Origin: a virus
Direction: 5' to 3' (one strand)
Virus record (IMG/VR): IMGVR_UViG_3300045988_155520
Span: 64,001 to 128,000 of that record
Length of the DNA stretch: 64,000 nucleotides
Part shown: one piece after another, positions 1 through 64,000 of the stretch
How the letters are laid out: every line of letters starts with the position of its first letter
Numbering within the stretch: the stretch's first letter is position 1
Translations under genes and position numbers: made by a program
Notes under the pieces: model-generated
What the model was told of the DNA's origin: nothing
Databases searched by the model: none
Seen by the model: only the letters and a program-made list of their open reading frames with translations

Positions 1-549
1 ACGAGTACTACCATTTCTAACTATGGCTGTTTTCTTAATTGTATAACTTGCAACATTACCATTGGTATCTCTATTAGCTATCATTTTTCTATTAGAAACA
101 CCCTTTTTATTAAACTGTTCAGCAAAGTTTACATCCTCTATGATTTCAAAATTATAATTACCAGCAGAAACAATACTTCCCATGGTTAGAATAGGTGCGT
201 AATCCCAATTTGGTTGTGATATATTTTGAGGACTTAATGGAAGAACAACACTAATTTCAACCTCACACATAGATGGTTTTCTGCCTGGTATTTTTATACC
301 ATTGGTTCTTGCAATATTCAATAAAGTGCTTTTTAAATTTGCGCTATTAATATTGGTTTCTTGATACATTCTATCCGTGTGATAAGATAAATCATCACCT
401 ACAGCACTCATTAAGTCTATAAACCAAGCACCTACACTTGAATCATTAAAGTCATCGGAAACTTCTGGATAATATTTATTACTAAAATTTATTAGTTCGC
501 TTTTGATATCCTCGAAATTTCTTGCTAAATAATTAATTTTCTTTTCCAT
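1..549 (-). CDS. Baseplate J-like (T4 gp6-like) wedge protein, N-terminal 183 codons; the gene runs off the window start
   Basis: My own minus-strand translation from the ATG at 549 gives MEKKINYLARNFEDIKSELINFSNKYYPEVSDDFNDSSVGAWFIDLMSAVGDDLSYHTDRMYQETNINSANLKSTLLNIARTNG... with no stop down to nt 1. It is absent from the ORF track because no stop lies in the window. The pattern (SDxG..liDl.a..gD.LsY..D....E.....A) is typical of baseplate J N-termini. The gene starts 3 nt after the gp25-like gene. Confidence 0.6.
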   Translation of the reverse strand, partial: MEKKINYLARNFEDIKSELINFSNKYYPEVSDDFNDSSVGAWFIDLMSAVGDDLSYHTDRMYQETNINSANLKSTLLNIARTNGIKIPGRKPSMCEVEISVVLPLSPQNISQPNWDYAPILTMGSIVSAGNYNFEIIEDVNFAEQFNKKGVSNRKMIANRDTNGNVASYTIKKTAIVRNGSTR

Positions 550-552
550 AAA

Positions 553-942
553 TTATAATTGTACAACCATGCTATCTGTAGTACTCTTATTTCCTACACT
601 TATTTCGTAATCTACTCTTACGTAAATTTCTAAGTCGTTTTCTACATTCTTAACAACCTGTATATCGTTTATCTTTACATTGTTTACCCATCTACCAACA
701 GAATCTTTTACTTCGTTCTTAACTGATTCCCATGTAGTTGTATCGTTTGGGTCGAAAATATATTTAATCAAATCTGTACCAAACTCAGGGTTTCTTAAAC
801 GTTGACCTTTTGGAGTGAATATAACATGCATTAATTGGCTTTTTACCTTACCCTTTAATGAATTGTTTAAATCCACGTAAAATTTTTGATAATCCTGAGA
901 TGTGATAGGATAACGTATACCAAAATATTGTTTATTAGCCAT
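553..942 (-). CDS. Baseplate wedge protein, GPW / T4 gp25-like
   Basis: 129 aa. The segment LRNPEFGTDLIKYIFDPNDTTTWESVKNEVKDSVGRWVNNVKINDIQVVKNVENDLEIYVRVDYEI fits the GPW/gp25 pattern (R.P.FG..L....F.p........i...i...w.P.v.i..v.v......l.i.i.y). It lies directly upstream of the J-like gene. Confidence 0.7.
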   Translation of the reverse strand: MANKQYFGIRYPITSQDYQKFYVDLNNSLKGKVKSQLMHVIFTPKGQRLRNPEFGTDLIKYIFDPNDTTTWESVKNEVKDSVGRWVNNVKINDIQVVKNVENDLEIYVRVDYEISVGNKSTTDSMVVQL

Positions 943-1054
943 ATTCTTTTTAACCTTTGATAACTATAATTAGTTGGGTCTTAATTTTTTAAGTAATAAT
1001 ACTATTTTTTATTATATAAAAAATAACTTTTTAATTTGATATCTGTATATAATA

Positions 1055-1086
1055 ATAAAAAAGGCACGTAAATTTCTTTACGTGCC
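1055..1086 (-). terminator. Intrinsic terminator downstream of nrdG
   Basis: 10-bp stem ggcacgtaaa (1063-1072) / tttacgtgcc (1077-1086) with a 4-nt loop. It is followed on the minus strand by a U-run (plus-strand A-run 1057-1062). Confidence 0.6.
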
Positions 1087-1098
1087 ATGTGTTTTTCA

Positions 1099-1590
1099 TT
1101 AATTTAGATTGCTTTGGTGAAATTCTCCTATTTTATCTTTTTCCCATATAATTTGATTTTTAGACCCTCTAAAAGATAGAGTTGTATCTCTCTTGTCTTC
1201 TATATAGCGTCCGTCTACCAAAACATCTATATAAGGAAGTATTTCCTTTCTGTAACATTCTTTAATTTCTTTCAGGGTGTAACCTGTGTAACACCATATA
1301 TCCTTGTCTGGAAACCTCTCTTTTATAGTCTCACAAAACTTCAATACCTCTTTAAAGTAGAAGCCTAACGGGTCTCCTCCTGATAAAGTCAGTCCTTTGA
1401 TATAAGGTTTTGACAGCACCCTGAATATTATCTCTTTGTCTTCATCACTAAATACTCTTCCACTATCTTTGTTCCAAGTATTTTGATTCTGACATCCCAC
1501 ACACTGATGATTACACCCAGAAACCCATAAGGTTACACGGCATCCTAATCCGTTGTTAATATCTGGATAACTTATCCCACTTATATTCAT
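1099..1590 (-). CDS. nrdG: Anaerobic ribonucleoside-triphosphate reductase activating protein (radical SAM)
   Basis: 163 aa with GCRVTLWVSGCNHQCVGCQNQNTW (CxxxCxxC cluster). Size and position immediately after nrdD fit. Confidence 0.9.
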   Translation of the reverse strand: MNISGISYPDINNGLGCRVTLWVSGCNHQCVGCQNQNTWNKDSGRVFSDEDKEIIFRVLSKPYIKGLTLSGGDPLGFYFKEVLKFCETIKERFPDKDIWCYTGYTLKEIKECYRKEILPYIDVLVDGRYIEDKRDTTLSFRGSKNQIIWEKDKIGEFHQSNLN

Positions 1591-1638
1591 AACTTTAACC
1601 TTTTAGATGGTGGTGGTTATTAGCCACCACCACATAAT

Positions 1639-4515
1639 TTAAAACTTCTTTATATGTTTAACTCTATCATCTGATTCTTCTTGTTTGCCTGGATTAAAAG
1701 CAGATTTATAATCACCTGTAAGATATCCAGTTACACGTCTAAGATGAGAGATATGTGTACTACCACAAATAGGACAAACGTCGCCTATATCTCCACAATA
1801 TCCACAATCGTCGCAAGTGTCAATAGGTACATTGATTGCAAAGTATGGGATATCATTATCCATTGCATAATTGACAATAGTTTCAAGAGCCTCTATATTA
1901 TTCTTTGTTGAAGAAGGTAACTCAACATAAGTGATACAACCAGCATTAGAGAAATTAACTAATTGTGCTTCAATGTCAATCTTCTCAAACGGTGTCATCT
2001 CTTCCCAAACAGGAACATGTATAGAATTAGTAAAGTAACACTTGTCATGACGTTTGAACTTAATTCTTCTGTTCTCATCGTACATGATATTACCATGTTC
2101 ATCTTTCTCTGGCAAATTGATATATGTTACATTCTCAACATCACCATACATGTCTTTGAATTTCTTCATCGCTGTATAGCATAGATTCTCAGCAGGAGTG
2201 TAGTATACACCAAAGTTAAGTTTATACTTATTCTTGTATTCAGCTGCTCTCTTGTTGAACAGACCTTCTATCTCCTTTGCAAGAGCCATACCCTCTTCTG
2301 AAACATGATTCTTACCTATCAGTATTTGAAGTGTTTCAGCAAGACCTAACTGACCGATAGCCAATGTTCCATGCTTTAATGCTGAACGTATTCCTTCTTC
2401 TTCCTTATATCCAAGCATTGTGTTATTTTCCCACATAAACTTAGCTGAAGCAGGACTTTGTTTACACATCCACTCGAATCTTTCAAGAAGCATATCCTTA
2501 GATTCACTTATCTTCTTGTCAAGAAGTTTCATAAAGGCTTTTGTTATATCCTCCTTTGTGTATTCAGTGACCTTCAGTGATTCCTTAACCTCCATAGCTA
2601 ATGTTGGCATAATTACAGTAACTGGTGCAAGATTACCACGTCCGTCTTTAATCTGAGGATTCTGACCCTCATCGGCATTAACGTCTTTACCATTATATGT
2701 GCGACAATTGTGAGTTACCGTACCGTCATCCATTAAATAGAGTCTATCACCATCTAACTCAAATCCGTAAAAATCACCTACTTCATCTTCTGTAATTGTT
2801 ATAGTTGAAAGTGTACCATCTTCTTTATAGCCGTTAAATTTAGATTTCATTTCTTCGTTAAGATTCATAAAATCATGAACAGTTATATTGACAGTCATAC
2901 CATATTCTATATCTTTATAAGTTTCGCCACCGACATAAATAAGTGATAAAACATGACCTTCATTTACAACATAAGATTCAGCTCTACTCTGATTAACTTT
3001 AAAAAGTTTATCATTTCCTCTTATCAATGATTCAACAACTCTTGTTTGACCGTTAACACCCATTAACTTATCACCTACCTTAACATCTTGAACCATTTTT
3101 CTTGTTCCGTCTGCCATTACTATTGGTGTGTCTTTTGCATGACATCCCATCGTGGAAGTATAGGTACGTGGGTCATTCTTATCATAACCTTCATTAACAG
3201 ACCAGTCAACATTAACATAATTAGGATATATACGCATAGATGTTGATTTGAGTGCCAACTTGTAAAGGTCATAGTTAGGGTCGCCTTCTTTTCTATTAAT
3301 ACCCTTCATGCACTGGAAGATACTACAAGGGAATATAGCTGTCTTATGGAATTTACCTACACCCTTAATAGAACCTTGTAAAAGAGCTTGAATAACTAAT
3401 CTTCCCTCTGGAAGTGTACAAGTACCATAGTTGATAGATGTAAATGGTAACTGATTACCACTTCTACTTTGTAGTGTGTTTAAGTTGTGGTATAGACCCT
3501 CTACTGCTTGATTGAGTTCATTAAGTGTGTCAAATAAAGCACTTTGATAAAGTTTTGCATCTAACTTATCTTTATTATCAAGTGTAAAATCTTCTTCAGA
3601 TAAACCTGTTTCTTTGAAGAACTCGTTCTTGTAATCTTTGGTAAATTTATCAAGTGATGTTCTTTCTAAACCGTTTTTGTCTTTATAAAATTCTGAAGCA
3701 ATATTGATTATATCTGAATTATAGAATTTATCACTCTGTTTGATATATGCATTTATATAATGCTTCATAAAGCTCTTTCTAAAGAACTTAACCATTGTCC
3801 AATCTAAATGACTACCACTAACACCACCAAACTGCTGTAATGATTGTAACTGGAAAATTACAGCTACTAATTGGAATGCTGTGTTAAGTGAATTTGCAGG
3901 TCTTACATCGGTCTGTCTTGTATTGAACCCATTATTAAGCAAATCATCCAATGGACTGGTTAGACAGTTAGTCATACCTACAGCGTATGAATCAAGGTCG
4001 TGGATATAAATCTCATTGTTTTCATGATTTCTTCTTGCTTTTCTACTCATACAGAAGTCAAGTGCATACTTCTTTGTTACGAGTCTACTTGCTTCACCCA
4101 TTCTTCCACCAAATGAGTATTCATCAACATTTGCATTTTGGTTCTGTACATCTTCTGCCAAAAGTTTCTTCTTTAAACTCTTAGTCAGTTTGCTTTGATT
4201 ATCACGTACCAATTTATGCATATATCTATAGATGATATAAGATTTTGCAACATCCTGATAATCAGATGACATAAGGCATCTTTCTACATTATCCTGTATA
4301 TCTTCAACATCTACAGTTGTTTCACTTTCTTCATTATAAACGTTCTTTAAACATGCTATAATATTTTCAACAGCATTTTTCTTGATATCTTCAAAACTAC
4401 CAGTTTTTGTACTTTCAATATGTTTTCTACAAGAATCAAAAGCACTATCAATGGCTTTTTCTATTTTTCCAAAATGGAATTTTTCTACAGTATTATCTCT
4501 TTTACGAACTAACAT
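1639..4515 (-). CDS. nrdD: Class III (anaerobic) ribonucleoside-triphosphate reductase, interrupted by a mini-intein
   Basis: 958 aa. C-terminal zinc ribbon CDDCGYCG...CPICGS and glycyl-radical motif RRVTGYL. The active-site motif STMG|C...|CRTYNG is split by a Hint-like insert. An NrdG gene lies downstream. Confidence 0.95.
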   Translation of the reverse strand: MLVRKRDNTVEKFHFGKIEKAIDSAFDSCRKHIESTKTGSFEDIKKNAVENIIACLKNVYNEESETTVDVEDIQDNVERCLMSSDYQDVAKSYIIYRYMHKLVRDNQSKLTKSLKKKLLAEDVQNQNANVDEYSFGGRMGEASRLVTKKYALDFCMSRKARRNHENNEIYIHDLDSYAVGMTNCLTSPLDDLLNNGFNTRQTDVRPANSLNTAFQLVAVIFQLQSLQQFGGVSGSHLDWTMVKFFRKSFMKHYINAYIKQSDKFYNSDIINIASEFYKDKNGLERTSLDKFTKDYKNEFFKETGLSEEDFTLDNKDKLDAKLYQSALFDTLNELNQAVEGLYHNLNTLQSRSGNQLPFTSINYGTCTLPEGRLVIQALLQGSIKGVGKFHKTAIFPCSIFQCMKGINRKEGDPNYDLYKLALKSTSMRIYPNYVNVDWSVNEGYDKNDPRTYTSTMGCHAKDTPIVMADGTRKMVQDVKVGDKLMGVNGQTRVVESLIRGNDKLFKVNQSRAESYVVNEGHVLSLIYVGGETYKDIEYGMTVNITVHDFMNLNEEMKSKFNGYKEDGTLSTITITEDEVGDFYGFELDGDRLYLMDDGTVTHNCRTYNGKDVNADEGQNPQIKDGRGNLAPVTVIMPTLAMEVKESLKVTEYTKEDITKAFMKLLDKKISESKDMLLERFEWMCKQSPASAKFMWENNTMLGYKEEEGIRSALKHGTLAIGQLGLAETLQILIGKNHVSEEGMALAKEIEGLFNKRAAEYKNKYKLNFGVYYTPAENLCYTAMKKFKDMYGDVENVTYINLPEKDEHGNIMYDENRRIKFKRHDKCYFTNSIHVPVWEEMTPFEKIDIEAQLVNFSNAGCITYVELPSSTKNNIEALETIVNYAMDNDIPYFAINVPIDTCDDCGYCGDIGDVCPICGSTHISHLRRVTGYLTGDYKSAFNPGKQEESDDRVKHIKKF
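2707..3144 (-). mobile_element. Mini-intein (146 aa, no endonuclease domain) in NrdD at the MGC|R active-site loop
   Basis: Starts CHAKDTPIVMADGTRKMVQDVKVGDKL (block A), has YVVNEGHVLSL (block B-like), and ends GDFYGFELDGDRLYLMDDGTVTHN followed by +1 Cys. Removing it restores STMG-CRTYNG, resembling the conserved NrdD MGCR motif. I mapped the coordinates codon by codon. Confidence 0.8.
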
Positions 4516-4610
4516 TATATGTCTTTTAAAAATTTATTTATTTCTTATTATTGATATCATTAATTTAACAACGTTGTAAGAATAAATATGATATATTTTA
4601 TGTTTCGATT

Positions 4611-4658
4611 AAAAAAATCTGACCATTATCACGCAATATGCAGATAATCAGTCAGATT
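4611..4658 (-). terminator. Intrinsic terminator downstream of the helicase gene
   Basis: Arms aatctgac (4616-4623) / gtcagatt (4651-4658) with further internal pairing (gattatc/gataat). The minus-strand transcript continues into UUUUUUU (plus-strand A-run 4611-4617). Confidence 0.6.
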
Positions 4659-4685
4659 AATTTTTGAAATTTTTTCAAATCATTT

Positions 4686-6920
4686 TTATCCGTTATTTTC
4701 AAAAACTCGTTTGGCTATACTATTAGCAAAATCTTGTTTTTTCACTTGTTTATCTTTATCCCATTGAGACAAACTATCAACAACACTGACATTATCACAT
4801 GAGATTCTACACGTACCATTATTAAACTCAATACCATCAAAGACTTTACCAGCCTTACCTGCTCGGTTCTTAAGAATTGCTATTGTAGCTTTATTGTCTT
4901 CAATATCTTCAATAGTTCTTGCGATTGACATAACAACGTGTGCGACCTGAATCTTCTTAAATGAACCACCTGCTTTATCCATTGTAACAAGTTCTGCATT
5001 AACAGAATCCTTAGTACCTTGTAGAGGAATCCAGAAAGCCATATCCATTTCACCAGCCATTGCTTCAAATTTTCTCATAGTCTTTCCTTCTTTTTCCCAC
5101 TCACTTTGAGTATTTGCATCTCCTTTGTGTTCAAGACATTCAAAGTAGTCAACTATAACAAGGTCTGGTCTAAAACCATTGTTGATTTGCTTTTTAATAT
5201 AGCGTTCAATATCCCACGCTGTTTTCTCACCACTTGGGAAACGATTTATCCTTAGATTCTTGATGAGTTCAGGATAATCTTCTTTATAATGCGACAACTG
5301 ATGTTTTACACTATCAACATAGTCTGGTTTACTTAAATCTTTTGCTTCTATCTCAGTAATACGAGCCAAATGCTTGCGCTGTATCTGCTTAATTCTATCC
5401 TCGAATACAATTTGTAAGACCTTCTTGCCATTTGCAGCTGCATGACCAGCAATTGCGGTTGTCATTGAAGTATTATGTGTAACAATGAAGTAATCTGTCA
5501 AATAAAGATGAGATTCTGAGTCAACCATGATGCATTGTCCATCACAAATAGAATACGGAGTTACAGAAGTGATGTATCTTCTGCATTCCTCTTTTGACGG
5601 ATATATTACTTTACTTTGTTCTTCTTCTCTACCAAATATTTTAATATCTGTTGAATATATTTTAACAAGAACTTTATATACGTCATTATCGTCTCTTTCA
5701 TAAGTTGTAATTCCACCTAATGAGTTAACCAACAATTCAAAATCATTCAATAACTCTTTGTGACGTGTAGTAAACCATGTTTTACCATCTTCATCTACAT
5801 ATCCACCTCCGTCCATCATTCCATTCAGCAATGAAACACGTACAGGTAGTATATTGTAGAGATACTCATATCTAATTCCTGTTGCTTTAAATTCACCAAC
5901 ATCTTTGAGTATTCTATCACCTTCATTTCCCAAGTATAAACCCATTTCGTAAGGTTTTACAGGTATTTCATGAGGATAAAAATCAACAGGAGAGGTAAGA
6001 GGAATTGAAAACATAGGTTCATTTCCTTTATACAGTCCTTTTCCTAATATTTCATCTAAAGATAGGACGTTGTATTCCCCACCATTTTCACTTACACTCC
6101 ATAAATGTTCCTTACCACACTCTGTAAAACTTCCATCGCTGAATGTAACTTTATAAAATTGCCAATTCTTATGAGGAAATACATTTGTTACCTTATGCGG
6201 AAGACCATCTTCTCCTAACACATCATCACCTACCTTTATATCACCCATATGTTTTACACCATATGGAGTAAACACTTTTGAATGATATGGCTGTACTTTA
6301 CCGAATGAAGAAGGTCCAATAATAACACCAAGTTCTCCTTTTGCAATACCACCTTCCAAAACTTCATCAATCATATCAATACCAGTAGGTATTGTAACAC
6401 GATAATCGTCTGAAAGTGTTTCGTTAAGGTTATCAAAAACACCATATCCCATATCGGTAGCGGTACCAAGAGTCATAGCGTTATTGAAAAGTTCATAAAT
6501 TTCATCGTAATTATCAACTTCTCCATTACTTGCTAACTTCTCTATTTTACGAGCGGTTATTAGCATTTGTTGTTGACGAAAGAACTTTTGTGCTCTTTCT
6601 TGAACGAATTGAGAACCGTCTGAAGGGGTGTTTTTGATTTTATCAACTAAAGCAACATACTCTTCTCTTTGGATATCATTATATGCTTTATCTCTTAAAA
6701 GCATCTCCATTATCTCATAAGATGGGTGTATGTCGTTTTTATCGTAATACTCTTTTAGAAGTCCAACAAATATCTTTAGATGTGGGTCAGTGAACTTATT
6801 CTGCTCGATAATAGGGTTTAATTCACAGAAAAATTCTTTGTCTGCCATAAACTCATGTACAAGTTTATATTGATAAGTTTCACCAAGAAATCCTAAAGTA
6901 GCATCGTTATTATTATTCAT
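4686..6920 (-). CDS. Replicative DNA helicase, DnaB / T4 gp41-like, interrupted by an intein in the Walker A loop
   Basis: 744 aa. Walker A is split as GELGVIIGPSSFGK | intein | TSMTTAIAG. Downstream RecA-fold motifs are present (LVIVDYFECL Walker B-like, IPLQGTKDS, ILKNRAG). The mature length would be about 469 aa. Confidence 0.8.
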   Translation of the reverse strand: MNNNNDATLGFLGETYQYKLVHEFMADKEFFCELNPIIEQNKFTDPHLKIFVGLLKEYYDKNDIHPSYEIMEMLLRDKAYNDIQREEYVALVDKIKNTPSDGSQFVQERAQKFFRQQQMLITARKIEKLASNGEVDNYDEIYELFNNAMTLGTATDMGYGVFDNLNETLSDDYRVTIPTGIDMIDEVLEGGIAKGELGVIIGPSSFGKVQPYHSKVFTPYGVKHMGDIKVGDDVLGEDGLPHKVTNVFPHKNWQFYKVTFSDGSFTECGKEHLWSVSENGGEYNVLSLDEILGKGLYKGNEPMFSIPLTSPVDFYPHEIPVKPYEMGLYLGNEGDRILKDVGEFKATGIRYEYLYNILPVRVSLLNGMMDGGGYVDEDGKTWFTTRHKELLNDFELLVNSLGGITTYERDDNDVYKVLVKIYSTDIKIFGREEEQSKVIYPSKEECRRYITSVTPYSICDGQCIMVDSESHLYLTDYFIVTHNTSMTTAIAGHAAANGKKVLQIVFEDRIKQIQRKHLARITEIEAKDLSKPDYVDSVKHQLSHYKEDYPELIKNLRINRFPSGEKTAWDIERYIKKQINNGFRPDLVIVDYFECLEHKGDANTQSEWEKEGKTMRKFEAMAGEMDMAFWIPLQGTKDSVNAELVTMDKAGGSFKKIQVAHVVMSIARTIEDIEDNKATIAILKNRAGKAGKVFDGIEFNNGTCRISCDNVSVVDSLSQWDKDKQVKKQDFANSIAKRVFENNG
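5472..6296 (-). mobile_element. Intein (275 aa) with a LAGLIDADG-type homing endonuclease domain in the helicase P-loop; no Cys/Ser at position 1
   Basis: Begins VQPYHSKVFTPYGVKHMGDIKVGDDVLGEDG (block A-like but residue 1 is Val). Block B is GKEHLW, block F is DGQCIMVDSESHLYL, and it ends FIVTHN with +1 Thr. Two LAGLIDADG-like motifs are present: YEMGLYLGNEGD and LLNGMMDGGGYVDEDG. Excision restores GPSSFGK-TS. Confidence 0.7.
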
Positions 6921-6964
6921 TTCAAATAAAATAATTTATTCATGATAAAAATCATGAATGTTGT

Positions 6965-7000
6965 GAAAATTCGCCCACGCAGTCTTATCCACGTGGGCGA
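6965..7000 (-). terminator. Intrinsic terminator downstream of ORF 7006..7740
   Basis: 9-bp GC-rich stem tcgcccacg (6971-6979) / cgtgggcga (6992-7000), followed on the minus strand by AUUUUC. Confidence 0.6.
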
Positions 7001-7005
7001 TAAAA

Positions 7006-7740
7006 TTAATACAATGTGTTGAAATAATCCTTTGTCTTCTTCGCATACTTCTTTTCAAGCTTACGCATTCTCTTATAATTCTCATAACCAATATTGAAAT
7101 TATAAGTCTTGTACTTACTTGAATCTGAATCATAATAATATTCATCAGAAGTTGAGAAGTTTTCAATAGCTTCTTTAGGAGAAACTTCTCCATGTGTAGA
7201 ACACTGATTACAGATTGTATTTATGATAGCCATCAAAATGTCCTGCTTATCATAAATCATCTCTTTTAAAGCAGACAATTCTAAAGAAAGACGATTATTA
7301 TCCTTAAAGAAGTCTTCTTTATCGTATGTAAACACTTGTCCATTCTTATTTGTAATTCTAACCTTCTTATTAGTAAGGTCAACTCTATCCCTAATCATAC
7401 GTGGATAGCTATAACCATCCCAGATACGTGTAATAACAGGCTTCTTGTTATCACTAATCACAATCTTAAATGTGCATTCCCATGGCTCGCTAAGTGGGGC
7501 AGTAAATTCTTCAGCGACATCAGATGGATTGTAGTAATAGGTAGTATAAATACTACTCTTATCCTTCAAGTCATCATCAATCATTCTTACAATGTCATCT
7601 ACTGTTTCCTTAAACTCCACAGTGTTCATTGAACCCTCAATGTAATTAGGAATTTTAAAATTACGCTTACAAATAATAAAATCGTTTACATAGATAGTAT
7701 AATCAAAACGATACTCCTTGTAATCTTGTTTGTTGTCCAT
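7006..7740 (-). CDS. Hypothetical protein (244 aa) in the replication block
   Basis: Long ORF that fits the gene packing and has a terminator downstream. I recognise no motif. Confidence 0.55.
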   Translation of the reverse strand: MDNKQDYKEYRFDYTIYVNDFIICKRNFKIPNYIEGSMNTVEFKETVDDIVRMIDDDLKDKSSIYTTYYYNPSDVAEEFTAPLSEPWECTFKIVISDNKKPVITRIWDGYSYPRMIRDRVDLTNKKVRITNKNGQVFTYDKEDFFKDNNRLSLELSALKEMIYDKQDILMAIINTICNQCSTHGEVSPKEAIENFSTSDEYYYDSDSSKYKTYNFNIGYENYKRMRKLEKKYAKKTKDYFNTLY

Positions 7741-7785
7741 TAATCTTTTTAATTTAAAATGTTTGACAAAATATAAAAATAAAAA

Positions 7786-8100
7786 CTAAATATCTACAAT
7801 TTTAACAATTCTTCCTACTTCTTCGTAGAGTCTTACACCCCACTTTCCGTTACTATTTTTAATTGATTCTCCCAATCTTAGTTTACCAAGTTTGTTGTGA
7901 GAAACAATATTACCAACAGTCTTATTAAATCTGTTAGTCTTAGTACCTTTCTTTGTTGAGGATGTATATTCCTTATCATAATCATCAAGTACTAATGTTG
8001 ATGATAGATATTCTTTAAGTTCTCTTGTTGTAGCGTGATAATTTTCTTTTTTAGCAAGGTATTTTACCACAAACGGAACTAATTTCTTTTCTTTCCACAT
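7786..8100 (-). CDS. Small protein (104 aa), possibly a winged-helix (Mrr-N-like) DNA-binding protein
   Basis: I moved the start to MWKEKK (ATG 8100). The track's first 11 codons (MYLCINKKNTV) are a translation of the promoter box. The pattern HATTRELKEYLSSTL...TNRFNKTVGNIVSHNKL resembles wHTH N-domains; this is weak. Confidence 0.45.
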   Translation of the reverse strand: MWKEKKLVPFVVKYLAKKENYHATTRELKEYLSSTLVLDDYDKEYTSSTKKGTKTNRFNKTVGNIVSHNKLGKLRLGESIKNSNGKWGVRLYEEVGRIVKIVDI

Positions 8101-8122
8101 GACTGTATTTTTTTTGTTAATG

Positions 8123-8153
8123 CAAAGATACATGGAAAAAGATTTATAACAAA
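8123..8153 (-). promoter_or_regulatory. Bacteroides-type promoter (-33 TTTG / -7 TAnnTTTG)
   Basis: The minus strand reads TTTG(8153-8150)-N19-TATCTTTG(8130-8123), 22 nt upstream of the ATG at 8100. Confidence 0.6.
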
Positions 8154-8158
8154 ATTTT

Positions 8159-9322
8159 CTAACTACTTTTTTTATAATATTTTTTTTCAGAACTAATTAA
8201 ACGCTCAAACATACCAAATAATGACCCAAATTTATTTTCATCTAATAATAAATTCATAGAATTTCGTTGAATTATTTTATATACATTAGTAGTTTGTCTA
8301 CCCTCTGGGTCAATAGGTGCATCTATTGTTTCTTTTAATTCCATTTCTGCTTCTTCCGTTAGTAATGGTTTACTTAAATCAACTATTTTCCAATTTATTT
8401 CAAACAACTTATTACCTTGACATCCATCAGTTATCTGATTAATGATGTTTTCAAGCGATTTAAGCGGTTTTTTCTTCTCTGACTTTCTACTAACCAGAAG
8501 TTCTTTGGAACGCTCTATAACGTCATTTAAAGTACCTCTACGGGTCTTAAACTCTGGGAATAGTTTAAGGAATGATGTTTCTCCAAGTCCTTTAACACCC
8601 TTTATGTTATCAGACACATCACCACATAATGTTTTTTCTAATACGATGTTTTCATGTGTGATACCAAGTTCTTCTACAGAGTTCTTTGTACTTATTGCTT
8701 TTTTCTTTCTTGGATTATAGATACAAACATCTTCATTTATTAACTGGGTAATATCTTTATCGGCTGATACAACTACAATTTTTTCGTTAGGTTTTCTATT
8801 AATACATCTATAAGCAATAATATCATCACCTTCCACGTTATCAAACATATATTGTCTTACGAATAATTCGTCTAATATTTCTTGAATTATTCCTCTTTGT
8901 CTTTGGAATGATTCATCTTCTGATTCTCCTCGTACAGTAGCTTGTTTCTTGTTATTATGTTTAAGAATATTTTTGCAATAATTAGAAATATATTTGTCAT
9001 AATCGGTTTGGTTTTCACCTACTTCATAATTCTTACCTCTATTCGCTTTATATTCAGGATAAATGTTATATCTTAATATACCACTCATATAGCCATCCCA
9101 ACATACTGTACATGTTTCAAAATCACGCATTTGCAATATCTGTCCTAAGATACGTAAGAAGTTGTATACGGCACCATATTCCTCTCCTTTATCATTTAAT
9201 AATGTTTTATTTACTAACGATATTTTAAGAAGATTGTTTCCGTCTACAATTAAAGTATATATTGGTTTTGTTTGGACTATATTATTTGCTATCGCAACAC
9301 TTTTTCTGACTACTTGTTTCAT
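8159..9322 (-). CDS. 5'-3' exonuclease / flap endonuclease (T4 RNase H-like, PIN + H3TH)
   Basis: LIVDGNNLLKIS, VVVSADKDITQL and CGDVSDNIKGVKGLGETS motifs. I moved the start to MKQVVRK (ATG 9322) because MYLCKKIYT is the promoter box read as protein. Confidence 0.85.
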   Translation of the reverse strand: MKQVVRKSVAIANNIVQTKPIYTLIVDGNNLLKISLVNKTLLNDKGEEYGAVYNFLRILGQILQMRDFETCTVCWDGYMSGILRYNIYPEYKANRGKNYEVGENQTDYDKYISNYCKNILKHNNKKQATVRGESEDESFQRQRGIIQEILDELFVRQYMFDNVEGDDIIAYRCINRKPNEKIVVVSADKDITQLINEDVCIYNPRKKKAISTKNSVEELGITHENIVLEKTLCGDVSDNIKGVKGLGETSFLKLFPEFKTRRGTLNDVIERSKELLVSRKSEKKKPLKSLENIINQITDGCQGNKLFEINWKIVDLSKPLLTEEAEMELKETIDAPIDPEGRQTTNVYKIIQRNSMNLLLDENKFGSLFGMFERLISSEKKYYKKSS

Positions 9323-9338
9323 TGTATATATTTTTTTG

Positions 9339-9369
9339 CAAAGATACATTATTTTTGTTTAAAAACAAA
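9339..9369 (-). promoter_or_regulatory. Bacteroides-type promoter (-33 TTTG / -7 TAnnTTTG)
   Basis: The minus strand reads TTTG(9369-9366)-N19-TATCTTTG(9346-9339), 16 nt upstream of the ATG at 9322. The -33 box lies inside the U-tract of the preceding terminator. Confidence 0.65.
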
Positions 9370-9371
9370 AT

Positions 9372-9393
9372 AAGAGTGGCTAAAACCACTCTT
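9372..9393 (-). terminator. Intrinsic terminator downstream of the neck-like gene
   Basis: Stem aagagtgg (9372-9379) / ccactctt (9386-9393) with a 6-nt loop, then AUUUUGUUUUU on the minus strand. The stem overlaps the stop codon. Confidence 0.6.
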
Positions 9394-10546
9394 ACCGAAC
9401 ATAAAAACCTCCGAGAGGCTTTTGTTGTAATACTTTTATTAAATTATCAGTTAAATTAGATTGTTTTTCTAAAATATTCCAAGGTAACATTTCGTCTAAG
9501 CGTTTATTTAACTCTTCAAGTGCATTCTGCTTATCCTGTTTTCCTAATTCTAAAAGCATGTTATAATCCATTTGCATTTCTGCTTCTGGAATTTTCACAC
9601 TACCTGAATATGTACCACGTATCAAACCTAACGTTATCATTGCTTCAGCAACAAGTAATTGTCGGACAGTTTGCTGGGCTGGATTATTAAGGAACTCGTA
9701 ATGCATTTCATTTAACGGTACTTGGTCTGGTGTTATTAAAACATCATCTTTATTTTCTAATCGGCATTCATTGGCTGCATCTTCACCACCATCACCTATA
9801 TCGTAATAAGTATACCAACAATAACACTTACTATATCTATTCCATCCCCAAGTATCGTCAGCTGCTAATCCGCCAACCATATTTGATGAACCTGGAGTTG
9901 ATAGAAGATGTACAAGATGTGTGCCATTAGGTCCTGCTGTTACTTTGTAAGCAAGGTCTCCTCTTAAAAGTGAATTTTTATACTTCAAATCCGCAGCCAT
10001 AAGTGCTGTATCATATGCAGAGCCAACATAGAATCCTGTAATACCCATTCCATTACCCATGTTTCCATATTGTCCATATCCACCACCAATACCAGTGTCA
10101 AGAGTTCCAAGATTGCCATATAAAGCAGCTTTAGTCGTTGATGGTGTTATATATAATACTTTGTTAATTTCTCGTCCTGCTGGAATTACATAAACTTGTT
10201 TACCTTTCTCTATTTGAAAAAAATCTTTCTTTAACTCATAACTACCACGTTGCTGTAGACCAACTTCTCTTGAGAACCAGTAAGAAAAATCTCTTGACCA
10301 GTCCATAGTACGCACGGTTAATGCATAGGCTACATCGGCAGGGTCTTTCAACAGTGTCTTGTTGCCCATCAGATTTAACCATTGTGACTTGATAACCCAG
10401 TTTTGTACTTTCTCAGAATAATCACCAATTGCAACTTCAAGTAAGTCACATAATTGATTATCATCTAATTGTATAGTTCTAACTGGTGCACCTAATTTAG
10501 TTCTTACGGTCTTAAATAATTTTTTTACTTCTGGTGTTATATTCAT
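9392..10546 (-). CDS. Putative neck protein, T4 gp13-like
   Basis: N-terminal TKLGAPVRTIQLDDNQLCDLLEVAIGDYSEKV resembles my recollection of the T4 gp13 N-terminus ([30 protein letters not shown]). The C-terminal ...PLGGFYVR has a similar flavour. This is a recollection-based match and needs an HMM search. Confidence 0.45.
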   Translation of the reverse strand: MNITPEVKKLFKTVRTKLGAPVRTIQLDDNQLCDLLEVAIGDYSEKVQNWVIKSQWLNLMGNKTLLKDPADVAYALTVRTMDWSRDFSYWFSREVGLQQRGSYELKKDFFQIEKGKQVYVIPAGREINKVLYITPSTTKAALYGNLGTLDTGIGGGYGQYGNMGNGMGITGFYVGSAYDTALMAADLKYKNSLLRGDLAYKVTAGPNGTHLVHLLSTPGSSNMVGGLAADDTWGWNRYSKCYCWYTYYDIGDGGEDAANECRLENKDDVLITPDQVPLNEMHYEFLNNPAQQTVRQLLVAEAMITLGLIRGTYSGSVKIPEAEMQMDYNMLLELGKQDKQNALEELNKRLDEMLPWNILEKQSNLTDNLIKVLQQKPLGGFYVR

Positions 10547-10580
10547 TATTATATACTTTTGATATAAATAGTTGTTAAAT

Positions 10581-10609
10581 AAAAAAAGGAGCGGTCTTAA
10601 ACCACTCCT
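10581..10609 (-). terminator. Intrinsic terminator downstream of the UvsX-like gene
   Basis: Stem aggagcgg (10587-10594) / ccactcct (10602-10609), with one G-U pair in the minus-strand transcript, followed by UUUUUUU (plus-strand A-run 10581-10587). Confidence 0.55.
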
Positions 10610-10615
10610 AATTAT

Positions 10616-11794
10616 TTATTCTTCACTAACTTCTTCTTCACTGAAAGTTAAATCTTTATCAGTAATATTTTCATTAGTGCTATCACTATTATTCTTATAT
10701 TCTTCAAGTTTTTTCAACAAATCCTTTAAATCTGTTTTCTTGTAATTATCAAGTTCGTCCTCACTAATAATACCATTATGAACACAACAGAAAGTACTTT
10801 CTCTCATAATATTCCATGGGCTTGGAAGTTGGTTTTTTGTACTCTTGATTTTAGTGATAATACCGTAATTAACAGTTTCTCCCTTATAAGTACAAGTTAA
10901 ACGCTTTGTAGCTGCTTTTGCAACACCACCAACATGAAGAATGAGTCGTGCACCATACACGAAAGTCTTACCACCCTTAAACTCTATTGATGCAGCACCG
11001 CCCATTGAGTTCATTGAGTCGTTCCATATCTTATTTACACAGAACATAGTGTTTGTAAATTCACACCCTACACTCTTAGAAGCTGGTATTCGGTTGTTAA
11101 TAATATTACTAAATGCTTGTGAAATTGCACCTGCATCAAACATATTATTACCGCTCTTACTTGCATAAGACTTGAATGAACCAATTGAACCAATTGAGTC
11201 CCAAATGAAGCAAATAGGCATTTGTAGTTTACCTTCGTCTTGTTTGTCAAGCAAGTCATTGATGATATAAGATATATCCTCTAATACAGCCTGTTTACGT
11301 TTGGTCTTTGTTTGCTTACCTGTGGAATAATCATTCATACCACATTTCTCGGCAAGAATAACGCTATTGTAATAAAGGAACAGACCTCTGTAGTCAACGA
11401 TACCTTCTTTCACTTCTCCAGTATCTTCGTCAACAATTTCTCCGTAAATTTCCTCAAATTCCATACCGCAGTCTTTAGCGTAACTGAAATCAAAGTTATT
11501 TTCTGTATCAAAAATGACAGGAAGAATACCCTGCCTCTGACATGCTGCAACAACGCAATTGACCAATGTTGATTTACCAGTATTCGACCATCCGCCTACA
11601 ATACTTAAATAACCTAAAGGAAGTCCTGGTAACTGTGTGGCTTCTTCAAATGCCTTTGGTAGATATATGAAATCCATTGGCTTTTCAGCACTTGATTCTC
11701 GTGATACCTTCACTTCATCGGTAAAACCTGCAATCGCTCTAATATCATTAACTGAAGGTTTTGCAAAACTTTTCTTTTTAATAGCCTGTCTCAT
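10616..11794 (-). CDS. RecA-superfamily recombinase-like ATPase (UvsX/RadA-like)
   Basis: Walker A IVGGWSNTGKSTL and Walker B-like ICFIWDSIGSIGS parallel the T4 UvsX segments ILAGPSKSFKS and VVFIDSLGNLAS. It overlaps the tdk stop by 17 nt. Confidence 0.6.
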   Translation of the reverse strand: MRQAIKKKSFAKPSVNDIRAIAGFTDEVKVSRESSAEKPMDFIYLPKAFEEATQLPGLPLGYLSIVGGWSNTGKSTLVNCVVAACQRQGILPVIFDTENNFDFSYAKDCGMEFEEIYGEIVDEDTGEVKEGIVDYRGLFLYYNSVILAEKCGMNDYSTGKQTKTKRKQAVLEDISYIINDLLDKQDEGKLQMPICFIWDSIGSIGSFKSYASKSGNNMFDAGAISQAFSNIINNRIPASKSVGCEFTNTMFCVNKIWNDSMNSMGGAASIEFKGGKTFVYGARLILHVGGVAKAATKRLTCTYKGETVNYGIITKIKSTKNQLPSPWNIMRESTFCCVHNGIISEDELDNYKKTDLKDLLKKLEEYKNNSDSTNENITDKDLTFSEEEVSEE

Positions 11795-12398
11795 TTTCTA
11801 AGTTCTTCTTTCTTATTTCTTTTTTCCAACATTTTCTACATAAGGGTTTGTAAATGTCATTACCACCAACCAAAATTTGATTTCCCTCAGTAATAATCTT
11901 ACCATTCTCATCAAACCTTGCATTGATAGACGCTTTCCCACCACACTCACAATATGACTTGACTTCCTCAATCTCGTCAGCAAGTTCAAATAATCTTTTT
12001 GAACCATCAAAAGTTCTCGATTCAAAATCAGTTCTTAAACCATAACAATAAACGTTAATATTTAAAAAATCAACGATATCACTTAACTGATTAACCTGTT
12101 TCTCGGTGAGAAATTGCGCTTCATCTACCAGTACCCAAGATAATTCACTGAAATGAGTTTTCATAACATTGTTAATCTCTTTTACTTTTTCATAAAGATT
12201 AACATTTACACCTACACTAATACAATCTTTTGATAAACCAGCTCTGGAAACAATTTTATTATCACCATCTCTTGTATCAACATTTGGTTTAATAATTATT
12301 GTAGGAATATTCTTCTCTTCTAAGTTATGCGCAAGGGCAAGAAGTCTAAGTGACTTGGAACTGCCCATTGCACCATAATTAAAATATAATTTTGCCAT
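11778..12398 (-). CDS. tdk: Thymidine kinase
   Basis: YGAMGSSKSLRLL P-loop, VLVDEAQFL, and a C-terminal zinc motif CECGGKA...CRKC. The size (206 aa) is typical. Confidence 0.9.
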   Translation of the reverse strand: MAKLYFNYGAMGSSKSLRLLALAHNLEEKNIPTIIIKPNVDTRDGDNKIVSRAGLSKDCISVGVNVNLYEKVKEINNVMKTHFSELSWVLVDEAQFLTEKQVNQLSDIVDFLNINVYCYGLRTDFESRTFDGSKRLFELADEIEEVKSYCECGGKASINARFDENGKIITEGNQILVGGNDIYKPLCRKCWKKEIRKKNLENETGY

Positions 12399-12409
12399 TT
12401 ACTTATTAT

Positions 12410-13438
12410 TTAAAATGGTAAATCAACATCGTCATCATTGTCATTTGAGAAAATCTCATTAGATACCTGTGTTGATGGAGTTTCTACTGAATTTCCCGTG
12501 TTCGCAGTTTCTGGATTAGCTTCAAACTTACTACTTGTATCTGGAGTTAAATTGTTCTCCAATTCACTCTGTTCACGTGCATCATCCTCTTGTACCTTTG
12601 CATTCTTGTCAACGTACATTTGTTTCTCCTTGTCGTAAACAGGTACACCACCCTCAACTAAGATTCTCATATACTCAGAACTCTTAGTAGGGAACACCTC
12701 TGTCCACTTCTTCTCATCCTTAATCCAACTAAGTCCTTTCTCGAAATCGGTTGTTAATGGACTTGGGAAGCCCTCATCGGCTACTTTATAAGATGTCTTA
12801 TTGTCCTTTCCACGTGTAATTGTAATGATAAAATCTTCACCATTATTGAGGTCAAAGATATTATAATCATTACCTTTCTTCTTTCCTGATTCATTTCTAA
12901 GTTTATAGAAATTCATCATATGGTCATAAATACCTTGCTGTTTATTTGAACTATTAAACAACCAGAATTTAACACCATCCTCTTCATGGTCTCTATCAAT
13001 ACATCTAACAACCCATGCTTCCTTTGCTTTATCCATGAAAGCGACTTCTCCAAGTTTCTTCTTTGTAACTTCATCAGTAGCTTCTCTCTGTTGTTCCTGT
13101 GCATGACGTGATACCTTACAAATAGGACATTCGCACCCCTTACCGTCTTTTGCATTCTTTTCTGGGCAAGGAATCATCTTCCATCCACTCTTAGAAACTT
13201 CTCTATTTACACGGATAGTATGAATCCATACTTTCTTAAATGGAGAACCGCCTTCTGGAGAGAATGGTAGTAATCTAATAGTAAGTGTTTTTTCATTTTC
13301 CCCCTCTTCCAAGCGAGCCTGTAAATAATTCTTGGTATCGAAGGATGAATTTTGATTCTTAGGCTGAGAATCTCTTAATACATCGTTGTACTGTTTTTCA
13401 ACAGCGTCTGAATTAATGTTTACATTAAATTGTGTCAT
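12410..13438 (-). CDS. Single-stranded DNA-binding protein, T4 gp32-like
   Basis: LTIRLLPFSPEGGSPF (compare T4 IRFLPS...APF), a zinc motif CPEKNAKDGKGCECPICKVSRH, and an acidic tail DNDDDVDLPF. Confidence 0.8.
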   Translation of the reverse strand: MTQFNVNINSDAVEKQYNDVLRDSQPKNQNSSFDTKNYLQARLEEGENEKTLTIRLLPFSPEGGSPFKKVWIHTIRVNREVSKSGWKMIPCPEKNAKDGKGCECPICKVSRHAQEQQREATDEVTKKKLGEVAFMDKAKEAWVVRCIDRDHEEDGVKFWLFNSSNKQQGIYDHMMNFYKLRNESGKKKGNDYNIFDLNNGEDFIITITRGKDNKTSYKVADEGFPSPLTTDFEKGLSWIKDEKKWTEVFPTKSSEYMRILVEGGVPVYDKEKQMYVDKNAKVQEDDAREQSELENNLTPDTSSKFEANPETANTGNSVETPSTQVSNEIFSNDNDDDVDLPF

Positions 13439-13508
13439 AAAATAAAAAATTAAAATATTAAAAAATTGATTTGTGAGTCTATATACTCACTTAAACTAAA
13501 TTACATTG

Positions 13509-13540
13509 CAAAGATACAGAGAAAAATATATATTACCAAA
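13509..13540 (-). promoter_or_regulatory. Bacteroides-type promoter (-33 TTTG / -7 TAnnTTTG) for the SSB gene
   Basis: The minus strand reads TTTG(13540-13537)-N20-TATCTTTG(13516-13509), about 70 nt upstream of the ATG at 13438. Confidence 0.65.
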
Positions 13541-13541
13541 T

Positions 13542-13593
13542 AAAATCTCTGCTAATATATAAATATCTTTATTATCTATATTTAGCAGAGATT
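13542..13593 (-). terminator. Intrinsic terminator downstream of ORF 13610..14446
   Basis: 12-bp stem aatctctgctaa (13544-13555) / ttagcagagatt (13582-13593) with a 26-nt AT loop, then UUUUAUUUGG on the minus strand. It abuts the SSB promoter. Confidence 0.6.
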
Positions 13594-13609
13594 ATGTACT
13601 ATATTTTTA

Positions 13610-14446
13610 TTAAATACCAAAAATTTTATTGATATCTTGTATATCATCATCATCTATATTGTAGAAAGAATCCGCAATTTGAGATGTATTAGCATTCTTG
13701 ATATCATCTTGTGTTAAAGTGTATTGTTTTTCATCTGTCTTTTCACCTCCATCTGTTACACTATAGTTGTTTCTATTCTGTATTCTTTTCTCTATAGCTT
13801 CTTCTGGTGTTTCTGAAAAACCTGGGGAATCAAATTTACGTCTCATATCCAAACGTTCAATCTGTGTTGGATTCCTTTTCTCGAACTCTTTTCTAAGGTT
13901 CATGATTTCTTCATTATTTGAATCAATCATTGTTTCCATTTTTTCGAGAAAAGCCATGAGTCTTTCAATTCTATTATCTACTTTTCCTAAACCAATACCA
14001 ATTTTATTTGTTTTATAATTCAACTTCTCTTGTGCGTCTGTCAAATCACCGATATAAATTGTATCACCTTCATCATTGGTTTCTTCGTCGTTACCATCAC
14101 CAAATGGGTCTTCGGAATCATCTATAGAAGGTGCTTCCATTCCACTCATCCTATCATCACCCATAGTTTCGTTTCCCATGCCACCCATGTCTTGATTATC
14201 CATTCCTTGTGGATTCTCTCCACCCATAGGATTTTCATTACCCATAGGTGCATTATCTTGTTCAGCCCCATCATTCATGCCATTGTCATTCATAGGGTCT
14301 GAACCTTGTTCAGGCATGCCTTGTTCGTTATTGTCAGCTTCATCGAGTTCTTCTATTGGTGAAATGTATGTTTCATTACACATCCTTAAGAATTGCTTAT
14401 GTGCTTCCAATAAACCGTTTTCTTTCAGATATTTTATATTTGTCAT
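13610..14446 (-). CDS. Highly acidic protein with a Met/Gly/Asn/Asp/Glu-rich low-complexity region and a C-terminal helical region; function unknown
   Basis: 278 aa, including NAPMGNENPMGGENPQGMDNQDMGGMGNETMGDDRMSGME. The later segment IERLMAFLEKMETMIDSNNEEIMNLRKEFEK looks coiled-coil-like. Confidence 0.55.
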   Translation of the reverse strand: MTNIKYLKENGLLEAHKQFLRMCNETYISPIEELDEADNNEQGMPEQGSDPMNDNGMNDGAEQDNAPMGNENPMGGENPQGMDNQDMGGMGNETMGDDRMSGMEAPSIDDSEDPFGDGNDEETNDEGDTIYIGDLTDAQEKLNYKTNKIGIGLGKVDNRIERLMAFLEKMETMIDSNNEEIMNLRKEFEKRNPTQIERLDMRRKFDSPGFSETPEEAIEKRIQNRNNYSVTDGGEKTDEKQYTLTQDDIKNANTSQIADSFYNIDDDDIQDINKIFGI

Positions 14447-14448
14447 TA

Positions 14449-14718
14449 TTAATCAACCAATAATTCTTTGTTATCTTCGGTAAGTATCGTTTTAGAACTC
14501 TCAGTTCTCTCTATAAGTCCTTTATCTTTTCTGATTCTTTTAACGTTCTGTTTCTTATTATCTTCTGTTGAAAGAATCTCCTGTGCCATAGCTACTTTTT
14601 CTGCTGTATTCATAACTTCTTTTTTTTCTTCTTTGTTATTAAAAACTATATTATTTTGATTAATATCCATTCTTGATATTCTTCTTGATTGTGATTGCTT
14701 TTGTATAAAACGTACCAT
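14449..14718 (-). CDS. Small basic/acidic hypothetical protein (89 aa)
   Basis: The ORF fits the packing, ending 3 nt from the next start. It is preceded by the AT-rich catataaatag motif (14736-14746). No domain recognised. Confidence 0.4.
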   Translation of the reverse strand: MVRFIQKQSQSRRISRMDINQNNIVFNNKEEKKEVMNTAEKVAMAQEILSTEDNKKQNVKRIRKDKGLIERTESSKTILTEDNKELLVD

Positions 14719-14747
14719 GAAACTGTAATTTATTACATATAAATAGT

Positions 14748-15161
14748 TTATGAGTTTAAAAAGACTGTTATATCTTCAATCTTACTAATATTATATAACC
14801 TTAATTTTCCAGATGTCATAATCATAAGTTTATTCTTGAATTTTGACCAATCAATCACATATTCTTTATGATTTTGAATAGTATCACCATTTTCTTCTTT
14901 AATCAATTCATTTAAGGCGTTAATTGAAAATAAGCATCCGTTCTTTACATGAAGAACAGTAGAATTATATAATTTATTAATAAGTCCTTTATTGCTATAA
15001 GACTTAAAGGTTACAAGATATTCATTGCTATTCCCTTCAATTATGAACACATAAATTTTGTCAGTATTCATTTTTGTCAGATTCTTAACTTTCTCAATAA
15101 ACGAAAGTATTTTGTGTTTATTTACAAAGGTACCGATTAAAACTTCTTTCTTTGATGTCAT
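14748..15161 (-). CDS. Hypothetical protein (137 aa)
   Basis: ORF in a tightly packed same-strand array. No motif recognised. Confidence 0.5.
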   Translation of the reverse strand: MTSKKEVLIGTFVNKHKILSFIEKVKNLTKMNTDKIYVFIIEGNSNEYLVTFKSYSNKGLINKLYNSTVLHVKNGCLFSINALNELIKEENGDTIQNHKEYVIDWSKFKNKLMIMTSGKLRLYNISKIEDITVFLNS

Positions 15162-15164
15162 CTC

Positions 15165-15767
15165 TTAATCTATATTTTCCATAAGATAAGGCACAGCGTA
15201 TTTATTTTCATACCCTATCTCTTTAAGAATCTTATGAACTTTTTCATTATTGTCATAAACAATTTTGTTGTTTTTGTTCATTCTGATTCTTGAAATTATT
15301 TTTTCTTTCTTTATACCACAATACTCAAGTAAACTTAACGATAATCCGTAAGTATTATTTTCATATTGAAAATATATCATATTTTTACTAATATAAATAT
15401 AATTTATTTTTGTATTATTAAATAATATATTATATAATCTTTTTATTTTATTATATTTTATATATATAATATTAATATAATAATATTTTATATTAAATAA
15501 TATATTAATAATAATATATTTATAGAAATTTTCTAAATCAATTTCATAATCAGAACGTGATTCTGTTTTTTTAAAAGTCCAGAAAGTTTTATCATCTATT
15601 TTCTTTTCTAATATATTTTTATAACCTTTAACTTTTTTTGCATTTTTATATCCTATATACAAAATAGGCTTTGTGAGGTCTGCTTGAGATATATCTTTCA
15701 CATTCCCCACAAAGTCTCGTAAATCACTAATCTTTCTATCTGAAATAATATAGCCAAGTTTGCTCAT
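15165..15767 (-). CDS. Hypothetical protein (200 aa) containing an Ile/Tyr/Asn/Lys low-complexity insert
   Basis: I moved the start to MSKLGY (ATG 15767). The track's upstream codons (MDNFVFIKKIRIFAKKIT) cover the promoter box and overlap the end of the giant ORF. Confidence 0.5.
   Translation of the reverse strand: MSKLGYIISDRKISDLRDFVGNVKDISQADLTKPILYIGYKNAKKVKGYKNILEKKIDDKTFWTFKKTESRSDYEIDLENFYKYIIINILFNIKYYYINIIYIKYNKIKRLYNILFNNTKINYIYISKNMIYFQYENNTYGLSLSLLEYCGIKKEKIISRIRMNKNNKIVYDNNEKVHKILKEIGYENKYAVPYLMENID
15370..15530. repeat. About 160 nt of almost pure A/T low-complexity sequence with short reiterated units (aataatatat, taatatt, tatattaa)
   Basis: Direct reading shows only a handful of G/C bases between about 15370 and 15530. 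The tract lies inside CDS 15165..15767, where it encodes NILFNIKYYYINIIYIKYNKIKRLYNILFNN. Confidence 0.7.
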
Positions 15768-15781
15768 CGTTATTTTTTTCG

Positions 15782-15812
15782 CAAAGATACGGATTTTTTT
15801 AATAAAAACAAA
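15782..15812 (-). promoter_or_regulatory. Bacteroides-type promoter (-33 TTTG / -7 TAnnTTTG)
   Basis: The minus strand reads TTTG(15812-15809)-N19-TATCTTTG(15789-15782), 14 nt upstream of the ATG at 15767. Confidence 0.65.
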
Positions 15813-15813
15813 A

Positions 15814-18800
15814 TTATCCAATAATAAATTGTTTTAATTTTCTATGTCCGTCACTATTTGGATGTAATCCATCTTTTGCACGTTTAACTTCAAGCCATTG
15901 ATTATCAGAAAGATTTACACAGTTAAAACCATTATCTCTAATTAATTTATCAACTTTTACTCGTGTATTTGAATCCCAAGCATGAATATTATTGTAAGTA
16001 TAGTTAGGTGCATAGACACAACCTACCCAAATAACTTTCTTTCCCTGTAATAGTGCTTTCATTTTCTTTAAACCCTCTACAGTTTGATTAGTATTATTAT
16101 TGTGGATATTAGGTGCATCATTCGTTCCTAAGAATACAATCACAGTATCAACACTATTCAACTTACTCTTCACGCTATCATAATAGAAAGATTTTGGATT
16201 AACTTCAACTCTCTTTCCATTGACATATCTGCGTGGCTGACTAATACCAGCAAATTCTCCAATTGAAATTCCTGGTTCGCAAACGAAGTCTGCATTTTGA
16301 TATAAGCCAGAATTTTTTGCACCAGCTGCAATTGAATCTCCAATTACCAATAACCTCTTTGGTGATACTTGTGTATTATTAGTTGTTGAGGTATTGTTAA
16401 TATAACCTGCATTACCACAAGAGCCTTGATAACGGTATACCTTAACAATGAAACTTCCACTTCTATAAGGTACAACGTTACTTGCTTTTCCCTCTGCAGC
16501 CCATGTACTTCCATCCCACATAGCAACGTGGAAACGCTCTGGTTCATTTCCATTACGTGACGGATTAGGCTTATTAGAAGTCCACAAACAAGAAATATCA
16601 CCAATCTGTAGGTTGACGTGTGTTCCATTTAAGCTTCCATCGGTTGCTTGATTAACACCCTCATAAATTTTGACAAAACCTAATTTCTCAAGAGATTCAG
16701 TCCACTCCCATGGGTATCCATAAGTACCTTTTCCCATGCCCGTTGATTTACTTATTAATCCAGAAGCGATAAGTGCTGCTCTTACGGATTTCGTACACTC
16801 TCCATTTGTTGCTACTTGACCTAATGGCAAACTATTAGATTTTATATATGAGGCAGCTACCTCTACATTCCAATCACATATTTTACCATTTATTATGTTA
16901 CCACCAGTTAGATTGGCTGTTAATGTTTCACAAGCAATAAGTTCCACATTCTTGAACCATGAAGCTTTTACACCATCTGGTCTTGAATTAATCCAATCAG
17001 ACTTGAAATTCTTATTAGCCAAAACTTCAGATGGTTTTCTACCATATTTCTTTAACAATGATAAAAAGAAATCATTAGGTAAAGATTCATTTATTGGATA
17101 ATTTGAATAATTAAAATTATTATTAACTATTTTCAAACCTGTTACAATACGGCAACGTGTTGCGCCACCGCTATTTGTTTGAGATACAGTAACACCAATA
17201 GATATAGGTTTTAAACCAAAAGAATTACCATCTTTCGCATTCCAATATATCTCTGACACATAATCATGATAACCATTTAAAAGTACATCAAATAATTGTG
17301 TCATGTGACTATTTCCTCCATCTGATTGTTTAAAGATTAGATAATTACCTTTTATCTCCTTATTAAATCCACAAGTTAACTTAACATTATAATCTCCAAA
17401 GGTTTTCTGTACGGCATTAAATAATGAACTTGTAAAAGAATCATCATTAGTACTACTTGTAGATGGTTGCACCGTAGTAGTATTACCATTATTGATATAA
17501 TAGTTGTAGTAAGCAACAGCCTTATTCTGTCTATCTCTACGTGCAGCACCACTACTTTGTTCAAAATAAGCATCCCATGCTGCAGCAGCATCAGAAGGAG
17601 TATTTGTAGCTAAAAGTCTTTGTGCAGACTTTGTACTATTCTTTCTATAAGGTCCTGTTAATGAAATAAAGACATATTCTAACTGTTTATCAATATTCAT
17701 TGATTTAGGTATTACTGGTGCTGGACCGCTATTTGGATAAGAAGTACCATTTGGTGAATTGAAAGCCATCTTAGGGTTATCATTATTCATCATCATACTT
17801 AATGCAGATTTATTAAGCATGAATAAACCACCAGAATAATAACCATTCGAGTCTTTAATAACTTTATATGGGTCAAACCCTGGAGATTCAATAGCAATAT
17901 TTCCAACAATACCAGCTGCTTGTGCTACTGATATAGTACCGAACTCTCCACCAATAGTTCTATTCCAGATACTAATAACTTTACTAATCATAGTAGCGGA
18001 TTTCTTACTTTCATCACCAGTCAATTCTACACCTTCTCCGCCAATATCAGTACCAACAGGGTAAATCTTATATTCACAATCATTATCCACGTCAGCAACT
18101 CTATTTGCAGCCGTAAATTCAGAGCCACTTTCAGAAGTATTGTTTGCTAAAAGGAGTGGTGATTTATTCAATCGTGTTTGTACATTAGCCATACGAACAC
18201 CTGTAAAGGTTGTTTGGAATTTTCCTGGTTCTATTTTGTGACTAACTTCCTCTATCAAGTACGACCCTCTAAACATAGGTACATTGTTCAATGTAAAATA
18301 CATTAAAGGCTGTACCCATGCACACCCTAACATGGTAACAGTGCATGAATATGAATTATTTGAATAAATGGTAAATAAATCCTGACCTGTTGATACTATC
18401 TTTTTGTCACCATTTTTACCATCTCCTACGGCAGCTGAGGCAATAGCAAATGTAGCCTGTAATGACTGTTCTGTCATCATAGGGTTTTCCATTCCAATCT
18501 CAATATTGTTAAAGAAACTCTGGTACTGCATTCCATATCCAACACCAAAGGCAGGTATCTTATACCAATTTTTCTTATTAACCTCTGATAAATTTCTTGA
18601 TGTTATAGCTATTGGTGCTAATTGAGGGTTCTTAGATATTTCTTCTGGATTCAAAGAAAAACCATCATCTTCATAATCACCTCTTCCACCTGTGTTTATT
18701 TTACTTGAATGTTCATACGAATATAGAACTACAAAGTCTGGATGCCTTTTAGGTGTACGCATTGAATTAAATGGAACTGGTGTAAACATACTTTCCATAT

Positions 18801-21800
18801 TACGTTTATCACTTAAATCCATAAAATTCTGAACAGATAACATTATACATCTATTTGTAGCAAACATATCTGACATGAAACTTACCAAACTTGATAAATA
18901 GTTGTTCTGGTCAGTTACCATTAGTAATTTGTTAACCATGTCACCAACGTCTACAAATAATTTATCACCTATCTTGTTGTAATAAGAATCAATAAAATAG
19001 AAATTATGTCCGTCTGTTTGTTTATCACTACCTGTTTCATCACTGAAGAATTTATACATTTTCCATTCTTCAAAATTTGATGAAGCAACCCACTTATCAT
19101 AAAGAAGTTTTAAGTAGTTATAAAATGCAATCTTCATGTCATCGGTAGCTTTGTCAGCGGATGGTGCAAAAGACGGTGCGCTAACTGAATCTGAAGTATC
19201 TATTTTTCTTGATACACTATATTCTTTTGCTAAAGCATTCAGGAATGTGTCTAAATAGATTTTAGCCATACCCTCTGTGATGAGCTGGTAATCGTTACCT
19301 ATATTGTTCTGATTTGTTTCAAAATCATTGTCAATAGTAGCACCCTTGATGATTCTTACAGGTAACATCAACTCTTTCATCAGCATATTCATTGATTGTG
19401 ATGTCTCATTGTTGAATAGTCTCAATAAATCATCATAATTAGCAAAAGCCTCTCTATACACATTAACAGTATTACTCTTGAAATTACCTGTAGCTGCATC
19501 CAAATTTATATCATATGGCGCAAATAATTTATTATATTTTGTGTCAGCCCAATTAGTAAACTCTTTAATATAGCGTGCTACCATGGCAGAGTTCATAAAT
19601 TTCAAATGACGTAAGTTACTTAAATATTTATTACTTTCCATCATTGAATTTAAATTCTTAAAATCAAGCCAGCCGTTATTGGATGTGTTTAGATATAATA
19701 TAGCACCTATTTGAAGTATTGCAGAATAAGGAACTATAATCTGTCTCTTTTGTGATATATCACCTAATATTTTGTTAAAATCATACATAGGTAATAAAGA
19801 GTATAGAACCCACGCACATCTTTTTCTAATACTTCTTTCTTCTCTGAAAAAATTTTGAGAGAATATAGAATAATCCATATGTAAACCTAAACGCTTTGAC
19901 CCCTTTCCTGTATTAATACCACAGAATTGAGTTATTGCATAAGTTTCAGGATTAGTACCTATGTTTGTATAATCTGTACCGTTATGTAATCTCTCTAATT
20001 TAACATATTTGGTTGCATAAGTATTTGTATTCTTAACTTTATCATAAAAACGAATGTTCTTTCTATCTTTTTCTTGATAGGGTACATCTACTGCTTTTTG
20101 AACAAGAGGTTCAATTTTGGAATTGTTAGTTCCGAAATAACTACTAAACGTTTCAGGACTATATGACACATTGAATCCATCTACGTTATTAACAAAATCA
20201 GAATATCCCTCTGGTGAAGAACCACTTCCTAAAGATTTCTGAATTATTGTATTAACTCTGTCTATATTTTTATCAAAATAAACAACACATTCGTTAGTAA
20301 CATCATCTGAATTTATAATGCTACTTCCTTTCTTTATTGGTGCAAAATTAGAGATAATTTCATCATACCCCTCACCAAAATCTCCATTATTAGCTATGCT
20401 TACCGCCTCACTAATTGTGTATTTACCTAACGGTGAAAAATATGAATAGCCATTTCCACTATTCGTTAGGAAATTACTATTACTAACCTTGAATATATTA
20501 AGGAAAGGAGAAAAATCACTTCCTACTTTTGTTGCAAGTGGTTGATTTCCCCATGAATTAGATTTGTTAGACTCAGTTACAATTGATAAAACATCATCTG
20601 AATTTATACCACCTTGTTCATTTGCGTTTGATTGTAATAATCTTCTGATTACATTTCCTGGTTGTAAGAAAATATATGTAAAATTCTTAGCTTCAGTTTC
20701 AGCAATAGTTTTAATAGTTTCGTTCTTCAAATCTCGTCCATTTAAACCAAAACCAAGTATTTGAATCATACGCATAAAAACTCTACCTGCAAATTCTCTT
20801 TTGTCATTTACAGGCAATGCATCTTTATAATCACCATAAGGATTAGACTTAGTAATAAAGTCAAAATTGGCTACAGGGAAATGTATTCTTGAATTACCGC
20901 TTTCTAAGATATTATTAGCACCATTAGCTGTTAACACATCATTCTCATCTAAACGTTCTTGAATATGCTGTGCATTAGCAATAATATAAGCTACCTGATT
21001 GATACCATTGAAAATTTCATTAACAAGGTCTGCTTCTCTAAACTTCTTAGAACGTCCAAATTCTCCGACCCAAGAATCTTCTCTTTTTGTAACACCATTT
21101 TCTGTAATATCCTTTGTGAATCTTGGGAATGGTGGTACTATTTTTGTTCTAACAGAAACATCTGGTATATTTATGTTGCTTATACCTAAGTCATTAATGG
21201 TACGCTGTTCGCTCTGTATAGATTCAACAACTTGATACATCAAATACATAAATGTTTCAAAATGAGCCATATAAATCTTTGACATATTAGATATTGTTGG
21301 GTTAAAACCAAGAGCTTGTATTAATACTTTTTGTTTCTCACGTCTAACTTCTTCTTCAATTTCTTCAATATCTTCACTTTCAGCGTTAATACTTTCTTGT
21401 AATACAGAGTAATCACCAAAATTAAAAATAAAAGCATAACTATAGTGTCTTCCATTTTCAAAAGGATTAATCTTCTTACCTGCAAAAGCATTTCTAACCT
21501 CATCAGCAGTTAAACCTCGTACATTGGTAAATTCGCTATTTGTAAATGGTGTACCAAGTCTATTGATAATCTTTACAGGTAAAATATCTGTAAAGTTTTG
21601 AGCTGGAACTGGGTATACTTCACCTGTACTTTCCTCTACTCTGTTAGCTGCTGCTATAAGATTTGTTAGAGAATCAAATATACTAATATTTTCGCCATCT
21701 TTAAGATAAGATATAGTACCAAAATTAGTAACTGACCCACCCTTTATTGCTTCTTCTGATACTAATACGATTACAGATTTGTAAGTAGTACCATCTTCAC

Positions 21801-22956
21801 GCATTACAACACCATATTTACCGTTAACTGAAGATTCGTTATCAAGAATATTTATTAAATTTGTAAAGAAATCATTATATGCAGCATAAAGTTGTGTTCT
21901 ATCATTAACTGTTGTATTCTTCTTATTATAACGTGAAATAATAGGATTGTCTTGTCCTAACTCTTCGGCTTTATGAAGAACAAAACCATAGTTAGCACAC
22001 AATTCACTCAATTTAGGCATAGGTGTAAGCTGCCCAGAAGAATCTGGTATAACAAATTCTCCCTCTTCAACTTTTCTTTCCCAATAATTAGACCCATCCA
22101 GATTGTTGCAATAAGGTGCTGCCATACACGCAAGAAGAGAAACGTCATTCATGAATGAGAATGAATAACCAACAAACTTAGCGGTAGCATTAAAGTTACC
22201 TGTCGTGGAATCAAACTTTACTCTAAAATCATTACATGTAATTTCATAAGATACAGGCTGCCCATAGAATCCTTTTACTGTGATATTAAATCTTGGATAT
22301 GGAAACGTAAAGAAACACTGAAAGAAAGACGAAGCTATGTCTTTTTCAGAAAAACCCCTTAACCCATTAAATCCATCACCATTACGCATTTCAGTAGGTG
22401 CCATTAATGAACCACCACGTATATCAACGAACTCTATAGTAACCTGTGGGACCATCCATTGCTGATAAGTAATATCAACAGATGATATTCCAAACATTTC
22501 TGTTGTTCCGTGGTCCTTTAAATCATAATAAAAACTATCAGTATAATCGGTAGATAAACCATTAGAATAACCCCAATAATCACTTCCTACCTTTGCTGTT
22601 TTATGATTCTTAATATCCTCTTTACCCTCTCTAACAGATTTAAAGAAAGATTCATCATATTGTCTATCAGAATCTCTACGGTAGAACTTTTTACCCTCCA
22701 TAAAGTTTACGGAAGATTTACCACCTTGGTCAGTCCATGACATTATTATCACACTTTTATCATGTGGATTCTTCTTTGCATCGAAATTTCTGCCAACGAC
22801 CTCTACCTCCATGTTAAGCGCAATACAATAGTCTTCAAGGTCAGGTGCCTTGAAGTGGTCTCCATGGTCTGTCGTTACACCAGAATGAAAATTAAGTGTG
22901 TTGTTAGGTTCAACATATGCAACACTATCTGTTATATTACTAACACTTGCCATCAA
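15814..22956 (-). CDS. Giant virion (baseplate hub / tail-tip) protein, 2380 aa, with three predicted C-terminal hydrolase domains: lysozyme-like, papain-like amidase and SGNH esterase
   Basis: VAQAAGIVGNIAIESPGFDP...GGLFMLNK (phage tail lysozyme-like, about nt 17500-18000). GECTKSVRAALIASG ... ERFHVAMWDG (Cys/His NlpC-P60/CHAP-like, about 16450-16870). LLVIGDSIAAG ... FLGTNDA ... DGLHPNSDGH (SGNH/GDSL blocks I, III and V, about 15817-16365). It lies downstream of the tape measure and LysM-like genes. Confidence 0.65.
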   Translation of the reverse strand: MMASVSNITDSVAYVEPNNTLNFHSGVTTDHGDHFKAPDLEDYCIALNMEVEVVGRNFDAKKNPHDKSVIIMSWTDQGGKSSVNFMEGKKFYRRDSDRQYDESFFKSVREGKEDIKNHKTAKVGSDYWGYSNGLSTDYTDSFYYDLKDHGTTEMFGISSVDITYQQWMVPQVTIEFVDIRGGSLMAPTEMRNGDGFNGLRGFSEKDIASSFFQCFFTFPYPRFNITVKGFYGQPVSYEITCNDFRVKFDSTTGNFNATAKFVGYSFSFMNDVSLLACMAAPYCNNLDGSNYWERKVEEGEFVIPDSSGQLTPMPKLSELCANYGFVLHKAEELGQDNPIISRYNKKNTTVNDRTQLYAAYNDFFTNLINILDNESSVNGKYGVVMREDGTTYKSVIVLVSEEAIKGGSVTNFGTISYLKDGENISIFDSLTNLIAAANRVEESTGEVYPVPAQNFTDILPVKIINRLGTPFTNSEFTNVRGLTADEVRNAFAGKKINPFENGRHYSYAFIFNFGDYSVLQESINAESEDIEEIEEEVRREKQKVLIQALGFNPTISNMSKIYMAHFETFMYLMYQVVESIQSEQRTINDLGISNINIPDVSVRTKIVPPFPRFTKDITENGVTKREDSWVGEFGRSKKFREADLVNEIFNGINQVAYIIANAQHIQERLDENDVLTANGANNILESGNSRIHFPVANFDFITKSNPYGDYKDALPVNDKREFAGRVFMRMIQILGFGLNGRDLKNETIKTIAETEAKNFTYIFLQPGNVIRRLLQSNANEQGGINSDDVLSIVTESNKSNSWGNQPLATKVGSDFSPFLNIFKVSNSNFLTNSGNGYSYFSPLGKYTISEAVSIANNGDFGEGYDEIISNFAPIKKGSSIINSDDVTNECVVYFDKNIDRVNTIIQKSLGSGSSPEGYSDFVNNVDGFNVSYSPETFSSYFGTNNSKIEPLVQKAVDVPYQEKDRKNIRFYDKVKNTNTYATKYVKLERLHNGTDYTNIGTNPETYAITQFCGINTGKGSKRLGLHMDYSIFSQNFFREERSIRKRCAWVLYSLLPMYDFNKILGDISQKRQIIVPYSAILQIGAILYLNTSNNGWLDFKNLNSMMESNKYLSNLRHLKFMNSAMVARYIKEFTNWADTKYNKLFAPYDINLDAATGNFKSNTVNVYREAFANYDDLLRLFNNETSQSMNMLMKELMLPVRIIKGATIDNDFETNQNNIGNDYQLITEGMAKIYLDTFLNALAKEYSVSRKIDTSDSVSAPSFAPSADKATDDMKIAFYNYLKLLYDKWVASSNFEEWKMYKFFSDETGSDKQTDGHNFYFIDSYYNKIGDKLFVDVGDMVNKLLMVTDQNNYLSSLVSFMSDMFATNRCIMLSVQNFMDLSDKRNMESMFTPVPFNSMRTPKRHPDFVVLYSYEHSSKINTGGRGDYEDDGFSLNPEEISKNPQLAPIAITSRNLSEVNKKNWYKIPAFGVGYGMQYQSFFNNIEIGMENPMMTEQSLQATFAIASAAVGDGKNGDKKIVSTGQDLFTIYSNNSYSCTVTMLGCAWVQPLMYFTLNNVPMFRGSYLIEEVSHKIEPGKFQTTFTGVRMANVQTRLNKSPLLLANNTSESGSEFTAANRVADVDNDCEYKIYPVGTDIGGEGVELTGDESKKSATMISKVISIWNRTIGGEFGTISVAQAAGIVGNIAIESPGFDPYKVIKDSNGYYSGGLFMLNKSALSMMMNNDNPKMAFNSPNGTSYPNSGPAPVIPKSMNIDKQLEYVFISLTGPYRKNSTKSAQRLLATNTPSDAAAAWDAYFEQSSGAARRDRQNKAVAYYNYYINNGNTTTVQPSTSSTNDDSFTSSLFNAVQKTFGDYNVKLTCGFNKEIKGNYLIFKQSDGGNSHMTQLFDVLLNGYHDYVSEIYWNAKDGNSFGLKPISIGVTVSQTNSGGATRCRIVTGLKIVNNNFNYSNYPINESLPNDFFLSLLKKYGRKPSEVLANKNFKSDWINSRPDGVKASWFKNVELIACETLTANLTGGNIINGKICDWNVEVAASYIKSNSLPLGQVATNGECTKSVRAALIASGLISKSTGMGKGTYGYPWEWTESLEKLGFVKIYEGVNQATDGSLNGTHVNLQIGDISCLWTSNKPNPSRNGNEPERFHVAMWDGSTWAAEGKASNVVPYRSGSFIVKVYRYQGSCGNAGYINNTSTTNNTQVSPKRLLVIGDSIAAGAKNSGLYQNADFVCEPGISIGEFAGISQPRRYVNGKRVEVNPKSFYYDSVKSKLNSVDTVIVFLGTNDAPNIHNNNTNQTVEGLKKMKALLQGKKVIWVGCVYAPNYTYNNIHAWDSNTRVKVDKLIRDNGFNCVNLSDNQWLEVKRAKDGLHPNSDGHRKLKQFIIG

Positions 22957-22982
22957 CTTTTCTTTAAAATTTAAATTATTTT

Positions 22983-23303
22983 TTATTCGATTCCATATAA
23001 TCTGATATATTCTTCTACATCAGATTGATAATCTTTAATAACCGTTTCCAAAGGGTAAGGAATACGTAACTTAGTTCCATCAGGTATATTATACTCTAAA
23101 GAGCCAATTTCAGGATTCGCTTGCAGAATTAACCACCCATAATTAGGATTATCATAATATTGGTAAGATAATAAATCAAACCTTGTATTTCCAGCTTCAT
23201 AATAAGTATACATATCCGTATCTTTAACTGGAATTTTAATGAATGGGACTTGTTTAATAGTCCCACTCATTCTAAACTGCTGATATCTATCAAATGTAAC
23301 CAT
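22983..23303 (-). CDS. LysM-like tail protein (P2 gpX-like)
   Basis: 106 aa. NTRFDLLSYQYYDNPNYGWLILQANPEIGSLEYNIPDGTKLRIPYP fits the gpX/LysM pattern (D.l...yYg.....w.I..aNp.......l..G..l.iP). It sits between two hub-region genes. Confidence 0.45.
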   Translation of the reverse strand: MVTFDRYQQFRMSGTIKQVPFIKIPVKDTDMYTYYEAGNTRFDLLSYQYYDNPNYGWLILQANPEIGSLEYNIPDGTKLRIPYPLETVIKDYQSDVEEYIRLYGIE

Positions 23304-23308
23304 ATTTA

Positions 23309-26300
23309 CTATTTTTTATAAATTCTACCTCGACCTTTGGTATCAACATATAGACCTTTCTTAAGGATATCTTGTGATACTGTTTGTCTTGTATTTTTTT
23401 CATTAACAAACTTATAATCAGCAAAGTAAAAACCTTCACGATAATTATCCTGTTTATCTTCTATTAAAGGTGGGGTTAAACCTGAACGAATAGTTTTTAC
23501 TGGTTTACTTCCATATATAAACCATTCGGCTTCATCATTTTTTGTATTATTTTTACGTCTACTTCTACATCCCCAACATTTCGCATCCACAACTTGTTTT
23601 GTATTCTTATCATAATAATATATGTAAGCAATAAACATAAAATTAGTTTTTCTTCTATCCAGATAATTTTTAATCATTTCATAAAAGTCAAAAGGACCTG
23701 TTGGTATAGTTTCTTCAAATGGGGTTACACCATCTGTTGCCTCCATCAATTTATTACCTTGTCCACTGAAACGTGAAATACCAAACCTAATATACTTACA
23801 TATAACCCTCTTACTATTGTTGTTAGAGATACCCGAACGAACAGGTGCTTTAACCTTAAGAGGTTCCTGCTGACTGGTTGTAACACCCTCTTTAATAACT
23901 TCCGCTGTTTCGTTTGTAGTACCACTTCGGTTTGGAGTCGGTGTTGGTACTGAAGATTGAGTTCTTGATGACTTGTTTCTTCTATGTCCAGTAGACTTAG
24001 CATTAACAGCCTTGGCATCTACAGCTTTAGCATTTACTGCCTTTGGTTGAGATTCTACTTTATTAGCAACATTTGTATCTTTTGCACCAACTTCATCATT
24101 AGCATCACTTATTGGTACTGCTTCTGACTCTGGCAAATTATAATTTACTTCAAACGGCTTAAAGTAGGTAAGTTTACCATTACTATATTCTGCCTGTTCA
24201 GACCTATTATCATATACCTCTGTATTGGCATAGTAATTGAATGATACAGCATTTTGAAGACGAGCAATAGGTCCAGATAGACCGCTACCACCTAAGAAGC
24301 TAAAGCTAATACTAATATCAGCAAACATTGGCATTATACCTATACCCTCTTGATTTAAATCCCACTGAACAGGGTCATATTGAATACTAATAGATTTAAT
24401 TGCAATCTTTGTATAATAGAAATCACCTATTCTAAGAATACATACTGGCGGTCTACCGAATGCAAGGTTATTAGCTATACGATTATTCTGATTAACATCG
24501 CTTGCACCAATTGTAGGACCTTGACGTGTACACTGATGTAAGAATGTTAAGCGTGCATTAAAACCTTCAGGTGATACAGAATGGAATGCAGGGTCAAAGT
24601 ATTTTACTTTTTCGGTAACTAAGTTATGCAATGTAGGGTCATTAAGTTTGAGTAATTTAAAGAACTCACCCTCATTATCATATCTTGGATAATTTCCTAA
24701 TTCTGTTTTATTCTTTGCTTTATCATTATCATTTACATTTTTCTCACCAATACATTTTTCATACAACTTCCATGCTTGGTCTGGCGTTATACTACCTTTC
24801 TCTACAACAGACATAACTTTCGCTTTACACTCATCATCTGTCATACGACTCGTAACTTCTGACATTGTTGTAAAGATTTTTTCTGTACCATTACCATTAT
24901 CTTTACTGAATGTCGGATTTTCCAATAAGCTAATAGCACTTAAAAGTGTATCTAAATAGGGGTCTGTATCACCACAAGGTATTCCTTCGATACCTTTCTT
25001 GTATATATTGACAATTCCCTTAACTTCTTCTATATTATACTGTTTAGCTATATAAACACCATCACGATTACTCTTTAAGTCGTCAACTATTTTTAGTGCT
25101 AAAGTTGAATAAACAAACTTATCGCCTATATCTTGTTTCTGTTTACCATAATCTTCAAGATATTTCAGCCCTACAGATTTACTAAGTTCTTTTCTGACTC
25201 TGTCATAAATACGAGGATAGCTACAGTATTGGATTGCATAATCACGAAGTTTATCATAATCATATTTAGTATATAAACTTATAGATGTTTCTTCGTTTAA
25301 ATATACTTGTTTGATTACTTTACTAAACTCTTTATCATCGTTTAACAAGGATGGATTACCATTTGTTTTGTAGAATAAATCAACACTTTCTAAAAACCAT
25401 GGTTCATAATAAACATATTGATTCTTATATTCTTCTTCAAATTCTAATCTATGTGCATTACCCCATTTATAAATGTTATCAAAGTCGAATACAACAGGTC
25501 TTCTGGTTGTTTCATCTGGATAGAAATTATAATCATAGAAATAACGATATGCCATAGCCTTGTTAAATGACTGTTGGTCAGTCACATTCACTTCTGGAAC
25601 ACCATTTCCTATTACTTTTTCACGTGTTTCTGAATTTGATGTTGAAGTTTCATCTGATGTAGATGTAGTTTCTCTTGAATAAACACTTGATGAATCATTG
25701 GAAGATAAACTTGCAGTTCTGTAAGCATCTCTTATCCATCCACGTATCTTTTCTCTATTACTATCACTGAATCCATCTATTTCACCAGTACACTCTTTGC
25801 CCTGAATGCCATTTCCGTACAGTTTAAGGAGTTCTTTTTGTGTACTACTGTCATTCATCCACATGTCCACACTTAAGCGGTTATAAGCGTTCTTAGGACG
25901 TGAATAGAACTTGTTCCAATAATGTGCACCACAACGCATAATGAAAATATCATTACAAGTATATCCTGTTATATTTCCATCATTATCCTTTGAACCTAAT
26001 ATAGTCCAATCTTTTCCTTCTTCATTGTCAAGTTGTGGCAATTTAGGGTCTTGCAGAATCTTAGGTGTATTAGTCATACTGTCTTGACTATCCACAGTCA
26101 AAGCGTCTCTATAATGAATGATAATAGCAGCACTTCTCCATTGCTTGATAAGTATGTCATCCACGTCATTATTAGCAATTCTTTTAGGTGTTGTTTGAAT
26201 ATTTGTTCTTGTATTATTTTCACCTGATTTTGCTAAATCTTGGAACGGTGATTTAAAAGAAGAAAACCATGCTTTAGCTGTATCAGCTCTTTGCATCGCC

Positions 26301-29287
26301 AACTTTGTATTTCGTTCTACGTTTACACTATCACTTTTATTATCACCATGTATAGATGCATGTCCACGATATTCTATCTTAGTTATATTATATTTACCTT
26401 TAAGTAAATCTTTAACTTTTGATAAACCTTCTTCGTCCACACAATCTTTATAGAAATTAGTTATTTCTTCATTATTATGTAAACCTACATACATATCAGC
26501 AAAACTAACTATTTCGTCAGTTTCTTTAAGACCAAACAGTCCTGCTTCTGGAGTTTTTTTGTAACCAATACTGTTTAATGAATGAGATTTCTTATCTACA
26601 TAGTTATCCCACATAGAAACACCTGTCTCTATGTCTACTAATCTCTGGTTGATAACATCGTCGGTTTTGTCAACACGATACCACCATCTTCTATGCTGCC
26701 ATTCTAATATACTACTACCAATTCCCTTTTCGTACTTTATTGGAATGACATTAAACTGTGTTAATATTTCACCTTTTTTAACAAATATTTTTCCATTATC
26801 AAGGTAAACTCTTGCTTTTCCATCTGGAGTAATTAGGTATTTTTTACCATTATTATTTGTCTTAATAGTAATATTGTCATATCTTTTGCTATTAAATACA
26901 ATAGAGAATCTATTAACTTTTGGTAATTTAGTACTATCTAATACTCCGCCTAAGATATGTTTTCCACCTAATCCATTAATTTCTTCTGGTGTAAATTCAT
27001 GACGTAATCCTTTACATGTCACAACAGCACTGGTGATTGGTTCAATATATGCAATAACTAAAGTCTTTTCTTTAGGGAATACTGTTGCGTTGAAAGAAGA
27101 TTCTTCTACAGTATTTCCTCCATAGTGATATTGTAATTTACTTCCGTCTCCAACATCACCTAATGTAAATTTGAATGTCTTATTACCGTTTATTTCAACT
27201 GTACATTCATTTTCTGTGTCTAATGGAAAATTACTTATATCAGCACGAACATAATTCTGGGATTTCATAATTGTACTTGAAATAATTCCCTTATCATATC
27301 CGTATTCTTTATCACCCCATTTTACTTTGTTTGCTTTAGAGTTAGAAAGTACTTCCATTGCTGCATAATAGGTCTTATCATCACCTTTTACTTTGTAATC
27401 AATAAAAGCATTTTCACTATCGGCAACACTATTTTTATAGTTTGCGGTATCAAACAACATATCCTCAGAGTTCTTGAAATTCTGAGGTGTTCTTGGTTCA
27501 ATATTCTTACCAAAAATACTTATACCCGTACTTCTTCCACTATTTAAACCAGCTCTTCTTGGTTTATTCATTTCATATCCAACACCATACTCTGATAAGA
27601 CATCTACAGCTACATCTGAAGGTAAACCCTCAAATGGTCTGGTTGGATTTGATGTGTTTTTAGTCTTAAACATTTGTGTTCCAAGACCATTAATCAAATA
27701 ATCGTATGCGTTTACAATACTATTTGTTCCTGGTGCATCACTTACACCAGAATAGTTATTAGGATAATATATTAAACAATATAGTTTTTTATCTTCAGGG
27801 TTAGGAGGGGTATCTGGTGAGGGAGAAGCAACTGGTGGTGTATCTTGAACATGGTCTGGTTCAGGCATTCTAAATTTACCAGCCTTTAATACTTCACAGC
27901 CTGCAAAGAATCTTAAAATTTGCTGTTCATTACTTTCAATATTATCAACGCCAGAGTTTGATGAATCTTCTGTTTTATTACCGTCACCTCTCAAACCATG
28001 TTCCCAATAATCAATTATTGATGGATGGTCAATTAATAAAGTAAATGACAAATTACCAGTTCTCTCTGTATTAGCATATGTATATATTTTCTCACCACGT
28101 CCTATAAATGAAGTTTCTCCCCAATCTACATTAACACTTTCATCAAACTTAATATTATATGGAGGGAACCACATAATTCTACCGCCAAAAGGTCCTTTTT
28201 GTTCTGGAGATAACCCATTATCTTCAAACTTCTTTGTGTCACTCATTTTGAATGTATCTTTCCAAGCGAGATTTTCTATTGAAAACATACATTGTTCTAA
28301 TCTAACTTTGTTGGCAGCGGTGCTTATACCATCTCTATAATCTGATACACTTACAACTGGTGCAATATTAGGCAGACCATTTAAGCGGTTCATTGTTCCA
28401 TACTTATCCAATCTTTCTCCGCCAGTTCCAAACTTGTCATCAGACCCATTATTGAATTTATAAGACGGACTTCTAAATGCACCCCAGTTATAATCGCTTT
28501 CAAGTGTTGCTTGACTTATTTTAGATGTATTCTCAGCGTCATCATCCTCTACAAATGGACGTATACCATCAATTAAAGTATGATATTGATGATGATATGT
28601 CCAAACACGGCAATAAGGATTATCATAACCATACGAACTTGTTGGGATTCTTTTTAAAAGATTTCGTCCATGTGACATACCATATTTCTTTGATATAGCA
28701 GTCTGAACTGGATTACTGTCATCTTTAGAATCTTCGGAATTTGTGTGAAATCTTGCAACCAACGTCCTATACTTACCAGCGGTGAAATTATCATTAGTTT
28801 TCTTTAAAAGTTCGTTTTGAGATAATTTGTTACTTCTGCCATTAAAACTTTCAACAAGCCCACTATGCCAAACACCAGCATTTGCTTGAGTTGCCACAAT
28901 AGCCCTATTCTGAGTAACATCGTCCTCAGATTCTGAATAATATGTATTGGTATCTTGAGTGTTTGTAGATGTTCCAGTAAAAGACATTGCCCAATCCTTT
29001 AGATTTTCAACATCTCTATCTACATCAGCAAAATGTACCGTTGGTTTATCACCATAGAAAGTAAATCTCTTATTATTATATATTCTTCTTACATGGTCAA
29101 ATATATATGTATAATCAAAACCCATCAAACTGACAGGTTTATGTCCAAGACCTTTTAATACCGTTGTGATTGAATCATAAGAATTTCTTTCTCCAATAGA
29201 ACGATTGATTAAATCTCCATTTTCGAGAACATTTTTTATTCCTGATTTACCTATTTCTTTAACTATATTTAATCCTTTCTTCGCCAT
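23309..29287 (-). CDS. Giant virion protein, 1992 aa, with an internal OmpA/MotB-like peptidoglycan-binding motif; probable baseplate/tube-initiator region protein
   Basis: It lies immediately after the tape-measure gene. ITKIEYRGHASIHGDNKSDSVNVERNTKLAMQRADTAKAWF (about nt 26230-26430) matches the OmpA_C pattern (G.tD..G....N..LS..RA..v). A short tandem repeat AKAVN/AKAVD x3 lies at about 23990-24050. Confidence 0.5.
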   Translation of the reverse strand: MAKKGLNIVKEIGKSGIKNVLENGDLINRSIGERNSYDSITTVLKGLGHKPVSLMGFDYTYIFDHVRRIYNNKRFTFYGDKPTVHFADVDRDVENLKDWAMSFTGTSTNTQDTNTYYSESEDDVTQNRAIVATQANAGVWHSGLVESFNGRSNKLSQNELLKKTNDNFTAGKYRTLVARFHTNSEDSKDDSNPVQTAISKKYGMSHGRNLLKRIPTSSYGYDNPYCRVWTYHHQYHTLIDGIRPFVEDDDAENTSKISQATLESDYNWGAFRSPSYKFNNGSDDKFGTGGERLDKYGTMNRLNGLPNIAPVVSVSDYRDGISTAANKVRLEQCMFSIENLAWKDTFKMSDTKKFEDNGLSPEQKGPFGGRIMWFPPYNIKFDESVNVDWGETSFIGRGEKIYTYANTERTGNLSFTLLIDHPSIIDYWEHGLRGDGNKTEDSSNSGVDNIESNEQQILRFFAGCEVLKAGKFRMPEPDHVQDTPPVASPSPDTPPNPEDKKLYCLIYYPNNYSGVSDAPGTNSIVNAYDYLINGLGTQMFKTKNTSNPTRPFEGLPSDVAVDVLSEYGVGYEMNKPRRAGLNSGRSTGISIFGKNIEPRTPQNFKNSEDMLFDTANYKNSVADSENAFIDYKVKGDDKTYYAAMEVLSNSKANKVKWGDKEYGYDKGIISSTIMKSQNYVRADISNFPLDTENECTVEINGNKTFKFTLGDVGDGSKLQYHYGGNTVEESSFNATVFPKEKTLVIAYIEPITSAVVTCKGLRHEFTPEEINGLGGKHILGGVLDSTKLPKVNRFSIVFNSKRYDNITIKTNNNGKKYLITPDGKARVYLDNGKIFVKKGEILTQFNVIPIKYEKGIGSSILEWQHRRWWYRVDKTDDVINQRLVDIETGVSMWDNYVDKKSHSLNSIGYKKTPEAGLFGLKETDEIVSFADMYVGLHNNEEITNFYKDCVDEEGLSKVKDLLKGKYNITKIEYRGHASIHGDNKSDSVNVERNTKLAMQRADTAKAWFSSFKSPFQDLAKSGENNTRTNIQTTPKRIANNDVDDILIKQWRSAAIIIHYRDALTVDSQDSMTNTPKILQDPKLPQLDNEEGKDWTILGSKDNDGNITGYTCNDIFIMRCGAHYWNKFYSRPKNAYNRLSVDMWMNDSSTQKELLKLYGNGIQGKECTGEIDGFSDSNREKIRGWIRDAYRTASLSSNDSSSVYSRETTSTSDETSTSNSETREKVIGNGVPEVNVTDQQSFNKAMAYRYFYDYNFYPDETTRRPVVFDFDNIYKWGNAHRLEFEEEYKNQYVYYEPWFLESVDLFYKTNGNPSLLNDDKEFSKVIKQVYLNEETSISLYTKYDYDKLRDYAIQYCSYPRIYDRVRKELSKSVGLKYLEDYGKQKQDIGDKFVYSTLALKIVDDLKSNRDGVYIAKQYNIEEVKGIVNIYKKGIEGIPCGDTDPYLDTLLSAISLLENPTFSKDNGNGTEKIFTTMSEVTSRMTDDECKAKVMSVVEKGSITPDQAWKLYEKCIGEKNVNDNDKAKNKTELGNYPRYDNEGEFFKLLKLNDPTLHNLVTEKVKYFDPAFHSVSPEGFNARLTFLHQCTRQGPTIGASDVNQNNRIANNLAFGRPPVCILRIGDFYYTKIAIKSISIQYDPVQWDLNQEGIGIMPMFADISISFSFLGGSGLSGPIARLQNAVSFNYYANTEVYDNRSEQAEYSNGKLTYFKPFEVNYNLPESEAVPISDANDEVGAKDTNVANKVESQPKAVNAKAVDAKAVNAKSTGHRRNKSSRTQSSVPTPTPNRSGTTNETAEVIKEGVTTSQQEPLKVKAPVRSGISNNNSKRVICKYIRFGISRFSGQGNKLMEATDGVTPFEETIPTGPFDFYEMIKNYLDRRKTNFMFIAYIYYYDKNTKQVVDAKCWGCRSRRKNNTKNDEAEWFIYGSKPVKTIRSGLTPPLIEDKQDNYREGFYFADYKFVNEKNTRQTVSQDILKKGLYVDTKGRGRIYKK

Positions 29288-29348
29288 TTCGTTAATACAT
29301 ATTACCTATTAAATAATAACATTTTTCTTTGGTTTATGAATAGATATA

Positions 29349-31925
29349 TTAAGCTGTTCTGTGTCCAGAATCAATACCTACTCCTCTGTCATAACTAACA
29401 TTCCTATTCTTCATACCCATGTTAGCTTGCTTATTCATATTTTCTCTGATACTTGCCGTAAGTGAACGTTCTAATTCTTTCTTAATAGCATCCATATCAA
29501 TATTGCTTATTTTTCCATCTGAACCTCTAAGGTTAATATCACCGCTAACATTTACATTGATATTACCAAATTCCATTTTACCAGAATTAACTGGTACTGT
29601 ATCTTCTTTCCTTCTTGGGTCAGCAAAATAAGTTGGTTCACCGACTGGTTTAACAGTAATCTTAGTATGTCTCACTCCTGCTGTACCATTTTTGATAACA
29701 GTTGTACGGTCATTTAAGTTCTCAATAACTGTAGTTTGTCTATTAATAGCATCTACAACACTACTACTACCTGTTTTAATATCTTCTCTAACAGCTGTTG
29801 TTGCTTTATCTTCGTTACTATTATAGGTGTTATTTGTACCTCCAGTGCGTGAACTTTCAGACATACTTGCATCTGTCCATGCTGTACTGTTATAATTTGT
29901 ACTATATGAACTATTGTAGGTACCAAGTCCTCTTCTTCTCATGGTGTTTCCAGATGAATCCGCTGACTGCATTGCACCTACATTATCATAAACGACTTTA
30001 ACTTTAGATTCATCTTTCTTTTGTGCATCTGCAATTGCTTTATTAAAGCCTTCTTTTCTTTCTTCTCCAGTTGCACCCATTTTGTCTACAGCCTGTTTTC
30101 CAAACACCATAACTTCTTTACCGATTGTTATGGCATTCCCAACCAATCCAGTTGCAGCTTTGAAGGTTTGTCTTGTTTCGTCTTTTATAGTACTAAAGTC
30201 ACTTCTTAACTCTTCACCTCTTGCATCTTTAGAATCCCATCCTTTCAGACCCATTCTATCCAATAAGGTACCCACACCATTATATACTTCTTTTCCTAAT
30301 GTAATACCAGAAGCCAATTTAGAAATATTGTCTAATGTGTTTTGAGTACCTTTATCAGCACCAAATAATCTTCCAATAACAGCAAGTGATGATAATATAC
30401 CTTGAATAGCTACACCAAACCATCCCAATAATGCCATTACAGACCATTGCGCAACTACAGCAGCACCAGCAGCTATACCTTGAATTAAGACCTTTGCAAG
30501 ACCTGTCCAAAAGCGTGGATTTACAAGGATTCTTATTCCACTAACTAACATCTTTAATAAGCCAACAGACACACTAATACCATTTGCAACAAGATTTGTT
30601 ATAGTAGGCACTAATTTACTTATTAAGCTCTTAAATCCATCAAGCATAGGGAATAAAGTTTCTGCCAATTGTGCACCTATCATAGCCTGTATACCTTCAA
30701 TTCTCTCACTGACACTGACTATCTGTTGTGCACCGCTCATAAATGCTTCTCTATCCGTCATGCTTTCCTGCTTTTGAAGAGCCATGACTTCTTCTGGTGT
30801 CATTTGACTAATCTCCTTAGTTTTACCAGAAACATCTGTAATGGTAAACTGACCTGTCTTAGTATCGTATTGTGCTTTATTTTCAACGAACGCTTTTTGT
30901 TCTTCTGTTAAATGACTCAAAGCACCGCCTGCTTGTTGGTCTACGAATTTAACTTTTGCGGATGATTTTGCTATCTGTACAGCTTCCTCTGGATTCATAC
31001 CCATAGCCTTTGCCTGTTCCTTAATTAAAGCCATGTTATACCCAGTAAGTTCACTCATACCAGTTTTAGTGTTGAATGTACCTAAGCTGCCAAATATATC
31101 AGTCATTCTCTTTGTAAGAGCCTCTGGGTCATTCAATGACTCATATAACATAGTCATTGGATTAGAGCCGTATGTAGCACCCATACCACCTAACATCTGA
31201 AGATTTGCTGAAGATTCTATAGACCCTTGTATAGAGCTAAATTTATCTATAACACTTCCCATTGACTGTAGGTTGAAACCGAGTTTCTCTGAAAGTGCTG
31301 TCATCTTCATAATGCCATTAACACCGTCAGCAAACTTATATTGGTTTGCCATTTTGATGTTTTGTGCAACTTTAGCTGAGTACTCCTGAGCTGATAAACC
31401 CATTCTTGTTGCTTGGGTATAACTATCAATGGCTAAATCCATTGCCCCCTGAACACTACCACCAAATTTCTGATACTCTTCATAGAATTGGGACATAGCT
31501 GACTCGCCAATAGTTCTATTAGCAGCAACAGCTATCTCTGCTTGTGCATCATTAAACATTATAGCTTTACCAGTGGCTTTGGATAAATTCTCTTGAATTT
31601 GTCCGATAGCTTCACTTGTAACACCATATACGGCAGCTAAATCTTTGGTACGACGTATTAAAGTACCAGTGTAAGCAACACTTGACCCGTAATTTAAACC
31701 AATTTGACGGGATGTTTTAACACCCATTTCGTCAAATTTCTGTAGTTCAGTTAAGCCACTTTTAATCATGGCTATCGGGTTTATGAGTGAGAAAAATGAG
31801 CCAACGACTTTTTTCGCACCATTCAACAATACGTTAGAAGCACCAGTAGCACCACCAACGACTATTTTAGCAAAATTTTTTCCAGCAAAACCAAGTATAC
31901 TTCCTATAACAGCAATAGGTGCCAT
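29349..31925 (-). CDS. Tail tape measure protein
   Basis: 858 aa, Ala/Gly/Met-rich and helical, with central hydrophobic segments (GISVSVGLLKMLVSGIRILV..., IQGIAAGAAVVAQWSVMALLGWFGVAIQGILSSLAVIG). It lies between the tube/chaperone region and the hub genes. Confidence 0.6.
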   Translation of the reverse strand: MAPIAVIGSILGFAGKNFAKIVVGGATGASNVLLNGAKKVVGSFFSLINPIAMIKSGLTELQKFDEMGVKTSRQIGLNYGSSVAYTGTLIRRTKDLAAVYGVTSEAIGQIQENLSKATGKAIMFNDAQAEIAVAANRTIGESAMSQFYEEYQKFGGSVQGAMDLAIDSYTQATRMGLSAQEYSAKVAQNIKMANQYKFADGVNGIMKMTALSEKLGFNLQSMGSVIDKFSSIQGSIESSANLQMLGGMGATYGSNPMTMLYESLNDPEALTKRMTDIFGSLGTFNTKTGMSELTGYNMALIKEQAKAMGMNPEEAVQIAKSSAKVKFVDQQAGGALSHLTEEQKAFVENKAQYDTKTGQFTITDVSGKTKEISQMTPEEVMALQKQESMTDREAFMSGAQQIVSVSERIEGIQAMIGAQLAETLFPMLDGFKSLISKLVPTITNLVANGISVSVGLLKMLVSGIRILVNPRFWTGLAKVLIQGIAAGAAVVAQWSVMALLGWFGVAIQGILSSLAVIGRLFGADKGTQNTLDNISKLASGITLGKEVYNGVGTLLDRMGLKGWDSKDARGEELRSDFSTIKDETRQTFKAATGLVGNAITIGKEVMVFGKQAVDKMGATGEERKEGFNKAIADAQKKDESKVKVVYDNVGAMQSADSSGNTMRRRGLGTYNSSYSTNYNSTAWTDASMSESSRTGGTNNTYNSNEDKATTAVREDIKTGSSSVVDAINRQTTVIENLNDRTTVIKNGTAGVRHTKITVKPVGEPTYFADPRRKEDTVPVNSGKMEFGNINVNVSGDINLRGSDGKISNIDMDAIKKELERSLTASIRENMNKQANMGMKNRNVSYDRGVGIDSGHRTA

Positions 31926-32007
31926 ATTTTATGTAGTTTAATTCTTATTTTATTATAAATAAATAGCTTATTAACGTTTTTTAAAATATTATATTTGGCT
32001 ATATCAA

Positions 32008-32015
32008 TATTTTTA
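32008..32015 (+). promoter_or_regulatory. Candidate -7 box TACCTTTG (no well-spaced -33 TTTG)
   Basis: TAnnTTTG match 49 nt upstream of the ATG at 32065. The only upstream TTTG is 10 nt away, which is off-consensus. Confidence 0.35.
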
Positions 32016-32064
32016 CTTACCTTTGCATCACAATTAAATTAATAAACAAATAAAATTTACGATT

Positions 32065-32265
32065 ATGATTATTTCAAAGATTAAAGGTAATACAATTCTT
32101 ACATTTTCAGGGTGTTTGGATATTATTGGTTATTTTATTGCACTTATTTTCTTTTGGGCAATTGTAATTATTCTATTTAGTTTGTTTATTGGATGGTTCT
32201 TGGAAGACCCAGAAGGTCATATTATGAATGGAATGCACTCTATTCAATTATGGCTTGAGAGTTAA
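32065..32265 (+). CDS. Small membrane protein (66 aa, two predicted TM helices)
   Basis: ILTFSGCLDIIGYFIALIFFWAIVIILFSLFIGWFL is strongly hydrophobic. It is the first gene of a plus-strand two-gene cassette. Confidence 0.5.
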   Translation: MIISKIKGNTILTFSGCLDIIGYFIALIFFWAIVIILFSLFIGWFLEDPEGHIMNGMHSIQLWLES

Positions 32266-32310
32266 TCGTTTTTTCTGTTTAATTGATATTTATTCTAAAA
32301 GAACAATATA

Positions 32311-33015
32311 ATGAATTTAGATAATATCATAAAGGAAAGTATTAACGAATTTTTAATCAATGAGTTGTTTAATAAGAATAAATACTCCAATCTCGTTAAC
32401 TCAGCTATAATGAATCTTGAGAGCTGTTTATTCTATCCTCAAATAGAAAATATTAATGCTACCAATGTCCCTCAAGAATATATTGAAATGGCTTCTATTT
32501 TTAATGCTGGTCATACTTTAGCTAATCAACTAATGGCAACATTAAAACAAATTCAAGCATCTATTAATTATGGCAAAAATGTAAAGGAATCACATATTTT
32601 TGAAAGTCCTTCTATTCCATCTTTAATTCCATCACAATTACGTAATTGGAATCCTGTAAGAGATTTTGCTGTCGGTGCTAAAAAGGGTATGAATGCCGTT
32701 GAAAAAACTTTTGGTAAAAATGGTTCACAAAACAACCGTACTAATAGTAAAGATATGAAAACGCAGGATAATGCATATATGATGCGTTCTGCTAATTTGA
32801 AAAACATCCTTGATTCTATTTTGTCAAAATTTAATGGTCAAGTTCAAGATTTTGCTAACCGCTTTACGTCAGATAAGAACTTACAGAAACAACTCGCTCG
32901 ATATGCTACATATATTAATACTGAAATTAAAAGTTGTTATAAGTTAATTACAGTAGCCAATAACCTACGTTATAGTGGTATTGAAAATGCAAATTTCAAA
33001 CAAATCAGAAAATAA
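32311..33015 (+). CDS. Hypothetical protein (234 aa)
   Basis: Clean ORF followed by a strong hairpin terminator. No motif recognised. Confidence 0.55.
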   Translation: MNLDNIIKESINEFLINELFNKNKYSNLVNSAIMNLESCLFYPQIENINATNVPQEYIEMASIFNAGHTLANQLMATLKQIQASINYGKNVKESHIFESPSIPSLIPSQLRNWNPVRDFAVGAKKGMNAVEKTFGKNGSQNNRTNSKDMKTQDNAYMMRSANLKNILDSILSKFNGQVQDFANRFTSDKNLQKQLARYATYINTEIKSCYKLITVANNLRYSGIENANFKQIRK

Positions 33016-33017
33016 AT

Positions 33018-33042
33018 AAAGCCTTGGATTAACCAAGGCTTT
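33018..33042. terminator. Bidirectional intrinsic terminator between convergent genes
   Basis: Perfect 10-bp stem aaagccttgg (33018-33027) / ccaaggcttt (33033-33042) with loop attaa. A-rich and T-rich flanks give a U-tract in both orientations. Confidence 0.65.
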
Positions 33043-33044
33043 AT

Positions 33045-33347
33045 TTATAATTCTAAATCATTTTGGGCCATATCAGTAGCTGCATCTATATTTGCCGAAC
33101 TACTACCTCCGCCTTCATAACTCTTTGCCTTTTCTTCCATATATTCATTATATTGATGTATATAATATTTTCTATCTCTGATAGGCATCTTATCTAATGT
33201 CGCAAAAGGTATACCGATATGTTTAAAACAACCAAATAATTCTTCTTTAAGATTTTTCTCGTAATTCGGAGATATTGAGGAAAACAGAATCGTCCCAGTT
33301 AAGAAAGGTCTCAAATGAGCCACCTCCCATTGACTCTGGTCTTTCAA
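33045..33347 (-). CDS. Short ORF overlapping the 3' end of the upstream gene; an independent small protein or a +1-frame extension
   Basis: The track start is a TTG. This frame is open only from 33362 and overlaps ORF 33247..34629 by 101 nt. It ends at the bidirectional terminator. Confidence 0.3.
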   Translation of the reverse strand: MKDQSQWEVAHLRPFLTGTILFSSISPNYEKNLKEELFGCFKHIGIPFATLDKMPIRDRKYYIHQYNEYMEEKAKSYEGGGSSSANIDAATDMAQNDLEL

Positions 33348-34629
33348 CAGTAATGTTAAAGTTCATACCAGGCGTGTTATCGTTAATATATCTTCTCAAC
33401 ATCAATGAATCACGTGCAGGCATTGTATTGATGAACTTATTAATATACTTTCTATCTGTATTTCCGTCAATAGACACAACTTGTAACTGAAGAATATTTG
33501 TAATCATTCGTGTAAACGGTTTATCACTCTTCTTCTTCAAACGTTCTGTCCAACGTCTAAGTAATTTAACGGTCTTATCAACATCATTTTTCTCTTGAGT
33601 TGTAATTAACTCATCGGTAGATGCCATTCTCATCAGATTTCTACCCATCTCTGTCAATAGTTCTGCCTTTGTACCGTAGTTCTCTATTTTGGTAATGAGT
33701 GAAAGTTGTTTTTCTTCTTTTCTTGTGAGATACTTAAACTTTACCTTCTTCTTTGTAATTGGAAGAGTGTATTCAAAGTGTCCGTTTTCGTCAGATACAA
33801 GTTTAAACTCCTTTGGTTTAATAGTTGTTAAGTCAACTATTGTTTCAATTCTTTCACCTGTTTCTGGGTCTGCAACTACAATAGGAAACTCTGGTCCGTA
33901 ACTTGTTGCACGTAACCATACCATGATAGCATCCACATCACCACTAACTAAAGAGTCAGCATCAATACCACTATTCATTATCTTATGTTTTAAAAGATAA
34001 TCAATGACTAATCCGTCTTCATAAAGATTTGGTGAAGTAATGAAGTTCTCATCATAAGCGGTTAAATAACCTACTGGGATTCTATCCAGCTTGTCAGGAT
34101 AACATTCTCCGTTACTTGGCAATTGAATGATATCATATTGTACCTCTGGGTCAACATTGTTGTAAAGTTTATCATTCTGTGTTTTTACAGCTGTTGGTAC
34201 ACTATCCATGTTATCTGAACTCAAGTCTATATAATCGTCTTCATCTTCATCATCACTAATGTCGTCCATATATTCATCTTTAATGCTATGTTCTCTATAA
34301 GTATCACTACTAACTTTTTGAGTAGTTTTATCCTCATGTTTAAGTATTGAAAATACATCATAGTCATCGAATAAGTCGTCATTTGTTTTATCTTTTTTTA
34401 CTGTTTGATTAAGATTGATATTTACGTCTGCTTCTGGGTCAATCTTTTTAATATGGTCTTGAACCTCTTTTTGCGCTTTCTTAATGCGTTTAACAGATTC
34501 CTCTTTACCTCTTTCCTTAGCCTGTTGTATACTATTTTCTAACATTTGGTTATTAGCTTGAAGAATCTTTATTTCTTTAAGTTGTTCCTCACTTAGTTTT
34601 TTCTTTGACATATTATATGAATTTATCAA
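33247..34629 (-). CDS. Tail/baseplate assembly protein candidate (possible T4 gp26-like hub motif), 460 aa
   Basis: N-terminal coiled coil, an acidic linker, then IIQLPSNGECYPDKLDRIPVGYLTAYDENFITSP...SGDVDAIMVWLRATSYGPEF. This resembles my recollection of the LPSxG..Y...mt..DE....D...ll..lR..syG pattern of T4-type baseplate hub proteins. The functional call is weak. Confidence 0.3.
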   Translation of the reverse strand: MINSYNMSKKKLSEEQLKEIKILQANNQMLENSIQQAKERGKEESVKRIKKAQKEVQDHIKKIDPEADVNINLNQTVKKDKTNDDLFDDYDVFSILKHEDKTTQKVSSDTYREHSIKDEYMDDISDDEDEDDYIDLSSDNMDSVPTAVKTQNDKLYNNVDPEVQYDIIQLPSNGECYPDKLDRIPVGYLTAYDENFITSPNLYEDGLVIDYLLKHKIMNSGIDADSLVSGDVDAIMVWLRATSYGPEFPIVVADPETGERIETIVDLTTIKPKEFKLVSDENGHFEYTLPITKKKVKFKYLTRKEEKQLSLITKIENYGTKAELLTEMGRNLMRMASTDELITTQEKNDVDKTVKLLRRWTERLKKKSDKPFTRMITNILQLQVVSIDGNTDRKYINKFINTMPARDSLMLRRYINDNTPGMNFNITVERPESMGGGSFETFLNWDDSVFLNISELREKS

Positions 34630-35218
34630 TTAAATTTATTTTTTCCACGAGAATAATATACTCTCCGACTTTTACTCTTTCTATAATTTTACAATTAACC
34701 AACTCTGCATAAATATCCTTATTAGCATTATTTTTAAAGCATATTTTTACATTTCTCTTTGGTTCATTCTGTAATACCCAATCTTCTCCATATGACTCAT
34801 ATGTATGTATTTCGTCATGTCCTCTATTCCATACACCAAACTCTGTTTCAAATTCTTCGTCAGAAGAGTTAAAATCCAGTCTAAAACGAGTAATAAACAT
34901 TTCTTGTTGAGAGAAATACGTAATTAGATTGTCTACAGTTTCTGGATTATTGTCCATATCATATAATAAACCTTGACACTGGGCATAACTAATTTTATCT
35001 TCTTTATAAGGTGATTTTTGACCCATCATATAAGTGTTACCATTGAATCCACTATGTGACCCAGTACTATCACTCATTGTTTCATAAATTATATCTTTGT
35101 ATTTCTCGTACTCGCTTACAAGTTTGTTCGTGTAGTCATTATCTTTATAGTAATTATTATCCACACTAAAAGAATCATCATTGTAATCAAGGTACGGCAT
35201 ATAAAACGTAACATTCAT
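34613..35218 (-). CDS. Hypothetical protein (201 aa), tail module
   Basis: ORF with 4-nt and 17-nt overlaps with its neighbours, suggesting translational coupling. No motif recognised. Confidence 0.55.
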   Translation of the reverse strand: MNVTFYMPYLDYNDDSFSVDNNYYKDNDYTNKLVSEYEKYKDIIYETMSDSTGSHSGFNGNTYMMGQKSPYKEDKISYAQCQGLLYDMDNNPETVDNLITYFSQQEMFITRFRLDFNSSDEEFETEFGVWNRGHDEIHTYESYGEDWVLQNEPKRNVKICFKNNANKDIYAELVNCKIIERVKVGEYIILVEKINLIDKFI

Positions 35219-35730
35219 CGAATTTTATTTACATGTCTTTTATTCTTATTTTCTTCAAGGCGTATTTTTTGTCCTTGTATTTTGAGTCTACTTTTGAGTG
35301 TTTTCATGACTTCTTCAGGTCGTTTTCTAATATCACTCTCCCATATTCTCAAAAGAGGTATACCATGCATTAAAGCCCACTCATTTTTCTTTTTATCCAC
35401 CCATAAATCATGCTTCTGTGTTGGTGTCAATTTTTTACCTTCATAAATCTCTGGATTGACGTGATAATAATCACCATCGACTTCGATTAGTAGATTATGG
35501 TCTGGTAGATAAAAATCATAACTCCTTTGTATGTCTTTTGCTTCAAACTGCCACTGATATTTGATTTTAAGCTTCTTTAGAAATTCTGTTTCAAAATATT
35601 TTTCTAATTTACTTGTACCAAATTTAGGATGAGTTCTTAATGGTTTCCCATTAGATTTTCTCATCCTTGTTTTGGTTTTTTTTCGACTCTTATTATCTGT
35701 CTTTCTAATTGGTTGTTTCATTTTTACCAA
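35215..35730 (-). CDS. Vsr/DUF559-like PD-(D/E)XK endonuclease; candidate free-standing homing endonuclease
   Basis: Basic N-terminus (KSRKKTKTRMRKSNGKPLR), then SKLEKYFETEFLKKLKIKYQWQFEAKDIQRSYDFYLPDHNLLIEVDGDYYH...WVDKKKNEWALMHGIPLLRIWESDI. This is the DUF559/Vsr-like pattern (y.vDF......l.iEvDG..H......D..k...l...G...lRiwe.di). Confidence 0.6.
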   Translation of the reverse strand: MVKMKQPIRKTDNKSRKKTKTRMRKSNGKPLRTHPKFGTSKLEKYFETEFLKKLKIKYQWQFEAKDIQRSYDFYLPDHNLLIEVDGDYYHVNPEIYEGKKLTPTQKHDLWVDKKKNEWALMHGIPLLRIWESDIRKRPEEVMKTLKSRLKIQGQKIRLEENKNKRHVNKIR

Positions 35731-36425
35731 TATATTCTTGTCTTGAATGGGTCTTGGACATCTTTAGCTGAGATAGAAATATTATCTGAACGTTTGTTAT
35801 TACCAAACAAATCCAAATTAGATGACATCTTATTAATTTCTAATACTGGTGCTTTATATTCTAACTTTTCATAACCTATAGTAATATTAAACTCTCGTTC
35901 TTTAGTACTATCTGCTGTACATTTATTACCATAATAATTGGTAATTTTACACCCTGTATAGTGTTCTATATAGGCAAGTGAACCTCGTTTATCATACCAT
36001 TCTATATCAAAATCAAATGGCGTATTAATATATTTTTCTATTTCACGTCCAAGTATTTCAATATAACCATTTTTACGTTTAACATAATCACTCACACCTA
36101 AATGTAGATGTTTAAATATCGTATCAGCTTCAATATCTTTTATATAGTCAGAATCTATTTTGATTGTATTAGGAAACTTGACTTGATATGCATTAGACAT
36201 AATTTTTTCAGAAGATATATCACGCACAAATTCTTTATCTTTCCATGTTGAAAGTCTATTTAAAATTTCAATTTCCTTACGCAACATTTCTATTTGATGT
36301 TCAATTTCAGAACAGTCCTCTCTATCTGCACCACGCAAAAGCATATCCATTCTGGTCTTATTGTACATCTTTAAACTATTTTCTTTAATATTCATTTCTT
36401 TTTTTAATTCGTCAGCTGTAAACAT
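35724..36425 (-). CDS. Hypothetical protein (233 aa), tail module
   Basis: ORF downstream of the tube gene terminator/motif region. No motif recognised. Confidence 0.55.
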   Translation of the reverse strand: MFTADELKKEMNIKENSLKMYNKTRMDMLLRGADREDCSEIEHQIEMLRKEIEILNRLSTWKDKEFVRDISSEKIMSNAYQVKFPNTIKIDSDYIKDIEADTIFKHLHLGVSDYVKRKNGYIEILGREIEKYINTPFDFDIEWYDKRGSLAYIEHYTGCKITNYYGNKCTADSTKEREFNITIGYEKLEYKAPVLEINKMSSNLDLFGNNKRSDNISISAKDVQDPFKTRIYW

Positions 36426-36482
36426 AACAATATATTTTATATAAAATATAGCAAAAAATACGATTATGTCAACTATAAAAAT

Positions 36483-36525
36483 GATAAAAGAGTTTGATTA
36501 GATTAAAAAACTATATCAAACTCTT
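36483..36525 (-). terminator. Intrinsic terminator downstream of the tail tube gene
   Basis: 11-bp stem aagagtttgat (36488-36498) / atcaaactctt (36515-36525), then UUUAUCAUUUUU on the minus strand. Confidence 0.6.
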
Positions 36526-36534
36526 AAATTTCTT

Positions 36535-37023
36535 TTAGTATGCGAGAATTGCGTAATCAAATCTTAATGTCATTGAAATATCCGCAAGGTCATCCTGACT
36601 GTAATCCAAATCACCAAAATCGCAATCTGTTACCATAGTGTTTTTCAGAATCCACTTAGATACAACAACACCAGTCGGGTCAAGCATCTCTAACTCTACA
36701 TCACGTTTATAACCTGCTGCATAGCCCTGTCGTCCACTAACTGACTCAGAGTGCAAACGAACCCACTCCATTACAGCCTGTGAAGCTGACGGACCAATAG
36801 GGTCACGTAATTTTACCTGCATGTTATCCCATGTGTAATGTCCGATTACCCATGTTGATGTGTTGAGGAACTGAATTTCTTTCTCATTCTGCTTAATTGA
36901 AGGACGTTTCGCAGAAGCAATCCACCACTCTTGTATACCTAAATCTGCAGGAAATCTAAGCAACCATCGGTTTTTTCTTAATGGCTCATAATTAAGAGGC
37001 ATTTTAAGCAATAAATCACTCAT
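36535..37023 (-). CDS. Tail tube protein
   Basis: 162 aa. PLNYEPLRKNRWLLRFPADLG... has the N-terminal flavour of tube proteins (P..nRf.v.f). Size, position after the sheath gene and a dedicated terminator are consistent with a highly expressed tube subunit. Confidence 0.55.
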   Translation of the reverse strand: MSDLLLKMPLNYEPLRKNRWLLRFPADLGIQEWWIASAKRPSIKQNEKEIQFLNTSTWVIGHYTWDNMQVKLRDPIGPSASQAVMEWVRLHSESVSGRQGYAAGYKRDVELEMLDPTGVVVSKWILKNTMVTDCDFGDLDYSQDDLADISMTLRFDYAILAY

Positions 37024-37123
37024 CGAAATATAAATTAATAATATTATTATTTATTTTTTTAATATAAATATTATGATTCGTGTTTTTTAACTAAAATAAC
37101 TTGTGATATATTTCTAAAATAAT

Positions 37124-37131
37124 TATTTTTG
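37124..37131 (+). promoter_or_regulatory. Candidate -7 box TATTTTTG
   Basis: TAnnTTTG match 25 nt upstream of the GTG at 37157. I saw no consensus-spaced -33 TTTG. Confidence 0.3.
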
Positions 37132-37156
37132 CATATATTTTATAAAAACAAGAATA

Positions 37157-39061
37157 GTGGATAGAGAAGAATTTATAAAAAGGTCGAAATTAGTATGGGG
37201 TGATAATATGTTTGATTATCGAGATGTCGTATATGTTAACACGTCTACTCCTGTTGTCCTATGGTATAATGGTGTTAAGTTTACTCAGCGACCTAAACAT
37301 CATTTAGCACATAGGAAACCTCTTTGTATGTCTGAAAAAAAGAAACATACAAGGGAGGAACTTATTGATAAGTTTAATAAAGTCCATAATTCCAAATACA
37401 CTTATGGTGAGTTTGTGTATAAAAATGCAAAAGAGAAGAATATACCCGTTTACTGTCATAATAAAGATAAATATGGTAATGAACATGGTATATGGTATAC
37501 TAATGCGACAAATCATCTCTCTGGATATGGTTGTCCGAAATGTAAATCTGATAAACTTTCTTCTACGTTCTCATCCAATAAAGAAGAATTTATAAGAAAG
37601 GCTAAACTTATACATGGAAATAAGTATGATTACTCTAAAATTATCTATATAAACAATTCTACTCCAGTTGAAATAGTTTGTCCTCAACATGGTTCTTTTA
37701 ATCAACTCCCTCATAATCATTTACAAGGCAAAGGTTGTCCTAAATGTATAGAAAGTAAACTTGAGGAAACTGTTAGAGCATTCTTAGAAGAGAACTCTAT
37801 AGAATTTAAGCAATATTATCATACTAATTGGTTAAAGCGTCAATCTTTGGATTTCTTTTTACCCCAATACAATTGTGCCATAGAATGTCAGGGCGAACAA
37901 CATTATAAAGAAGGATATTTTGGTGTAACATTAGAGAGTATTCAGGCATTAGATAAGACAAAATACTTGTTGTGTAAGAAGAATAAAGTATACTTATACT
38001 ATTTTGCTTCCGAAAAGTATAATATGGATGTATATACGAATATATCAGAACTATTTAATGATATTACTGGTAATTGTGTTTTCAAAGATAAAAATTTAAA
38101 CATTGTTAAGAATTTTCTTGCTACATTAAAGTGTAACTTCACTTATTCAATCAATAAAATTCATCATTCAGATGATTTTATAACCATACAGGATAGATTC
38201 TATTCTGAGGAAAATAAATTGATGATAATCTATGTGAATAGTTATGACCACCGTAAACGTTTTGCAAAATATAATTATAATGAGGGTATCTCACAAGACT
38301 ATTTTATAAATGAATCAAAGAAATACGAAAAAGACGGAATAAAATGTATATGGATAAAAGATTATGAGCTAAATGATAGTAGTACTTTAAAAGATGATAA
38401 TGGAAAATATCATTATGATTATCATCGTAAATGGGAAGTAATAAAATCTTACATTAAATATAGTGTTAATGAATGTCCTAATACATTATATGCACGTGAT
38501 TGTGAAGTACATGAAGTAAGTAATCAAGAACTAAAAGTATTCTTAGAAAAGAACTCATTACTTGGTTATAAATCGTCATCGGTGAACCTTGGATTATATT
38601 TGAAACGTGATAAAGGCACGCTTAAAAAAGGAACACTTGTAATGGTTTATACCTTTGGTGTTAATTACTTTAGTAGTACATCTGATAAACAGAATGTAGA
38701 AGTTATACGGGCTTCCACACTTATTGATTATCACATTAATGGTGGCGCAAGTAAACTAATGAAACACTTCTTTAAAAATTATTCAGTAATAAAAGTCAAA
38801 AATAAATTAATTAATACTGATTCTATCATTTATTATGTTGATGCCGACCATAATAATGGAAGTACGTTAGATTGTTTAGGATTTTCTCTTGTTTCGTGGA
38901 AAAGTGGATTTGTATATGTTAATTCAAATAAAATAACATCCCAAATGAGGAACCCATCAAAGTATAAAGAAATGCAAGAATCTTTGATGTCACATAAGTT
39001 TTTTGTTTCCCCTACAGCTGGCACCAAAGTCTATAAATTAATAAAAGCAGAAGATGTTTAA
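37157..39061 (+). CDS. Multidomain homing-endonuclease-like protein: three N-terminal repeats (two ending in CPKC), a Vsr/DUF559-like nuclease core, and a conserved C-terminal domain of unknown function
   Basis: Repeats: REEFIKRSKLVWGDNMFDYRDVVYVNTSTPV... / REELIDKFNKVHNSKYTYGEFVYKN...HLSGYGCPKC / KEEFIRKAKLIHGNKYDYSKIIYINNSTPVEIVCPQHGSFNQLPHNHLQGKGCPKC. Then SKLEETVRAFLEENSIEFKQYYHTNWLKRQSLDFFLPQYNCAIECQGEQHY, which aligns with the core of ORF 35215..35730. It is the only plus-strand gene between tube and sheath. Confidence 0.55.
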   Translation: MDREEFIKRSKLVWGDNMFDYRDVVYVNTSTPVVLWYNGVKFTQRPKHHLAHRKPLCMSEKKKHTREELIDKFNKVHNSKYTYGEFVYKNAKEKNIPVYCHNKDKYGNEHGIWYTNATNHLSGYGCPKCKSDKLSSTFSSNKEEFIRKAKLIHGNKYDYSKIIYINNSTPVEIVCPQHGSFNQLPHNHLQGKGCPKCIESKLEETVRAFLEENSIEFKQYYHTNWLKRQSLDFFLPQYNCAIECQGEQHYKEGYFGVTLESIQALDKTKYLLCKKNKVYLYYFASEKYNMDVYTNISELFNDITGNCVFKDKNLNIVKNFLATLKCNFTYSINKIHHSDDFITIQDRFYSEENKLMIIYVNSYDHRKRFAKYNYNEGISQDYFINESKKYEKDGIKCIWIKDYELNDSSTLKDDNGKYHYDYHRKWEVIKSYIKYSVNECPNTLYARDCEVHEVSNQELKVFLEKNSLLGYKSSSVNLGLYLKRDKGTLKKGTLVMVYTFGVNYFSSTSDKQNVEVIRASTLIDYHINGGASKLMKHFFKNYSVIKVKNKLINTDSIIYYVDADHNNGSTLDCLGFSLVSWKSGFVYVNSNKITSQMRNPSKYKEMQESLMSHKFFVSPTAGTKVYKLIKAEDV

Positions 39062-39080
39062 TTGTCTTCTGCTTTCTTTA
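39042..39080. terminator. Hairpin terminator between convergent genes
   Basis: 11-bp stem aaagcagaaga (39042-39052) / tcttctgcttt (39063-39073) overlapping the plus-strand gene stop. A T-rich tail follows on the plus strand. Confidence 0.55.
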
Positions 39081-39082
39081 TT

Positions 39083-39433
39083 TTAGCCAACACTTGCATT
39101 ATCTTTTTCAGAAACTGCCTTGTCACACATCAACCATATTTTCTTATAGAATTGGTATAATTCAGAATCTACATTTTCAGCATACTCTTGTAAGCCTTCT
39201 AATGCTACTTCACGTATTCTTGCGATTCTGTCATCTTGTTGTGACAAATCTTGTCCATTCATATCATCATTTTGTGCATTTCCCTCTTCTCCTTCAAATT
39301 CTTCCTGAGCTGGGATTTCTTCATCATTAAACTGTTCTTCGTCACTAAAATCAAATGCTTCCTGAAGTATTTTAGCTGACTTATTCAAGTCACGTAATGT
39401 TCTTTCTAAAAAAGTTGTTTTATTTTTTTTCAT
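39083..39433 (-). CDS. Small acidic protein (116 aa)
   Basis: I moved the start to MKKNKTTFLER (ATG 39433). The track's longer version would read through the sheath terminator and overlap the sheath stop. It contains EEQFNDEEIPAQEEFEGEEGNAQNDDMNGQD. Confidence 0.5.
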   Translation of the reverse strand: MKKNKTTFLERTLRDLNKSAKILQEAFDFSDEEQFNDEEIPAQEEFEGEEGNAQNDDMNGQDLSQQDDRIARIREVALEGLQEYAENVDSELYQFYKKIWLMCDKAVSEKDNASVG

Positions 39434-39461
39434 ATTAAAATGCAGTTTATTATAAATATCA

Positions 39462-39499
39462 ATAAAAAATAAAAAAGGAGAACCAATACGATTCTCCTT
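39462..39499 (-). terminator. Intrinsic terminator downstream of the tail sheath gene
   Basis: Stem aaggagaa (39475-39482) / ttctcctt (39492-39499). The minus-strand transcript continues UUUUUUAUUUUUU. Confidence 0.65.
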
Positions 39500-39518
39500 C
39501 TCTATTAATATAATATGT

Positions 39519-42500
39519 TTAGATATCATCAAATGATGCGCCCTCTGGAGTGAGGATAAAGTCTATTGTGATATACTCTAATGCACCATAAGGTTTGAAG
39601 AATATCTTAGCAGGCAACTCTCTTCTTTCACGTGATTCTACGGTATCATTTACCTCGATACGATAATCAGAAATACCTCTGTTGTTTCTAATATTATCCA
39701 GAATTGGAGTTACTGTTGACAAGAAAGTATTCTTACTTGTTGTATCATTAGGGTCGAAAATAAGACCTATACATGATATAGAGATAAGCTTTCTTAATCT
39801 TAACAATAAACGTCTAACAGCGATTCTGTTGAGCTGAGATTCACGCTTCTGAAGGTTCTTCTGACCCCAAATCTTAACACCGTCTGTTGCGAATGTCTTA
39901 ACAGGGTTAATTCTACCTTCGTACAGTTTATCCTCATCACCATTCTTAGTAATAGTTCTTGCTCTTACACATTCAACATTACCACGGTTAATACCTGCTG
40001 GTGCAAACCAAGGCTGATACTGATTATCTGTCTGAGCGAAGTTTCTTACAGCGTCTTTTGTTGCAGGGAGGTATATGTACTGATTATTATCTTGGTCAAA
40101 GTACTTAATCCAAGGATAATATGTACAAGCATAATTTGAGTCAATCTCCATATCCTCAAGATTATATACTGCTTCCTCTGCGCTGTACATTTCGTCTGTA
40201 AAGTCACTTGCGCCAGATGGTTTATCAGGAGTTGTAATCACATAGATTGAGTCAGCTCTCTCTTCCTCAATCATATCAATTGCTTCCTCTACTAATAACT
40301 TCTGATTAACATAGTCAATACCAGGAGTTGCAAATATATTGATATCTGTTTCCTCTGGATTAGCAAACTGTCTAATTGCAGATAAGTAAGCATACCAGTC
40401 TGATGTTATACCATTCTGATTCAATTTCAGTGACTTAGGATTCTGTATCTTGTCAAATGCATAACCTGCGCCACTATTTGCATCATAAGTACCTTTATAT
40501 CTTGATAATTTAAACTCATTGGTATTAGTTCTCTTATCACGATAAACATCCCATCCGTCGAAACCACCATAGAAATAAGTGGTGAACTTTCTCATATTAG
40601 CATTTTCATAAATTGAACCTGCCATTTGTTCCTCTGTACCGATGACTGGTGTCTCAGGTAAGTTTCTTGTTCTTGCATTTGTGCTAACAGCATCAAACTT
40701 ATAACCTTTTTCACCATCTACAGTTACATTAACAACGTGTTCTTTATCATCGAATGCTTTTGAATTGATACGAGAGTCGAGGTGGAAACCCTTTGTTAAG
40801 AGTGCAGGTACACCATCAACATAAGCTGCATTACCTTTAAATGTAAACATGTCAATATCTACACCTACCCAGCTTGAAAGACCGAAGTACTGTTTTCTAT
40901 TCTTAACTTCCTCATCATAGTCAAGGTTGTATCTGAGTTTAGGCTGCTCTATGTCATCATGAGCGTCACCATCTACAATTTGTACACCTGAGTAAGCTTG
41001 CTGAGGATACCCAAGGAAACCAGCAGGTACTGAAGTTCTTGCTGCTGTTGTCTCATTTACCTCAATAGTCACATATTTAGACTTTGTTTCATAAACACCA
41101 TCAAATGAACCAATTCTGTAAGCAACGTAGTCGCTCTGACCAGGAATCATAGAACATCTACCAAAGCGTTCGTAAACTCGTGGTGCTTCATCGGTATCAT
41201 TAATATCTCTAATTACAACATCGAATCGACCCTCGTCTGGACGGATATTCTCAATAGAAACTTTAACTTCGTTGTTAGAACTGTCACCGTCAGAGATAGT
41301 GTGGAATCTAAACAACTTGTTTACTTCCATTTTGTTGTAATCACCTTTCAAGTTAGAAACAATCCAAGGTGTTGATGCATAACGATAAGCTGACTTATAA
41401 TCATTCATATCGCATGCTGCAAATGTTATATCATCATTGGCTGTATTCATACGCCAATACATACCATCTGAACTATTCTTTACAAGTGTTCTCTTTGTTA
41501 CCTGAGTTGTTGCACCCTCTTCTGGATTTCTTAACTTATCGTACATAGGTGCTGTGTTTAAATCTCCACCTTTCTCACCCTTTGCTGTACGTTTTGCTTT
41601 CCAATCTTTCTCATAAAGTTCAACTGACTCAGCTAAATTGTAAGCATAGAAGTAATGTCTCTTACCATCAGTACCAGTATATTGTGCTACAGTGTAAATC
41701 TGTCCAGGTTCAACAATTACTTTTACAGGCTCTTGCATTGCTGCAGCATATGCAGCTTTACCAGCTTCTGTAGTTTTGTCGAATTTAGTTTCATCTGGTT
41801 TACCTACAATTCTATTATCAGGAATACTTGCAATGGCAACTGAAAGTCCATCTTTTTCAAGTTTCTTTGAGGCTAACTGTTCATATGTAATAGGCTGACC
41901 AGTTATATAGTTATAAGGATGTGCATGGATAGCCTGTCTTGTGCCATCTTTAGCTGCAACGCTTGCTCTCTTATCAGCCAAATATCTCAAACCAACATGT
42001 CGTCTTGTCAGACCCTCCTCCTGAAGTTCGATTAAACCAGATACCGCCTCAAGACCATTATAATCGTTGGTGTAATATACCTGATAAGCCTCAAGAGAGT
42101 TTGAAATAGCACTGATAGTACCCTCTACAATACCCTGCTGTAAAGATACATCGTAAAGTGTCTCTACAAATACAGGTGCATCACCGTCTTGTGCCTTGTT
42201 GCCTAATACGTTCAGAATATACTCTTTATCAGAAGGATTCAATGAAACTGGATATTCAAAATATCCGTCAGGATGTTTACCTTTCTCAACTTCTCCCCAT
42301 AAAGTAGTCAATTGTTCCTCTGTATGTGCGCCTAAGAAACCTGCTATTTTAAAACGTCCATAATTTAAGGTGTTAACTTGGAAACTTGAAGTATCTGGAC
42401 TTAAACCAAAACCTGAACATTCGTTACCAAGTGAATAAAGAGGCACATATGGTAATATTCTAAGTGCATCCATATTATACTTTCTTGGTGCTTTACAATC

Positions 42501-43022
42501 ATCAGCCTGTGTAGCTGCTGTTTCACCAACATTATATGTCAAAACATCATAAGAATTTGATGAACAAACACAAGTATCATCATTTGATGTTGACTTCATA
42601 TATGGATGATATGAACCACGAGAGCGAAGAACAGCAACTACCATCTTGCTTCCTCTTTCTGCATCATTTACGATTTCTCTATCAGCTGTAATTAACCATG
42701 CTGGACCAGCATTGTATCCACTAAGACCCAATACACGCACGAATTTCAGATTCTCTGATTCTGATAAATATGATTTTGCAATATATGGTGCTTCGTACTT
42801 AGGGTATTGACTTCCCTTAAATTTCTCTGTACTTGTACCACCAAATACCTCTTTGTATTCTCTCCAGTTTGGTGTATCAATTGCTTGGAAAGCAGGACCA
42901 CGCAAAGATTCTCCTACGAGTCCTAACTTTGTGATACCAAGACTCTTAACAGCATAGGTCATATCTATTTCACGACCATAAATACCAGGAGAAACGTGTA
43001 TACCTCTTGCATTATCTGCCAT
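39519..43022 (-). CDS. Contractile tail sheath protein (unusually long, 1167 aa)
   Basis: N-terminal GIHVSPGIYGREIDMTY and C-terminal YYPWIKYFD...WFAPAGINRGNV...RINPVKTFATDGVKIWGQKNLQ are classic sheath signatures (PGVY..EiD; ..P.G...G......iNpi......g..vwG.rTl). Confidence 0.85.
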   Translation of the reverse strand: MADNARGIHVSPGIYGREIDMTYAVKSLGITKLGLVGESLRGPAFQAIDTPNWREYKEVFGGTSTEKFKGSQYPKYEAPYIAKSYLSESENLKFVRVLGLSGYNAGPAWLITADREIVNDAERGSKMVVAVLRSRGSYHPYMKSTSNDDTCVCSSNSYDVLTYNVGETAATQADDCKAPRKYNMDALRILPYVPLYSLGNECSGFGLSPDTSSFQVNTLNYGRFKIAGFLGAHTEEQLTTLWGEVEKGKHPDGYFEYPVSLNPSDKEYILNVLGNKAQDGDAPVFVETLYDVSLQQGIVEGTISAISNSLEAYQVYYTNDYNGLEAVSGLIELQEEGLTRRHVGLRYLADKRASVAAKDGTRQAIHAHPYNYITGQPITYEQLASKKLEKDGLSVAIASIPDNRIVGKPDETKFDKTTEAGKAAYAAAMQEPVKVIVEPGQIYTVAQYTGTDGKRHYFYAYNLAESVELYEKDWKAKRTAKGEKGGDLNTAPMYDKLRNPEEGATTQVTKRTLVKNSSDGMYWRMNTANDDITFAACDMNDYKSAYRYASTPWIVSNLKGDYNKMEVNKLFRFHTISDGDSSNNEVKVSIENIRPDEGRFDVVIRDINDTDEAPRVYERFGRCSMIPGQSDYVAYRIGSFDGVYETKSKYVTIEVNETTAARTSVPAGFLGYPQQAYSGVQIVDGDAHDDIEQPKLRYNLDYDEEVKNRKQYFGLSSWVGVDIDMFTFKGNAAYVDGVPALLTKGFHLDSRINSKAFDDKEHVVNVTVDGEKGYKFDAVSTNARTRNLPETPVIGTEEQMAGSIYENANMRKFTTYFYGGFDGWDVYRDKRTNTNEFKLSRYKGTYDANSGAGYAFDKIQNPKSLKLNQNGITSDWYAYLSAIRQFANPEETDINIFATPGIDYVNQKLLVEEAIDMIEEERADSIYVITTPDKPSGASDFTDEMYSAEEAVYNLEDMEIDSNYACTYYPWIKYFDQDNNQYIYLPATKDAVRNFAQTDNQYQPWFAPAGINRGNVECVRARTITKNGDEDKLYEGRINPVKTFATDGVKIWGQKNLQKRESQLNRIAVRRLLLRLRKLISISCIGLIFDPNDTTSKNTFLSTVTPILDNIRNNRGISDYRIEVNDTVESRERRELPAKIFFKPYGALEYITIDFILTPEGASFDDI

Positions 43023-43168
43023 AATATTATATCTATTTTAAAAATTATTTTATTTTTTCAACCACTATTTTATTAAAAAGTGTCATTATTGTTCTTTTAT
43101 ATAAATATTGTATTTCATTCAATAGTACATTATATAAGAGAAAAAATATGAATCGTTATATTTATAAT

Positions 43169-43474
43169 CTAATTCGCTTTATCCTTTTTGGTTTTTAATT
43201 CTATTAAATTTAAAAAATTGATATATTTTTGTACATTTAATTCAAATTTATTCTTCGATAATTTATCTTTATATTCACTAAGTAATTTAGTATCATGATA
43301 TTTCTCTCCGTATTCTATTTGCAAATTAAAAAACAATTCAGTAATTTCTCCGATTTCTTTAATTAACCCCTTTAGAGTTATCATATCATTAAAATCCAAA
43401 ACAAATTTATAGCTATCTTCTATTTCTAATAGTGTTTTTTCTAATTTGATAGCATCTTTTATCGTAACAATCAT
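43169..43474 (-). CDS. Small helical hypothetical protein (101 aa)
   Basis: ORF 5 nt downstream of the preceding gene. No motif recognised. Confidence 0.45.
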   Translation of the reverse strand: MIVTIKDAIKLEKTLLEIEDSYKFVLDFNDMITLKGLIKEIGEITELFFNLQIEYGEKYHDTKLLSEYKDKLSKNKFELNVQKYINFLNLIELKTKKDKAN

Positions 43475-43479
43475 ATAAT

Positions 43480-54300: not shown

Positions 54301-54646
54301 AATTGAGTTCTGGTTGAAGATTAATGAACGTCCACCTTTTGTTGATGAGTGTGGAATAGATTGGGATAGTTTAGTTAATAAGTATTACGAGGAACGTTCT
54401 CAAGAAGATAATGAAACTTATAAATTGGAAAATACTCGTTATTTGGAAGCATTAGAAAAGATTACGCCAGAAGATGTAGAAGCATTTGAGGAAGACGGTG
54501 TTATACCTTCTTATATTACATCTATTGTTACAATGGGTTCTGATTTGCACTTCTATTTTAACAATATTCCAGATAAAAAGCCTTCAACAGGCGGTTATGT
54601 ATTTGATGATATTTCAGTACCACAAGAAGTTGACGTTTCGTATTAA
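51305..54646 (+). CDS. Family B DNA polymerase
   Basis: Exo I FDLETEG, Exo II GHNSENFDWDFI, Exo III YLYDDLWETDK, motif A DFNSLYPSII, motif B KVLGNGFFGSYG, motif C VVGDTDGF. 1113 aa and uninterrupted. Confidence 0.9.
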   Translation: MKQITPEDVERFLNGHDPMERIISIECGYDDNTASIIYVNENGDKRVKRENFYPFVWVKNSACQRMFGGDRSLFVRKLRQYGIKIKALQTQGDDGSVSSRLDEGYKFLFYSYRKMSYKVFMMFFQESGVPIYERKKKNDDAIGGSKEFMTCSPVEQFMISTGKRLFKGYDNYDDLKRTTFDLETEGLNAKYHMISQIGYRNNKGFQKIINITGNKEEKWKSEIAAIEEFVRILSEDKPDNVAGHNSENFDWDFIINRCKEHGVDFSELSEKYLNRHPIFKKKKQTVLKLGGEMEYYYPTIMWGTNIIDSMHAARRAQALDSSMKSSNLKYVTKYLGLNKQNRVYVPGDIINQTWAVTDEVYAFNDDNGDWYKVTDSKPLREGYVLKSGKYIVERYLYDDLWETDKVELKLNESNFLVGKMIPTSFSRTCTMGTAGVWKLIMLAWCYENDLAIPSTTSNRKFTGGLSRLLITGYVSRIVKLDFNSLYPSIILTWNISTSLDVMNIMLYLLEYILTQREKYKDLKNQAGSKADEIKDEIANATGLSEDEINKMLEAVRYWKAEKIGNDKKQLPLKVLGNGFFGSYGCPMVFPFGDIDAAEKTTCIGRMSLRLMISHFTNIGYTPVVGDTDGFNFQMPEEDKFRYNNEHPYISTGGGRNSVKGKAYTRVDADVAEFEDTYFTHAWNGGVNKMGLGIDEYCDACIQFARKNYADLMPDGKTKKVGNTIKSRKMSGYLEKFIDTGIDLLLHDNGYKFLENYYNYIEQIYNYQIPVRDIASKGNIKKTMEEYIADSKTLTKSGSKKSRQAWYELALKENIPVKVSDTIYYINTGVKKSQSDVKRITHQYTIINGEEIELTAKIIRQLLSPICEKQGVLYKNLKTKDKKEMLKPFVKREEDEIILNCQIVPSDIINSEDDILCSEIEDLGYEPIEYNVDKYISQFNNRIRPLLVCFSPDIRNEILITNPKDRKFFTEAESKLVHGYPNKPTDQDTYEALMTPERKEIEFWLKINERPPFVDECGIDWDSLVNKYYEERSQEDNETYKLENTRYLEALEKITPEDVEAFEEDGVIPSYITSIVTMGSDLHFYFNNIPDKKPSTGGYVFDDISVPQEVDVSY

Positions 54647-54649
54647 CAC

Positions 54650-54687
54650 AAAAAAAGAGTATAGAATTAATACTATACTCTTTTTTA
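54650..54687. terminator. Bidirectional intrinsic terminator between the polymerase and fibre genes
   Basis: 9-bp stem agagtatag (54656-54664) / ctatactct (54673-54681), flanked by an A-run upstream and a T-run downstream. Confidence 0.65.
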
Positions 54688-54705
54688 TTTTATCACATAT
54701 TTTTA

Positions 54706-55524
54706 TTAATATTCACCGCAATCATAAACGTCAATATTTGCTTTAACTTCAGTTAAATTTCCAGTGACTTGTTTTTCAAATTTAACATTATGAGCGTCAT
54801 CTGTTATATTATCAAAATCATATTCTTTCGAATTAGTAGCACTACCACCACCTATTACTTTCAAGTCGTAATTAATAGTTCCATCAGATTTTTTAGTGCG
54901 AGTAAAACCAATAGTGTTATCTGAACTTGTTATTTCAGTAACAGTTTTACCGCTTAATTCCTTTGTTCTTGTATTAAGGTCATTAAGTGCAGCAGCTACT
55001 ACTTTTTCATTGTCGGTAATAATTTTATTAACCTTCTTAAATGCCTTGTTTACAGTATCTGTACCACTTATAGTTAACGGCTCTAATGCATTTAAATTTG
55101 TTGTGTCATAATCATTACCAAGAGTTAATGTATTTGGATTTATTGTTACATTAGCGACACCATTGTTAACTGTACCAGCTGTACCATTTACACTAACATT
55201 CTTAATTGTACTGTTAGGATTAAAGTCTGGTGTTGAAGTTGGTCTCCAGTTTTCTAATTTTTGTGTTTCAGACAGTAGTACACCATTCTGTGTATCCTCT
55301 GGTCCAACATACATATACTGTGTTTTTTCATCAGCAACATAAACTGTCATACCGATATGAATGAGAGCGTAATTACCAGATGTATTCCATGTACTTGCAC
55401 CAGCTGTTAAGTTAGCCTTTGTTTTAACAATATATCTTGCATCAACAGGGTCTGATGAGCCAGCCATCATTGGTGCTGGTAATGCAATACTATTACTATG
55501 TAATACGAAATTTTTTTCAGCCAT
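54706..55524 (-). CDS. Putative tail fibre / virion surface protein (272 aa)
   Basis: Thr/Asn/Gly-rich beta-type sequence. It is the last gene of the fibre gene array. No catalytic motif. Confidence 0.4.
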   Translation of the reverse strand: MAEKNFVLHSNSIALPAPMMAGSSDPVDARYIVKTKANLTAGASTWNTSGNYALIHIGMTVYVADEKTQYMYVGPEDTQNGVLLSETQKLENWRPTSTPDFNPNSTIKNVSVNGTAGTVNNGVANVTINPNTLTLGNDYDTTNLNALEPLTISGTDTVNKAFKKVNKIITDNEKVVAAALNDLNTRTKELSGKTVTEITSSDNTIGFTRTKKSDGTINYDLKVIGGGSATNSKEYDFDNITDDAHNVKFEKQVTGNLTEVKANIDVYDCGEY

Positions 55525-55536
55525 TGTTTCTTACTA

Positions 55537-56871
55537 TTAATTCATTTTTAGTTCAAATTTAACAGATGCTAAAGCACCACCATTCCAAGTATATGTATAA
55601 TACTTAACTTTAACAGCATTTCCATCTGAATCAGTGAATATTGTTTCATCACTTTCAACAGGAGTTCCAAAACCGCTCAATTTATTTACATCATATTTAC
55701 CACTAATAGTATTAAATGCATTTGCAGCTGTTAATTTCTTAGGAGTCTTAATAACAAGAGGGTTAGCGTTGTCGGTATTAGGGAATTGAACCTGATATGT
55801 CCATGCCTTTGTCCACGCCTGTAAAGGAAGTTCTACAAGGTTAGTTGAAAAAGTACTACCAGTATTTGCAGAAACAGGTGCTGTTACATTAATTGTAATA
55901 TTGTTACTTGTCGCTACGCTACCTGCTGGGTGTGGGTTTGCAACATTACCACCATTAGTAGTCTTAATTGGATTTGGACTATCACCCTTTGATGTACGGA
56001 TAGTTGCACCAGCTGCATAATTAGCTGTACCATTGTAAACAAAAGCACCTAATGTAGCATATACAGTTTTGTTGTTATCTCTATTAACTTTTGTACCAGT
56101 TGTCATAGCACCATTGTTATTTGTATATGTTTCAGTTGTTTTTGCACCTACATATCTAATATCAGCAGTTACTTTGTCTTCCACATGTACATTACCTTGA
56201 TTAAGAGTTACTGATAAATTACTATCTTCTAGTGCCTCAGAGCCAATTTTAACAGATGCACCATTAGAATACTTATTAGTAGCAATAGTTGCGGTAGGTT
56301 CAGTAACTGTTGGATAAATAGTTTTGAAAATTAATTTATCAATTATCTCTGATAATGTATAGTTGTTCAAAGAACCAGCTGTAGTACCAGCTTCAATATC
56401 ACCGATAGTTTCTGGAACTTTCAGGTTAACTGGTGATACGTTTGTATACATCAATTTAAATGCATCCTTTGTTGTTTCTATCTGACCATCTGGTTTAACC
56501 GTCTCTTTTGTTATAACGTACTTGTCAGATGAAACGGTGTCACCACTTGTAGGATTTGAATCCTCAGCTGTCTTAGAATATTGTCCATCAGCATCTTCCA
56601 AACGTTTAATTTCTTTGATAGTTTCACCTCGTTTGGATTTCTTAATAATATCCTGAAGATTTAATGTGTAAATGGTATCTACGTTATTCTTCTTAATTTT
56701 AAAACCAATAATCTGTGCAACACCGTTCGATTCAGTTGCTGTTGCATCTTTGTAGCTTACTACAATTGGTTCACCATCTAAAAGATTTGCGCTTTGACCA
56801 GTAAGAGCTGCTTTAGCTTCATCTATTGTATTATAGATGTTGTTGCTTCTCCGAAGTTGTAAATGTCTCAT
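55537..56871 (-). CDS. Putative tail fibre protein (444 aa)
   Basis: The N-terminus (LQLRRSNNIYNTIDEAKAALTG) resembles that of the 1168-aa fibre (LQFVHHGDGNEGIFKTREEAIAYVTG). The rest is Thr/Asn/Gly/Val-rich. Confidence 0.45.
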   Translation of the reverse strand: MRHLQLRRSNNIYNTIDEAKAALTGQSANLLDGEPIVVSYKDATATESNGVAQIIGFKIKKNNVDTIYTLNLQDIIKKSKRGETIKEIKRLEDADGQYSKTAEDSNPTSGDTVSSDKYVITKETVKPDGQIETTKDAFKLMYTNVSPVNLKVPETIGDIEAGTTAGSLNNYTLSEIIDKLIFKTIYPTVTEPTATIATNKYSNGASVKIGSEALEDSNLSVTLNQGNVHVEDKVTADIRYVGAKTTETYTNNNGAMTTGTKVNRDNNKTVYATLGAFVYNGTANYAAGATIRTSKGDSPNPIKTTNGGNVANPHPAGSVATSNNITINVTAPVSANTGSTFSTNLVELPLQAWTKAWTYQVQFPNTDNANPLVIKTPKKLTAANAFNTISGKYDVNKLSGFGTPVESDETIFTDSDGNAVKVKYYTYTWNGGALASVKFELKMN

Positions 56872-56953
56872 TATATATAAAATTAATTATTTTTATTATT
56901 ATATATAATCTTACCATAGGTTTTTAATTACTTACAGTAAGATTTATTTTTTT

Positions 56954-59900
56954 TTAGAATGTTCCGTAATCAATAGAACCGTCAAAGTAAAGTCCATTAG
57001 ATTCTGCATTTTCTTTAGAATCTTTTACATGTACTATTTTAATAAGGTTGTAATCGTGTCCTATTTCACTTGTATTTTGTACTTCTATATTCTCATTACC
57101 AGTGTCACTTTGTCCTTCTGAACCATGTGTACCATTGTAATGTGCTAAACGTACATCTACAGCTAATTTATTTACGTTACTGCCATTATCTTTCTTAGCA
57201 GAAATTCTACTTGAATAAGTATCTGAACCATTATAAAGATTATCAATATTGTCTTTAACAATTTTTAATTCATCGGCTAATTTACGGTCTGCATCTATTA
57301 AACTTGTTGCATTCTGTAAAATTTCATTAGTTGTACCACCATTTAGTCCTTGATAATTCTCTCCATCAGTAACATTATCTTTTCCAGTAACGATTTTACC
57401 TATTATTTTAATGTTATTCTTAAGAGTTTCTGAAACATCATTTGTTTCTTTTTTAATGAAGTTTCTTACTTTATCTCCGCCAACATACAAACCATTATTA
57501 CTTATTGTTAACAAGTTGTCTGCATGGTCTACATCATTACCCTCTCCAGCTAAAATAACCCTTGCTGATAATATGTCGGTATGGTTATCAGCACTAACCA
57601 TATCTCTGTCATTTCTAACAAGTTTAATAGCTGAATTAGTTTCGTAGTTTTTAACATCCCACTCATTGAACAAGTCCATTACTGGTACTGTAATATTGTT
57701 GGTTGTTTTACGTCCTTCAACATCAACCTCGTATGTTATGACAAGACTCTTGATATCCTTATCATATACCATACCTTTAATAACAGAACCAGCATTCAAT
57801 GTAATGGTCTGTTCTTCGTTCATTGCAGATGTCTTCCATTTAAGGCTATTCGTACCGCTATCATATCTTAAATTGATAGAAGCGTATACACCTGCACCGT
57901 CAGCATTATTAGAAATCTTAATAATGTTATCTGAAGCAGTCGATGGTAAAACCTGTGCATTAACGACATTAGTAGTAGTATCAATATTGTCTTTCACAAC
58001 ATTGAATTTTATAGTAGAGTTCTCACTTTTGAATGTGTACTTACCATTTTTAATTGCATCTTTTAAATCATCAGATACTTTAGTAATTTTAGTATCTAAT
58101 TTTTCATCATTTGCTTTTAATTGAGTAATTTGTTCACTATTATCATTTGTTTTACTCTTTAAATTCGTAATGTCATTCTTGTTAACATCAATTTTACTCT
58201 CTAATGTACGTATGCTATTAGAATTAGTCTCACTTGCATTCGTTGCATTTGTTAATTTATTCTTTAATGAAGCTATTTCATTGGTATTACTTTCTACTTT
58301 TCCTCTTAAAGTATCTATGTTATTACCATTGCTTTCACCCTTAGTTTTAACAACCGCTAACTCGTTCTTTAAACCATCAATAGCATCCTTATTTTCCTTA
58401 ATCTTCTGACTTGAAACATAAAGTTTTTGTACACCATCTTCCTCTACCTGTGTAAGGATATTATCATCCTTATGACGAACAATGTGTACATCAGCAGTTA
58501 ATACGTCTTTACCATTGATAACTCTTGTTCTGTTAAGTTCAACAGTATGATTCTGGTTTTCTGTTTGAGATGTTTCCCATTCGGTAATTAAACCGCTCAT
58601 AGGAATACTTACAGTTTCTCCGTTCTTGCTTTCAATATCATCAAAAACAAGTACTAACTCCTCTGTCTCAGCTTTATATTCAGCCTTTTTAACAATCTTA
58701 GATGTAGCAAGAGGTATTCTACGTACACGTGAAGCATTAGTTGAATCTGATACAATTAACTCGTTCTTAGTCGCATCATAATCAATAGTAGCTAACAAAC
58801 CTGTATTAGTTTCAATTACAAGGTTGTTATCTCGATTAAGTTTAACATCACCTGTAATTTTAAAACCGTCTACAGTCTCATTCTTTGTTAATTGAACGGT
58901 ACTTGTTTCACCTACATTGACGTTAGCGTTCTTATTTAACTTATTTAATGTCTTATTGATACTATCAAGCTCTTTCTGTGCGTCTGTATTAACACCGTCT
59001 TTGTTGTACTTGATATTAGATGCTCTTCTATCAACAAACAGACCATGTTCTGAGCCGACTTCTTTAATGGCGTTGTTATCATTTATGTCATTATAAATTT
59101 TAACATCAGCGGTTAATATATCAGCACCAGGATAGTTAGTTTGTTTCTTTAATTCTACAGAATGTGCCTCGTTATTTACGACCCATTCGTCAACTAAATG
59201 ACTTAAATCAATATCGGCTGTTTGTAATTCACTTTTTTGGTTATAATACTCTAATATAACTTTCTCATTTACAGTATCTGTATATATTCTATTAATAAAA
59301 GAAGCACTGTTTAATTTAAAACTCTGCTTTTTATTTTTACTATCAGAAGATGTATTGATAAATGTGATGGTATTAGTTTTATCATCATATTCGATATCTA
59401 TACCAGCATATAAACCATCAATTACATTATCTGAACCATACTTCCACTGTAATAAGTTTGTAGGGTCATTAGAAATTGGTGTTTTTAAAGAATCTAAAGC
59501 GTCTTGTACGTTAGTCTTTTTACCTGTTTTGTCATAGTAGCTGATATTCTTAGCTTGACCAGATACATAAAGATACTTACCGTCACCTATAGTCTTTAAG
59601 ATGTTATCTACACCCATTTCTTTAGGTGCAATTCTAACATCAGCTTTTAATACATCTTTCCATTTACCACTACGTCTGTCATTGTCTACAACACCAGTAT
59701 CTGAATGGCGGTCTCTTGTAAGTACAATAGGAGTTTTACTTGATTCTCCTTCTGTAGTCCATTCATCAATAAGGTCATCCATATCAACCTTTAGTTCACG
59801 TCCATCAGCATATTTGAAAATCAATGCTTCCTTTGTAATATCATAATAACCATCTTCTATAGTTGGTAATGATATATCTGTCTCATTATCATTAACTTGG

Positions 59901-60460
59901 AATTTGAGTACTTTTTTATCATTATCATATGTCATACCAACATAAGAGTAAAGTCCATCCTTATTTTCTTTAATGATGTTCCCTACTTCTTTTCTATTGA
60001 GAATAACATTATCAGCGATTTTAACACTACCTGATAAAATATTTTCAGTACCGTCAGTTGATGTAGTCTTTGTTAATTCAAGTGTATTACTATTCTTTGT
60101 GACAAAAGCAAACTTCTTAACAGCATCAGCTATCTCTTTGTAAGCATTATCAACTCGTTCATTAACACCTTCGATGTCAATGAAGAATACTTTATTTTGA
60201 GTACTTGGTGTTCTTCCGTCTCCCTTTGAACCAATGGCTAAGATAACGTTTGGATTTTCTTTATCACCATATTCTAAAACCATAGGTTCTGCATACAAAG
60301 GAAGCCAATCTATTGCATTGTCAGCACCAGTATCACCAGTTATCTTGAATGCAGTATTAACAACGCTATTACCAGTTACATAAGCAATTGCCTCTTCTCT
60401 TGTCTTAAATATTCCTTCGTTACCATCTCCGTGATGTACGAATTGTAATCTATTTATCAT
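56954..60460 (-). CDS. Long tail fibre protein with about four internal repeat modules and a coiled-coil segment (1168 aa)
   Basis: Reiterated units ending ...DDLIDEW..., ...SHLVDEW...VELKK...ILTADVKIY, ...SGLITEW...VELNR...VLTADVHIV, ...MDLFNEW...ILSARVILA. A heptad-like Asn/Ser/Thr-rich coiled coil (NIDTLRGKVESNTNEIASLKNKL...) follows. Confidence 0.65.
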   Translation of the reverse strand: MINRLQFVHHGDGNEGIFKTREEAIAYVTGNSVVNTAFKITGDTGADNAIDWLPLYAEPMVLEYGDKENPNVILAIGSKGDGRTPSTQNKVFFIDIEGVNERVDNAYKEIADAVKKFAFVTKNSNTLELTKTTSTDGTENILSGSVKIADNVILNRKEVGNIIKENKDGLYSYVGMTYDNDKKVLKFQVNDNETDISLPTIEDGYYDITKEALIFKYADGRELKVDMDDLIDEWTTEGESSKTPIVLTRDRHSDTGVVDNDRRSGKWKDVLKADVRIAPKEMGVDNILKTIGDGKYLYVSGQAKNISYYDKTGKKTNVQDALDSLKTPISNDPTNLLQWKYGSDNVIDGLYAGIDIEYDDKTNTITFINTSSDSKNKKQSFKLNSASFINRIYTDTVNEKVILEYYNQKSELQTADIDLSHLVDEWVVNNEAHSVELKKQTNYPGADILTADVKIYNDINDNNAIKEVGSEHGLFVDRRASNIKYNKDGVNTDAQKELDSINKTLNKLNKNANVNVGETSTVQLTKNETVDGFKITGDVKLNRDNNLVIETNTGLLATIDYDATKNELIVSDSTNASRVRRIPLATSKIVKKAEYKAETEELVLVFDDIESKNGETVSIPMSGLITEWETSQTENQNHTVELNRTRVINGKDVLTADVHIVRHKDDNILTQVEEDGVQKLYVSSQKIKENKDAIDGLKNELAVVKTKGESNGNNIDTLRGKVESNTNEIASLKNKLTNATNASETNSNSIRTLESKIDVNKNDITNLKSKTNDNSEQITQLKANDEKLDTKITKVSDDLKDAIKNGKYTFKSENSTIKFNVVKDNIDTTTNVVNAQVLPSTASDNIIKISNNADGAGVYASINLRYDSGTNSLKWKTSAMNEEQTITLNAGSVIKGMVYDKDIKSLVITYEVDVEGRKTTNNITVPVMDLFNEWDVKNYETNSAIKLVRNDRDMVSADNHTDILSARVILAGEGNDVDHADNLLTISNNGLYVGGDKVRNFIKKETNDVSETLKNNIKIIGKIVTGKDNVTDGENYQGLNGGTTNEILQNATSLIDADRKLADELKIVKDNIDNLYNGSDTYSSRISAKKDNGSNVNKLAVDVRLAHYNGTHGSEGQSDTGNENIEVQNTSEIGHDYNLIKIVHVKDSKENAESNGLYFDGSIDYGTF

Positions 60461-60484
60461 CTTGTAATAACTTTTTAATTTTTA

Positions 60485-62539
60485 TTAGAATTTACCAAAA
60501 TTAGCGTTGAAAGTTAACGTGACATTGTTGCTACCTTTCTTTTCATCAGTTTGGTCTTTTGAAGGAATTTCTGTTTTTCCGTTAGAATAAACAATGTAGT
60601 CACCGCCTTTTAGAATACTTCCCTCTATTTTATCTCTGTTCTCCCATTTTTCTGCAAGACCAGTGCGTAACTCTTCTTCTACAGCTTTAGCTCTATCTCG
60701 TTCCTCTGTTATAGCATCGGTAAGAGTTTTATCACCTTCAGTACGTTTTGTTATTTCTTTAGCAAGTGCATCTTTTAAGTCATCTGTTTCATTAATAACA
60801 TGTTCTGCAACCGCTTCTAAATCTTTACGTACATCTTTAATACCATCTTCTCTATCTGATATTTCTTTGTCGAGTTTCTTTTCTAAGGTATCACTCTTCT
60901 CTTTTAATGCTTCATCGGCATTTTTTCTTTCCTCTGTCTCAGTTTCAAGAGCACTTTTTACGAGATTTATTAAAGGTGTTGTTCTTGAAAGAATATCATT
61001 GTAAGTCTGTTGATTAGTATTAATTAATTTTCCGTCAACAATTCTATATTCAGAATCAACAAAATCATCTTTGCTAATTGGGTCATGTATTACAATTGTG
61101 TCACCCTCTACCATTACCTTGTGGGTCCACATATTTCCGTCCCATTCATGAAGTATGTATGTTGGTTTGCACCCTGCACAATCTTTATAGAACTCATTGT
61201 ATATTAACTCGTTCTCGTCCTTTACATCTTCATTTATATTAGCAGCTGTCCAAACAGTAAAACCATGTTCTGTATTCAATGAAGGAAGTAGAACTGTTTT
61301 ATATGTATTACCACCAATTACTTCCGCACCATAATTATTAGACCCGTTAAAATATTTTACTAATCTAAGTGACAAGAAGTGTTCTGGACATTCTGTTATC
61401 TGAATAACGCCTGATTTATTAAATTGGAATTGTTTTACATAATAGTCAAATCCTTCACCTTTAATTGTTTGAGAACTTGTCCAATATTTCGCTTCTTTAT
61501 TAAATTTAATAATATCTTCATTCTTATCAACACCATATCCGCCAGCAAATACATTAAAACCATATTTATCAGTTCCCTCTGGAGAAATAGGTTTTTCCTC
61601 AGCTACTTTATCATCATACAGATATGTATCATCGCTTGGTGTACCACTTGTTGCAGTTTTATTCCAACACTCTGTTGATTTTAATTGTTTACCAGCAAGT
61701 TTTCCTAATTGTACATGGCAATGAATATCGTTATGGTTCTGATACTGACATGGCTCTATTGCATTAAGCATATTATCCCAATCCTGTTTTGTTGGAATAC
61801 GCCACCCTGCTTTTAGTTTACTTTCAATCTCCTTTACACCATCCATAGTGTAAAGTCTTCCAGCATTTGAACTACAACTTAAAGTAACATATCTATCACC
61901 CTTACAAGGATTTACAGGTAAACCACTTCCGTTATCATCTCTTGTGTCAATAAGTGACTTAGCTGGAGAGTAATAACCTGATTTTTCTGTAGGGTTAAGA
62001 CGTACAGGGTCGCCACTCTTGCCATTACCAAGAATGCTACCGTCTGTTATTACTTCTCTTAGGTATTTATTTTCAACTTTCTCGGCTTTCTTTGTTTTAT
62101 CTGTTTCAAATGTACCGATTAGATGTTTATTGTTGTCGCTATCAGTTACCCATAATTTGCCATCAACGTCACTAAATTCAATTTTGAATTTCTTCTCTAC
62201 TGGGTTTCCATTTTCGTCTTTGTCATTGGTAGTATATTTAAAACCAAAGCTGTTTTTATCAGTGCAATCACCAGTACAGCTACCAGTTCCAGCAAAATGA
62301 TAATCATCTAACGTAATACCATTATTCATTAAAGAAGCAAGGTCAATTCCAATAACATCGCCATTGTTTCTTGTTAATTTTAATGTATTGGTTTTCTTGT
62401 CAAATTCACCATTAGCTATATCTTCGTCCTTTAAGTTAAGAAGATTACTATCGACTTCATTTACGGTTAACTTACAATTCTTGGTAACATCCTCTTTGTA
62501 AGGTGAAACAAGCTTGTAAAAATATAATCCTTTAGCCAT
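60485..62539 (-). CDS. Tail fibre / receptor-binding protein with a Fibrobacter succinogenes major paralogous (FISUMP) domain and a C-terminal coiled coil
   Basis: GWRIPTKQDWDNMLNAI ... LAGKQLKSTECWN ... TDKYGFNVFAGGY ... AKYWTSS ... FLSLRLVK (about nt 61360-61830) fits the FISUMP pattern (GWRlPt..eW..L...aG.kLK....W....n.sGF.alPaG......a.fWss....r.v). Confidence 0.65.
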   Translation of the reverse strand: MAKGLYFYKLVSPYKEDVTKNCKLTVNEVDSNLLNLKDEDIANGEFDKKTNTLKLTRNNGDVIGIDLASLMNNGITLDDYHFAGTGSCTGDCTDKNSFGFKYTTNDKDENGNPVEKKFKIEFSDVDGKLWVTDSDNNKHLIGTFETDKTKKAEKVENKYLREVITDGSILGNGKSGDPVRLNPTEKSGYYSPAKSLIDTRDDNGSGLPVNPCKGDRYVTLSCSSNAGRLYTMDGVKEIESKLKAGWRIPTKQDWDNMLNAIEPCQYQNHNDIHCHVQLGKLAGKQLKSTECWNKTATSGTPSDDTYLYDDKVAEEKPISPEGTDKYGFNVFAGGYGVDKNEDIIKFNKEAKYWTSSQTIKGEGFDYYVKQFQFNKSGVIQITECPEHFLSLRLVKYFNGSNNYGAEVIGGNTYKTVLLPSLNTEHGFTVWTAANINEDVKDENELIYNEFYKDCAGCKPTYILHEWDGNMWTHKVMVEGDTIVIHDPISKDDFVDSEYRIVDGKLINTNQQTYNDILSRTTPLINLVKSALETETEERKNADEALKEKSDTLEKKLDKEISDREDGIKDVRKDLEAVAEHVINETDDLKDALAKEITKRTEGDKTLTDAITEERDRAKAVEEELRTGLAEKWENRDKIEGSILKGGDYIVYSNGKTEIPSKDQTDEKKGSNNVTLTFNANFGKF

Positions 62540-62582
62540 ATTATTTTTATATTAGTTATTCTTTATATTCTTTTAAATAAAT

Positions 62583-62969
62583 ATGAAAAAATTTTTCTTT
62601 ATACATTATTTATCGTTAATAATGAATATAAACCTTACAATTTTTATGTCACACTCTAAAGGTTATTGGAAAAATAAGGAAAATATGTTTCGTGAAGCCA
62701 AAAAATATACTTCTAAGGAAGAATTTAAAAATAACAATTTAACTGCTTTCTTAGCTGCCTACAAATATGGCTATATTGATGAAATGTATTGGTTGGTTAA
62801 ACAAAAACAACATAAGAAAGGCTTTTGGACATATAAAGAGATTGAAAAAGAATCTATGAAGTATAAAACAAAAACAGAATTTTTTAAGAAAAATCAAACC
62901 GCTTATCGTGCTGCGTTAAAACTTGGTATAATTGATGATTTCTTCATTACCAATTATATTCAATATTAA
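62583..62969 (+). CDS. Small plus-strand protein with two tandem ~45-aa repeats; the start is uncertain
   Basis: KGYWKNKENMFREAKKYTSKEEFKNNNLTAFLAAYKYGYIDEMYW / KGFWTYKEIEKESMKYKTKTEFFKKNQTAYRAALKLGIIDDFF. The first 21 codons of the track ORF are hydrophobic and AT-driven, so the ATG at 62646 (MSHSKGYW) is an alternative start. Confidence 0.45.
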   Translation: MKKFFFIHYLSLIMNINLTIFMSHSKGYWKNKENMFREAKKYTSKEEFKNNNLTAFLAAYKYGYIDEMYWLVKQKQHKKGFWTYKEIEKESMKYKTKTEFFKKNQTAYRAALKLGIIDDFFITNYIQY

Positions 62970-62986
62970 AAAAGCCTATGACAAAT

Positions 62987-64000: not shown

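Follow-up and report, generated by a model that had tools for sequence, protein, structure and literature searches.

A probable class 3 intein with a decayed LAGLIDADG domain in the P-loop of a jumbo-phage DnaB/gp41-like helicase

The window, the 64,000-nucleotide stretch of DNA analysed here, derives from a 250.7-kb contig of a human oral metagenome and carries on its minus strand the gene laid out in Table 1. Judged by its sequence, this open reading frame is a DnaB/gp41-like helicase of a large (jumbo) phage, interrupted within the Walker A motif. The flanks of the insert read ...IIGPSSFGK upstream and TSMTTAIAGH... downstream, so that the insertion point separates Lys208 from Thr+1, the Lys and Thr of Walker A; residues 209–483 of the precursor, which make up the insert, run VQPYHSKVF...KEHLWSV...CDGQCIMVDSESHLYLTDYFIVTHN. 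Removing the insert yields a continuous RecA-like ATPase core with a Walker A motif of the form GxxxxGK[T/S]. Pfam DnaB_C covers the in silico spliced protein in a single stretch (residues 177–418, 57 bits, E 1.9e-15), but matches the unspliced precursor in the C-extein only (34 bits). RecA (GPESSGKTTLT) aligns with the spliced protein over the junction without a gap, and its residues 23–417 match PDB chains (8dtp among others) that carry the deposited name 'DnaB-like replicative helicase'. Residues G202, S204, F206, G207 and K208 show no variation in an alignment of 11 orthologues.

Table 1. Positions of the helicase gene, its intein and the intein's functional elements in the window.
Feature	Position	Strand	Basis or remark
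Precursor gene, DnaB/gp41-like replicative helicase with intein, 744 aa	4686..6920	-	open reading frame; Pfam DnaB_C; PDB matches
N-extein, aa 1–208	6297..6920	-	last seven residues are the Walker A start GPSSFGK, 6297..6317
Intein, 275 aa, Val1 to Asn275 (Val1 codon 6294..6296)	5472..6296	-	intein-free orthologues P0159, P0160, P0163; family HMM
N-terminal part of Hint domain, blocks A and B, intein aa 1–100	5997..6296	-	gp41-1, MchDnaB1 and MsmDnaB1 matches; beta strands of model
Block B His64-Leu65-Trp66 (B:10 His, B:12 Trp)	6099..6107	-	aligned with MchDnaB1 His65, Trp67
Degenerate LAGLIDADG domain and linkers, intein aa 101–235	5592..5996	-	Pfam LAGLIDADG_3, aa 154–221, E 1.9e-6
LAGLIDADG motif 1, YEMGLYLGNEGD	5916..5951	-	Asn124 (5925..5927) in catalytic Asp column
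LAGLIDADG motif 2, LLNGMMDGGGY	5799..5831	-	Gly164 (5805..5807) in catalytic Asp column
C-terminal part of Hint domain, blocks F and G, intein aa 236–275	5472..5591	-	MchDnaB1 alignment
Cys255, block F:4, predicted initiating nucleophile	5532..5534	-	aligned with MchDnaB1 Cys124
Block G Thr273 (G:5), His274 (G:6), Asn275 (G:7, succinimide-forming)	5472..5480	-	MchDnaB1 alignment; relatives
Thr+1, first C-extein residue, Walker A Thr, predicted second-step nucleophile	5469..5471	-	
C-extein, aa 484–744 and stop codon, remaining RecA-like ATPase core	4686..5471	-	Pfam DnaB_C at 484–693 of the precursor

By sequence comparison the phage has no close cultured relative: megablast of window positions 1–20000 against 50,697 phage records gave no match, and the top tblastn matches are helicases of Enterococcus and Vibrio phages at no more than 25% identity. 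The original prediction had spoken of a Bacteroidota-type phage, which finds no support in the sole test made, a crude count of the Bacteroidota promoter motif TANNTTTG that shows no enrichment (104 observed versus 96 ± 10 expected). An NCBI entry within the 90%-identity cluster of the protein bears the label 'DNA packaging protein'; the annotation of the gene should read helicase precursor with intein.

At the sequence level the boundaries of the intein are exact and its first residue is Val, because intein-free orthologues run GPSSFGK-TSMTT unbroken. In P0159 (75% identical), P0160 and P0163, GPSSFGK is followed directly by TSMTT, TSLTT or SSLST, leaving a gap of exactly the 275 residues, and position 2 of the family HMM falls on intein residue 2. 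This alignment, together with the restored Walker A motif, bears out the split of GPSSFGK and TSMTT by 275 residues from which the original prediction set out, and each residue quoted there was located in the sequence (Val1, His64 and Trp66, Cys255, Thr273-His274-Asn275 and Thr+1).

Class 3 inteins are defined by the absence of Ser, Thr or Cys as first residue, by a Trp-Cys-Thr (WCT) triplet and by Ser or Thr at the +1 position (PMC2807308; PMC5222942). The insert has Val at position 1, Trp at B:12 two residues past the B:10 His, Cys at F:4, Thr at G:5 followed by His-Asn, and Thr at +1. Among its closest known counterparts are the experimentally established class 3 inteins MsmDnaB1 (Mycobacterium smegmatis, PDB 6bs8) and MchDnaB1 (M. 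chimaera, 6rix/6riy). His64, Trp66, Cys255 and Thr273 are equivalent to His65, Trp67, Cys124 and Thr143 of MchDnaB1, with MsmDnaB1 aligning too; in the C-terminal Hint part GQCIMVDSESHLYLTDYFIVTHN pairs with MchDnaB1 VRCVEVDNPAHLYLAGRGMVPTHN, and Thr273-His274-Asn275 pairs with Thr143-His144-Asn145. With the whole definition present and the alignment to solved inteins in agreement, the insert is by every sequence criterion a class 3 P-loop intein. The call of a helicase P-loop intein devoid of an N-terminal nucleophile thus stands, with the junction fixed and Val as residue 1, as does that of Trp (B:12), Cys (F:4) and Thr (G:5) with Thr+1, all three of which line up with catalytic residues of the solved MchDnaB1 and MsmDnaB1 in the alignment that had been proposed as a check.

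The mycobacterial inteins and the window intein alike interrupt a DnaB-family helicase in its Walker A loop, straight after Gly-Lys (the MchDnaB1 N-extein is SVGK), and begin with a non-nucleophilic residue, which is Ala in MsmDnaB1 and most tabulated relatives and Val here. MsmDnaB1 and MchDnaB1 are 130–145-residue mini-inteins from bacterial chromosomes without an endonuclease domain, whereas the window intein is of phage origin and retains a decayed LAGLIDADG domain; identity to them over the N-terminal lobe is only ~38%, counted from the alignment. PDB sequence matches of this lobe are led by gp41-1 (PDB 6qaz; WCT variant 6riz; E 1e-10 and 3e-9; ~41% identity, counted), followed by MchDnaB1 (1e-7) and MsmDnaB1 (1e-6). 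Naturally split, gp41-1 comes from a phage gp41-type helicase. It belongs to class 1, having Cys1, a Phe at B:12 and an Asp at F:4, in contrast to the natural contiguous WCT intein described here, and shares with it a native Thr at G:5 (PMC7664689). A natural WCT intein whose N-terminal lobe is ~40% identical to that of a class 1 intein would favour a divergent over a convergent origin of class 3.

An AlphaFold2 model of the intein (pLDDT 95.4, pTM 0.92) predicts a Hint beta-fold built jointly by the two terminal segments, N and C, of the insert. Foldseek returns a probability of 1.00 against many solved inteins, placing PI-SceI and archaeal VMA inteins (PDB 1vde, 7qsu, 7qst) first (E 5e-13, TM 0.65–0.71 normalised to the query, identity 10–15%) and MchDnaB1 and MsmDnaB1 next; the splicing domain matches class 3 mini-inteins with TM 0.79–0.83 normalised to the target. 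PI-SceI and the VMA inteins likewise combine Hint with an inserted LAGLIDADG domain, but are class 1, have complete endonuclease domains and measure ~360–450 residues; PI-SceI is a proven homing endonuclease. Pfam Hom_end_hint matches the intein below threshold only. Two extra cysteines lie near the active site, Cys60 beside block B and Cys251 four residues ahead of Cys255.

The family to which the intein belongs became visible because the HMMER search with it was exhaustive (13,628 related cluster representatives); a word-indexed protein search gave only 4 relatives. At E <= 1e-10 there are 8,373 representatives and at E <= 1e-30 there are 337, the top E value being 5e-67, a match that on sequence lies far beyond chance. 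Among the top 150 hits we delimited 194 inteins, with a median length of 345 residues. The W-C-T triplet is present in 188 of the 194, and 177 of these 188 have no N-terminal nucleophile. Cys F:4 is found in all 194; block B has His in 193 and Trp in 189, block G has Thr in 192 and Asn in 194, and the +1 residue is Thr in 150, Ser in 39 and Cys in 5. Gly-Lys directly precedes the junction in 135 of the 194. Val1, a non-nucleophile, is a minority state at a position that is mostly Ala or Pro in the family: it occurs in 4 of the 194 relatives, among them the closest helicase orthologues P0022 and P0033. Across a family alignment of 57 sequences H64, W66 and C255 never vary, and T273, H274 and N275 hardly do.

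Inserted between the two parts of the Hint domain is an endonuclease domain that looks, from sequence and model, like a decayed and inactive remnant. Instead of the acidic residue (Asp or Glu) that closes each of the two LAGLIDADG motifs it has Asn124 and Gly164; the 194 relatives have Asp in 143 and Asn in 13 at the first position, and Asp in 159 and Gly in 6 at the second, the Gly164 substitution also being found in the close relatives P0155–P0158. Most of the first half-domain is gone: ~52 of its consensus positions are absent between motifs 1 and 2, and 12 consensus positions are absent further on in the domain; in the AlphaFold2 model the beta sheet is missing between helices 115–123 and 143–146 (local pLDDT 63–75). 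The second half-domain is intact in the model, but the paired alpha-beta-beta-alpha-beta-beta-alpha half-domains of a DNA-binding saddle are not formed. Loss of the catalytic Asp and deletion in the first half-domain bear out the suspected inactivity of the endonuclease, which had been tied to a degenerate motif 1; that motif is indeed degenerate (Asn124), and the decay extends to motif 2, which also has no catalytic Asp (Gly164). The element has probably lost its homing ability, because both catalytic Asp residues are gone and the first beta sheet is deleted.

The combination of class 3 splicing residues and LAGLIDADG motifs in a Bacteroidota-type phage had been put forward as extending the range of a rare splicing class. 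This novelty argument fails, because the class 3 prototype itself has an endonuclease domain, LAGLIDADG motifs are the rule (82.5% of 1,701 class 3 inteins of nr; PMC7891396) and phage helicase and ATPase P-loops are a documented, typical habitat of such inteins (PMC2807308; PMC5050341); nor is a class rare that counts 8,373 cluster representatives here. The window intein is an ordinary member of a large, well-described family. Its prototype, the DnaB intein of mycobacteriophage Bethlehem (MP-Be DnaB), likewise has a phage DnaB-like helicase as host, a WCT triplet, Thr+1, an inserted homing-endonuclease domain and no N-terminal nucleophile, with Pro1 in place of Val1 (PMC2807308). It differs in length (341 versus 275 residues), in its native junction (VSQDQ/.../TKNTF versus GK/T) and in an endonuclease that appeared active, being toxic to E. 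coli until I224S was introduced (PMC2807308), whereas both catalytic Asp residues are lost here. The gain for basic knowledge is small: one more well-delimited case, in the expected host protein and site, from a family of thousands.

The insert is very probably a class 3 intein that splices in cis, placed at the classic P-loop site of a jumbo-phage DnaB/gp41-like helicase. Splicing itself, and its route through Cys255 as the initiating nucleophile via a branched thioester, are proposed by analogy with biochemistry on other class 3 inteins: dependence on Cys F:4 and the block F branched thioester have been examined in MP-Be, MsmDnaB1, Mle DnaB and Bvi IcmO (PMC2807308, PMC5222942). The precursor would be translated without an intact ATP-binding loop. 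Cys255, activated by His64, Trp66 and Thr273, would then attack the Lys208–Val1 bond, shifting the N-extein onto Cys255 as a branched thioester; transesterification would pass it to Thr+1, cyclization of Asn275 would free the intein, and an O-to-N acyl shift would create the Lys–Thr peptide bond, giving a 469-residue helicase with Walker A GPSSFGKT. The intein would persist because the helicase stays functional only with precise splicing.

Grafting WCT into the related class 1 intein gp41-1 left almost no splicing and gave mostly cleavage (PMC7664689), so the triplet alone is no guarantee of activity. This result, the plainly degenerate endonuclease domain and the precedent of an inactive class-3-like intein (PMC3196547) lend something to the quite unlikely alternative that the insert is a splicing-dead relic, its helicase copy being non-functional or working in some other way, as has been proposed for the Arthrobacter FB24 Arth_1007 intein pseudogene. 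Against it, the open reading frame of the precursor is intact, and V1, EHLW, GQCIMVD and VTHN/T are kept in relatives 85–95% identical over the whole protein. Region-by-region estimates of dN/dS are ~0.03–0.05 for the exteins and ~0.06–0.14 for the intein, rough values that can be read only as clearly below 1 everywhere because dS is saturated (>1, and undefined in some regions). The allele is also widespread, as its cluster comprises 123 sequences from contigs that reach ~320 kb, and a helicase whose Walker A Lys and Thr are separated by 275 residues is, from what is established for P-loop NTPases, not expected to bind ATP. A direct attack of Thr+1 on the Lys208–Val1 bond, with Cys255 merely structural, would make the element a KlbA-like class 2 intein, and is less likely still. 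Class 2 inteins share the missing N-terminal nucleophile but are by definition without WCT (PMC2807308), and tested class 3 inteins need Cys F:4 absolutely, their Ser or Thr+1 being unable to initiate (PMC5222942); we set this mechanism aside because the triplet is present here and invariant, Cys F:4 in every relative included. A class 1 intein with a mis-set boundary and a Cys, Ser or Thr at the true N-terminal junction, the finding that the original prediction itself had named as contrary, has a negligible chance of being right and is refuted by the three empty-site orthologues, which set the gap precisely as K/V...N/T; no shifted junction regenerates GK[T/S], the closest such residues are Ser6 after Val1 and Ser205 before it, and the family HMM starts at Val1.

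If the insert is a splicing class 3 intein, it may have outlived its endonuclease and be retained as a conditional post-translational switch of the phage replicative helicase that responds, for instance, to redox state or zinc, an extension that we regard as unlikely. The class 3 DnaB intein 1 of mycobacteria, which occupies this P-loop site too, responds to environmental stressors according to a study whose title presents it as an oxidative stress sensor (PMC6195587). The extra cysteines of the window intein, Cys60 and Cys251, would be in keeping with such a switch. The remnant endonuclease domain, with its catalytic residues absent, appears to be under purifying selection; simple neutral decay would not predict conservation like that of the Hint domain. 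The two domains are conserved to the same degree.

The presence of the intein is sporadic among helicase homologues. It is found in 5 of the 120 best, and the exteins of P0162, which has it, are 96.4% identical to P0160, which does not. In GC content the intein (0.34) is like the gene on either side of it, and a compositional sign of recent acquisition is absent. With Val1, a dead endonuclease, and close relatives whose alleles either lack the intein or have a mini-intein, the locus offers a natural series on how inteins decay. The intein, which is related to the widely used gp41-1 and has WCT by nature, could guide the engineering of class 3 splicing tools; in gp41-1 the direct graft failed. 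When every stop-to-stop segment of 80 residues or more was scanned with the family HMM, a single additional intein came up, in NrdD.

Splitting the Walker A motif of a DnaB/gp41-like helicase is a 275-residue intein; its sequence, its family and its fold all support a class 3 assignment. This class is defined by a non-nucleophilic first residue, a triplet of Trp at B:12, Cys at F:4 and Thr at G:5 (WCT) and Ser or Thr at +1 (PMC2807308; PMC5222942), and all three parts of the definition are found here, as Val1, the WCT triplet and Thr+1. The intein reads VQPYHSKVFTPYG...TECGKEHLWSV...SICDGQCIMVDSESHLYLTDYFIVTHN, flanked by ...GELGVIIGPSSFGK on its N side and TSMTTAIAGHAA... on its C side, and every residue quoted in the original prediction is present at the coordinates it gave.

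Features of the helicase and NrdD genes and of the window around them
Feature	Window position	Strand	Length or detail
Helicase precursor ORF	4686..6920	minus	744 aa
Helicase intein	5472..6296	minus	precursor residues 209-483
N-terminal Hint lobe	5997..6296	minus	
Half-deleted endonuclease remnant	5592..5996	minus	
Cys60 (block B:6)	6114..6119	minus	
Cys251	5544..5546	minus	
NrdD (anaerobic ribonucleotide reductase) ORF	1639..4515	minus	958 aa
NrdD intein	2707..3144	minus	146 aa; class 1 mini-intein (family HMM)
Large ORF	15814..22956	minus	2,380 aa
Large ORF	23309..29287	minus	1,992 aa

The best 120 of 1,271 homologues returned for the helicase spliced in silico comprise 115 proteins of 456–483 aa and five of 711–744 aa. 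In an alignment of 11 orthologues, P0159 (75% identical), P0160 and P0163 are intein-free and read GPSSFGK-TSMTT, -TSLTT or -SSLST, with a gap of exactly the 275 intein residues; on this alignment the intein boundaries are exact. Pfam confines the DnaB_C match to the C-terminal part of the precursor (34 bits), and places LAGLIDADG_3 over intein residues 154–221 (E 1.9e-6) and a sub-threshold Hom_end_hint over residues 15–52; removing the intein in silico raises DnaB_C to 57 bits in one stretch (177–418). The spliced helicase aligns without gaps through the junction with the RecA P-loop GPESSGKTTLT, and its residues 23–417 align to PDB chains, those of 8dtp among them, that carry the deposited name 'DnaB-like replicative helicase'. 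Shifted boundaries were rejected, as none regenerates GK[T/S]. Since the empty sites also fix the gap, residue 1 is Val, and the intein-free orthologues and restored P-loop uphold the proposal that no Cys, Ser or Thr occupies the true N-terminal junction.

The top PDB sequence matches of the intein are gp41-1 (6qaz), its engineered WCT variant (6riz) and the class 3 inteins MchDnaB1 (6rix, 6riy) and MsmDnaB1 (6bs8). These alignments pair KEHLW with AAHQW, GQCIMVD with VRCVEVD and VTHN with PTHN, placing His64, Trp66, Cys255 and Thr273 opposite His65, Trp67, Cys124 and Thr143 (chain numbering), the catalytic triad and WCT Trp of MchDnaB1 (PMC7664689); the predicted W-C-T assignment is thus confirmed against a solved class 3 intein. 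The N-terminal Hint lobe is equally similar to class 1 gp41-1 (6qaz; ~41% identity by count, E 3e-9) and to proven class 3 inteins (MchDnaB1; ~38% by count, E 1e-7), a likeness that bears on the convergent rise of class 3 inteins suggested partly from a failed WCT graft onto gp41-1 (PMC7664689).

The family of this intein is very large, and its members are highly uniform. HMMER, run exhaustively over 1.84 billion cluster representatives, returned 13,628 of them at E ≤ 1e-3, 8,373 at E ≤ 1e-10 and 337 at E ≤ 1e-30. Delimited in the top 150 proteins, many of which hold two or three inteins apiece, were 194 complete inteins (BLAST mapping to both ends of the window intein). Cys at F:4 and the C-terminal Asn are present in all 194, His at B:10 in 193, Thr at G:5 in 192 and Trp at B:12 in 189; 188 have the full triplet, 177 combine it with a first residue other than Cys, Ser or Thr, and G-K directly precedes the junction in 135. 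The +1 residue is Thr (150), Ser (39) or Cys (5). First residues are A 115, P 25, E 9, M 9, L 8, C 6, S 6, G 5, V 4, Q 4, D 2 and F 1, making Val1 a minor variant, common to the nearest intein-bearing helicase orthologues, P0022 (IGSSSFGK before and VQPNDAKI after the junction) and P0033. In a 57-sequence alignment Gly31, His64, Trp66 and Cys255 are invariant, and Thr273, His274 and Asn275 nearly so.

In two of the HMMER hits, P0018 (residues 156–844) and P0017 (95–704), a single P-loop site holds two inteins, one right after the other: GK, an intein with a non-nucleophilic first residue, an intein starting with Cys, then T. In this layout, Cys1 of the second intein would serve as the +1 nucleophile for the first. 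Both P0018 inteins have WCT; the second of P0017 does not, with Gln at B:10, Phe at B:12 and Val at G:5. Such a doubling looks as though the site had been invaded more than once.

The suggestion that a phage class 3 intein with LAGLIDADG motifs extends a rare class is contradicted by these counts and by the literature. The prototype, MP-Be DnaB, contains a homing endonuclease domain, and Tori et al. note that most class 3 inteins interrupt the ATPase P-loop of a helicase-like protein, DnaB and phage terminases among them (PMC2807308). Hoffmann et al. found 1,701 in nr, 82.5% with LAGLIDADG motifs (PMC7891396); Kelley et al. describe Lys-Thr as the 'classic' P-loop insertion position and cite a proposed phage origin for the class (PMC5050341). 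The window intein is previously uncharacterised, but its type was already known. A member of the precursor's 90%-identity cluster in NCBI nr, DAN76283.1 ('MAG TPA: DNA packaging protein [Caudoviricetes sp.]'; note 'Hom_end-associated Hint'), is probably a mislabelled helicase, its label perhaps carried over from terminase proteins with similar inteins.

The AlphaFold2 model of the intein (57-sequence alignment as input) has a mean pLDDT of 95.4 and a pTM of 0.92. Its top Foldseek matches in the PDB are PI-SceI and archaeal VMA inteins with homing endonucleases (E ~1e-12), and the best among mini-inteins are MchDnaB1 and MsmDnaB1 (target-normalised TM 0.79–0.83). LAGLIDADG enzymes require both acidic residues for cleavage. 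At the catalytic Asp columns of motifs 1 and 2, Asp is found in 143 and 159 of 194 relatives, and Asn124 and Gly164 in the window intein. Compared with the 344-column family consensus, the intein lacks ~52 positions between the first LAGLIDADG helix and the second, and 12 more in the second half, which explains most of the gap between its 275 aa and the 345 aa of the family median. The model lacks a β-sheet between helices 115–123 and 143–146 (pLDDT 63–75 there) and keeps the helices and strands of the second half-domain. Both motifs, the deletions and the model support a remnant, predicted to be catalytically dead, which bears out and extends the earlier idea of an inactive endonuclease. Relatives P0155–P0158 (85–95% identical) share these defects, and the same insertion site holds a mini-intein in P0004. 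Erosion has gone further in P0162, whose 238-aa Ala1 WCT intein is absent from P0160; their exteins are 96.4% identical, pointing to a recent gain or loss in a single lineage.

Several observations argue indirectly for continued splicing. The precursor ORF is intact, and the splicing residues are all unchanged in relatives diverged down to 85% identity; the precursor's cluster (≥90% identity) comprises 123 sequences, found on contigs as long as ~320 kb. Nei–Gojobori dN/dS against the related contigs L003 and L004, rough because dS is saturated, is 0.03–0.05 in the exteins and ~0.06–0.14 over the intein including the remnant. ATP binding is not expected of a helicase whose Walker A Lys and Thr are 275 residues apart; selection acting on the exteins therefore implies splicing. 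By analogy with MP-Be DnaB, MsmDnaB1, Mle DnaB and Bvi IcmO (PMC2807308; PMC5222942), Cys255 would attack the Lys208–Val1 peptide bond to form the block F branched thioester, the N-extein would pass to Thr+1 by transesterification, Asn275 cyclisation would free the intein, and an O-N acyl shift would yield GPSSFGKT. Some caution is due, as the WCT triplet by itself does not guarantee activity: grafted onto gp41-1, it gave mostly cleavage and little splicing by comparison (PMC7664689).

In the half-deleted remnant, dN/dS is ~0.05–0.14, not above that of the Hint domain (dS saturated), a low value that simple neutral decay does not explain; folding or splicing may require the remnant, or it may serve some other role. 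Near the active site are two non-catalytic cysteines, Cys60 and Cys251, the latter four residues ahead of Cys255; block B:7 is most often Cys among the relatives listed. They recall, by analogy, the oxidative-stress sensitivity described for a mycobacterial class 3 DnaB intein (PMC6195587).

An identical precursor protein occurs in human oral metagenome ERR589708, where its gene lies on a contig of 250.7 kb beside genes for a 5'-3' exonuclease, a T4 gp13-like protein and NrdD. Megablast of window positions 1–20000 against 50,697 phage records found no DNA-level relatives, and the label of a Bacteroidota-type phage gained no support, the Bacteroidota promoter motif TANNTTTG showing no enrichment. 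The neighbouring NrdD carries its own intein, beginning CHAKDTPIV after TSTMG and ending DDGTVTHN before CRTYNG. This intein is polymorphic among close relatives, since L003 retains the 958-aa form and NrdD of L004 has 812 aa (958 minus 146) and no Hint match. Elsewhere in the window are two very large ORFs.
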